Of a DNA stretch of 64,000 nt, positions 1-64,000 are shown in pieces. The notes beneath the pieces are model-generated. The model worked only from the letters and a program-made list of their open reading frames with translations. It was not told the DNA's origin and searched no databases. The stretch's first letter is position 1; each line of letters starts with the position of its first letter. This DNA comes from Antedon mediterranea. Taxonomy: Eukaryota > Animalia > Echinodermata. Position numbers and translations under genes: made by a program. The stretch is from assembly GCF_964355755.1 (NCBI RefSeq), contig NC_092678.1:17093881-17157880 (forward strand). The letters are read 5' to 3'.

Positions 1-32
1 ATTAAAATTAAAATTCAACATTTATCAATCAA

Positions 33-739
33 GTACGTAGAACAAAAAGATCGGAAGCCTAACTGGTCAGAACCTGTTCCGCCAGAGATGGATCCTGATC
101 AAGTTCAAACTATCAAACACGTCACAGGAAGCGTAGAAAATGTGGAAGACGCGTCAAACTTCGAAGGAAAAAATTAAAACCTCCAATGCCATCTGTTATA
201 TTTGGTAATGCTCACTCACTCAAAAACAAGTGAATTGGCTGCAAATGCCAGTATACCTGTTTGAATGCAGGGACAGTTGCCTTGTGGCGCTCACTGAAAC
301 TTGGCTGAATGAATCTTTATCGGATCATGGATCAAAAAATTGGACTTGTGACCTGCAATTATTAAAAGTTTCCCATCGTCCCTTTTACTTGCAAAGGGAA
401 TTCTCGCAAGTTCTAGTCATCATTATCTATAGGCCTATACACCCGAAAGCAGACTTCAAAGTAGCTTGCACTAAACTCGCTGAGGTAGATAGACACCTAA
501 GCTGCAAATTTCCAGATTCAATAAAGCTCTTACTAGGTGATTTCCACAAAGGATCCCATAAAGAGCTTACAAAGGTAATTCCACACCTTTATCAATATGT
601 CAACGTTGCTACGAGAGAAGGCACAATATACTTGATAATTATGTGCTATGGATATGTTAAAAATGCTTATACAGCCAAGAGATGTCCAGGCATTTGGCGG
701 TCAGATCAAGAAATGATACAACATGATCCCAAGCTATAA
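33..739 (+). mobile_element. Decayed non-LTR retrotransposon APE endonuclease fragment (Rex1/Babar-like)
   Basis: RKRRKCGRRVKLRRKKLKPPMPSVIFGNAHSLKNK then, after a frameshift, LTETWL, RPFYLQREF, IYxxIHP, LLGDF; no RT follows. Confidence 0.8.
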
Positions 740-1370
740 TTCACGAACGTAGGAATCCTCAAAATGAATATGATACGCACATAGCTTAGTGCCTTTAATT
801 ATGATATTCATTAGGCCTACATTAGGCCTGGGTTAACCCACTGTGCAACTGTAGTGCTGTTTTTTTTTGTACTTCAGTTCGATTCTTACAGGATAGTATT
901 GTTTTATTTATTTAATCTATAGAAGGTTCAACATTTTGTTTTGGGATTAATGTTATATGGTGTGAGATAAAACGAGTTGAAACAGTATTGAAATTGAAGA
1001 TGAGTACCACTTTCTGTTAATGTGTTAATACAACTTAAATTTATCGTTTGATTTATTTTGCAAAATACACTAAATTAGGAAACAACAGATTTTATGTTGC
1101 ATCCGCTTTAATAATAATTTGTTCACGGTCATACCACCACCATAACGCTTTGACAAAAAAAACATTTTAACCTTTCCACGTATTGATGATATAGTTTATA
1201 ATTATTAAAATAGGCCTATATGGTAAGATATAACCACGTTACCCTAGCATCATGGTATTTAGACTAAACCTACACTTAAACGTATAATAATCACAATTAA
1301 CATGATTTACTTACAATTGTAAAGCTTTTAAATTTTTACCAGTAAGGAAAAAATGAGAATAAACACTTAC

Positions 1371-1442
1371 AGTGTAACCAATGACGTCAAACCAACAAAT
1401 GTTTTTTCATACAATGTAGTAATGCCGTTACTGCTTAAATCC
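1371..1442 (-). CDS. Gene L LRR exon (72 bp, phase 2-2): DLSSNGITTLYEKTFVGLTSLVTL
   Basis: tttttaAG acceptor at 1444-1443, GTAAGT donor at 1370-1365, open frame, 24-aa LRR consensus. Confidence 0.9.
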
Positions 1443-2989
1443 CTTAAAAATAAAAACAATTGGTAAACTAGAATTTAATTCGTCACTTTGACGAATTATA
1501 GGTGATCATTGTTATCATTTTAATGAAATTAACATTTTTTAAACATGCACGTACGTTAACATACGATCGTAAAAAGTTGATGTACGCCATCCTATGACAT
1601 GATGCATACACTTATATCGCTGAGTTGTGCCTATTATATGCCATATACAATATGTACAGTATATACTGTATATCTATATACAGTGTAGCATAGGTGAAAT
1701 TACGGGACACACATCATGTTCTAATTTTTTGGTATGATGGAATTATCAAAATAAACTCAAAGATGACAATTTCGAAAGCTAATGAATTGAGAAAATAAAT
1801 ATAAGAATTGGAAGAGAATCTGGCACGTAGAAGCGCCGTGCGCGCTCTTTGAAATTTCTATAACTTTGACGAAAAAGATGAAAATACTACTTTTTAACTT
1901 CAACTGGCCATATGTTAACGTCACAACATCCGATAGGCTTGGTTTTTATATGAATTCATATCTACATTTCATCAGCTTCCATAATAAATTATAATCATCA
2001 AGGTAACCTTCAATTCTGAAGAGCTGTAGGATATTCAAATTTACGGCGAAGGTGAAATTACACGACCTACGTTATTCAAGTTTTTACGCGTGATGACGAC
2101 ATCAAAATGAAAATGTTGACAACTCATGAGAAAGATAAGTAACTGAGCAAGCACATACTAAAAGTTGTGCAAAAATCGGGCTCAAATAGCGGAGATGCGC
2201 TCTATTGAATGTGATAAACTACACAAAACGGAAAAAAATCCTAATTTTTAAATTGAAGTGGCCATTTGATGACGTAATACCATTTTGTACGTCTAATGTG
2301 TATATACATTTGTATCTACAACTTATTGGCTTCCATAATAAGTTAAAAAAATTGGGGGTCACCTGCCATTCTGAAGAGTTATATTCATTTTAAAAAATCC
2401 TTATTTTTTACCATTTTTAGCACTTTTGTACAATTAATGAGCGCATTTTGTCATGTTTAACGTGCTCGTACAGCGTTATTTTAAGTCGGATTGGACTCAA
2501 AATCGGAGAATGTACAAAGGATTGTGAGTAGAATGTGATGTATACATTAAATTTTATTTTTTACGCATTTTAAGAATCGCGTGCGCAAAAATGTGTTTTT
2601 GCGCAGTAATTTTTTGAAACACGCAAATGGCCTAATTCATGCTCTAAATTGATCAAAACGTAATTTTGACCTTTTTAAAAATTCAACGCGCGATTTCACG
2701 CGCATGAGCCTACGTGCGCGTGTGTTTTTATTTGCTAATATTTTTACCCTTGACCTGAAGTTTACGTGTAGTGAATTTCATAAATATGTGATAATAAATT
2801 ATGGATATATGATTGATAATGTGATTTCACAAAATGGCGTATACGTGACGTCACGGATGAGTGATCACGCTGAAAAGCTTATTATGGCTAAGTTAAAGTA
2901 TTTGAAAGACATTGTAAAATTTTTGTGATCATTGCTATTCAACTTTTTGAGATATTTGACGAACAAAAAGTGTACAGAAAGAAGAATAA

Positions 2990-4568
2990 CTAGACATGAA
3001 ACTCGTCACTTTGACGAGTTAGTTATCCGCTCGACAAACGCCACGTGCACGTCATACGTTAGAATATTGCACACAAAAAAATATTAAGGCATTATGACCT
3101 GAACTGAAGAATATGATATGTTGTTGTTTCTGAATTCTGTTATTTTGTGTCATATAGTATACACAGTACAATCTGTATACATATCACAAACAGTGTAAAA
3201 TAGGTGAAATTACGGGACCCGTATTTTATTGTAATTTTTAACATCTTGACGGTTTCAAAATGAAATGCAAAAGTAGAAATTTCAGAATGAAATTATCTCA
3301 GCAATAACATATTAACGTGTAGAAGAAATTTGAATACGTTAAATATTGATGCGCGCTCTTTTAAATGTAATGAAATATAACGCAAAAGATGAAAATACGA
3401 CTTTTTTTATTTAACTGGCCATATGATGACGTCACAACATTCGATTAGCACAATTTACACATGATGTTGTATCTACAATACAATAGCTTCCTGAAAACGT
3501 TTTAATCGTGATTATCCCATTTTATTCTTACGAGCTATAACGGATTAAAATTTAATGTAAAGATGAAATTAATGACCAACGTAATTTAAATTTTTAGGCA
3601 TGATGACGTTAAAAAATTTAAAAAATTTTAATTCATGCAAAAGATAGTTGATCGACCTAGAATATATTAAAATCGGGGTGAAAATGGACAACGAATAAGT
3701 GGAGATGCGCTCTATTAAATGTGATGAGCTATGACGAAAGAGACAAAAATCCTATATTTTATATTCGCGTGGCCATACGATGACGTCACTATGTCCGGTT
3801 ATCCATATTAATGCATGATCCGATATCTACAACTCATCAACTTCCAGAATATGTAATTAAAAAAAAGTTCTCCATGTAGTTTAGAATCTATGACTGTTTA
3901 AAAATAGGCATAATTTTGACGAATTTTTGAACTTTTTCACCAAAAACGCGTACAAATTATCTAATTCGACGTGCTCGTATGACGTAATTTTAAGTAGAAA
4001 TTGTTTAAAAGTTGGTAACATTACCAGAAAAGGCTGAAAAAACATAAATCACGCGGAAAAAATATGTTTTTAACGCTACGTGTGCACCGCGTGCGTAAAC
4101 ATTTTTGCGCGCGTGGGAATTTTTGACATGCTCAAAATGACATGAAACGCATAGAAAGTTGATTAGAAGTTGATTTTTCGCACCCTAAAATTTTAAACGC
4201 GCGTGCGCGCGTAACTTTTTGTGAAACATGCTATTTTTAATCCATAGAAAGTTTGCGCTTGATATGACTTAAATTTTCACAAAGTGTCAAAACAAAATTA
4301 TGTTTGGTTTTCAGTCTATGATCAATCATTGAAATTCATAAAATCGCGCGTAAGTCACGTTGCGCAACTCTGACGTCATTCAAAAATAGGAGGTGCACAA
4401 GTTCACGTAAATGTCGATATGTTGACAAAGTTACAATATGTTCTGTTTACACGTTTTAGAGAAACGCGACGCACAAAAATGACAGAAAGAAAGAAGTATA
4501 ATACAGAAAAAAAATTTGATGAAACAGGACGATTACAAGGAGTTATCCGCTACTAAGCGGATAACTAA
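2990..4568 (-). mobile_element. Helentron/HINE-type element, tandem copy 1
   Basis: CTAG end, hairpin AACTCGTCA-ctt-TGACGAGTT, subterminal AGTTATCCGC repeats; near-identical to 4569-6156. Confidence 0.8.
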
Positions 4569-6156
4569 CTAGACATGAAACTCGTCACTTTGACGAGTTA
4601 GTTATCCGCTCGACAAACGCCACGTGCACGTCATACGTTAGAATATTGCACACAGAAAAATATTAAGGCATTATGACCTGAACTGAAGAATATGATATGT
4701 TGTTATTTCTGAATTATGTTATTTTGTTGTCATATACATAGTATACACAGTACAATCTGTATACATATCACAAACAGTGTAAAATAGGTGAAATTACGGG
4801 ACCCGTATTTTATTGTAATTTTTAACATCTTGACGGTTTTAAAATGAAATGCAAAAGTAGAAATTTCAGAATAAAATTATCTCAGCAACAACATATTAAC
4901 GTGTAGAAGAAATTTGAATACGTGAAATATTGATGCGCGCTCTTTTAAATGTAATGAAATATAACGCAAAAGATGAAAATATGACTTTTTGTATTTAACT
5001 GGCCATATGATGACGTCACAACATTCGATTGGCACAATTTTCATATGATTTTGTATCTAAAATACAATAGCTACCTGAAAACGTTTGAATCGTGATTATC
5101 ACATTTTATTCTTACGAGCTATACCAGATTAAAATTTACTTTAAAGATGAAATTAATGACCAACGTAATTTAAATTTTTAGGCATGATGACGTTAAAAAA
5201 ATTAAAAAATTTTTAATTCATGCAAAACATAGTTGATAGACCTAGAATATATTAAAATCGGGGTGAAAATGAACAACGAATAAGTGGAGATGCGCTCTAT
5301 TAAATGTGATGAGCTATGACGAAAGAGACAAAAATCCTATATTTTATATTTGCGTGGCCATACGATGACGTCACAATGTCCGGTTAGCCATATTAATGCA
5401 TAATTCAATATCTACCATTCATCAACTTCCAGAATATGTAATTAAAAAAAAGTTCTCCATGTAGTTTAGAATCTATGACTGTTTAAAAATAGGCATAATT
5501 TTGACGAATTTTTGAACTTTTTCACCAGAAACGCGTGCAAATTATTTAATTCGACGTGCTCGTATGACGTAATTTTAAGTCGAAATTGTTTAAAAGTTGG
5601 TAACATTACTATAAAAGGCTGAAAAAACATAAATCACGCGAAAAAAATATGTTTTTAACGCTACGTGTGCACCGCGTGCGTAAAAAGTTTCGCGCGCGTG
5701 GGAATTTTTGACATGCTCAAAATGACATGAAACGCATAGAAAGTTGATTAGACGTTGATTTTTCGCACGTTAAAATTTTAAACGCGCGTGCGCGCGTAAC
5801 TTTTTGTGAAACATGCTATTTTTAATCCATAGAAAGTTTGCGCTTGATATGACTTAAATTTTCACAAAGTTTCAAAACAAAATTATGTTTGGTTTTTAGT
5901 CTATGATCAATCATTGAAATTCATAAAATCGCACGTAAGTCACGTTGCGCAACTCTGACATCATTCAAAAATAGGAGGTGCACAAGTTCACGTATATGCC
6001 GATATGTTGACAAAGTTACGATATGTTCTGTTTACACGTTTTAGAGAAACGCGACGCACAAAAATGACAGAAAGAAAGAAGTATAATACAGAAAAAAAAA
6101 AATTTGATGAAACAGGACGATTACAAGGAGTTATCCGCTACTAAGCGGATAACTAA
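4569..6156 (-). mobile_element. Helentron/HINE-type element, tandem copy 2
   Basis: Precise head-to-tail junction gcggataactaa|ctagacatg at 4568/4569. Confidence 0.8.
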
Positions 6157-6417
6157 TAAAGATTTTATACAATAACAATAGGTGATCATTTTATTCTAAA
6201 TGATCACCTAATAACAGATCACGAATTGAGGTTTTCTTCTTTAGGGAAAATAGGTACAGTTTGGTGTGTATGTCAGCGGACAAAATAGTGACCGTAAAAT
6301 AATTTATCTGTATTGTACTGTTAGTGTGTATTACATGTCAGTGAAGATTAAAGAGGGTCGATAACGGTACAAACGTTAATATGTTATTAAAATTAAAATA
6401 CAAAATTTATCGATAGA

Positions 6418-7058
6418 GTACGTAGAACTAAAGATCCGAAGCCTAGTTGGTCGGAACCTGTTCCGGCAGAAATGGTTCCTGATCAAGTTAAAACTATTAA
6501 ACACGTCACAGGTAGCGTTGAAAAATGTGGAAGACGCGTCAAACTTCGAAGGAAAAAATTGAACTCTCCAGTGTCATCTGTTATTTTTGGTAACGCTCAC
6601 TCACTCAAAAACAAGTTTTTGGCTGCAAACGCTCACTGAAACTTGGCTAAATGAATCTGTTTCGGATCATGGATCAAAAAACAATTCTTGTAATCTGGAA
6701 TTATTAACAGTTGCTCTTCGTCCCTTTTACTTGCCATGTTCTAGTCACCATTATCTATATACACCCAAAAGCAGACTTCAAAGTAGCTTGCGCTAAAATC
6801 GCTGAGATAGATAGACACCTAAGCTGCAAATCTCCAGATTCAATAAAGCTGTTACTATGTGATTTTAATAAAGGATCCTATAAAGAGCTTTCAAACGTAA
6901 TTCCACACCTTCATCAATATTTAAACGTTGAGAGAGAGGGGGAAGGCACTATACTTGATATGTGCTTTGGAAATATTAAAAATGCTTATACAGCAACGAG
7001 ATGTCCAAGCATTGGGCGGTCAGGTCACGAAATGATACAACATGATCCAAAGCTATAA
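6418..7058 (+). mobile_element. Second copy of the decayed APE endonuclease fragment
   Basis: Paralogous to 33-739 with the same 3' truncation (QHDPKL*) and different internal deletions. Confidence 0.8.
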
Positions 7059-8033
7059 TTCACGAACATAGGAAGCCTCAAAATGAATATGATACGCACA
7101 TTTCTCAGTGCCTTTAATTCTGATATTCATTAGGCTTACATTAGGCCTGGGTTAACCCACTGTGAACTGTAGTGCTGTTTTTTCTTTATTCTTCAGTTCG
7201 ATTCTTCCAGGATAGTATTGTTTTATTTATTTAATCTATAGAAGGTTCATAACCATACGAACGTTAGATTATTGTAAAAAAAAATGTTTCGATAAACTAA
7301 ATCATCGGATTTTTGTCTAGATTTGGTAGGTTTTTTAGATTTACGAATTAATTTTTCCTTTGGTTAAGGGGGATTGATCGGCCTAATGTTTATAATTTGT
7401 ATGATTTAGCTTTGTAATTTATTTGTTATAGGTATAATCTCTGGTCTATGAGCAAGGGCAAATATTCTACAATTCAGACTCGACTCAATGAAATTAAGAA
7501 AATTTTGCTTAGGAATTAATGTTAGATGGTGTGAGATAAAACGAGAAAATAGACTATGTCAAGTTTGTAACAGGAATGAAAATGAAGATGAGGACCACGT
7601 TCTGTTAATGTATTAATACAACTTAAATTTATCGTTTGATTTATTTTGCAAAATACCCTAAATTAGGAAAAACAGATTTTATGTTGCATCTGCTTTAATA
7701 TTAAAGAATAAATCAAAGAATTGTTTATTGTTCACGGTCATACCACCACCATAACGCTTTGACAAACAAACATTTTGACAAACAAACATTTTAACCTCCT
7801 TTCCACGTATTAATGCTTTAGTGTACTAATATTAAAATTATTATATTGTAAGATATCAGCACGTTACCCTGATCGTCATGGTATTTGGAAACATCTAAAC
7901 CTACCCTACCCCTTTTTTAAGAAACAGTTAAACCTACCCTTAAATGTATACTTTCACAATTAACATGATTTACTTACAATTGTAAAGCTTTTAAATTTTT
8001 ACCAGTAAGGAAAAAATGAGAATAAACACTTAC

Positions 8034-8105
8034 AGTATAACCAATGACGTCAAACCACCAAATGTATTTTCATACAATGTAGTAATGCCGTTACTGCTTA
8101 AATCC
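8034..8105 (-). CDS. Gene L LRR exon (72 bp, phase 2-2): DLSSNGITTLYENTFGGLTSLVIL
   Basis: AG acceptor at 8107-8106, GTAAGT donor at 8033-8028; phase matches the LRRNT exon (TT+G = Leu). Confidence 0.9.
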
Positions 8106-8578
8106 CTTCAAAATAAAAACAGTTGGTAAATAACAGATCACGAATTGAGGTTTTCTTCTTTAAGGACAAAATTGTGAATATTTCTTTCGCAAAATACACT
8201 AAATTAGGAAAAACATATTTTATGTTGTATCCGCTTTAATAATAAAGAATAAATCAAAGAATGTGTTATTGTTCACGGTCATACAATCATTATAACGCTT
8301 TAACAAACAAAAATTTTAACCTTTCTAGGTATTAATGCTATAGTGTACCAATATTAAAATATATTGTAAGACATCAGCACGTCACCCTGAACGTCATGGT
8401 ATTTAGAAAGAGTTAAACCTAACCTTAAATGTATAATAATCACAATTAACATGATTTACTGACAATTGTAAACAGCAACCTCAAATCAAATCAAATCTAT
8501 ATTCGTTTCATATATAAAAACGTAGCAAGTAAGTACTTGTTAACTGGTTTAACCAAAAAGTTAACATTTATTTATTAA

Positions 8579-9204
8579 AGACCCCTTCCCTGCAATTTTG
8601 GACGTTTTTTGGAAAATAATACATATATATCACTTTAAAAACATTAAACCATGTCATTCCTTGTCTTAAATGTACGTTTTATGGTAAATTATGATAAAAA
8701 GTGAGAAACAATGCACTACCTAAGTAGCTCGCGGCGATCGACCTCTCGTGGACGGTCTTAGGCCTAGCCTAGCTAGGCTTAGTTTTGTAGGCCTAGCTGG
8801 TAAACATCGGTAACGTACGAACATCGTACGCGAGCTATATACCTAGCCTGACGTTTTATAGTTGCTGCATTAATTGTCTTTCTATTTTTGCCAGACTCCG
8901 TTGATACAAATTGGGGAAAACCCGGTATTTTCGCTGAAAAGTTAGGAGTCTTCCATTTGTTTTGGCCTCACGATCGATCGAAAAGTGGGCGAATTACAGG
9001 TGAAAAACAAAAATATCAATCCGCGCGCATTGCATTTTGGGATTTATAGCGGGCCGCTATAATTATTAGAATCGACTTATTTTTCAAATTTTTAACCGTT
9101 TAAAGACCAAAAAAGTTATCGCAATAGGACCATATAGTATTATTTTTACATTAAATATAGTTTGTGATCTTAAATTAGATCTAAAAAACGTAGGGAATGG
9201 GGCT
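8579..9204. mobile_element. 626-bp MITE with TTAA TSD (Kolobok-like)
   Basis: TTAA at 8575-8578 and 9205-9208; imperfect TIRs AGACCCCTTCCCT / AGCCCCATTCCCT beginning with purine-purine; inverted near-identical copy at 24720-25345. Confidence 0.85.
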
Positions 9205-9209
9205 TTAAA

Positions 9210-10973
9210 CTAGATGGTATGCTCGCGTATCATCTAGATCGTGCCCACAGATGGTTCTCCAATACATAATAATTTCAGCGTTAAAAAACTGGCGATTTCA
9301 AATGTGCGTACCACAGGAAAATAATACATGTCGTTTACAGGAACGAATAAATAGACACTGTGATTTATGTACTCAACTAAAATTAGCACCCTGGGAATTA
9401 CTTCTGAAAAAGAAACTTGTCACAAAATGAGACCAATTGTTTAAGTCAAATTTAAACAAACTTTAATTTGTGTTTTGTATGTAACATTAGGGTTGAGGGA
9501 TGGGGAAGAGGATGGGTGCAAAGAGGAACAACTTTTAAATATATTCTTTATTCATTTAGTAACGAAATATTAATTGAACTTATTCAACCTTATGTTCCTA
9601 AGCGGTCTCTGAGATCTATATCTGAGTCTCTTCTTGCCCATATATTTCATCCTTCCACTAAGTTTTATGGAAATCGTTCATTTTCTTCGGCATCCGTTTC
9701 TCTATGGAATGCGTTGCCTATTGAAATCCGTCAGGCTACTTCCACCAGTGTCTTCACATCTCTCCTCAAAACCCACCTTTTTAATTTGTAATTTTCTAAA
9801 TTTTTCTGTCTTTGTAAAGCGCATTGAGGCTTTCAGCATAATGCGCTATATCAAGTACCAGTTATTATTATTATTATTATTGTTTTCATGTTTTACAAAT
9901 AATATATCACTAAACACAGTAAAACATTGCGATGTAATACTTTGTTGAAACTATCACCGTCCTAGTCGATTGAAATAGTACAGTACATGTAACGATACAT
10001 CACTACGACGTGTATATGTTTATATAATAATATAATTTGTGAAAACCACCTCTATTCGGGGAAAATCATAAAATTCGATTTAATCGTCAATAAATATTAA
10101 ATTATCCAACTCAACTTAGTTAGTTAATTAGTAGGCCTAATGGTTTTCAATTGTTTCTTAGAGCCAATTCATACTTAAGTTGGTTCCTACCGGGGTTCCT
10201 ACCCTACCCACCAAAGTTGTTCTGCGTTTAGGGCATGTGATGTACCTTAGGCCTATCCTCTACTGGTTTTACAACGCTACTCATGCCAGTGAGGGAAGGG
10301 TGATGATGTGGGTGGTTTAACTGCAATAATAACGATCTGTACATAATATACGGCGAGAGAAAACGGTAGCTCATTATCCGTTTAAAAAAAATGTATATCC
10401 AACCTCTGCAGCACAGATTGAAAAAAAAAATGGATCGAATTTCTGTTATGAGTATACAGTACTTGCCTTTACGACGCCTGAGGGAATAGACACTTGTGGA
10501 ACAGAGATTGGAATGTTCCATTCATCGCAAATTAATACATTTGTATAAACGTATATTAAATCTATCAAAAATAGTATTTTTTAAAGAAAATCGGCCTGTC
10601 TTCAACATTATGATGCTGTACTCGAGCTGTTCAACCGGTTTTCAGCCATTAAAAACAATTATCGTAAGAGGAGATAGGAAAATTCGAAGCATCCTCGTAT
10701 TATCGTCTGCGGGTTTTTTTCAAGACGGACATCCATTAGACAGTGTATACCACGATCGAAAAACACCCCTATTTGGGGCAAATCGTTGAACCTAAATTCG
10801 TTTTAATCGTCAGTAACTAATTATCGAACTAAATTTAATTAGTAAACAGGGTTACATCAGGTGGTTAAAATCAGTACCGAAAGTACGAACCAACTTTATA
10901 TACCATCGAGTAAACATTCTAGAAATAACGCGCGATTTACCGAATTTTGCCCTTATGTAAATTTATATAAAGA
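9210..10973 (-). mobile_element. Non-autonomous Helitron (same family as 55218-56539)
   Basis: Minus strand runs 5'-TC...hairpin-CTAG-3' between A and T; ends colinear with the 55.2-56.5 kb copy, middle partly different. Confidence 0.8.
9572..9881 (+). mobile_element. 5'-truncated L2-type LINE 3' end nested in the Helitron
   Basis: YVPKRSLRS...GNRSFS...LWNALPIEIR...LKTHLF*, stem GCGCATT...AATGCGC, (TTA)n tail; absent from the second Helitron copy near 55595. Confidence 0.85.
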
Positions 10974-11219
10974 TAAAAAATGTACATTGTTTTCCTCGAC
11001 AGAAAAATATGGTAAAACATTCAAAATTACATCATACATAGAACAAATTTACAATTTAAAAACATTAATTAAAACATCCATCAACTGTAAAACTTTAAAT
11101 ATATATTGCATGTGCGCTATTATGATCTAACAATCTTTGAGTTAAAATATGCGTTGAATTTGGTACAAAAAAAAGTCGGTTTCTTGACGTATCAGCTCTA
11201 AGAGCCTTTACATTTTGAT

Positions 11220-11630
11220 AAGTATTTTTTCTGTATTGTATTACGTGTATTAGTAGATGGTCGATAAAAATAAGAACGTTAAATTATTATTTAAAAAACA
11301 ATTTAAAGTTTATTGACAGATTGTAGATCATTGGGTTTTTAACTAGAATTGGTAGTTTTTTTTAATTCTTACGAATTCATTTTTCCTTAAAATAAAAACA
11401 GTTGGTAAATAACAGTTCACGAGTTGAGGTTTTCTTCTTTGGGGAAAATAGGTACAGTTTGGTGTGTATGTCAGTGGATAAAATAGTGACCCGTAAAATA
11501 ATTTTTCTGTATTGTACTATTGTTGTGTATTACTGTACGTGTTAGTGAAAATTAAAGAGAGTCGATAACGTTACAACAAACGTTAAAATATTATTCAAAT
11601 TATAAATACAAAATATATCGATTTAGTACA
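11220..11630. repeat. Exon-less remnant of the gene L duplication unit
   Basis: Matches ~7255-7360 joined directly to sequence like 8106-8160 and 6240-6420; the LRR exon is missing. Confidence 0.7.
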
Positions 11631-12385
11631 TACTGTAGTACGTCAGGAATAGGTTGTTCGTTTATATAATTACTGATATAAAGACGGAGAGATAACATTT
11701 TAATACATCTTAAAGGCAATTGAAAAAAAATCAATCCTTTACTATAAGCCGAAACGTAGCAAGAGTGTGTAACTTATTTGTTATAGAATAGAGAAAAATA
11801 GTGCATGTTTAGACACAAACCAGCACAGCTGATGTAATCTGAGGGTAGCCTACAATAATTAAAGTACACGTATAACTAAACGATAAAGAAAGAAATGTAT
11901 ACATAAATCAATGTCAAATAACTACTGTAGCTCGATGATATCAAACGGCGCATCTACACACTCACACATTGATTCAATCCAAAGAGTTTACACTGACAAG
12001 AAAAGTCATTTTTTTAAAGTTATGAATAATCAACTACCAAAATAATAATAAAATTGTTTAAAATACCGTTCGTTATCTAATTTACGGACGTGTAGGAAGT
12101 CTAAAAATCAATATATATGTACATATTTGTTATTTAGTGCCTTTGATTCTAACATCCGTTACTCTATTGTGTTAACCCACTGTGTAATAATAGTGTCTGT
12201 TTCTGTGGTTAATTGCGCGGTGCAATGCGTGTTTTTCAATAGAGGATTTTTCAATTCTGTTCTCGCACGATTGTATTATTCTCATTTTATGAAAAGATGA
12301 GGGGCATTTTGGAAACACATTTTTTATACAATTCGAATGAGTGTACGATGTATTAACCAATTTACAGAACTTACGTATCGAAAAA

Positions 12386-13188
12386 ACAAGGCCAACAGCC
12401 ATTAAGTCGCGTGCTACAATGCATAGTGATACCGGACCGACAGACAAACAGACCAACAGACAGACAGACCGACAGACAGACGGACCGACCGACATAGTGA
12501 ACTATACTGACCGAAATTACTGAACATGTTTAAAAATGTTGAAATGTTTAAAAACATTTATATTTATTTTAATTTACACGTGCGTAGCCTGTCACTTTTG
12601 ACGTGCTCGTATAACGTAATTTCGAGTTGAAAAGTAAGTCAAGAAAACAGAAATCGGGCAAAAAGAGTTCGCAATAACATTTAACGCGCAAAAATCTGCG
12701 CACTCATGGCAATTTTGTAAAGGCTTAAAATTGACTGAAACGTACTCTTATTTCATCGAAAATAAATTTTGAAAATTTTAAGCGCGCGTACGCATGCGTT
12801 ACATGCGCTACGCACGTAATTGTATTGCCATATGATGATTTATGCCCTGAAATTTATGAGTACCAAATTTTATTTAATTGTGATTCATGGTTGTTAAGAT
12901 ATGATTACAAACGTGATTTCGTTAAATCGTGCGTAGACCGCGTAATTTTTTATTGCGCACCGTGAAAACATAACCACATCGACTCCTGGCCATAAGGAAT
13001 ATTCTGTGAAAAATTGACTTAGCTAGATTTAACTGATATCAAGATAAGGTCATAAAGCGATAAAACGCATAGTGATACCGGACCGACAGACAGACAGACA
13101 GACCGACAGACAGACCGACAGACAGACAGACAGACAGACAGACCGACCGACATAGTGAACTATAGAGTCGCTTCCACGCGACTAAAAA
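12386..13188 (-). mobile_element. HINE/DINE-1-like element with (GTCT/GTCG)n microsatellites
   Basis: Subterminal AGTCGCGTG / CACGCGACT inverted repeats, short terminal stem, tetranucleotide tracts, sits in T-runs without TSD. Confidence 0.8.
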
Positions 13189-13462
13189 CACCATGGACTG
13201 AAATCGTGGTTTTGTGTGGATGGTGCTAATTGGAATGATTCGTCTACGATAGTCCAATACTTTTACAATTAACTACTATTAATTTCCGTTGTATCATTTT
13301 CATTTCTATAATTTGTAATAAAAATAATATAATCATAATAACATTATTTTTTTTAATATAAGCTTTAGAATTAACGTAACTGCCATCAACGTTTCAATGT
13401 TACTACGCTTGTCTTATGTAAGCTTACAGTTTGCACAAAACAGGTTCTTTGGTGATACTTAC

Positions 13463-13598
13463 AAGAATGTTATTGGTTGATGATTATTGTAGTTCCTGAC
13501 GGATTCTGCTGTTGTATTAATATATTTCCGACAGCTTAAGTAGTTAAATATGCAATCGCATCCAGTTGGACATATCTGTGTTAGGAATATTAATTGTT
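13463..13598 (-). CDS. Gene L LRRNT exon (136 bp, phase 1-2): EQLIFLTQICPTGCDCIFNYLSCRKYINTTAESVRNYNNHQPITFL
   Basis: ttttttttacAG acceptor, GTAAGT donor, CPxxCxC...C cap motif; phases link the CUB exon to the LRR exons. Confidence 0.88.
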
Positions 13599-15213
13599 CT
13601 GTAAAAAAAATTGTTTGTGAAATTAGCTACTAGTTTCGAATTTAACTAAAGGGACAGTAAAACAATAGCTATAAAAATGTAATAACTATGTTTGTCATTT
13701 AACTATTAATTGTATAGGACTAGGCTCTTGAGTAGGACTAGACGTTGTGAAAAGTTAGATGTATCTTAAGTTTAGGTCATTCTTCAAAGATATCATAATT
13801 TAATATCATTTTGATACATTACTGTTGTACATGTGCAATTTTGGATTTGTGGATTTGACGCACACTGGATAAATATTGATCTCTTTTTTCTTCAAAGGTC
13901 TCTCAATTCCGTGTCCAATTACGTCTGGCGGTGGAATTAGTATAGTCTCTAACAATGCACCATCGCCGAGTTGGCTCATTGGCCGCCTTCTCCAGAGTAG
14001 GGGTCAACGAGCCAGTGTTGTGGTGGAATAATGTTTTATAATTCAGGTGATTCATTATTGTTTCGTTTCTAACAATATCGGAATTTTTAACGGGATGAAG
14101 TCTCTTTTGCAAAAAGAAGCTTTGTGTTATGTTTGTTTAGAAACCTCTTACCATTACGTTTGTGAATTTCTTCCAATTGATCAATTGTTTTTGCAGAGGT
14201 TTTTTAAAGATTTTAGGTTGTCCAGGGAGTGTTTGTTTGCCTAATTCTCTGCAATCTATGGTTGTGTCTAATTATCAATCAAGTAAAGAGCTTAAACTAG
14301 ATTATGATTAATTACTGTAATTGAATATTTAATTAATGGCAGTAACATAGCCTAGATTATAGAGTATAGACAGCGATTCAAATTAATATTTGTTATAAAA
14401 TCAAACAACAAACGTAAAAGACTTTAGTATATAATAGCGATCTTCCTTGTATTAGCTACAGTGTTTTATTTTAGAATTTTTACAAGTAGTGTTTCTCTGC
14501 TTTAAAAGTATCTTCTATCAAATCGCCTAAAAAAAGCCTAATCAGGTTAATACATTACACTTTTTCAGTAACTTAGGGGTTATTAGTTTACAATACGTCG
14601 CGAAACGCGTTACACTTAGCGACTGACGCGTTTATTTTTTTTCAATATTTATAATACAATTATGTATTATTACTTTTTAAAAAACATTAAAACCTAAATA
14701 ACCTACTGAATACAAAATATATTCATTGTATCCTAATTTCAAAATTAATATTAAACGCACCAATTTTTTCGAATCAGGGATGTATTTTCCCACAAAAGCA
14801 TGAAAAAAATACAGATTTTTTATTATTCTTCATTTATCAGACTTATAATAGGCCTTTTTTTAGTTTTAATCAAGTTAATCAATTCCATAGAAAAGACCGA
14901 AATAATAATGTTCCTACTTATAAAAAGACAAAATAAACAGATTAATTTCAACACAACCTCATTGAACTGCCAGCGCAGCTAATTTGACTATTACCTTTTT
15001 CAAGTAAATATATTTCTTAAAATCCAATTAGTCAATGTGAATAACTCTTATGTGACATTAAAATGGCATATTCAACAAAAAATTCCAACAAATTATTTTT
15101 TCAAGGGATAATATATAGACCTATCTTCAATTCTCATTTTACTTATATTTTCAGGTTAGCCTAAAATGTGAATAATTTCTTGCACCAATTAAATTTAAAA
15201 ATAACTCACTTAC

Positions 15214-15555
15214 CCGGTGGAACAATTACTGCTGTAACTGTTGCATTAAATCCTCTCTTTGTTACAATCACGTCAGTAGATAAAGCAATCCGCATTGTGT
15301 TGTCGGTGGAAACTAGAGAATCAAATTTTGAACCTGTAAACTTAAAATTATATTCATTTTCTGCAAATGCTATATCCAAATAATCATGTATGTTCTCCAG
15401 TTGAAAGTCGTTGAACTCAATACGAATAACCAACTCTGGAGAGGTTGTAACCATCCATACACACTTTAAATTGTTGTCGTATTTCTTCGGATAATTAGGA
15501 GACCAAAATACATATGATGAGTTTTCAGATTCAAGATGAATATCCATGTTACATT
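15214..15555 (-). CDS. Gene L CUB-domain exon (342 bp, phase 1-1)
   Basis: C...SPNYPKKYDNNLKCVW...IRIEFNDFQLE...DYL...STD...RGFNA; ttttgcAG acceptor and GTAAGT donor. Confidence 0.93.
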
Positions 15556-16816
15556 CTGCAAAAGGAGATATAAGATGATAATAATAATACACGGATAAAT
15601 GAATATAGGCCTACTGTTACTATTGTATTGATAGACAAATAGCGTGATTAATAATTTAGGTAATCACAATATTTGATATTAATATATCCGGATAATCCTG
15701 TATACTATCTAATTGTTATTGATGGTTATAATATGATAGGCCTAATAATGATAATGATAATGCAAATAATAATAGTTCATTCTTATAGCGCATTATAAGC
15801 AAGCTCTCAATGCGCTGCACATTATTACCCCGAAAATTGTTTTGGATCATACACGTATGGAAACATATTCCCATATTACTAGTTATTTTTACCTATCCAC
15901 GTGATTTTATATATAATTTTAACAACAATTATTGTCATTTAATCAGGCTGTGCTACAGTATAAAATAGGGTACACAAAATACATAAAATTACATTAGATT
16001 ACAAATGTACAAATAGTAATTAATCAGTAATTGACCCGGCCCAGTTATCCCATTTATAAAAGTGTGAATTTTATCAATTATTACTTATTGATGAAAAATA
16101 TTTGATTTGTGTGTATACTTCGTAAATACTGGTAAATAAATCGAGTCCGTTTACTACCAGGTGTCCAGTTTTAACTGTACAAGGAAAGTTAGCACCTACT
16201 CTTAACCTAAATCTGCACATGCGCCAAAGCTTGGTGTTTACAAACATGTGTGTACCAGGTAAATACAATTTACCAATAACATAGCCTTCTTAACTTAATG
16301 TAAAATTAAATAAACAACAATCGTCTGACTGACTTCATGTTATTGTTTAAACTCATAGTGAGATAATTTTTAGTATGTTAAATAGAAAGAGAATCACGAA
16401 TGATAAAGAGAAATTAACACATTTGAGTAAAATTGTAGCAAATTATGATTTCCAATGAATTCTTAAATGTTGACAATTAGTTGGGTAATTGTTTTTTATA
16501 ACTTTGTTCTACAGAATTGTAGTTTTCTGTAGAAAAGGAATCACGGTTGCTCAAGATAGAAATTATCGTGTAAAATTGCGGATAATTAAATTTTTCAATC
16601 CACATTATAAGTTTTAAAAAAATCAGTTGGGCAATTGTTGTTTCTATTTTCTACAGTATTGACCAGTTTTCTGTAGAAAGAGAATCACGGTTGTTAATTG
16701 ATCAATATAGAAACGATTGTGTAAAATTGTGGAGAATTACGACTTTCAATCAATTCTCAGATATTTTTTTTGATTTAAAAAGTAAAACAAGTTGAAGTAC
16801 TTGAAAGCATACTTAC

Positions 16817-16877
16817 GAACAGAACAGCTTGAAAACGGTACAACAACCAACAACACGATAACGCTAAAGATAAACAT
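16817..16877 (-). CDS. Gene L first coding exon, signal peptide MFIFSVIVLLVVVPFSSCSV
   Basis: ATG in aagATG context, hydrophobic core, GTAAGT donor in phase 1 matching the CUB exon. Confidence 0.82.
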
Positions 16878-17735
16878 CTTGTTTAAGTAATTCTGTACTG
16901 ATTTGTTTACGATTTTACGCAATTCCGTAAGTTCACTCACTCATATTCGCGAATTAAACTTACCTCCGTGATTCTTTTCAACTTATAACACTTGTTTTCG
17001 GTGGTCTTTTTTAAATTATGATATTGCTTTTAGTCAATTTTAAAAATTGATAGATAAATCGTATCACCAGGCATATACTAAATAAATTAAGAGTTTGTTA
17101 CAGATGTTGCAATCATTATGTTATTCTATTATTTAAACTTAGATCTGGTAGAAGCGTTTTTATGTGCTTTTTTTTTACAGACAAGAGAATGATAACAATG
17201 TATGTGTGTCGATATAGAGTTCTTGTTATCTGGGCCTACACGGCATTGTATATACAGTTGCAGTTGTATTGACAGGATTGTTATCCCAAAGTAATTAAAA
17301 GAAAGTAAAATAATATTTGAGTAACAATAATGTGACATAATTCAGAGGCGAATTCAATGGGATGTGGGGACCAGCCGGCCCGGTGCGTCTTATAAACGTG
17401 TGCCGCTGGTACAAAAGCGTGTGTTAAATAAAGTTTACTTTTTCATCTTATCACTAAACTCCTGATAAAAATCACCTCCGATCTTGTTATAAGTTTGTAA
17501 ACGTTTAATTGAATTATCAGAACCTTTGATTAATTATTTATTTGTTTATCAACCGTTGAGAGAAGATTGATTGATTGTATACGGGTACATCTGTTAAAGT
17601 CTTCATTTGGCCATCAGTTGTATACATAATGCATATATATATATATATTTCAAAGAAGTAATAATTATTAAATCTTCTTATCTGCTTTTTTATTTATTTA
17701 ATGAGGGGAGTCGTAATTTTGACCTTAGAAAAAAT

Positions 17736-17812
17736 CCTGACATGACGGGAATTGAACCTAGGACCATTGGAGTGGTAGTCAAGCATCATAACCACCAAGC
17801 CACAACTCCACT
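17736..17812 (-). mobile_element. tRNA-derived SINE-like head
   Basis: A-box-like TGGCTTGGTGG and B-box GGTTCAATTCC at tRNA spacing; acceptor stem does not pair. Confidence 0.6.
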
Positions 17813-18032
17813 CCAGATGAAAATATCTATGTTAAACCAAAAGTAGTATCTGTTTGTTGTTTTCATTATGTTCATGTCAAACACACACATAGTTATTCAT
17901 TTTAGTGGAGTTGATGAATGAAATTATTTCAATACTAACAATTCACTCCTTTGCTAACCTACTGCAAGACAAATTGTTGATAAATAAATCATGATAACAA
18001 CCTCATTGTTCTTCTCTCCTCTTATTATATAA

Positions 18033-18340
18033 AGTTTTGTTCCCAATTGGACGCAACGTAAGAACGTAGACGCAACGCAAGCGAGTTGACCAGTGACAAG
18101 CGACAGTTCGAATAATCCATCACTTGTGATTGGTCAAATCCCTTTCGTCGTGTGTCTAGTGAGAACCAAGTTTAAAAGATAGCGTAAAGCTTGGTTCGAA
18201 CTTGGACAACGTAAGGACGTAACGCAACGCGATTTGACCAATCTCAAGCGATGGATTATTCCAACAGTCGCGTGTGATTGGTCAACTCGCTTGCGTTGCG
18301 TCTACGTCCTTGCGCTGCGTCCTAGTGGGAACCGAGGTTT
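18033..18340. mobile_element. Two adjacent, oppositely oriented ~150-bp palindromic MITEs (Tourist/PIF-Harbinger-like)
   Basis: Ends resembling GGTTCCCACTAG / CTAGTGGGAACC, internal GACGCAACGCAA and TTGACCAATC inverted motifs; relatives near 29250-29590, 34170-34310 and 43714. Confidence 0.65.
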
Positions 18341-18882
18341 AAGGCTGTGTTTTCCCCGCAGCGTAACACAATTGATCGGTCAACCAAACAGATGATTAAA
18401 ACAAAAATAAAGTGCGCATTCACAACGCAACAATGTATCTTTTATGTAAACAAAAAATACAAAAAAATAATTATATCTTAATTATCTTATCCTATTTTTG
18501 CTATTTTGATATTTCAATGTAAATGTCTTTGTACATATTATTAACTGTAGTTTAGCGCATCTCGCTGACCTGGTTTCATGTTTTTAATATCAAAGCGTCA
18601 ACAATTGCAGGGAAGATTAAGGACCATTAGGTAAACCCGATTGTTTACATTTTATTTTCTGAATCATGTTATTCTGTATAAATATGTTTTAAATAAATGA
18701 AATAAACGTTTTAAATGTTTATTCAATATTGCCGCGCGCCAACAACAGGGTTTATTTTTTAAAAGTTTGTGCTTTCTTGTCGACAATAGAGGGCCTCCCA
18801 TAAAAACGGTGATGGCGACGCCCATGATACTTCTAAAGGTCTTTCAGTTCGCGGAATGATTTTTGTAAATAAACAACAACAA

Positions 18883-19017
18883 ATGTTTAGAGCTTTGTAT
18901 GACTATCAAAGTAAAGATGGGAAGTCTATAAACTTTCAGAAAGGGCAACGGTTTACCTTGCTTGACAAAAGCAACGGTCATTGGTGGAAAGTTATGTCCG
19001 ATCAGTCCGGTATGGTA
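18883..19017 (+). pseudogene. Truncated N-terminal SH3 domain, resembling the start of NCKIPSD/SPIN90
   Basis: MFRALYDY...INFQKGQRFTLLDKSNGHWWKV...SGMV; the final GxxPxNY strand is missing and repeat-like sequence follows. Confidence 0.6.
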
Positions 19018-19700
19018 GCCGAATTATGTCACAAAAGATGATAGTCAGGTTCCTCATGTATGAAAATACGGGTTCCGTAGGATTTTAATGCCCAAAGTGA
19101 GATTTCACTTGATTTTACGTTATTATAGTGCTAGGATACCAAAAATGCTAGGTAAACAATTTTCACGATCCTGTAACCATGGTAACAGCCCCAAGTTCAA
19201 AATGGCGACCAAATGGCCATATCTCCATAACCCTTTGGTCTATTGGCAAGATATTGGTATCAAAATACTCGGAATATATATATTTATTTTCGTTGTAATG
19301 GAACATTTTTACTAAATGCAACCAGAAATGCTATTTGCTGTACTATTGACCCTTGAACTTGCCTCGTACTGTATCTTAAAAACGGCTCGTCATAAAAATA
19401 AAAATGGTCTCAAAATTGCTCAGGCCTTACATATTTATATTTAATGTAATGCAATATTTTGTTAAAAAATGTCCGGAAGCAAAGTTATTGACCTTTGACA
19501 TAGAGAATAGCTTACAAAGATTTTTATTCAGTAGTCTCTGATCATATCTCCATAACCCTTTGGTCTATTGACAAGATAATGATATCAAAATACTCGGAAT
19601 AAATATATTTATATTTGTTGTAATAGAAAATTTTTACTAAATGCTATTTTTCTGCACTATTGACCATTGACCTTGACTCGCACTGTATCTAAAAACGGCA
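19018..19700. mobile_element. Probable DNA-transposon subterminal region
   Basis: AAAATGGCGACC and TTGACCTT motifs as in the 43.8-44.4 kb element; internal duplication ~19215-19385 vs ~19540-19700. Confidence 0.45.
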
Positions 19701-19926
19701 AAAAAACATTTCAAAACTCCCTTTTCTTGTTCGTTGCTCATGATTTTCCTTTTTATCTTATCAGGTTTCCGTTCCATAAAAAACTTAAACATCTTACCTT
19801 GTATATTATTGAAGAAAGTGATTTGGTGGGTCCAGTAAGTTTGAAAAGTGAAAAGTTAAAATTGGCAGAACCAGTGTTTTTATTATAGTATTTTTTCCAA
19901 ATAAAGTTATGGATCTTTGGCTCCAC

Positions 19927-21845
19927 AATAATAATAATTTTATTGAAACTACACCTTTACAACGGTGGAACACATTCATACACGCTGCGTTCTATATACA
20001 GATAGACATTCAACAGATACAACATAATAAAAAGCAAACAGATACAAAATAAAACTAGTCAACCGACCGACTCGATCGCTATCGTAGTCGTACGTCACTT
20101 ATGCATTATACAATGAGTTAAAAAGAAAAGAAATGCAAACAATTGTTAAGTAGTACAGTAACTGGGAAAAAAATAATATTGTACCAAAATTCAAAAATAG
20201 TAATACAACAAATTCAAACTAAATAGATCTCTATACCGCAACAAAACAAAAACATTACATGCTATCTGCGAGTTGTATAAGATTGTTTCGTATTTTCCAT
20301 GATATTGTTATGTATACTTTACAAAATTTGTCAAGACTCAATAGAACATTATTACTGAGGGGAAGTGTATCCGTCCCCAGAAGATATAACATTTTGTCGT
20401 CATTGCTACTGGTGCAGAATGTTTCCCAAACATCTAACTCGTTATGAAAAATTAAGTCTTGTTTAAGTAGGCCTATATTTAGCTGTTCTTCTCTTACACA
20501 TTGTAATGCATCACAACTAAATAAAAAGTGAGATATGTCCTCTATATTTCCAGAGTTACATAATGAACAGAGAACATCATTATCCACGGTCCATTTACTT
20601 AATTTAAAATTTAAAGGGAGAGTATTGGAATGGGCTTGACATTTAAGACGGGCACCATTAAAATTTGTTTTATCAAGTAAAAACTTTTCAAGATCCGGCT
20701 TTGATTTTGACTTTGCATAAAAAGATAGCGACGATTTAGATGGGAGGTCCTCTGACCATTAATTATTTACATTATCTAAAATATTTTGTTTCAGTAAATT
20801 AAACCAATTTTCCAAAGTGCGATTGTTAATAACATTGTTAAAAATATGCATGCATTCAAATCTACAGAAAGTGGTGCGTACACAACAACTAACGAATTTA
20901 AATCGTAATTCTTTTGTGTTGTAATTAAGCGTAGTCTTGTACAATAGGTTGGGCCATCGTTTCTAATTTAACCCGACTAAACGTTCAAATAATTTTAGTT
21001 GTAATATGTTATGAGATACGGTTAAGGGTATCCATCCTAAATCTCCATATAAGGCCATTTTCGGTGTATACGCTGGTGCTTTTAGAATATATTGTGTCAT
21101 CTGCATTTGAAGCCGTTCCAGTCTCTCAATATCTGAATTGGATACTCCAGTCCAAACAGAGCAACCATAATTAATAGAAGGTAAAACTATTGTTTTCCTT
21201 ATGATATTTCCGTAATAAACTCTGTCAAAGTCATCAAGATTATCAATTATAGATTTAACTTATGAAACTAATCTATTACCCTTTTTAACAACATTGTCAA
21301 TATGCGAATGTTCACATACATTTTTTTGATATTAGTACTCCTAGATATTGGTAGGTGTCTGTTTCTGTGATGTGATGTTTGTCAAGATCCCATTGTTTAT
21401 ATTTATTTATCTTTTTTCCAAAAACCAAGACTTTTGATTTTTCATAGTTAAAATTAAGTTTCCAATAATTTGAAAATTCACCTGGTAATTTAAGCATGTT
21501 TTTAAGGTCATGCTCATTATTGGCAGTTAGCACGACATCATCAGCCCAGAAAAGACTACCCATCCATTTATCTTGGATCTTAACACCAACATTATTTGAG
21601 TTATAACAACTTCTTAAATTCATTAATAAAAATGTTAAAGAGTACAGGAGATAGAGTACATCCCTGTTTAACTCCCTGATCAATTACAAATGAATCAGTA
21701 GAAATGTTTCCATATGGCTTTTAGTAGTCCTTCTCGCCATACACTGTCGAATGCCTTTCGGAAGTCCAGGAACGTCATATAGGTGTTTTTCCCTTCTGCA
21801 AATCTGCAGGCAGCAATACTTTTTAGTGTGAAAATGTGATCCTCA
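19927..21845 (-). mobile_element. Decayed LINE, RT and C-terminus (RTEX-like, clade uncertain)
   Basis: GVKQGCTLSPVLFNIFINE, LFWADDVVL, YQYLGV, C-terminal CSLC...EDISHFLFSC, AATAAA plus (ATT)n tail; frameshifted. Confidence 0.8.
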
Positions 21846-21849
21846 TGTT

Positions 21850-22272
21850 TAGTATTTTATCATATCTTTAGATTTTGGACAAAAATTTAAATCAAATATA
21901 TTATCTAAATTACTTGAAACATTATACCAAGGTATCGTATGGGTTCGTTAGTCTATAGTTTTGTTTGGTGGGAATTTTAAAATCCGAATTCCTTAATGAG
22001 CCCAATCTCATTATATTACTTTTTTCATAATTTATCTTAAGCCCTGAGGATAAAGCAAATAAGTCCAAAGTGTCCATGATGGGCTTTATTTAATTGGAAT
22101 CGTTTATATAGAATACCGTGTCGTCAGCAAATTGACATAATTTAATGTTTACGTTATTATAGGATATACTTTCTATTTTTTCTGTTTGACGGACTGCATT
22201 GCCTAGGATTTCCGCACATAGAATAAACAAGTATGGTGATAGAGGGCATCCTTATCGTAAACCACGACTAAG
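21850..22272 (-). mobile_element. L1/Tx1-type RT fragment
   Basis: RGLR*GCPLSPYLFILCAEILG...KLCQFADDT...SGLKINYEKS with stops. Confidence 0.8.
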
Positions 22273-22276
22273 ACTA

Positions 22277-22400
22277 AACAAGGCCACCAACAGCCATTAA
22301 GTCGCGTGCTACAATGCATAGTGATACCGGACAGACAGACAGACCGACAGACAGACCCACCGGCATAGTGAACCATAGAGTCGCGTGGACGTGACTAAAA
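22277..22400 (-). mobile_element. Minimal (~125 bp) HINE-like element, family of 12386-13188
   Basis: Both ends and one microsatellite tract retained, interior deleted. Confidence 0.75.
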
Positions 22401-22705
22401 AGGCAAAATGTTGACGAATTTTTAAACTTTTTCATCAAAAACGTGCGCAAATTATCCAATTCGACGTGCTCGTATGACGTAATTTGAAGTCGAAATTGTT
22501 TAAAAGTTGGTAAAATTATTAAAAAAGGCTGCAAAAACATAAATCACGCAAAAAAAGTATGTATTTAACGCTATGTGCGCACCGCGCGCGTAAAAATTTG
22601 GGCGCATATAGGAATTTTTGACATGTCCAAAATGACAAGAAACGCGTAGAAAGTTGATTAAAAATTAATTTTGCACATTTTAACATTTTTAATGCGCGCG
22701 CGCGT
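22401..22705 (-). mobile_element. Internal fragment of the 2990-6156 Helentron-type family
   Basis: Matches ~3905-4210. Confidence 0.7.
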
Positions 22706-23292
22706 CCGACGCTTAAACGAATTCCTTAGGCACCGTAAATCCAAACTACATATTTCTACATTTGCCAGCCAGAAAAGTTAGTAGAGCTTTCGGGCAACAC
22801 TAACCATTCATCAGTGCAAGTGATATATATATATATATAAACAATTCATACATTAAGGTAGTGATAAACATATCTAATAAAGTACAAAAACATGGTATGG
22901 CTCTTGAAAAATAGGTAGCCAGGCCTACATGGCTCGTCCTATTACCGCTAAACAACAGCTCATCATGAGTAAGCATTGTTCCATAATAAGAGAAAAATTA
23001 AACATACTATGCATAGCCTACATATTTCCGGTACTTCACAAGTGAGCCTCATGTAATTATAATTAAGAAGGTCAATAATAACCTGTTTTGGTGTGGAATT
23101 TGAAATTAGATGCATCATTAATAACATTTACTGGATAAAGGAAAGATATTTGATTTGATTATTATTATTAACCAAAATAACCACTGTGTATTCGGCAATG
23201 CCTATCTGCATGCCCTGCACGACGTTGAGTACCGGCATTATGTAGACAAGATTATTGTTATTCATGAACGCTATTTTATTGGTTCCTATTGA

Positions 23293-24112
23293 GCCCCTTT
23301 CTCACAGATGTGCCTGCAATATACCGGTACAGTGCTGGCGTCGTGCCGGTATCGTTACCGGCATATAACCATTCTCATCGGACTATCGTGCCGGAAATAT
23401 AACCGGTATATACCGGCTTTCTGTGAGAAAGGAGTCGGGCATATTCGGCCAATAAAAAGTCTCTGACAAAATAATTATTGAGGGCGTCCTTTAATGTTAT
23501 TATTTTTGTCTAGGCCTAGCGATGATATGGCGGCGAATGTCAAGTTACAGATTATTATCTTCCTTTATAGCATATTTATGCAATACATGCTATGTACAGT
23601 ATATTGTGCATATATTATACAGGTATAGCAATTAATTTGTCGTCATCGGCAATCTGTAAAACACCTTAGAAGGCTGTAGGCCTACAATTTACAAGGCGAC
23701 GAAAGGTCAGGCACCAACAAACAGAGAGCTAAATGGCCTAGCCTAGCGGCCTATAGATTATGCTTCTTGTCCCCTTATTTTAAGCAGCTCTCTTATCTCA
23801 TTATCCCTCCAGTTCGACATTATTATTGTTAATTGAATTGAATAGGCGCCAAAGTGATACACTTGACCGCGCAATGTGTCAAAGCCTCGACGGGGAACCC
23901 CGGAATATAACGGCGATACGTTCTCACAGAATGCCCGTCTGGCATTGCGGGGAATATCCCTAGAATATTACTAGGTCTAAAGCAGGTCATGTCGATGCCG
24001 GCATGGTGCCGGCATGATGCCAAGACGACCCGTTCTCACAGAAAACCATACCGGCATGGTAATGGTATATTCCCGCAATATTCCTGGCACACAACTCTGT
24101 GAGAAAGGGGCT
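23293..24112. mobile_element. Degenerate palindromic MITEs with TTCTCACAGA / TCTGTGAGAAAGG ends
   Basis: TIR-like pair at ~23293 and ~23433; further copies of the motif and ATACCGGCA repeats at ~23920-24112. Confidence 0.5.
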
Positions 24113-24719
24113 TTGGTTGATTGATAATTAGCAATACTAGTGGTTTCGCTCGCACACCCTCTAGTAGTGGGTGTACCCGAATGGTCCTCGAAAACATGGC
24201 CAACGTTTCTGGCCTTCTCCAGTGTGTGACAGGGTGACATAGATTTGTACTCAAAAGTGTCACAATCCAAGAATGAATTAAAGTAAAGGCCTTCAATAAT
24301 AGTTAAATTACTAAAACAAATTGTAGTTCCACTAAAGTAAATGCTTTTAATCAATATAATTAATCAGCTGAATATCTAAAACAAATTAATTGCTAGGCCT
24401 AGTTCACAATACGTTGCACCACTAAACAATTTGCATTTATTATTGAATGTCGCCACCAACGGCCATTTTGCCTGAAGTGACGGACCCGGAAGCCAGTTGA
24501 ACAACAGCGCGAGTGTGTGAAAATAATCCTGTGATCCACAAATTTCGATAGGTAACGCTAAATGTTGTCGTAAAAAAAAAAATGGAACAATAGCGTAGTA
24601 CTGAAAACTAATGTTATCAAATCTACGTTTCGCGGTACATCTAAGATAGATAAGATAGGTATCCAAGGCGGAGATTTATATCGAAGTTTTTCCATTGTGC
24701 TCGCTTATGTCGGAATTAA

Positions 24720-25345
24720 AGCCCCATTCCCTACGTTTTTTAGATCTAATTTATGATCACAAACTATATTTAATGTAAAAATAATACTATATGGTCCTAT
24801 TGCGATAACTTTTTTCGTCTTTAAACGGTTAAAAATGTGAAAAATAAATCGATTCTAATAATTATAGCGGCCCGCTATAAATCCCAAAATGCATTGCGCG
24901 CGGATTGATATTTTTGTTTTTCACCTGTAATTCGCCCACTTTTCGATCGATCGTGAAGCCAAAACAAATGGAAGACTCCTAACTTTTCAGCGAAAATACC
25001 GGGTTTTCCCCAATTTGTATCAACGGAGTCTGGCAAAAATAGAAAGACAATTAATGCAGCAACTATACAACGTCAGGCTACGTATATAGCTAGCGTACGA
25101 TGTTCGTACGTTATCGATGTTTACCAGCTAGGCCTACAAAACTAAGCCTAGCTAGGCTAGGCCTAAGACCCTCAACGAGAGGTCGATCGCCGCGAGCTAC
25201 TTAGGTAGTGCATTGTTTCTCACTTTTTATCATAATTTACCATAAAACGTACATTTAAGACAAGGAATGACATGGTTTAATGTTTTTAAAGTGATATATA
25301 TGTATTATTTTCCAAAAAACGTCCACAATTGCAGGGAAAGGGTCT
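24720..25345. mobile_element. 626-bp Kolobok-like MITE, inverted copy of 8579-9204
   Basis: TTAA at 24716-24719 and 25346-25349; same length, few substitutions. Confidence 0.85.
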
Positions 25346-25689
25346 TTAACCATAATTTATATATAAATTATCCAAATAATAATGGTATGTCATGGACATA
25401 GTATTTTTGCCATCGTTCACTGTGTAATCGTCCGTCTGTATTTATAAGCATATAACAAATCATTACATTAATTTACAGTTAATAATCAATAATAACAAAG
25501 TAAACATACATTTTTTAAGCAATGAATATCCCTTGAATGATGTTTCAAAGATAGGTTGGTTGACGTTAGCCATACAACTCATTGAGTATGGTATGTTGGC
25601 ATGTACAGCATTGTTCATGATCATCGTTCCATTTTTTAAATGTTTTACTTTTAGTGTTTGTCTTAGAAGTCTTACGGGATACGTCATCA

Positions 25690-26530
25690 CTTATATAAAT
25701 ACTGTTATTGTTTAGTGGATTGCCCTTCAATGTTTTCGCTGCTTGGCTTAGAACAAATTTGCCTGCCCACGTAGCTCAACAGTTAATTGGTCTTTGTCTC
25801 CTCGATGACGAGCGCCTTATTGGGATTCTGTGGACTCGTTCCACTTCTATGTCGTCCCCATTCTCTAATTTCATGTGCGAAGTGAATACAACTTCTACAA
25901 ATTCCTTGCACGATAAATTGCCTCCCTTCTCGTAATCTTCTGGTACGTTATGAATGATTATATTATTCCTCCTCGATCTATTTTCGAGATCGTCTACTTT
26001 CTTTTCTAGATAGGTAATAGTATCTAAAGTTTCATTAACTGACTTAAATTTGTTTGTATTGTCCTCCACTGATTTGTCCATGAATTCTAGCGATTGCGTT
26101 ATCTTTGTGATGACTCCGGTTTTTTTTTTCTACGTTTTCCTCAATTTTGGTCATCTTACCCTTCTAGCTTATTGACTCGTTTAACCATCGACTCCAGTTT
26201 GTTGAGTATTAGGTCAAGTTTTGAAGAGAGTTATCGCATTTGACGGCTGATGTTCTGGTTCAGTTGAGTCGCACCCATATTTTATTCCGCTCCGAATCTG
26301 ACCCTTGGCTGTCTTGGCCAGTGGTGGACATCAGATGATAGGTTATTTTGTCCTTTTTAGCTTTCGATTTTTCCATATTCAATAGAGAGTTTTACTTTCA
26401 GTGTACAAATTATGTAAATACGGCACTGATTTAGTTGTTTTTGAAAGGAGCGCTACAAAAACGTGATGATTTGTGTATAAATTTCAGGAGCTACAAGTAT
26501 ACACGTCTTTACTGCATCGAGCTTAGCGCC
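25690..26530 (-). mobile_element. LINE 5' UTR and decayed ORF1 (L1/Transposase_22-like)
   Basis: Coiled coil then LEKKVDDLENRSRRNNIIIHNVPE...IEVERVHRI...RPI; frameshifts upstream. Confidence 0.75.
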
Positions 26531-26758
26531 CTCTCAACCACTATTAAAAAAAACTATTTTTTAATAATGTACAAAAAATGAAATGAATACCATCCCATTA
26601 ATTACCGGTATGTACAGAGAAAGCTTGAGCGGAAATCGAGGGTTACTTTTGCCAAAAAGACGAAGCGCGAAACAAATAAAAACGCAGCGTGAAACATCTG
26701 AAATGATATACAATTTGCTACAAAATAAAAAGACAGAATATATTATATATAACTATAA

Positions 26759-28734
26759 CTAGCAGTAACCCGTGCGACGCACGGTCTTTAAACAGCTTTG
26801 CATGGGCAAGTATAAAAACAGCGCACTTTGATAAAGGTACTTTGACAAATTATTAAAATAAAAACAAAATGTATCAAGAATAAAATTCGGAACTACTGTA
26901 TTTAAGGCCATTGGTTTGTAATACGCTATTCCTTCACTTCAATATATGTAGGCTAAAAATTAAAGCAATGGTACAGTGGATATGGAACTTTTACTTTACT
27001 TTTGACTGGGAAATAAAAGACGCTTACGAAAAATTGTGCTGTATAAATTATTTTGGGTTTTTTTCGTGGTGTAATAATTATTTGATACGTAGAGATAAAA
27101 AAAAGTGGATAAAAATCGAATGAAAAAAAAACACATTGCTGCGGAAACACGAATTAAGTTTATTTATTTATATTTTATTTTTATTTCACTGGTTTTGATA
27201 TTTTGCAATTTTTTTGTAAGGGAGATTTGTTACGTACTTGCTACTTTTGTAATTAAAGTGTGGTCTACCAGAAACCAGTGCTCCGCACGGTTTGCCTACC
27301 TTAATAATTATTCGCATGGCATGATTATTAAGTATAATAAAAGCGTACTTTTCCCGGCCACAATATTTCTTTTTGTACATAAGCTGGGGGACCCCTCACA
27401 AAATAAACATGGATATTCATTAATAATGTCCATAAGCTACGTCAGAAATGAGCTAACAATTCGCTAATACAAAGGTTTTCTGTCGAGCCGTCTCTATAGT
27501 CGAGTGGATTAGGCTATGGACTTTACATGTCGATGTAGGCCTATGGGGTTATTTTTACTTTATAGTGAGAGTGTGATTATTTAGAGGGTTAGGTTTAGTT
27601 ATATTTAGGAACTTAAGTAGTTCGGCTATCTTTCACATAAGGGGTCCAAACTTTTGTACGAAATAAAAATTTGCTTCCTGGCCCCTGACAAATTGTTTTT
27701 TTTTTTAAACGAACAAATTGTCAACAATTCAATTCGGAACTACTTAAGATTTTTTTATACACGAAGTATAACTACTATTACTTTGAAATATCTGTAAGCT
27801 ACAAAATGAAAGCAATACTGGATTTGGGTGGGCCTCAGAAAATGACAACGTGCATGAGCGGGACTGACTTCTCAGTCGGCAGAGATTAAAACTTTTTAAT
27901 GATAAAATATGAATTGGAAAGTTATCGAATTAAGATGTGAAGTATTGGAATAATAACAGTGATGCGCTCGGACACAAACATTTTGGGTGTATTTTTGTTG
28001 ATATTCGATATTTAGCGGATTGGATTTCTTTTATTTGTGTGTTTTATTTTATTTACATTTTTGAAACAATGACACAAGACTATACATTTGTTTTGTGGAA
28101 AAACGACACCTAGGCTATTGGATTCGTTTTATTTGTGTGTTTTTTTTTATTTGTTCATTTACATTTTTTTTCATGTGATTTTTTTTTATATTTTGTTTTG
28201 TGCATTTGTTCGTATCTTTTTTGATAGTTTTATAATTACATTGTGGTTTAGTTTTGATTTTTAGCTATAAACGGTGATACCTAATTAGTACACATGTCGC
28301 GGATTGAACTCGAACCTACTAAGCATTGATATCAATGGTCACGGCGATTTCCTCACTGAGCCAAACCGTGATTTACAAAATACATTCTGTTCCAAGGATT
28401 ATTCATTAAAATTTCAACCGCGCGATCATTCGATATCGGTTGACTAAAGATTGTTTATTTAACGGCCCGGAATGGTATTTGTAGATCCGGCCATGGCGGT
28501 ACACAACACAGGAGGTTGCGTAGTTTATACAGTGACGTAAGATGGTCGCTGAGACGTCAAATTACTGCTATTTTTTGCCTTTTTTTAGTGTTTTTCCTTA
28601 AAATTCAGGAAAGTGACATAGCCTATCGTGTGTGGCCCCTTAATAAACATAAGTGTGCCAAATGTGATTACGTACCTTTCAGTGGTTTTCGAGGAGATTT
28701 AAAAAAAATGTAGTAGCACTATTAATAAATAAGA
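26759..28734 (-). mobile_element. Non-autonomous Helitron (~2 kb)
   Basis: Hairpin CCGTGCG-ACGCACGG just before a minus-strand CTAG|T end; plausible A|TC start near 28734 (5' boundary approximate). Confidence 0.6.
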
Positions 28735-30033
28735 TATAGATATTTCCAAAGGCTCGGACATGTAAGAAGGGCCTTAAAAAAACTGAATTACTATATATAC
28801 CAGCCCCACTGGTAAGATAGTCTTTGAATCCATCCGATAAACACATTAATCACTCACATCAGTCATTCCGCTAATGGTTGCGTCTAATGATGCATTCTAT
28901 TCTATTCAGTTACAATTAGAAAGTTGATCCTTGACCTATATTATTCAATATCTCTGCCATATTCTGTAACCGGCTGTCTGTCCCGTCGTACATCTCACCG
29001 CACGCAGTTTAGTATGTCTTCCCCAAAAGGGCATCAATATTATGTGTAAGCCTATTGGTCATTTGCCTAATAATTAAATACGAAATATTATAATATAATA
29101 TAATATTATTTACATCTGACATCAGAGCCTCGATAGCCAAACCAAACAATATTATAGGACTAAAAGTACAACAAAAAAACTTTAACGATTATATTTTCAC
29201 AGCAATGATTTATTTAAATCAAATATTAATAAATGTTCACACAAAGTAAAGCTTGTGGTTCCCACAAAAGACCCAATGCAAGGAGGATAGGCCTATAGGT
29301 AGAAGCAAAGCAAGTGAGTTGACCAATCACATGAAGCGACAGTAGAGTTCAAATAACCCATCGCTTGTAGGCTAATATTGGTTACATTGTTAACTTTTAA
29401 TACCGATTTTATGTAAATGCAATACTTTCAGCTTCTGCTGCTTTTTGTATATGTGTTTTTTATACCGAAAAAAATAAAAGTACATAGGCTGGATGCAAGT
29501 GAGTTGACCAATCACAAAATCCATCACTTGTGATTGGTCACTAACGTTGCGCTCTGTGCATTGCGTCTCGGTAGTGGAACCAAGCATAATGTACCAATCA
29601 TGCAGCAGTAATACTTTGTTCACAGAATCTTCAATAGACTATACATTGATATGGTATAACAATTAATCACAACATGATAAAGCAAACAAAGTTATAGATC
29701 GGGGTTGGTGAGATCTGTCATTATAAGGGTTTAATTTGTCCATTATAATGTTGTTGTTGTGGACAGAAAAACCACAATAGTTATTTATTTATTTTTATTC
29801 AAAACTTTCCAACAGGAACAATGTTCCCACTTAATTACAGGTGATGTTATATAAAAAATAATATAAAATATATATGTATATACTCAAAAGCACATAATTC
29901 CCATGACGGTATAATTATAATGGACAGATTCACCAACCCTATGGAAATTACATTATTACATTAAATCAAAAACTCTTGTATGCTATAACTGTAACAATAA
30001 AATTCACAACAATTACATCAATATTTTTTAAAA

Positions 30034-30871
30034 GGCCAAATAAAATAAGTATTTAAGTTTATTTATTTATTTTTTTCAAAGGAAAAAATTAGATAAAAAT
30101 AAAGGCGGCTTCTCTCATAGTGGACCGACCACAGTGTACACGACGGCAAGTAAGTAGTCTATACTACCGTACTGTTTGTCTATTCGTCAGTATTGGTCAT
30201 ATTATCCGATATATTTTGGTACCAAAAACGTTAAATGAACGATAGAGGTCATGGGTCAATTATCACTAAATTACTGAATTTCCACTATAATAATATATAT
30301 CTCGTCCAAACAAATATTGAAGCAGATTCATGTTTATGTTCATGTTAACACATTCGTTACATGCATACAGTATTATCAACTAAGGTATTAACATTAACAC
30401 TTATTTAGCGATATACATTATAGATGATAAGCACATAATCAGCGGCGCTTCACATACTGTAATAATATTATTTGAAATAAAAAGGTTTTAATTGATTTTT
30501 AAATTGTTAATTTATATAGATTATAGTAATCCACATTGTTAATGTTACTTGGCAAATTGCAACGGAAAACGAGCGGTCAGCAAATGTTTTCGCATAACAT
30601 CCGTTGCACTGCCAAACCGACCCTCTAGAAAAAGAAGCCTAAACTATCTAAACAATAAGCCAGATAATCCCAGTGGGCTTTAAATCGATGGTGGGCCTCT
30701 TTTCGAGATTACCTTTTCAAAATAAAGAGTGGTTTCTTTTTAATTTGTTATTTTGGGAGGTGGGCTTCAATCTTTACGAGGTCGGCTAGCCTTGAAATTC
30801 GTTTTTCTTTAAAAAGGAATTTCATTAGTGGGGATCGAGATACAAACAAATAGTATTTGTTTTATATGGCC
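30034..30871. mobile_element. Putative MITE with GGCC termini
   Basis: Left GGCCAAATAAAATAAGTA vs reverse complement of right end GGCCATATAAAACAAATA; right flank TA, left flank AA. Confidence 0.45.
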
Positions 30872-30954
30872 TATGAAATATTCATAATAATAACTTTATT
30901 ATCATTTTAGTGAAAAGCGAACATTAATTATAATAATATAGTATACTTTATCTA

Positions 30955-31705
30955 TCAAATCTTACTTACTAAAATATAAAAACACTAATACAATTCACCA
31001 AACAACATCCATTATAGGTATAATGAAATAAGCCAACATCACTTGAAATATAACAACATCGTATCTACCAAATCTTACATAAACTAATACAATCCACCAA
31101 ACTACATCGATAAATGTATAGGTTATATTAATGAAATAAGCCAACGTCATTGAAATAAATACTACATCTTATCTACCAAATCTGACAAAACTAATACAAT
31201 CCACCAAACTACATCCATAAATGTATAGGTTATATTAATGAAAAAGCCAACATCAATTGAAATAAATACTACATTTTATCTACCAAATCTTACATAAAAC
31301 CAATACAATCCACCAAACTACATTCATAAAAGTATATGTTATATTAATGAAAAAGCCAACATCAATTGAAATAAATACTAAACTAATACAATCCATCAAA
31401 CTACATCGATAAATGTATAGGTTATATATTAATGAAATAAACCAACATCAATTCTTACATAAAACTAATACAATCCACCAAACTACATCGATAAACGTAT
31501 AGGTTATATTAATTTAAAAAGCCAACATCAATTGACACAAAACACAATCTTATCAATCAAATCTTACATAAAACTAACACAATCCACCGAACTACTGTAA
31601 ATCGATAAATGTAAATGGTAATATTAATGAAAAAGCCAACATATACACAGAAATAAAACATCATCTTATCTACCAAATCCACCCAACTACACTGTAAATC
31701 AATAA
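30955..31705. repeat. Degenerate minisatellite, ~80-120-bp units, about 7 copies
   Basis: Recurring AACTAATACAATCCACCAAACTACATC...AATGAAAAAGCCAACATC. Confidence 0.85.
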
Positions 31706-32865
31706 GTGTAACCGTATAACTTTAAAGGCCATGTGCGGGCAAAAAAGTTATATTGATCATACATTCAAATAATTATCGATCTATAGATTCCCCTATGTTT
31801 CATACTTTTGGGATTTTATTTTTGTTACACAAACGAGTTGAAAATAAGCACTTTCTTATCAGAATCTTTATTTGCAGATAGTTCTAGTTCATGACTTTTC
31901 CGTTACATACGTCAGGCCTACAAATACAGTTAATTATTTCTCAAAATAAAGTACGTTATTTATTTGTAGTAAGTCGGATGTATGTATGGATATACGGATA
32001 GAAACAGAAATATGGAATTAAAGTCCACAATATTGAGTATTGTTTTTGTTCAGAATTACATGAAGTACCATTTGGAAAAAACAATCATTGTGGAATAAAT
32101 TGATTGTTGAGATAATTAAGGGTTGTAATGTCATTAATATATTGATATGAAAACACGATCATGCATTTCATTTTGCCAAAGTAGTAGACAAGAAATCCAA
32201 AATGCAATTAAAAAAAACATTTAGAAAACAGTAAACAATGAACACGAATACATTATTAGTCTTCGTCTGGAAATTTCAGAGGAAACCTTGTTTTTAAGTT
32301 TTACGAGTTGTACACAAAGCGTTATCGACAAACAGTTTATTTCCGCAACACTTACTATGGAAAGCAGAGCGTATGTCTGCCACTTCCGCTAACCAGAAGC
32401 CGATGGCCAGGATGAAAGTATCCGTGGCCATCTTGGTTGTAACGTTGTTAACGGAATATGCTTTATCGCATTCTCAGTTCAGAAATCAGGAGCCATCGTC
32501 TGCAGAAGAAAAAAAAACGTAAAAACAATTATTAAAAATGGAAAGACAATTAGTTGTTGTTTCCGATAATCATAATGCGTTTCTTTTCAAACGGGGTAGT
32601 GGGATATTCCTGAGGAAATTATCTGCCTCGTTTGGGATTTTTACAATTGCCTACATGTTCACATGCAAACTAGGTAGGCCTAAGTGCCAAGCCGGTTCAC
32701 ACTGAGCATTTACACGTCACGCGAAAAGATTCGCCCGAAGCTAGACAAAGTTCTATCGATTTTGCGAGTTGTAAATTCACCGCTTTAACTGAAAATCCAC
32801 GACGTACGTTCAACACAGGCATGTGAACGGTGAGAGGGAGGACAATTGACCTCCCAAAACTTAAA

Positions 32866-33088
32866 TCATGGGATGGCAAATAAAAATAGCATTTTAAAGA
32901 GATTTCTTTTCAACAACATATTCTTATAACTCCTTTCGCTCAGCAATACAAACATGATAATATAATAATAACAGCCAGACCGAGACAATGCGCTTGTCGC
33001 GAGAAAGAAATTTCTGTAAAATGCTTCTGAATTTGTAAAACTTAATGGAATTGGTATGAATGTCCTTTTACCGGTCACATTATTGTAA
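32866..33088 (-). pseudogene. Possible degenerate ECL2-TM5/TM6 remnant of gene R
   Basis: aagcAG acceptor; YNNVTGKRTFIPIPLSFTNSEAFYRNFFL, then in another frame CLGLAVIIILSCLYC*. Loose resemblance only. Confidence 0.25.
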
Positions 33089-33292
33089 CTGCTTAAAAAA
33101 TATAAAAACTGAAAAAAAACCAACAATGTTTGTCTATAATATACAGAGAATATATAGAGAGAGATGTAAAGTGTACAGTAGAATAAAATAAAAGACCAAT
33201 AAAAAAGAATAAAATGTTACTTAGTTTTGTGGATTGTCAGTGTTAAGGTAAGATAACACAGTGCTGTGTATTCATATACTACTGTACATTAC

Positions 33293-33446
33293 CGTAAAAT
33301 CTTCAGTGCTTCTTGTCGAATCCGTCGGACACATCAACTCTCGGAATTTTCCCTTTAATATTTCTTTACATGCTGCAAGGGTAACTCTCGGCTCGCAGAC
33401 TTCAATTTTATAAACAAGGCAGCAAATGCGGCGATGATCCGATTTC
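33293..33446 (-). CDS. Gene R LGR-type hinge exon: KSDHRRICCLVYKIEVCEPRVTLAACKEILKGKFRELMCPTDSTRSTEDFT
   Basis: Phase-2 AG acceptor at 33448-33447; xSDxxxxCC...CxP...C..IL...R..M pattern like the GRL101/RXFP hinge; candidate GTAATG donor; no hydrophobic TM1. Confidence 0.65.
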
Positions 33447-35249
33447 CTATTTTTGGTGATGTATAAATAAAAACATGATATAGTTATTCACTTAGACCAT
33501 GGATCAAGAAAACAATAATAATTTTCCTGAACAAACTAATTTACAGCCAAAAATTCAGATTGGTGTTTATGTTTGGTAACTGAAAACATTTGGTTTTTTT
33601 TCTTATATTTTTAGTAGTAAAATTTATTAAAACTACAAATGGCCTATTCATTTTTGATGTTTTTTTGGACAATACACATATTATCGAAATATCTTGCCAT
33701 ATCGACATAGTAATTCGATAATGATGTCTTACCTGAATATACGTTCGTACTTTTAAGTCGATTTTATTTAATTAGATTTATTTTTAAATTATTTTATATT
33801 TTATGCGGAATTCATGTTTTTAAGTTAATATGATGGAAGTATGTGACCATCGGACCAATAATCAATATCAATGTAAACTTTACACCGACTTGTAGGTTCA
33901 TGTTTTTTTATATTAGGCCTAATTGTATATATTAATAAATTGCACGCTTTTGACGATGATCTTAGCTTTAAAAAACCAGGTGAATACTTACAATTCGTTT
34001 ATGTTGATCAAGTTTTCAAAAGTACTATCTTTGTAATTGTTTAATTCGTTGCCATATATCAAACTGCAAAAAAAAATATTTTAAAATAAAAATGAGTAAA
34101 AGATTCAGTGGTATTAGGTCATGAAGACATTTCTCATTCTTATGTCTTTAGTGGTTTACCCTGTACGTTACTAACTTGGACGTAACGCACGGACACTGTA
34201 AGTAAATTGACAAATTACGACATAAAAATAGGTCATCCGAACTGTTTCTTGTGATTGGTCAACTCATTTGCGTTTTGCCTACGTCATTGCGTTGCGTCCA
34301 AGTGGACACCTAGATCTGAATTAGGCCCTACAGTAGTACTTTTATCCAGCAATTGAGTGTTTGCTACTCGGCAAGGTAAGGCATACTTCTTGTTTTCATT
34401 TTTTTCGTCTGTTCATTTTAGATATTATATCTAAGCTTATATATATTAATATTATAATTTAAGCTAATTTCATTACAAAACAGACATATTTAACTAAACG
34501 TTATGACGTCATACTGTTATTTAAATATGCTAATAATTATACTTATAACATTTATATATATCCGTGCTATCACTTAGAATATATTATGAGGCTTCAAGTG
34601 GTAAATGGCGGTCATTTTGAATGTATGTTAATTAACCCAATTTCTTTTTGGTAAACTTCAGATATGATGTTCATTTGGACCATATAAAGCAAACAAAACC
34701 AAACACCATTGCTGTTGCAATTTGTTCTAATGTTGACTTATCTTTACTGGACAAAGATACAATGACCTCATGGCAATGTTTTAAAGACGCCGTTGTGTGC
34801 CCATATGCGGGTTCATGTCTATGACCAGGGGACACTGTGTTAAATATGGCAAACATCATATTTGAAAAAGAAAGCAATGTTTAGTGAGAGAAAAGAAACT
34901 GCATGTGTTGTGTATTGCTTTTAGACATAAACAGGTACCACAGTACGAGAATTGCAGGGTGTCCAACGGACGAGTACCATGTATGTATATCGAAAACAAA
35001 GCTATTATAAAATGTATTTTACAGACTATGTCTACGACACATAATCTGTTGTATGACAAGAATTAATGAATAAGTCCGATAATTGTACAGAGCATCAAAC
35101 AACTACATGCATATTATTAAACATTTTGACAAACATAGCGTTTCATACGTATGGTACGTGTACACACTATATAGAAAACATCGAAACGCGACAACAGAAA
35201 AAAAGAAAATAACAGAGACTTGGGACAAGTCTATAGAGTATTAACTTAC

Positions 35250-35324
35250 AGTTTTGAAAGTGATGAAGCAAAAGCAGAAAATGCACCTTGATCTATGGTA
35301 GTTATATTGTTATAGTGTAAATAC
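35250..35324 (-). CDS. Gene R LRR exon (75 bp, phase 2-2): YLHYNNITTIDQGAFSAFASSLSKL
   Basis: tttttgcAG acceptor, GTAAGT donor; distinct from the repeated cassette. Confidence 0.85.
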
Positions 35325-36155
35325 CTGCAAAAATTGAAAAAAAAAGAAACACATTTCAAACGGATTGACTTAAAACAATATTAATAATAATACTGTGCAA
35401 TAATACAATAAATAGATAACCACTACATTTGTCTGCTATATTTCACAGTACAGTTATTTGTATTCAATATTTCAGTGGGCAATTTAGACTTCGTTTGGCA
35501 CTCGAAACAATGTCAAATGAAAGGCAAGCTAATATTGCCATGAGGAGGTGCAAATCTGAGGGAGAGGGGAAAATATAATGTGTACAAACAGATATCACCT
35601 CACCTTTATTTATAAAACTTGAAAATCAGAAAAAAGGGGAGAAGGTAGTGTATTATTTGTGGTTGTTGCCAGATGCTTAAACTCTAGAAAATGATAAATT
35701 AAGTTTATCTTACGGACGGATAACGCTAATAATAACATTTATTAATTCATAGTTATGCTTTATAGCTTTGTGAGGTTTTTTTTCGTGCACTTAGAAGAAC
35801 TTATTTAAAGTGCATTTTAAGTATTGTTTTTCTTCTAGATTATTTCAGACATCACAATAGTTAATGTTTGTTTTATTTGGAGGTTCAGACTTAAACACAA
35901 AGTACAAATGTATATAGTGCACTATGCTGTGTGAAATAAAACTGAAACTGAATGTACGTACCACCACATTAGGTACGGTAACCGATGCGCCCTCATTATG
36001 ACGTTTTTTATAAGAAAAAGATACAAACCATGTGTTGCGCGTGCGAATAAAGAACAAGTGCAGCTATTCCACCGTACGGAGGGAAAGATAACCAATGCCT
36101 CTCATAATAACATTATTTTTCATTTAATAATATTTACTAATAATGATAATAACAA

Positions 36156-38312
36156 CTCGATTTTAACTCGTCACTATGAACGAGTTAGGTTATCCGCAGC
36201 GCAAACGCCACGTGCACGTCATACTTTAGAATATTGCGCACACAGAAAAACGATTATGCCATTGAAAAAATGTTAGTGTGCTCTCTATTATATGTCACGT
36301 CTAAGTCAGGGCCGTAGCCAGGATCTGTCAAGGGGGGGTTCGCACACTAAGTATTTGGGTCACCCCCACCCCCATCATACCTACCCCCCCCCCCCACCCC
36401 CCAACCCCATCATACCTACCCCCTCCCCCCACCCCCCCATCATGCCACCCCCCCCCCCTGGGGTGGGGCCTGAGGCGAAGCAAATTTTGTTAAATGACAC
36501 CCCTAGATGGCCGGAAAAGACACTCTCATGCAGCATGCTACCAATGAGCAAAACGATCGTACTTGGACTCGTGGACTATTTAAACGATAACATTTGTTGC
36601 CGTATGTTAGATGCGCGTGTTCTGTGCGGAACCGCCGATTGTTTGATCATTTACTCGATATTTTGTTTTGCGTTCAAGTTCAATGCGAACGTACGTCTAG
36701 GAGAAGCCCCGAAAAAAGCACACTGGGTGAAGGCAAATGCAATTCTTATTATAGCTCTATCTATAATATTTATCTACAGCAATTTGTTGAGGAAATTAAA
36801 TATGCCAATGTAAATAGGTGATATTGATACATTTGAGTACGTATCGGCTGTGGTCTAGAAAAAAATAATCGGATGCCATAATGTAAACTACAGTACATGA
36901 TACCATAGATATTATAGTGTAAAATATTAATATTCACTATAATCCTCTATGATACATTATACTTCATAGCCACACATAAATACTGATGATATGTCGGAAG
37001 GCTATATACTTTATGCATGCTGCCTGACTGCCAGTGATCTAAACAATTGGTACGCAGTTGTCTGGCGGTGTCCTTTGTACGAATCGTTCGTCCCCCAGCT
37101 CGCTGTGAGACGCGTCAATATCATGTTACATGCAGGGACCAAACATTTATTTTTCAACGTTAAAATCGGCAATTCATTTGCAACTCTTTACAGACTAATC
37201 GCTCGAAGTACGCTCATACAGGGAAGAAGGTACTGTATGAGTTATTCCGAACGAGTTTACAAATTTTTTAATTTACGAACAACTTTTTGTACTGTGGGGG
37301 CACGTATTTGGACGATTTTCGGAGATGAGGGTGAGGTATTGGGCATGTCGGGGATGGGGGCTCGCAGTCGGTTAAGGGGGTTCCGCTGTAAAGGGGGGGG
37401 GGGATTCGCCCGAACCATAAAAACCCCCCCTGGCTACGGGCCTGTAAGTATATAGAGTATACACTATATATCTGAATACGTACTACAACCAGTGCAGAAT
37501 AGGTGAAAATACCGGGACCCGCTTTGTCATCCAATTTTTACCATGATGATGTCATCAACATGAAACACGTAGATAGCAATTTTGGAAAGAAATTATCTGA
37601 GCAACAACATATCGTGTTGAATAAATTTGGATACGTAGAATACGGAAGCGCGCTCCTTTAAATGTCATGAACTATGACGCAAAATATGAAATTACGACTT
37701 TTATAATTGAACTGGCCATATGATGACGTCACAACATCCGATTCGCATAATTTGTACATGATTTCCAGCTTCCAGAAAACGTTTTAATCATGTGTATCAC
37801 TTTTTATTCTGAGGAGCTATAATAAATTTAAATTTATTGGAACGCTTTTGAACATGATGAAATCATCACAATTTTAAAAATTGTAAATCATGCGAAAGAT
37901 AATTGATTGACCTAGACAATATAAAAAAATGGTGGGAAATGGAATATGGATAAGTGGAGATGCGTTCTATTAAATGTGAGGAGCTATGACAAAAGAGACA
38001 AACATCCTATATTTTATATTCGAGTGGCCATACGATGACGTCACAATGTCTAGTTAGCCATATTGATACATGATCCGATATCAACAACTCATCTACTTCC
38101 AGAATATGTAAAAAAATAAACTTCACCATGTAGTTTAGAAACTATGACTGTTTAAAAAAAGGCATAATTATGACGATTTATTTTACTTTTTCAGCAAAAA
38201 CGAGCGCAAATTGTCCAATTCGACGTGCTCGTATGACGTGTTTTAAGTCGAAATTGTTTGAAAGCTGGTAAAATTACTAGAAAATGCTAGAAAAACATAA
38301 ATCACGCGAACA
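36156..38312 (-). mobile_element. 5'-truncated Helentron-type element (2990-6156 family) carrying a nested MITE
   Basis: Colinear with ~2990-4060; same breakpoints as 42163-43223. Confidence 0.8.
36307..37444. mobile_element. 1138-bp MITE with 16-bp TIRs and 5-bp TSD
   Basis: CAGGGCCGTAGCCAGG ... CCTGGCTACGGGCCTG flanked by TAAGT on both sides; empty site at 42307-42311. Confidence 0.9.
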
Positions 38313-38432
38313 AAATAACATTTACTAATAATGATAATAATAATTATACGAATAGGAAAAAGGGTAAAAAATAAAATAATATGACAATAAGTGTGGTTAT
38401 ATTACAACGAAAATATACTATTTTCAAAAGTA

Positions 38433-38499
38433 TTATAAACAAGTGAAACATTCGAACACATTTGCTGGTAATGTTGTTATTTGGTTATAGGACAACGAT
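38433..38499 (-). pseudogene. Truncated LRR cassette SLSYNQITTLPANVFECFTCL*
   Basis: ttttcAG acceptor intact; exon 3' end and donor deleted, reads into TAA. Confidence 0.8.
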
Positions 38500-38636
38500 C
38501 TGAAAAGCGTGAAAAATGCAATAAATAAGTTAAGTTTTGGATGAATATTCTTTCTTTGCAAAGGATAAAAAATGAAATTATGTGACGACAATAAGTGTGG
38601 TTTTATTACAACGAAAATATACTATTTTCAAAAGTA

Positions 38637-38703
38637 TTATAAACAAGTGAAACATTCGAACACATTTGCTGGTAATGTTGTTATTTGGTTATTGGCAAAC
38701 CAC
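38637..38703 (-). pseudogene. Truncated LRR cassette WFANNQITTLPANVFECFTCL*
   Basis: Same deletion as 38433-38499, 204 bp away. Confidence 0.8.
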
Positions 38704-40532
38704 CTGAAAATTGTGAAAAATTTAATAAATAATATATACAGTACCAAGGGATAGGATGATAAAACATTATATATTTTATATATAATTTAGAAAAACAAAC
38801 AAAACATAACAATAAATATCTTATTGTGCCAGCAGAGGTCAAGTCCAATTAGGCGTGTCACTCCAGAAGTGAAACCATTACAAGGTATATACAAGGACAT
38901 ACTAATACTTGTTTAATGTTACTTTAGCTCGTATTATCATTATTTGCATGTTTTAGCTGTTTTTCATTAACTTCTTCTACATGATATATAATTATGTTTT
39001 ATCTATATTTTACTGTAATCATGTTGTACTTTGCATATCATATGATGACATAGATCAATATCTACGATACAATACAACCGTTAAATGACGATGATCCATG
39101 TGTTCTGCTATATTTTTACGTTTCGTTATGGCCGCCGATGGTGCTACAGTAACTGAATTAAATAGTCTTGAGTTCGCATAAACAATGCCAAAATAGAAAA
39201 ACTCAAAAAGAGCAAAAAGAAAGATATTACATTTGAACGTATTACGCATGAAAGAGACATATTTCATTGAAGTATTAATTCCTAAAATAAAATAATTGTT
39301 TTTATGAGGAAAAGAGTTAAACTGACGTTTTCATGAGAGGAAGATATATAATATTTGTTCCTCGTGCAAAATAAGCTTATTACAACACTATTACACTAAA
39401 GTATAAATTTACACTTAACTGTGCTTTAAAATAAACATAATTAAAAGCATTAAACAGTATAGGCCTAATAGTTCACCCGAAAAAAATTTCAGATTTGTCC
39501 AAATTCCTTTAAAAAAATCTGACAAATATAAACATGAATAAATAAAAAACAATGTCGTTAATATAAATCAGACTTAAGAATAATGACATCAATTTTCGAT
39601 AATCATAAGGACGAGTTCTCGAATGATTCTCTCATTTGTGCCCATGGAATTGATATTTCCTAAGTTCACCTAACTACGGAGGAATAACGCATTTATATTA
39701 TGATTACATTAATCATAATGTTTAATGATGCTGTGTTATCGAATTGTCTATGTTACTGGAGAAATCGGGATACAGTACCGATAATCAGGTGTGTTAGACC
39801 AGAATACGTTACTCTGGCTTAAAATGGAGGTCTTTGCTTTAACCACGTTCTGAAATGTGTCTGTAAGATTATGTTAGGCAAAAAAAAAACACCTTGTATA
39901 CCATAGCAGCCTGGTGTAGAGACCTATGTATTGCCTTCGCTAAATCCTTTCTTAAACTTGTTCCCACTTATACCTTCTAGAGGAATGTTATCCATAGATA
40001 TAACCCTAATATACTGCTGATTGGATTCGTCATATTATAATTGTAACACAATGTGTCATAAGAACTGTTCGTTATACCATGGTAGTATGTGGTGCAATTA
40101 ATTAAAGAATTATATGATTTGTAAATAGTTTACACAAAGTGCAACACAGTGTGACGTGTTATCTGCTACAATATCTAATGATGACACATTTTTAATAATT
40201 ATGTAAATTCTCATTTAATAAAACACTTATAATAACAAATTACCGTATTAAACGTACAAATCAAAGTATACAAACAATAAGTATATACAGTACCAACGGA
40301 AATTACGATAAAAAAGTATCTATTTTTTAATTTCGATATACAAAGAAAAAATAACAACAAAATCTCTATATTGTGCCAACAGAGGCCAAAAAGGCTTATG
40401 TCCAATTAGGCGTGTCACTCTGACAGTGAAACAATGTCAAGTTATAATTGATATAATACTAATTTTATGTTACTTTATCTCGTATTATCATTATTTGCAT
40501 GTTTTAGCTGTTTTTCATTAACTGTCTTTGCA

Positions 40533-40784
40533 ACCATCCTCTTCATAAGGATATTATCGGCTCCGTTATCGTTAGAAGTGGTAGGATGAGGACGGTGAAT
40601 GCGCAGACGGACCGTTACAAGTACTCGTTCTACCCAGCTGGGATAAGGCATTATAACAAAACATTTGTTAGATAGTCCTCGTTATATTTATATTTATTTT
40701 AGGCAAGCCAATGTTTATGAGCACTGTAATTTCCATTATTATTTTGGACAATAAATGAATCTGTATCTGTATCTGTATCTGTAT
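40533..40784 (+). mobile_element. 5'-truncated Rex1/Babar-type LINE 3' end
   Basis: HPLH...RSGRMR...TDRYKYSFYPAGIRHYN, AATAAA, (CTGTAT)n tail; absent from paralogous units at ~56752 and ~60862. Confidence 0.8.
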
Positions 40785-42162
40785 AATTACAATGTTTTAT
40801 CTAGATTAACTGTAATCATGTTGTACTTTCCATATCATATGATTTCTCGTATTATCATTATTTGCATGTTTTAGCTGTTTTTCATATGATTTCTAGATGT
40901 ATTTCAATATCTACTATACAATACAACCGTTAAATGACGATGATCCATGTATTCTGCTATATTTTTATTTTTCATTATGGCCGCCGATGGTGCTACAGTA
41001 ACTGAATTAAAGAGACAAAACAATGCCAAAATAGAAAAACTCAAAAAGAGCAAAAAGAAAGATATTACATTTGAACGTATTAAGCATGAAACAGACATAT
41101 TTCATAAAAGTATTAATTCCTAAAACAAAATAATTGTTTTTATGTTTAACTCTATGCCTAATAGAGTTAAACTGACGTTTTTATGAGATGAAGATATATA
41201 CTATTTGTTCCACGTGCACAATAAGCTTATAAAACTATTGCAGATTATACGTGAATCGGACCGGTGACGAGTCGGTGACAAACCGAACGGATCATCCAGG
41301 AGTTCTGAAACGTCTGGCCAAGTGCGCTCTCTTTGCGCAGTATTATACGGAGGCGTGTCTATTTTTGTTTTCGTATCTAATTTTGGCTTTAAAAACATGT
41401 CAGCCCAAAATAATCGCTACCCCTGGATCCGCCCCGTCGGAATATTGTCGATATAAAATGATGGAGGTTCAGACGTTCTGTGGTAGGCCTACATTTAAAT
41501 TGTATTATTTGTATTCCCTCTTTAAACTTCATCTTAATTTCAATAAAATAATATCAATTAAGTAATATTGTTTACTTAGAAGTGTGCCAGTTATTCAGCA
41601 CTGAAGAAAACAAAATCAGAAAAATGTAAACACATGTTACCAGGTTTTTTTAAAACATTAATAAAGCTAAGTGTGTTAATTAATGACATGTAAAGAACAT
41701 TTTAGCATGAGGAAGTGAAAATATGGAGGGAAAGAAAACATAAAGTGTAGACACATATATCACCTCACAAGCAATCTATTGCTGACCCAGTGTGAAGCCA
41801 GAAATCAAGAGTTGTTCCTGCTCCCCAATTATTGTGGTCTCTTTATTTATAAAACTTGAAAAGCAGAAAAAAGAGGAGGAGGTGTATGTTTGTTTGTTGG
41901 CAGACTATAACGCTGGTTCAGATTTTAAGTTAAGTTTATCTTACGGACGGATAACGCTAATATTGTACGTACCACCACATTAGGTAACCGATGCGCCCTC
42001 ATTATGACGTTTTTTATAAGAGAAATTTACAAACCATGTGTTGCGCGTGCGAATAAAGAACAAGTGCAGCTATTCCACCATACGGAGGGAAAGATAACCA
42101 ATGCCTCTCATAATAACATTATTTTTCATTTTAATAATATTTACTAATAATGTTAATAACAA

Positions 42163-43223
42163 CTAGATTTGAACTCGTAACTATGGACGAGTTTGGTTAT
42201 CCGCAGCGAAAATGCCACGTGTACGTCATACTTTAGAATATTGCGCACAGAAAAACGATTATGCCATTGAAAAAATGTTAGTGTGCTCTCTATTATATGT
42301 CACGTCTAAGTATATAGAGTATACACTATATATCTCTATACGTACTACATACAGTGCAGAATAGGTGAAAATACCGGGACCCGCATTTTCATCCAATTTT
42401 TACCATGATGATGTCTTCAAAATGAAACACGTAGATAGCAATTTTGGAAGGAAATTATCCGAGCAACAACATATCAACGTGTTGAATAAATTTGGATACG
42501 TAGAATACGGAAGCGCGCTCTTTTAAATGTCATGAACTATGACGCCAAATATGAAATGACTACTGTTATAATTGAACTGGCCATATGATGACGTCACAAC
42601 ATTCGATTCGCATAATTTGTACATGAATTCATATTGTACAATTCAACAGCTTCCAGAAAACGTTTTAATCATGAGTATCACTTTTTATTCTGAGGAGCTA
42701 TAATAAATTTAAATTTATTGGAATGATGAAAAAAAGTAACCAAAGTTATTCACGCTTTTGAACATGATGAAGTCATAACAATTTTAAAAATGGTAAATCA
42801 TGCGAAAGATAATTGATTGACTTAGACAATATAAACATATGGGGGAAAATGGAATATGGATAAGTGGAGATGCGCTCTATTAAATGTGATGAGCTATGAC
42901 AAAAGAGACAAAGATCCTATATTTTATATTCGAGTGGCCATACGATGACGTCACAATGTCTAGTTAGCCATATTGATACATGATCCGATATCAACAACTC
43001 ATCTACTTCCAGAATATGTAAAAAAAAAACTTCACCTTGTAGTTTAGAAACTATGACTGTTTAAAAAAAGTCATCATTTTGACGATTTTTTTTACTTTTT
43101 CATAAAAAACGGGCACAAATTGTCCAATTCGACGTGCTCGTATGACGTGATTTTAATTCGAAATTATTTGAAAGCTGGGAAAATTACTAGAAAAGGCTGG
43201 AAAAACATAAATCACGCGAAAAA
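42163..43223 (-). mobile_element. 5'-truncated Helentron-type element, paralogue of 36156-38312 without the MITE
   Basis: CTAG and hairpin at 42163; truncation at AATCACGCGAAAA identical to the other copy. Confidence 0.8.
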
Positions 43224-43364
43224 AATAACATTTACTAATAATGATAATAATAATTATAGGAATAGGGCAAAGGGTAAAACATAAAATGATGTGACAATAA
43301 GTGTGGTTATATTACAACGAAAATATACTATTTTCAAAAGTATGATAAACAAGAGCAAACACTC

Positions 43365-43436
43365 AGTTCTGTCAATGATGTCAAAACATCAAACACATTT
43401 GCTGTTAATGTAGTTATTTGGTTATTGTACAAGTAC
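43365..43436 (-). pseudogene. LRR cassette with deleted donor GT: YLYNNQITTLTANVFDVLTSLTEL
   Basis: 72-bp frame and acceptor intact, but followed by GAGTGT instead of GTGAGT. Confidence 0.8.
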
Positions 43437-44454
43437 CTGAAAACCGTGAAAAAATTCAATAAAGAAGTACAGTATATATACAGTACCAAAGAATAGTACG
43501 ATAAAAATGATCTATTTATTAATTTAGAAATACTTTCCATATCATATGATTTCTGGATGTAGATGTGTTCTGCTATATTTTTACGTTTGATATAACATGA
43601 TAGAGGTTCAGACGTTCTGTGGTATATTTATTATTGTTTTATTTGTATGTTCCCGGTAAACTTCATCTTAATTTCAAATATAATATTATCAATAAAGTAA
43701 TATTGTTTACTTAAGCGTGGTTCCCACTAGAACGCAACGCAACGTATCGACGCAAACTGCTGTATTGCGTAATCACAAGTGGGAACCGACGACGCTACAA
43801 TAGACAGGTTCCATTTCTCAAAAAACGGCCTAGAAAACGAATCAAGAAGCATTTTTGGGTAGAAGCTGGGATCCACTTGATTTAGGATATTTCGACCTCG
43901 CTGATTACGAATATGGCGGATCCCAAGCGAAATTCGGCCATCTAAGCCCTTAATTTGCATAATTAAAAATGGCGGCCATTTTTTATAATTACCCTATATC
44001 TCGAGAACCACTAGTCACAGGTAATTAATTTTGGTCTCAAAATGTTTTAAATATATGTTTTTATATTCACTTTAATGACACATTTTCTCAAAAAATGGAT
44101 GCAAGTCTTATTTATGCCATTTTGACCTTTGACCTTGATATATATTTATTATAATGAAATGTTTTTACAAAAAATGGCCGATTCTACAACTATTGACCTT
44201 TGAACTATTAGTCAAATATAATAATATAATAATAATAAAACTTTGAAAATTGTGGTCTTATGAATTTTGTTTTCTTTTTAAATTGTTTAAAACATGTGTG
44301 TTTCTATCTAATGGCATATTTTGTACAAGAATGGCCGATAGTATGGTTATTGACCTTTAAACTACAGCATAGGCCTACTGTATACTAAATATATTATAAT
44401 TGCATAACTATGAAATTATTTATACACAATAATAATTAGTAAAATTATAAAATT

Positions 44455-44965
44455 CACTGCCATCAAATATGATGTGTTATGATTTATATAGATTAAAAAA
44501 AAATTGAACACGCAAGTTACATTTGTTGAAATTTGAAATTACCTGCCATCAATATGATGGAGTATGATTATAGATTTTTTTTAATGTGAACATGTCAGCT
44601 ACATTTGGAAATTACCTGCCATCAATATGATGGATTATGATTATAGATTTAAAAAAGAATTTGAACACGTAAGCTACATTTGAAAATTACCTGCCATCAA
44701 TATGATGGATTATGATTATAGATTTAAAAAAGAATTTGAACACGTCAGCTACATTTGGAAATTTGGAAATTTGGAAATTACCTGCCATCAATATGATGGA
44801 TTATGATTGTATAGTACCTGCCATCAATATGATGGATTATGATTATAGATTTAAAAAAGAATTTGAACACGTAAGCTACATTTGAAAATTACCTGCCATC
44901 AATATTATGGATTATGATTGTATAGATTTAAAAGAAAATGTGAACACGTAAGCTACATTTGGAAT
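44455..44965. repeat. ~75-bp tandem repeat inside the foldback arm (mirrored at ~46480-46985)
   Basis: Repeated TTACCTGCCATCAATATGATGGATTATGATT with a small internal hairpin. Confidence 0.85.
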
Positions 44966-44981
44966 GAACATGTTAAGGGCA

Positions 44982-46090
44982 TCAGTTAAGATCATTCATG
45001 CAAAGGTTTCCGTCATCTTTAGCGTTTTTACAGCGGCATAAAGCTGTACATGGTAGTTTTGACTTCTTGCACCTACATCTATTGGTTATGCATCGTGTCT
45101 TGTATCCACAATAAATCATCTCTAACAAAGCAGTAGGAATAGCTTCATTTTTCAGAAGCACTGGTTGAAGTTTACCATTAGATAGCTCCCAACCAAAATC
45201 TGTTGGTGATGGCAAATGCTGGATTGGCGATACAGCTTTTTTCCATACGAGTGCTTGGAAGTGTGCTCTTTTTATATGTTGGTGCACTGCATCGCTTGTT
45301 GGAGGTAATGCGTCTGGTTTTGTCTGTTTTTTTTAAAGCCCGGACTTCATTGGTACTTTTAACTTGACCAACACCGTAAACGTAGCAAATGAATCTTTCC
45401 GATTTCATAATAACTTGGTCACTGATAGGTTTTCTCCCAGGTCTTTAATTAGTTCATAATGTTTTTTTAATACTTCCCATGCCGATGCCTTTGAGTGACC
45501 ACTTAGATATGAGCAGGGAAGAGTTAAATTACTGTATGTATGTATTAATGTAATTTAACTCTTCCCTGGATATGAGGTAGTATCGCATCCACTAATGGTG
45601 TGGAATGGAATCAGTGCTTTTGCATAACCCTCGGGCAAGGCTTGAAAAATGTTTTTTATAGATACTTTCTTTTTTAGATGTCCCTGTCATCATTCATTTG
45701 GATACCATGCTTTGGTAGTGAGACACTAGAATCACTATTACGTCTGTATCATCCCTAGAAGCAACTACAACTGTGTCGTATCGGACATTGGCAGCATGAC
45801 AAGTCTCGTGTCCGATTCTTCATGATCTGCGACCAGAGACAACGTATTATTCGTGTAGACTTTTGATGATTTAACAACTGATTCTTTCATAAATCCACCA
45901 GCTGTGACAATTTCTTTGTCTATAGGAGCTTGACGAATCAACTCCTCTGATAGAAATCGTGCCAGATCTGCTTTATTATCTTGTAATGCCAAAAAGTTTG
46001 GCAGCGGTATTTCACCACTTTCTATAATTCGACGAATTGGTCTCTGTGTTTTGGTTCATCTTTGTCTGGTGGTGTCCTTTATCGACAGTT
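44982..46090 (-). pseudogene. Fragmented transposon-associated gene with PIN/FEN1-like nuclease motifs and a C-terminal Cys-rich (CXC-like) region
   Basis: NKADLARFL, DHEESDTRL, DDTDV, FHTISGCDTTS, HIKRAHFQ..W, PSPTDFGW, C..KTRC..NRCRC....LPCTALCRC across frameshifts. Confidence 0.7.
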
Positions 46091-48583
46091 TTAAGTTAGG
46101 CATGCCATGTTAAAAAAAACCAAAACCGGGCATTACCTCCAACAAGCGATGCAGTGCACCAGCATATTAAAAGAGCACACTTCCAAGCACTCGTACTGAA
46201 AACAGCTGTATCGCCAATCCAGCATTTGCCATCACCAACAGATTTTGGTTGGGAGCTATCTAATGGTAAACTTCAACCAGTGCTTCTGAAAAATGAAGCT
46301 ATTCCTACTGCTTCGTTAGAGATGATTTATTGTGAATGCAAGACACGATGCATAACCATATAGATGTAGGTGCAAGAAGTCAAAACTACCATGTACAGCT
46401 TTATGCTGCTGTAACCACGCTAAAGATGACGGAAACCTTTGCATGAATGATCAAAACTGATGCCCTTAACATGTTCATTCCAAATGTAGCTTACGTGTTC
46501 ACATTTTCTTTCAAACCTATACAATCATAATCCATCATATTGATGGCAGGTAATTTCCAAATTTCCAAATGTAACTGACGTGTTCAAATTCTTTTTTAAA
46601 TCTATAATCATAATCCATCATATTGATGGCAGGTACTATACAATCATAATCCATCATATTGATGGCAGGTAATTTCCAAATTCCTGAATGTAGCTGACGT
46701 GTTCAAATTCTTTTTTAAATCTACAATCATAATCCATCATATAGATGGCAGGTAATTTTCAAATGAAGCTTACGTGTTCAAATTCTTTTTTAAATCTATA
46801 ATCATAATCCATCATATTGATGGCAGGTAATTTCCAAATGTAGCTGACATGTTCACATTTTTAAAAATCTATAATCATACTCCATCTTATTGATGGCAGG
46901 TAATTTCAAATTTCAAATTTCAACAAATGTAACTTGCGTGTTCAATTTTTTTTTTAAATCTATATAAATCATAACACATCATAATAATTTTACTAATTAT
47001 TATTGTGTATAAAATTTTCATAGTTATGCAATTATATTATATTCAGTATACAGTAGGCCTATGCTGTAGTTTAAAGGTCAATAACCATACTATCGGCCAT
47101 TCTTGTACAAAATGTGCCATTAGACTGGATAGAAACACACATGTTTTAAACAATTTAAAAAGAAAAAAAAATTCATAAGACCACAATTTTCAAAGTTATA
47201 TTATTATTATATTATTATATTTGAAAAATAGTTCAAAGGTCAATAGTTGTAGAATCGGCCATTTTTTGTAAAAACATTTCATTATAATAAATATGAATGT
47301 ATAGTTTCTGAACAATTTGAGCCCTATTTCGTGTCTCTCCGATTATTGGTTACTGAGATACGATAAATCAAGGTCAAAGGTCAAAATGTCAGAAATAAGA
47401 CTTGCATTCATTTTTTGAGAAAATGTGTCATTAAAGTGAATATAAACACATATATTTAAAACATTTTGAGACCAAAATTAATTATCTGTGACTAGTGGTT
47501 CTCGAGATATAGGGTAATTATAAAAAATGGCCGCCATTTTTAATTATGCAAATTAAGGGCTTAGATGGCCGAATTTCGCTTGGGATCCGCCATATTCGTA
47601 ATCAGCGAGGTCGAAATATCCTAAATCAAGTGGATCCCAGCTTCTACCCAAAAATGCTTCTTACACCATATTTCAGAGGAAATAGAACTTGTCTACAATG
47701 CTGCAAAGCCGCAGGTTTGATTTCACGCAGGTTAGGGAAAACACAATTATCGGAAGGGCATTTTCTTACGCTGCGTAGGTTGCGTTACGTTGCGTCGCTA
47801 GAAGTTAGAAGAGTGCCAGTCATTCAGCACTGAAGAAAACAAAATAAGAAAAAATGTAAACACATGTTACCAGGTTTTTTTAAAACAAGAGTGTTAATTA
47901 ATGAGATGTAAAGCACATTTTAGCATGAGGAAGTGAAAATATGGAGGGAGAGAAAACATAAAGTGTAGACACAGATATCACCTCACAAGCAATCTATTGC
48001 TGACCCAGTGTGAAGGCCGAAATCAAGAGTTGTTCCTGCTCCCCAATTTATTTATAAAACTTGAAAAGCAGAAAAAAGATGAGGAGGTGTATGTTTGTTT
48101 GTTGCCAGATGCCTATAACGCTGTTTCAGATTTTAAGTTAAGTTTATCTTACGGACGGATAACGCTAATAATGTACGTACCACAACATTAGGTAACCGAT
48201 ACGCCCCCATTATGATAAGTGCGAATAAAGAAAAAGTGCTATTCCACTGTACGGAGGGATAGCTACCCGATGCCTCTCATAATAATATTATTTTTCATTC
48301 AATAACATTTACTAATAATGATAATAATAATTTACTTTAAAACAAACGAATACAAGTAGGTCTATCACTACACACAATACAACTACATACAGAAGCTTGT
48401 GTTAAAATAAAGGTTTATGGATCAATCATAATCAAACAAAAACGGTCATATTATATTATTTTAGTTTTGGATGAATATTCTGTCTTTGCAAAGAGTAATG
48501 AAATGATGTGACAAAAAGTGTGGTTATCTTACAACGAAAATATATTATTTTCAAAAGTATGATAAACAATAGAAAGCACTCAA

Positions 48584-48655
48584 AGTACTGTCAATGATGT
48601 CAAACCATCAAACACGTTTTCTGATATTGTAGTTATTTGGTTATCATACAACCAC
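48584..48655 (-). pseudogene. LRR cassette with GT>TT donor mutation: WLYDNQITTISENVFDGLTSLTVL
   Basis: 72-bp frame and acceptor intact; followed by TTGAGT. Confidence 0.8.
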
Positions 48656-51600
48656 CTGAAAATCGTGAAAAAATGCATTAAATAAGTATATATACAGTAC
48701 AAAAGGATAGTACGATAAAAAAAATGATTTTTTAAATTTCGAAATACAAACAAAATATAACAACACATATCTATATTGTGCCAACAGAGGCCATAGACGG
48801 CTTATATCTAATTAGGCGTGTCACTCCAGCAGTGAAACCATTAGGCCTACAAGGTATATACAAGGACATAATAATATTTGTCTAATGTTACTTTAGCTCG
48901 TATTATCATTATTTGCATGTTTTAGCTGTTTTTCTTTCACAGCTTTTACATGATATAACTATGTTTTATCTGGATTTACTGTAATCATGTTGTAATTTCC
49001 ATATCATATGATTTCTGGATGTAGATTAATATCTACGATACAATACAACCGTTAAATGACGATGATCCATGTATTCTGCTATATTTTTATTTTTCATTAT
49101 GGCCGCCGATGTTGCTACAGTAACTGAATTAAATACCGTAATCGCATAAACAATGTCAAAATAGAAAAACTCAAAAAGAGCAAAAAGAAAGATATTACAT
49201 TTGATCGTATTACGCGTGAAACAGACATATTTCATTGAAGTATTAATTCCTAAAATAAAATAATTGTTTTTATAAGGCATAGCGTTAAACTGACGTTTTC
49301 ATGAGAGGAAGATATACAATATTTGTTTCTGGTGCACAATAAGCATATTACAACACTATTACACTAAAGCATAAAGTTACACTTAACTGTGCCTTAACAC
49401 CGTTTAACAGTTCACCTGATACAAAATTCTGATTTGTCCAAATTTCTTTTTAAAAAATCTGACAAATATAAACATGAAGAAATAAAAAGCATGCAATGTC
49501 ATTAATATACATCAGACTTATTATAATGACATCAATTTTCGATAATCATAAGGACGAGTTCTCGAATGATTCTCTCATTTGTGCCGATGGAATTGATATT
49601 TCCTAAGTTCACCTAACTACGGAGGAATAACGCTGTTCATGTACGTACCACACTACATTATATAACAGATGCCTCACATAATGACGTTTTCATGAGAGGA
49701 AGATATATTACATTTGTTCCGTGTGAACAATAAGCTTATTACAACACTATTGCAAATCATATATGAAATGAAACAATATGTCATAGTTCACTACTGTAGT
49801 AATGGATGGATAACGCAAACGTATACGTACCACCACACTATATAGATAACAAATGGCTCTTATAATGACGTTTTCTTAGAGGAAGATATAATAAATATTT
49901 GTTCCGCGTGCAAAATAAGCCTATAACACTATTGTAGATTATACGTGAATCGAAACAATTATGTCGAGTGTGCCTATTCCTTCTTGTTTTATTGTGGACA
50001 ACCGCATAGAGAAACTTTAACATTTAACGCCATACGTCTGGATTGTCTGTGATTTTAAACGATTGTCAATGCTATCTCGATATATGACAATTATTTCAAT
50101 TTGGTAATACAGAATCTCAAATGTATCACATGTGGTTCTTGTATCATTAGGTTAAGAATAAACATTTAAAATAATTATATAATTTCTCATTTAATAAAAC
50201 ATACCAGTTATACAACAAACTACGTACAGGAGCTCGAGCTTATGTTAAAGTAGTACATATTTTTTATCATTTATATTAAGAATACATTAATCATAATGTT
50301 TAATGATGCTGTATTATCGAATTTTAATGTTACTGGAGAAATCGAGATACAATACCGATAATCAGGTGTGTTAGACCAGAATACGTTACTCTGGCTTAAA
50401 ATGGAGGTCTTTGCTTTAATTACGTTCTGAAATGTGTCTGTAAGATTATGTTAGGCAAAAACAACACCTTGTATACCATAGCAGCCTGGTGTAGAGACCT
50501 ATATATTGCCTACGCTAAATTCTTTCTTAAACTTGTTCCCACTTATACCTTCTAGAGGAATGTTATCCATAGATATAATCCTAATATACTGCTGATTGGA
50601 TTCGTCATTTTATAATTGTAACACAATGTGTCATAAGAACTGTTCGTTATACCATGGTAGTATTTGCTACAGCATGTATAAGCTCTGAAAACTCCAAAAT
50701 GACCAATCCTGAGTTACAGCTACGACGGTGCTACAGTAACTGAATTAAATAGTCTTGTTCGCAAACAATGCCAAAAACTTAAAACGAGCAAAAAGAAGAT
50801 ATTACATTTGAACGTATTAGGCCTATACATGAAACAGACATATTCCGTAGAAGTATTAATTAATAATTAATTCCTAAAATAAAATAATTGTTTTTTTGAG
50901 GCATTGAGTTAAAATTACGTTTTCATGAGAGGAAGAAAATATAATATTTGTTCCTCGTGCAAAATAAGCTTATTACAACACTGTTGCAGATTATACGTGA
51001 ATCGGCGACGATTGTACGGAGGCCTGTCTATTTTTGTTTTCGTATCTAATTTTGGCTTTCAAAAATGGCAGCGCAAAGCAATCGCTATCCCTGGATCCGA
51101 CCCGTCGTATTATTTTGATATACAATGATAGAGGTTCAGACGTTCTGTAGTATATTTAAATTGTATTATTTGTATGTTCCCTTTAAACTTCATCTTAATT
51201 TCAAATAGAAAACTATCAATAAAGTAATATTGTTTACTTAGAAGTGTGCCAATTATCCAGCATAGAAGAAAACAAAATCGGACAAAATTTAAACACATGT
51301 TACCATGTTTTTTTAAACATTATTAAAGCAAAGTGTGTTAATTATTGAGATGTAAAGCACATAGGCTGATTTTAGCATGATGAAGTGCAAATATGGAGGG
51401 AGGGGAAATATAAAATGTAGACACATATAACCTCACACGCAAGCTATTACTGACACAGTGTGAAGGCCGAAATCAAGAGACTAGTTGTTTGACGGGATGT
51501 TCCTGGTCCCCAATTATTGTGATCCCTTATTTTAGAACTTGAAAAGCAGAAAAAAGAGGAGAATGTGTAGGCCTATGTTTGTTTGTTGCCAGATGCCTAT

Positions 51601-52071
51601 AACGCTGGTTCAGATTTTAAGTTAAGTTTATCTTACTGACGGATAACGCTAATAATGTACCTACCACCACATTAGGTAACCGATGCGCCCCCATTATGAC
51701 ACGTGCGAATAAAGAAAAATAATTGCTATTCAACCGGACGGAGGGATAGGTAACCGATGCCTCTCTTAATAACATTATTTTTTATTTAATAACATTTACT
51801 AATAATGATAATAATAATTTGCTAAAACAAACGAATACAAGTAGGTCTATCATTACACACAATACAACTACATACAGGAGCTTGTGTTAAAATAAAGGTT
51901 TAGTGATCAATAAAAATCAAACAAAAACAGGCATATTATATTATTTTAGTTTTGGATGAATATTCTGTCTTTGCAAAAAGTAAAAATGAAATGATGTGAC
52001 AAAAAGTGTAGTTACATTACAAAGAAAATATACTATTTTCAAAAGTATGATAAACAACAGAAAGCACTCAC

Positions 52072-52143
52072 AGTTCTGTCAACGATGTCAAACCATCAAA
52101 CACGTTTTCTGATATTGTAGTTATTCTGTTACTGCCCAACCAC
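52072..52143 (-). CDS. Gene R LRR cassette: WLGSNRITTISENVFDGLTSLTEL
   Basis: 72 bp, phase 2-2, ttccAG acceptor, GTGAGT donor. Confidence 0.9.
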
Positions 52144-53049
52144 CTGGAAATCGTGAAAAAATGCATTAAATAAGTATATATACAGTACCAAAGGATAGTA
52201 CGATAAAAAACAATTATTTTTTTTAATTTGTAAATACAGAAAAATATAACAACAAATATCTTATTGTGCAAACAGAGGCCAAAAAAAGCTTATGTCTATT
52301 AGGCGTGTCACTCCAGCAGTGAAAACATTACAGGGTAGGCCTATTACAAGGACATAAAAATATTTGTTTAATGTTACTTTAGCTCGTATTATCATTAGTT
52401 GCATGTTTTAGCTGTTTTTCTTTAACTGCTTTTACATGATATAAAGATATTACATTTGATCGTATTACACATGAAACAGACATATTCCGTAGAAGTATTA
52501 ATTCCTAAAATAAAATAATTGTTTTTATGAGGCATAGCGTTAAACTGACGTTTTTATGAGAGGAAGATATATAATATTTGTTCCTCGTGCACAATAAGCT
52601 TATTACAACACTATTACACTAAAGCATAAAGTTACACTTAACTGTGCCTTAACACCGTTTAATAGTTCACCCGATACAAAATTCTGATTTGTCAAAATTT
52701 CTTTAAAAAAAAATCTGACAAATATAAACATGAAGAAATAAAAGCAATGTCATAAGGACGAGTTCTCGAACGATTCTCTCATGCTCATTGCTATTAAACC
52801 GGACGGAGGGATAGGTAACCGATGCCTCTCTTAATAACATTATTTTTTATTTAATAACATTTACTAGTTTAGTTGGTTTAGTGATCAATAAAAATCAAAC
52901 AAAAACAGGCATATTATATTATTTTAGTTTTGGATGAATATTCTGTCTTTGCAAAGAGTAAAAATGAAATGATGTGACAAAAAGTGTGGTTACATTACAA
53001 AGAAAATATACTATTTTCAAAAGTATGATAAACAATAGAAAGCACTCAC

Positions 53050-53121
53050 AGCCCTGTCAATGATGTCAAACCATCAAACACGTTTTCTGATATTGTAGTT
53101 ATTTTGTTACTGCCCAACCCT
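53050..53121 (-). CDS. Gene R LRR cassette: GLGSNKITTISENVFDGLTSLTGL
   Basis: 72 bp, phase 2-2, ttttcAG acceptor, GTGAGT donor. Confidence 0.9.
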
Positions 53122-55217
53122 CTGAAAATTGTGAAAAAATGCATTAAATAAGTATATAAATACAGTACCAAAGGATAGTACGATAAAAAAAAATTATTTT
53201 TTAAATTTGTAAATACAAAAAAATATAACAACAAATATCTTATTGTGCAAACAGAGGCCAAAAAAAGCTTATGTCTATTAGGCGTGTCACTCCAGCAGTG
53301 AAAACATTACAGGGTAGGCCTATATACAAGGACATAAAAATGTTTGTTTAATGTTACTTTAGCTCGTATTATCATTAGTTGCATGTTTTAGCTGTTTTTC
53401 TTTAACTGCTTTTACATGATATAACTATGTTTTATCTAGATTTACTGTAAATATGTTGTAATTTCTTTAATATCTACGATACAATACAACCGTTAAATGA
53501 CGATGATCCATGTATTCTGCTATGTTTTTATTTTTCATTATGGCCGCCGATATTGCTACAGTAACTGAATTAAATAGTCTTGAGTTCGCATAAACAATGT
53601 CAAAATAGAAAAAATCAAAAAGAGCAAAACGAAAGATATTACATTTGATCGTATTACACATGAAACAGACATATTCCGTAGAAGTATTAATTCCTACAAT
53701 AAAATAATTGTTTTTATGAGGCATAGCGTTAAACTGACGTTTTCATGAGAGGAAGATATACAATATTTGTTCCTCGTGCACAATAAGCTTATTACAACAC
53801 TATTACACTAAAGCATAAAGTTACACTTAACTGTGCCTTAACACCGTTTAATAGTTCAACCGATACAACATTCTGATTTGTCCAAATTTCTTTTTTAAAA
53901 AATCTGACAAATATAAACATGAAGAAATAAAAAGCAATGTCATTAATATACATCAGACTTAAGAATAATGACATCAATTTTCGATAATCATAAGGACGAG
54001 TTCTCGAATGATTCTCTCATTTGTGCCGATGGAATTGATATTTCCTAAGTTTACCTAACTACGGAGGAATAGATGCCTCAAATAATAACGTTTTCATGCA
54101 TGAGAGGAAGATATATAGCATTTGTTCCCCGTCAACACTATTTCAAATCCCATGAATCGAAACAATATGTCGAGTGTGCCTATTCCTTCTTGTTCTTATT
54201 CCTCTTGAGAGGAAGATATATAACATTTGTTCCGCGTGCAAAATAAGCTTATAACACTATTGTAGATTATACGTGAATCGAAACAATTATGTTGAGTGTG
54301 CCTATTCCTTCTTGTGTTACTGTGGACAACCGCATAGAGAAACTTTAACATTAACGCCATGCGTCTGGATTGTCTGTGATTTTAAACGATTGTCAATGCT
54401 ATCTCGACATATGACAATTATTTCTATTTGGTAATACAGAATCTCAAATGTATCACATGTGGTTCTTGTATCATTAGGTTAAGAATAAACATTTATAATA
54501 ATTATATAATTTCTCATTTAATAAAACATACCAGTTATACAACAAACTACGTACAGGAGCTCGAGCTTGTGTTAAATTAGTACATATTTTTTATCATTTA
54601 TATTAAGAATACATTAATCATAATGTTTAATGATGCTGTAATATCGAATGTTAATGTTACTTGAGAAATCGAGATAGAATACCGATAATCAGGTGTGTTA
54701 GACCAGAATACGTTACTCCTGCTTAAAATGGAGGTCTTTGCTTTCACCACGTTCTGAAATGTGCCTGTAAGATTATGTTAGGCAAAAACAATACCGTGTA
54801 TACCTAATAGCGGCCTGGTGAGACCTATGTATTGCCTTCGTTAAATCCTTTCTTAAACTTGTTCCCACTTATACCTTTTAGAGGAATGTTATCCATAGAT
54901 AAAACCCTAATATACTGCTGATTGGATTCGTCATATTATAATTGTAACACAATGTGTCATAAGATCTGTTCGTTATACCATGGTAGTATGTGGTGCAATT
55001 AATTAAAGAATTATATGATTTGTAAATATTTTAAACAAAGTGCAACACAGTGTGACGTATTGTCTGCTACAATATCTAATGATTACACATTTTTAATAAT
55101 TATGTAATTTCTCATTTAATAAAACATACCAGTTATAATAACAAATTACCGTATTAAACGTACAAATCAAAGTATAAAAACAATAAGTATATACAGTACC
55201 AACGGAAATTACGATAA

Positions 55218-56539
55218 CTAGATGGTACGCTCGCTTCGCTCGCGTACCATCTAGGTCGTTCCCACAGATGGTTCTCGAATACACAGTAATTTCAGCGTAA
55301 CAAAACTGGCGATTTCAAATGTACGTACCGCAGGACTATAGGCCTATACATTGTCGTTTACAGAAACAAATAAATAGACACGATGATTTATGTAGTCAAC
55401 TAAAATTAGCACCCTGGGAATTACTTCCGAAGGAGAAACTTATCACAAAATGAGTCCAAGTTTTTGATTTGGACTCATTTAAAGAAACCCAATTGGTGTT
55501 TTGTATGTAACATTAGGGTTGAGGGATGGGAAAGCGGATAGGTACAAAGAGGAACAATTTTTAAATATATTCTTTATCCACTCAGTAACGAAATATTTTT
55601 TTCATGTTTTATAGGCCTATAAATAATATACCTCTAAATACAGTAAAACATTTGCGATTTAATACTTTTTTTATTTTATTTATTTATTTATTTCTTTTAA
55701 ATATTCATTGTACACTAATTTTCCCCGTGTATGGCAAGAGATTCCTAATTATATTAGAGAACATTCTTTATTTAGTTTAGTTAAAACTGTCACTGTCATA
55801 ATCGATTGAAATATTAAAGTACCATGTCACGATACACCACTACGACGTTTATATTTGGTAATTATTAATTAATACAAACGTTGAGAAAGAACTGTCAGTA
55901 TAAAGTTTATTTGTATATAATAATGTGTTTATATATCTAACAGTAGAGCCTATCCACAATCTCGCAAGTTTATTCTCAAAGGGCCCATATATTTACCTAC
56001 CGTATGTGTTAAACCAAGGGCTAATAAATTTACCTACAGTACTTGTGTTAAACCAAACTCTGGCAGACTGAGAGATTGGGATGTTCCATTCATCGCAAAT
56101 CAATAGATTTGTATAATCGTATATTAAATCTATCAAAATAGTATTTTTTAAAGAAAATCGGCCTGTCTTCAACATTATGATGGTGTACTCTAGCTGTTCA
56201 ACCGGTTTTCAGCTATTAAAAACAATTATCGTAGGAGGAGATAGGAAAATGCGAAGCCTCCTCGCATTTTTGTGGCGGGTATTTTTCAAGACGGACATCC
56301 ATTATACAGTGTATACCACGGTCGGAAAACACCCCTATTTGGGGCAAATCTTGGAACCTAAATTCGTTTTAACCGTCAATAACTTATTATCTAACTTAAT
56401 TTAATTAGTAAACAGGGTTACATCAGGTGGTTAAAATCAGTACCGAAAGTACGAACCAACTTTATATACCATCGAGTAAAAATTATAGAAGTAAGGCGCG
56501 ATTTACCGAATTTTGCCCTTACGTAAATTTATATATAGA
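55218..56539 (-). mobile_element. Non-autonomous Helitron, 1322 bp
   Basis: A|TC start, hairpin ATGGTACGC...GCGTACCAT, CTAG|T end, no TSD; empty sites at ~40290 and ~60515. Confidence 0.9.
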
Positions 56540-58356
56540 TAAAGTATCTATTTTATTAATTTCGAAATACTAAGAAAAAATAACAAAATGTCTATATTGT
56601 GCCAACAGAGGCCAAAAAGGCTTATTTCCAACTAGGCGTGTCACTCTGACAGTGAAACAATTACAAGGTATAATTGATATAATACTAATTTAATGTTACT
56701 TTATCTCGTATTATCATTTCATGTTTTAGCTGTTTTTCATTAACTGTCTTTGCATGATTATAACAATGTTTTATCTAGATTGACTGTAATCATGTTGTAC
56801 TTTCCATATCATATGATTTCTCGTATTATCATTATTTGCATGTTTTAGCTGTTTTTCATATGATTTCTAGATGTATTTCAATATCTACGATACAATACAA
56901 CCGTTAAATGACGATGATCCATGTATTCTGCTATATTTTTATTTTTCATTATGGCCGCCGATGGTGCTACAGTAACTGAATTAAAGAGACAAAACAATGC
57001 CAAAATAGAAAAAACTCAAAAAGAGCAAAAAGAAAGATATTACATTTGAACGTATTACACATGAAACAGACATATTTCATAGAAGTATTAATTCCTAAAA
57101 CAAAATAATTGTTTTTATGTTTAACTCTATGCCTCATAGAGTTAAACTGACGTTTTCATGAGAGGAAGATAATTATATACTATTTGTTCCACGTGCACAA
57201 TAAGCTTATAAAACTATTGCAGATTATACGTGAATCGGACCGGTGACGAGTCGGTGACAAACCGAACGGATCATCCAGGAATTCTGAAACGTCTGGCCAA
57301 GTGCGCTCTCTTTGCGCAGTATTATACGGAGGCGTGTCTATTTTTGTTTTCGTATCTAATTTTGGCTTTAAAAACATGTCAGCCCAAAACATTCGCTACC
57401 CCTGGATCCGCCCCGTCGGAATATTGTCGATATAAAGTGATGGAGGTTCAGACGTTCTGTGGTACATTTAAATTGTATTATTTGTATTTCCTCTTTAAAC
57501 TTCATCTTAATTTCAATATAATAATATCAATTAAGTAATATTATTTACTTAGAAATGTGCCAGTTATTCAGCACTGAAGAAAACAAAATCAGAAAAATGT
57601 AAACACATGTTACCAGGTTTTTTTAAAACATTAATAAAGCTAAGTGTGTTAATTAATGAGATGTAAAGCACATTTTAGCATGAGGAAGTGAAAATATGGA
57701 AGGAAAGAAAACATAAAGTGTAGAAACAGATATCACTTCACAAGCAATCTATTGCTGACCCAGTGTGAAGCCAGAAATCAAGAGTTGTTCCTGCTCCCCA
57801 ATTATTGTGGTCCCTTTATTTATAAAACTTGAAAAGCAGAAAAAAGAGGAGGAGGAGGTGTATGTTTGTTTGTTGCCAGATGCCTATAAAGCTGGTTCAG
57901 AGTTTAAGTTATGTTTATCTTACGGACGGATAACGCTAATAATGTACGTACCACAACATTAGGTAACCGATACGCCCCCATTATGATACGTGCGAATAAA
58001 GAAAAAGTGCTATTCCACTGTACGTAGGGATAGCTACCCGATGCCTCTCATAATAATATTATTTTTCATTCAATAACATTTAATAATAATGATAATAATA
58101 ATTTACTTTAAAACAAACGAATACAAGTAGGCCTCATTACACACAATACAACTACAAACATGAGCTTGTGTTAAAAGAAAGGTTTAGGGATCAATCATAA
58201 TCAAACAAAAACGGGCATATTATATTATTTTAGTTTTGGATGAATATTCTGTCTTTGCAAAGAGTAAAAAATGAAATGATGTGACAATAAGTGTGGTTAT
58301 CTTACAACGAAAATATATTATTTTCAAAAGTATGATAAACAATAGAAAGCACTCAC

Positions 58357-58428
58357 AGCCGTGTCAATGATGTCAAACCATCAAACACGTTTTCTGATAT
58401 TGTAGTTATTTTGTTACTGCCCAACGCT
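58357..58428 (-). CDS. Gene R LRR cassette: ALGSNKITTISENVFDGLTSLTRL
   Basis: 72 bp, phase 2-2, ttttcAG acceptor, GTGAGT donor. Confidence 0.9.
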
Positions 58429-60641
58429 CTGAAAATTGTGAAAAAATGCATTAAATAAGTATATAAATACAGTACCAAAGGATAATACGATAAAAAAAAA
58501 ATTATTTTTTAAATTTGTAAATACAAAAAAATATAACAACAAATATCTTATTGTGCAAACAGAGGCCAAAAAAAGCTTATGTCTATTAGGCGTGTCACTC
58601 CAGCAGTGAAAACATTACAGGGTAGGCCTATATACAAGGACATAAAAATGTTTGTTTAATGTTACTTTAGCTCGTATTATCATTAGTTGCATGTTTTAGC
58701 TGTTTTTCTTTAACTGCTTTTACATGATATAACTATGTTTTATCTAGATTTACTGTAAATATGTTGTAATTTCTTTAATATCTACGATACAATACAACCG
58801 TTAAATGACGATGATCCATGTATTCTGCTATATTTTTATTTTTCATTATGGCCGCCGATATTGCTACAGTAACTGAATTAAATAGTCTTGAGTTCGCATA
58901 AACAATGTCAAAATAGAAAAAATCAAAAAGAGCAAAACGAAAGATATTACATTTGATCGTATTACACATGAAACAGACATATTCCGTAGAAGTATTAATT
59001 CCTACAATAAAATAATTGTTTTTATGAGGCATAGCGTTAAACTGACGTTTTCATGAGAGGAAGATATAAAATATTTGTTCCTCGTGCACAATAAGCTTAT
59101 TACAACACTATTACACTAAAGCATAAAGTTACACTTAACTGTGCCTTAACACCGTTTAATAGTTCAACCGATACAACATTCTGATTTGTCCAAATTTCTT
59201 TTTAAAAAAATCTGACAAATATAAACATGAAGAAATAAAAAGCAATGTCATTAATATACATCAGACTTAAGAATAATGACATCAATTTTCGATAATCATA
59301 AGGACGAGTTCTCGAATGATTCTCTCATTTGTGCCGATGGAATTGATATTTCCTAAGTTTACCTAACTACGGAGGAATAGATGCCTCAAATAATAACGTT
59401 TTCATGAGAGGAAGATATATAGCATTTGTTCCCCGTCAACACTATTTCAAATCCCATGAATCGAAACAATATGTCGAGTGTGCCTATTCCTTCTTGTTCT
59501 TATTCCTCTTGAGAGGAAGATATATAACATTTGTTCCGCGTGCAAAATAAGCTTATAACACTATTGTAGATTATACGTGAATCGAAACAATTATGTCGAG
59601 TGTGCCGATTCCTTCTTGTTTTACTGTGGACAACCGCATAGAGAAACTTTAACATTAACGACATGCGTCTGGATTGTCTGTGATTTTAAACGATTGTCAA
59701 TGCTATCTCGACATATGACAATTATTTCAATTTGGTAATACAGAATCTCAAATGTATCACATGTGGTTCTTGTATCATTAGGTTAAGAATAAACATTTAT
59801 AATAATTATATAATTTCTCATTTAATAAAACATACCAGTTATACAACAAACTACGTACAGGAGCTCGAGCTTGTGTTAAATTAGTACATATTTTTTATCA
59901 TTTATATTAAGAATACATTAATCATAATGTTTAATGATGCTGTAATATCGAATGTTAATGTTACTGGAGAAATCGAGATAGAATACCGATAATCAGGTGT
60001 GTTAGACCAGAATACGTTACTCTGGCTTAAAATGGAGGTCTTCGCTTTAACCACGTTCTGAAATGTGTCTGTAAGATTATGTTAGGCAAAAACAATACCT
60101 TGTATGCCTTAGCAGCCTGGTGTTGAGACCTATGTATTGCCTTCGCTAAATCCTTTCTTAAACTTGTTCCCACTTATACCGTTTAGAGGAATGTTATCCA
60201 TAGATATAACCCTAATATACTGCTGATTGGATTCGTCATTTTATAATTGTAACACAATGTGTCATAAGAACTGTTCGTTATACCATGGTAGTATGTGGTG
60301 CAATTAATAAAAGAATTATATGATTTGTAAATATTTTACACAAAGTGCAACACAGTGTGACGTATTGTCTGCTATAATATCTAATGATTACACATTTTTA
60401 ATAATTATGTAATTTCTCATTTAATATACCCCTTATAATAACAAATTACCGTATTAAACGTACAAATCAAAGTATAAAAACAATAAGTATATACAGTACC
60501 AACGGAAATTACGATAAAAAAGTATCTATTTTATTAATTTCAAAATACAAAGGAAAAGTAACAACAAAATATCTATATTGTGCCAACAGAGGCCAAAAAG
60601 GCTTATGTCCAATTAGGCGTGTTACTCTGACAGTGAAACAA

Positions 60642-60846
60642 TTAGTCACGTGGACGCGACTCTATCGTTCACTATGTCGGTCGGTCGGTCTGTCGGTCTG
60701 TCTGTCGGTCCGGTATCACTATGCGTTTTATCACTTTTCTGTACTTTTTGAACTGTTTTGATGTACATAAAAATTTTAAAGTACAATACTTTTTGAAAGT
60801 TCATTTTTTTTCTGAGAGCACGCGACTTATGGCTGTTGGCCTTGTT
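60642..60846 (+). mobile_element. Short HINE-like element
   Basis: Ends like 12386-13188 in the opposite orientation; replaces roughly 80 bp of unit sequence seen at ~56662-56740. Confidence 0.75.
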
Positions 60847-62225
60847 AATTAACTGTCTTTGCATGATTATAACAATGTTTTATCTAGATTGACTGTAATC
60901 ATGTTGTACTTTCCATATCATATGATTTCTCGTATTATCATTATTTGCATGTTTTAGCTGTTTTTCATATGATTTCTAGATGTATTTCAATATCTACGAT
61001 ACAATACAACCGTTAAATGACGATGATCCATGTATTCTGCTATATTTTTATTTTTCATTATGGCCGCCGATGGTGCTACAGTAACTGAATTAAAGAGACA
61101 AAACAATGCCAAAATAGAAAAAACTCAAAAAGAGCAAAAAGAAAGATATTACATTTGAACGTATTACACATGAAACAGACATATTTCATAGAAGTATTAA
61201 TTCCTAAAACAAAATAATTTTATGAGGCATAGAGTTAAACTGACATTTTCATGAGAGGAAGATATATACTATTTGTTCCACGTGCACAATAAGCTTATTA
61301 CAACACTATTTCAGATTATACGTGAATCGGTGAAGAGTCGGTGACAAACCGAACGGATCATCCAAGATTTCTGAAAAGTCTGGGCCAGTGTGCTCTCTTT
61401 GCGCAGTATTATACGGAGGCGTGTCTATTTTTGTTTTCGTATCTAATTTTGGCTTTAAAAACATGTCAGCCCTAAGCAATCGCTACCCCTGGATCCGCCC
61501 CGTCAGAATATTTTTGATATACAATGATAGAGGTTCAGACGTTCTGTGGTACATTTAAATTGTATTATTTGTATGTTCCCTTTAAATTTCATCTTAATTT
61601 TAAATATAACAATATCAATAAAGTAATATTGTTTACTTATAAGTTTGCCAGTTATTCAGCACTGAAGAAAACAAAATCGGAAAAAATGTAAACACATGTG
61701 ACCACGTTTTTTTAACATTATTAAAGCTAAATGTGTTAATTAATGAGATGTAAAGCACATAGGCTGATTTTAGCACGAGGAAGTGAAAATATGGAAGGAG
61801 AGGAAAATATAAAATGTAGAGACACAGATATCACATAACAAGCAAGCTATTACTGACCCAATGTGAAGGCAGAAATCAAGAGTTGTTTGATGTTCCTGCT
61901 CCCAAATTATTGTGGCAAAAATAGAAGAGCAAAAAGGAAGATATTACGCCTGAACGTAGTATACATGGAACAGACAGATACCGTACAAGTGTTCATTTAT
62001 AAAGGGTCAACTGCCTGGAATTAAACATAATTACTGAACCATGGCCGGTAGAATGACAACATTATTTCCACCATATACAATGTTATACGGAACAAACGAA
62101 TTTGACAAAAACCAATAAGACGAATATAAACACGAACAAAGGAAAACAATACACATCAGATTTATGAATAACGACGTTAATTTCCGATAATTATAATTAA
62201 TTAAATCACAATTTTATAGAAATCA

Positions 62226-62955
62226 AACAAGGCCATATAGATGCTGCAGTCGCGTGCTCAAGTAAGTGTTTCCCAACCGACCGACCAACCGACCAAAATT
62301 GCTGAACATGTTTAAAAATGTTGAAAATGAAAAACATTTATTTTTTTTTTAATTTACACGTGCGTTGCCTGTCACTTTTGACGTGCTCGTATAACGTAAT
62401 TTCGAGTTAAAAAGTGAATAAAATATGATGATATTATTAAAAGAAAGGTTGTAAAACAGAAATCAGACAAAAAGAGTGCATATTAACATTTAACGCGCAA
62501 TGCGCGTGCAAAAATCTGCGCACTCATGGCAATTTTTTAAACGCTTAAAATTGCCTGAAGGTACTCTTATTTAATCGAAAATCAATTTTGACAATTTTGC
62601 GTACGCATGCGTTACATGCGCTACGCACGTAATTGTATTGCCATGATGATTTATGCCCTGAAATTTATGAGTACCAACTTTTATTTAATTGTGATTCATG
62701 CTTTTAAAGGTATGATGACAAACGTGATTTCGTTAAATCGTGCGTAGACCGCGTAATTTTTGAAAACATAAAAACAAAGATTCCTGGCCATAAGGAATAT
62801 ACTGTGAAAACTTGACTTAGCTAGATGAAACTGATATCAAGATAAGGCCATATACAAGTTAGTGTTTACCGACCGACCGACCGACCGACCGACCAACCAA
62901 CCGACCAACCGACCGAAATAGGGAATTGTAGAGTCGCGTTGCACGCGACTAAAAA
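62226..62955 (-). mobile_element. HINE-like element with (ACCG/ACCA)n tracts
   Basis: AGTCGCGTG / CACGCGACT subterminal repeats; interior matches ~12515-13050. Confidence 0.8.
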
Positions 62956-64000
62956 CTTGAAATTAAAATAAAGTGTATACAATATGATATAAACGTAGAT
63001 CTCGAGTAAACATAGTAAAGTGCCGATGAAAATAAGATAAGTCCTAAGTTCACCTTACTACGGAGGGATAACAATATGCGTGTACGTACCACCATACTAA
63101 ATTAGATAACAGGTGCCTCTCATATTAAGGTTTTCATAGGAGGAAGATGTAATATTGTTTCGCGTGCGTACAATAAGCTTTTTACAACACTATTGCACAG
63201 ATTATACGTGAATTTAATGTCGAGAATTCGTTCACGTGTAGAGAAACTGAAACATTCTTGAACAATCTTAAAAACTGTTGCGGCATCAAAACTTGACATA
63301 GGATTTGATAATTGTAAGGATGATTACCCAGAATGTGGTTAAAATCGTATTTTACAAAAATGTAACGTTAAGCAAAAGTTTAGACCTTCGGATTGAGGAT
63401 AGAAAGCGAAATCAGTGTCTACAAAACAATATCGACACGGAAGCGACTGCAGTATTCATCGTATTCAAGCTAAGTACAGTACAACAAATAATCACTACAG
63501 GTCAGCAGTTACATTTTACAATTGCGAAAAAAACTGATAACAAACAACAATCCAGAACAATATATTTTATTCCATAGCCTATGTAAATACGTGGACGTGA
63601 TTGGTTGAAACTATATCACACTACCGCTGCGAGGATCGTACATCGTATATATCCTCGAGTACGATGATATTGACTGAGTAATTTTCGCATCCCTTTCATA
63701 TGAAAATAATTTTTGTGTGGCAACACTCGCGTTTGGCGATAAATAAACAAAAGTCATCTACTGAGATGACTTTTTATCACGAGACAACGGTTAACCCGCT
63801 GCGCCACGCAACTTGCTTAAAGAAATTAATCAACTACACTATTTAAACTATGCATACATAACGCCCTAATTTATTATTAGCCCTCTCTAGACGCGATGAA
63901 AGACTGACCGTTTGTGATTGGTCAATACTCACGGTAGTAACCTGGTGGTACGCGCGGCGCGCTGAACATCTGGTGATTCGGCTCGAAGAAGACGAATTAT

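What the first reader, a model, noticed from the sequence alone, without database searches (positions are those of the whole stretch)
38433..58428. Accordion array of single-LRR exon cassettes varying mainly at the ligand-binding face
Seen: seven homologous phase 2-2 cassettes, each duplicated with its introns. Starts read ALGSNK, GLGSNK, WLGSNR, WLYDNQ, YLYNNQ, WFANNQ, SLSYNQ and ends T-R/G/E/V/E-L, while ITTISENVFDGLTSL is unchanged in the four 5'-most copies. 58357 and 53050 differ at just 2 nt, both non-synonymous and both at variable sites, amid nearly identical introns. Established: these x positions of LxxLxLxxNxL line the concave binding surface, as in agnathan VLR modules and brown-algal exon-per-LRR genes. 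Inference: a germline diversification system for an invertebrate LGR-like receptor, using unequal crossover or conversion through conserved introns and possibly combinatorial skipping of frame-neutral exons.
Basis: partly seen in the sequence, partly recalled or inferred. Interest (0 to 1): 0.88.

Follow-up and report, generated by a model that had tools for sequence, protein, structure and literature searches.

The report
Half-dead LRR exon array, feather star
A gene, likely from a feather star, has repeatedly copied and recombined one small binding-module exon; four of the seven copies have lost their splice signal, and the copies differ mostly at the predicted binding face, a known way for fast-evolving recognition genes to change rather than a shown diversity machine.

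Summary
The array is real but only partly alive. Only the three 5'-most (58428, 53121, 52143) keep an AG...GTGAG frame. The other four have lost the 5' splice donor (GT>TT; 2-nt deletion; a shared 29-nt deletion in two). Three more units have no exon. Recombination is shown: unit 58428 matches 53121 at 68 of 69 informative sites up to the exon end, then 48655 at 8 of 11. Among the four 5' copies every amino-acid change falls in five concave-face x codons (9 events against 1.3 expected from introns; 5 against 0.7 for the three intact copies). No 7TM or LDLa exon supports 'LGR-like'. A neighbouring CUB-LRR gene's closest relatives are Antedon (feather star) models. Best reading: germline birth and death of LRR exons, likely with diversifying selection, as in brown-algal ROCO genes. 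Transcription of this locus was not tested.

The parts
58357..58428 (-). LRR cassette 1, intact 72-nt phase 2-2 exon (ALGSNK...LTR); chimeric unit
   Evidence: Pfam LRR_8 E=3.7e-05, below the curated cut-off
53050..53121 (-). LRR cassette 2, intact 72-nt exon (GLGSNK...LTG)
52072..52143 (-). LRR cassette 3, intact 72-nt exon (WLGSNR...LTE)
48584..48655 (-). LRR cassette 4, open frame but donor reads TT instead of GT; likely skipped
43365..43436 (-). LRR cassette 5, donor GT removed by a 2-nt deletion; likely skipped
   Evidence: a contig of run X1 shows 2 letters left out at the donor
38647..38703 (-). LRR cassette 6, truncated: 29-nt deletion removes exon end and donor
38443..38499 (-). LRR cassette 7, same 29-nt deletion; identical to cassette 6 over 89 nt across the deletion, divergent on both sides
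   Evidence: a loose end of this type in run X6 of organism B
   Evidence: Pfam LRR_8 E=0.0054
33992..34063 (-). further intact 72-nt phase 2-2 LRR-like exon (LIYGNE...), last recognised exon of the gene
   Evidence: no Pfam hit
52875..55217 (.). duplicated unit carrying cassette 2; 97.7% identical to 58181-60517
58181..60517 (.). duplicated unit carrying cassette 1
40276..40532 (.). acceptor-side unit flank with no exon beside it (likewise at 55190/56545 and 60482)
43801..47695 (.). foldback-type inserted element between cassettes 4 and 5 (about 1.5-kb inverted arms, TAG...CTA ends, CAA on both sides)
15214..15555 (-). CUB exon of a separate downstream gene B (context; gives the taxon)
   Evidence: Pfam CUB E=2.1e-17; 77% to Antedon mediterranea XP_071959928.1

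Best explanation
This is part of the LRR region of a gene, likely of a feather star, in which a 72-nt one-repeat exon and its flanking introns were copied in tandem and recombined, four of seven copies then lost their splice donor, and selection likely favoured new residues on the predicted concave binding face. Shown: duplication of exon-plus-intron units, a chimeric unit, a conversion-like tract inside two copies, donor loss in four copies, complete exon loss in three units, and amino-acid changes confined to concave x codons in the four young copies. Inferred: that crossover and conversion act in the germline over generations; that donor-less copies are skipped, which keeps the frame because all exons are phase 2-2, so repeat number can rise and fall without killing the gene; that the product is an extracellular recognition protein under pressure to change specificity. 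The rest of the protein is not known from this window.
For: Cassette anatomy and donors. Recombination: informative sites among four copies run AAAAA then CCCCCCC (permutation p=0.0025); 58428 follows 53121 at 58 of 59 acceptor-side and 10 of 10 exon sites, then 48655 at 8 of 11; against 52143 it follows 48655 at 48 of 56 donor-side sites. Concave excess: 12 of 18 nt variable against 2 of 54 elsewhere in the exon (both silent) and 47 of 438 in introns; three intact copies 6 of 18 against 20 of 442, Fisher p=2e-4; after merging adjacent changes 9 events against 1.32 expected (p=1e-5) and 5 against 0.70 (p=8e-4); pN concave 0.39, pN scaffold 0, pS scaffold 0.04. All 5 splice-intact LRR exons of the gene are open, and all 4 defective ones are broken at the donor, the pattern expected if a working gene tolerated only skippable losses. 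Contigs of runs X1 and X6 carry several other letters at codon 23 (17 and 23 contigs at 58361), which suggests more related cassettes than the window holds, also in organism B. Same design in brown-algal ROCO genes (PMC3341825 section 15, PMC11378527 section 11).
Against: The sample is 3 to 4 related, recombining sequences, so sites are not independent. The same 18-nt mask slid along the 5' intron reached 10 variable sites at one cluster. Dead copies 38703 and 38499 differ at 5 of the first 11 exon nt and nowhere in the next 89 nt, which a conversion boundary explains without selection. pS inside the concave codons is also high (0.31), as expected from multi-nucleotide patches. Purifying selection on the scaffold is not significant (P(0)=0.058 and 0.22). 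One of six concave positions (codon 22) never varies. No 3' continuation (LRRCT, membrane anchor or 7TM) was found after 33992, so the gene may be truncated. In neighbouring gene B a duplicated LRR exon pair differs at 3 non-synonymous sites, only 1 of them concave.
Confidence: 0.68

Rival explanations
1. A decaying pseudogene or truncated duplicate: the units were multiplied by ordinary segmental duplication, and short conversion patches from older paralogues, not selection, put the differences at the exon ends.
For: 4 of 7 cassettes dead, 3 exon-less units, a 3.9-kb insertion, no recognisable 3' end; conversion tract in the dead pair; scaffold conservation not significant; the 58428/53121 exon is no more diverged than its unit (p=0.33).
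Against: Changes sit at both exon ends in five x codons and skip the interleaved L, N and I codons, whose codons are unchanged in the four young copies; none of the 5 splice-intact exons has a stop or frameshift.
Confidence: 0.19
2. A dedicated diversifier: donor-less cassettes are kept as sequence donors that rewrite the binding-face codons of the live exons by conversion, in the germline or in immune cells, a splice-based counterpart of VLR assembly or chicken pseudo-V conversion (the latter recalled).
For: Conversion-like tracts end inside exons; all 4 dead copies keep their acceptor and first codons; the 29-nt deletion type appears in a second organism, so it may be old (one loose end); multi-nucleotide patches at x codons.
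Against: No live exon in the window carries a patch that matches a dead copy and nothing else (codon table); the spacing is irregular (132 to 5235 nt) and interrupted by an insertion; a 2026 review states that echinoderm recognition diversity is germline-encoded rather than somatically rearranged (PMC13428168, passages).
Confidence: 0.1
3. The array is an assembly artefact (haplotypes or repeats written out in tandem).
For: No whole genome was held to check; runs of organism A hold only 0.51 to 0.55 of the sampled words.
Against: Units differ by 2 to 25% and are mosaic; a contig of X1 matches 189 nt of unit 58428 with no difference and another shows the 2-nt donor deletion.
Confidence: 0.03

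Closest known systems
Brown-algal ROCO (LRR-ROC-COR) genes with shuffled type I LRR exons (Zambounis et al. 2012, PMC3341825; Teng et al. 2024, PMC11378527)
   Same: One LRR per 72-nt phase-2 exon; inactivated copies (lost splice sites, stops) in the introns; recombination within the gene; fast change at concave-face sites.
   Different: Animal host; repeat of the extracellular 24-residue class (xLxxNxITTxxxNVFDGLTSL); no ROC-COR seen; no inverted cassette on the other strand; units of several kb; splice variants not shown here.
Ambulacrarian LGR/GRL101 receptors (Veenstra 2021, PMC8286064)
   Same: [quoted passage not shown]
   Different: The paper finds one orthologue per receptor in each species; no 7TM or LDLa exon of this gene was seen, so it is not filed as an LGR.
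Agnathan variable lymphocyte receptors (PMC11335541, PMC4731796)
   Same: 24-residue repeat fitting the LRRV consensus; VLR chains rank high in the PDB search; variation on the concave face.
   Different: VLR cassettes flank one incomplete germline gene and are copied in somatically; here cassettes are spliced-type exons inside a gene. LGR4, SLIT2, LRRC15 and LRRTM score in the same range, so the match marks the repeat class only.
Crab EsVLR2 (PMC10045472, abstract only) and amphioxus VLR-like LRR-only proteins (PMC4731796)
   Same: Invertebrate LRR recognition proteins with varying repeat number; crab isoforms arise by alternative splicing.
   Different: No duplicated exon-plus-intron units or dead copies are mentioned in what I read; the relationship to this gene was not tested.

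Membership tests
Exon-shuffled one-LRR-per-exon arrays (brown-algal ROCO type; works-like test) | Each LRR on one 72-nt phase-2 exon | tested here: met
   3 intact cassettes plus 34063 (72 nt) and 35324 (75 nt)
Exon-shuffled one-LRR-per-exon arrays (brown-algal ROCO type; works-like test) | Inactivated LRR exons inside the introns | tested here: met
   4 of 7 cassettes lack the donor
Exon-shuffled one-LRR-per-exon arrays (brown-algal ROCO type; works-like test) | Recombination between units within the gene | tested here: met
Exon-shuffled one-LRR-per-exon arrays (brown-algal ROCO type; works-like test) | Diversifying selection at concave-face sites | tested here: inconclusive
   Excess over introns is significant but rests on 3 to 4 recombining copies; conversion patches are not excluded; no codon-model test was run
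Exon-shuffled one-LRR-per-exon arrays (brown-algal ROCO type; works-like test) | LRR exons also on the non-coding strand | tested here: not met
   All cassette-length blastn hits lie in the coding orientation
Exon-shuffled one-LRR-per-exon arrays (brown-algal ROCO type; works-like test) | Alternative splicing of LRR exons | not tested
   No RNA was laid on the junctions of this locus
ROCO family (membership) | ROC-COR domains in the same gene | tested here: inconclusive
   None among the window's ORFs and exon candidates; the gene's ends are not in view
Agnathan VLR | 24-residue LRRV-type repeat | tested here: met
   consensus in PMC4731796
Agnathan VLR | Incomplete germline gene flanked by cassettes that are copied in, not spliced | tested here: not met
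   Cassettes carry acceptor and donor signals and sit in line with other exons
Agnathan VLR | Somatic, deaminase-dependent assembly in lymphocytes | not testable with these tools
   needs cell-type-resolved DNA
LGR / GRL101 receptors | Rhodopsin-type 7TM after the LRRs | tested here: inconclusive
   No long or 7TM-motif frame in the window; the gene's 3' end was not located
LGR / GRL101 receptors | LDLa modules or LRRNT before the LRRs | not testable with these tools
   The 5' part lies beyond position 64000 or is absent; no genome held

The most novel reading that the evidence does not exclude
A feather-star recognition gene that keeps splice-dead LRR cassettes as a donor library and rewrites the binding-face codons of its live exons by conversion through the conserved exon body, possibly in immune cells: a VLR-like templated diversifier in an echinoderm, built from spliced exons.
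Probability: 0.1. Interest if true: 0.85.

Novelty: new member of a known kind. Interest (0 to 1): 0.42.

Why it matters
It extends the brown-algal pattern of exon-by-exon LRR turnover with a fast-changing binding face to a crinoid. My paper searches listed no description of such an array in crinoids, but the library lacks most subscription journals. The locus records the steps of turnover side by side: a fresh chimera, a point-mutated donor, a deleted donor and empty units. That makes it a usable test case for whether dead LRR exons feed live ones. As it stands it is a candidate fast-evolving recognition gene, not a new immune mechanism.

Tried and rejected
No genome was held, so no genome-wide cassette census. 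No RNA holder is on record among the 9 runs listed; X5 is only a guess at RNA; this is no evidence either way. One X5 contig at depth 2.3 holds two 72-nt LRR units head to tail: a spliced or intronless relative, not this locus, so not used as evidence of its expression. Summed contig depth was not used as copy number. Word-based searches with the CUB and LRRNT exons found nothing. The search with the cassette profile returned 60 generic LRR proteins and no clear family; the GPI-type LRR-only P0029/P0212 from it is an unnamed look-alike only. The Atlas gave generic CUB clusters and a weak LRRNT lead. A cassette motif had 0 matches in metagenome contigs. The idea that the CUB exon belongs to the array gene was rejected: no phase 2-to-1 linking exon was recognised, and a signal-peptide exon sits 1.3 kb upstream of CUB. 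The idea that a repeated segment (60068, 54764, 50437, 39860) is a decayed CUB exon was not supported (tblastn E 6 to 8, no Pfam hit). In-frame rescue donors for the dead copies: only the weak +42 site. No structure was predicted, since single 23-residue exons cannot be folded; the concave assignment rests on the established LRR consensus. PMC11863921, 10.1101/269241, PMC6408891 and PMC6267866 (passages) had no direct bearing. No supplements were read.
Full report
What is there. The sequence is AT-rich animal DNA (GC 0.33). A strict scan for open AG-72-GT phase-2 exons with an LRR start, and blastn of each cassette, finds seven homologous cassettes on the minus strand starting at 58428, 53121, 52143, 48655, 43436, 38703 and 38499. 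Each keeps its acceptor. Only the first three have the donor GTGAG at +72. Cassette 48655 reads TTGAG. In 43436 the GT is deleted. 38703 and 38499 share a 29-nt deletion that removes the exon end and donor, and they read into a stop after 21 codons. The only other in-frame GT in these four is a weak site at +42 present in all seven copies. Two more intact LRR exons follow at 35324 (75 nt) and 34063. Three further copies of the acceptor-side flank have no exon (40284, 55190, 60490). So about ten units hold three live, four donor-less and three empty slots.

Independent support for the anatomy. Public runs were laid on 57900-58800 (4 of the 9 runs listed). Run X1 has a 189-nt contig identical to unit 58428 and a contig with two letters left out at the donor, as in 43436. 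Run X6, of a second organism, has a loose end of the 29-nt deletion type. At 58361 (codon 23) 17 contigs of X1 and 23 of X6 carry other letters, of two kinds. Contigs are graph fragments and give no copy number, but they suggest a larger cassette family than the window shows. X1 may be the window's own source and is then not independent.

Recombination. Among the four 5' copies the informative sites group 58428 with 53121 five times in the acceptor-side intron and exon, then 58428 with 48655 seven times in the donor-side intron (permutation p=0.0025). In three-way alignments 58428 follows 53121 at 58 of 59 acceptor-side sites and 10 of 10 exon sites, then 48655 at 8 of 11; against 52143 it follows 48655 at 48 of 56 donor-side sites. 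The switch lies in the first 40 nt or so past the donor. This is what unequal crossover between neighbouring units leaves behind. Cassettes 38703 and 38499 are identical for 89 nt across their shared deletion, but differ at 5 of 30 nt before the exon, 5 of the first 11 exon nt and again downstream. I read this as a conversion tract that starts inside the exon and carried the deletion.

Where the copies differ. The concave positions were taken beforehand from the LRR consensus LxxLxLxxNxL (established knowledge; concave face as binding surface in PMC4731796 and PMC3341825): exon codons 1, 3, 4, 6, 22 and 23. In the four 5' copies 12 of these 18 nt vary, against 2 of the other 54 exon nt (both silent) and 47 of 438 intron nt. 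In the three intact copies it is 6 of 18 against 20 of 442 (p=2e-4). With adjacent changes merged there are 9 events against 1.32 expected and 5 against 0.70. pN is 0.39 at concave codons and 0 at the scaffold.

Results against a strong reading. One intron cluster reaches 10 of 18 under the same mask. The dead pair shows that a conversion boundary alone yields a variable start and constant middle. Silent change inside the concave codons is also raised (0.31), which points to multi-nucleotide patches. Scaffold conservation is not significant (P(0)=0.058 and 0.22). Codon 22 never varies. In gene B a duplicated LRR exon pair (8105, 1442) differs at three non-synonymous sites, one of them concave. 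Selection is therefore likely but not proven.

What gene, what animal. The repeat is of the common extracellular 24-residue class: a profile of nine exons hits designed LRRs, VLRs, LRRTM, LGR4, LRRC15 and SLIT2 in the PDB with overlapping scores (73 sequences). The protein search gave only generic LRR proteins. No LRRCT, anchor or 7TM-type exon was recognised after 33992, and the 5' part is not in the window, so 'LGR-like' is unsupported. A separate gene B follows: a signal-peptide exon (16877-16817), CUB (15555-15214; Pfam E=2.1e-17), an LRRNT-like exon (13598-13463) and LRR exons at 8105 and 1442. Its CUB is 77% identical to Antedon mediterranea XP_071959928.1 and 54% to XP_071953545.1, while nearly all other listed hits lie at 26 to 40%. 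The window is thus likely from a feather star close to Antedon.

How it most likely works. Misaligned pairing of the multi-kb units in the germline gives crossovers and conversion tracts (traces shown, timing inferred). New units bring a new repeat or a new mix of flank and exon. Because every exon is phase 2-2, a copy that loses its donor would be skipped without a frameshift, so losses are tolerated (inferred). This fits the pattern that all five splice-intact exons are open and all four defective ones are broken at the donor. Selection likely keeps new residues on the binding face while the scaffold stays uniform (inferred from the counts above). With three live young exons, combinatorial skipping could give at most eight combinations, and none is shown.

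Comparison with what is known. Ectocarpus ROCO genes have one LRR per 72-nt exon, inactivated exons in introns, recombination within genes and positive selection on the concave face (PMC3341825: abstract, passages, section 15). Kelps add phase 2 and splice variants (PMC11378527: abstract, section 11). [quoted passage not shown] VLRs use the same repeat class but copy cassettes somatically into one incomplete gene (PMC11335541 and PMC13428168, passages). A crab VLR-like gene varies by splicing (PMC10045472, abstract). Earlier unchecked notes of this scan report like arrays in octopus, sea squirt, fungi and protists, which suggests a recurrent mode of evolution. The locus works like the brown-algal arrays; it is not a VLR, and ROCO or LGR membership is not shown.

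Verdict. Observation partly confirmed; interpretation partly supported. New member of a known kind, interest 0.42. The boldest reading left open, dead cassettes as a conversion library for live exons, has about 0.1 probability and would deserve 0.85. Whether this locus is transcribed remains open.

Noticed in passing
window 16877-1371 (minus): Separate gene B: signal peptide, CUB, LRRNT-like and LRR exons. Its LRR exons 8105 and 1442 are also a duplicated unit (96% over 117 nt), with an exon-less acceptor relic near 11400 and homologous flank at 6210-6424.
   Followed up: partly
window 43801-47695: Foldback-type element with about 1.5-kb inverted arms, internal 75-nt tandem repeats, TAG...CTA ends, CAA on both sides and a Cys-rich ORF remnant in each arm. 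The ends resemble Academ transposons (recalled, not tested).
   Followed up: partly
window 32492-32356 (minus): Single-copy exon-like stretch with a good acceptor, an ATG at 32431 and a phase-1 donor, encoding a weak signal-peptide-like 25 residues; may start a third gene between the two LRR genes.
   Followed up: no
window 60068, 54764, 50437, 39860 (minus): Repeated segment with an acceptor-like site and a phase-1 open frame of 54 codons in three of four copies (contains VFWS, as the CUB exon does). No Pfam hit; tblastn E 6 to 8. Possibly a decayed exon.
   Followed up: partly
window 20258-21683 (minus), 25776-26129 (minus), 209-739 and 6708-7058 (plus): Broken retroelement-type pieces: RVT_1 E=3.6e-06 and zf-RVT E=3.1e-06 in the first; a coiled-coil ORF and two related ORFs with no firm Pfam family.
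   Followed up: no
window 8575-9208 and 24716-25349: 634-nt inverted pair at 98%, likely two copies of a dispersed element.
   Followed up: no
window 57900-58800, run X5: One low-depth contig holds two LRR units head to tail at a 72-nt period, with Ile at codon 23 and Asn at codon 1, further states at two of the variable positions.
   Followed up: partly
protein P0212: Unnamed 238-residue LRR-only protein (signal peptide, LRRNT, four LRRs, LRRCT, hydrophobic tail) with repeats 50 to 65% like the cassettes; a possible architecture for the array gene, untested.
   Followed up: no
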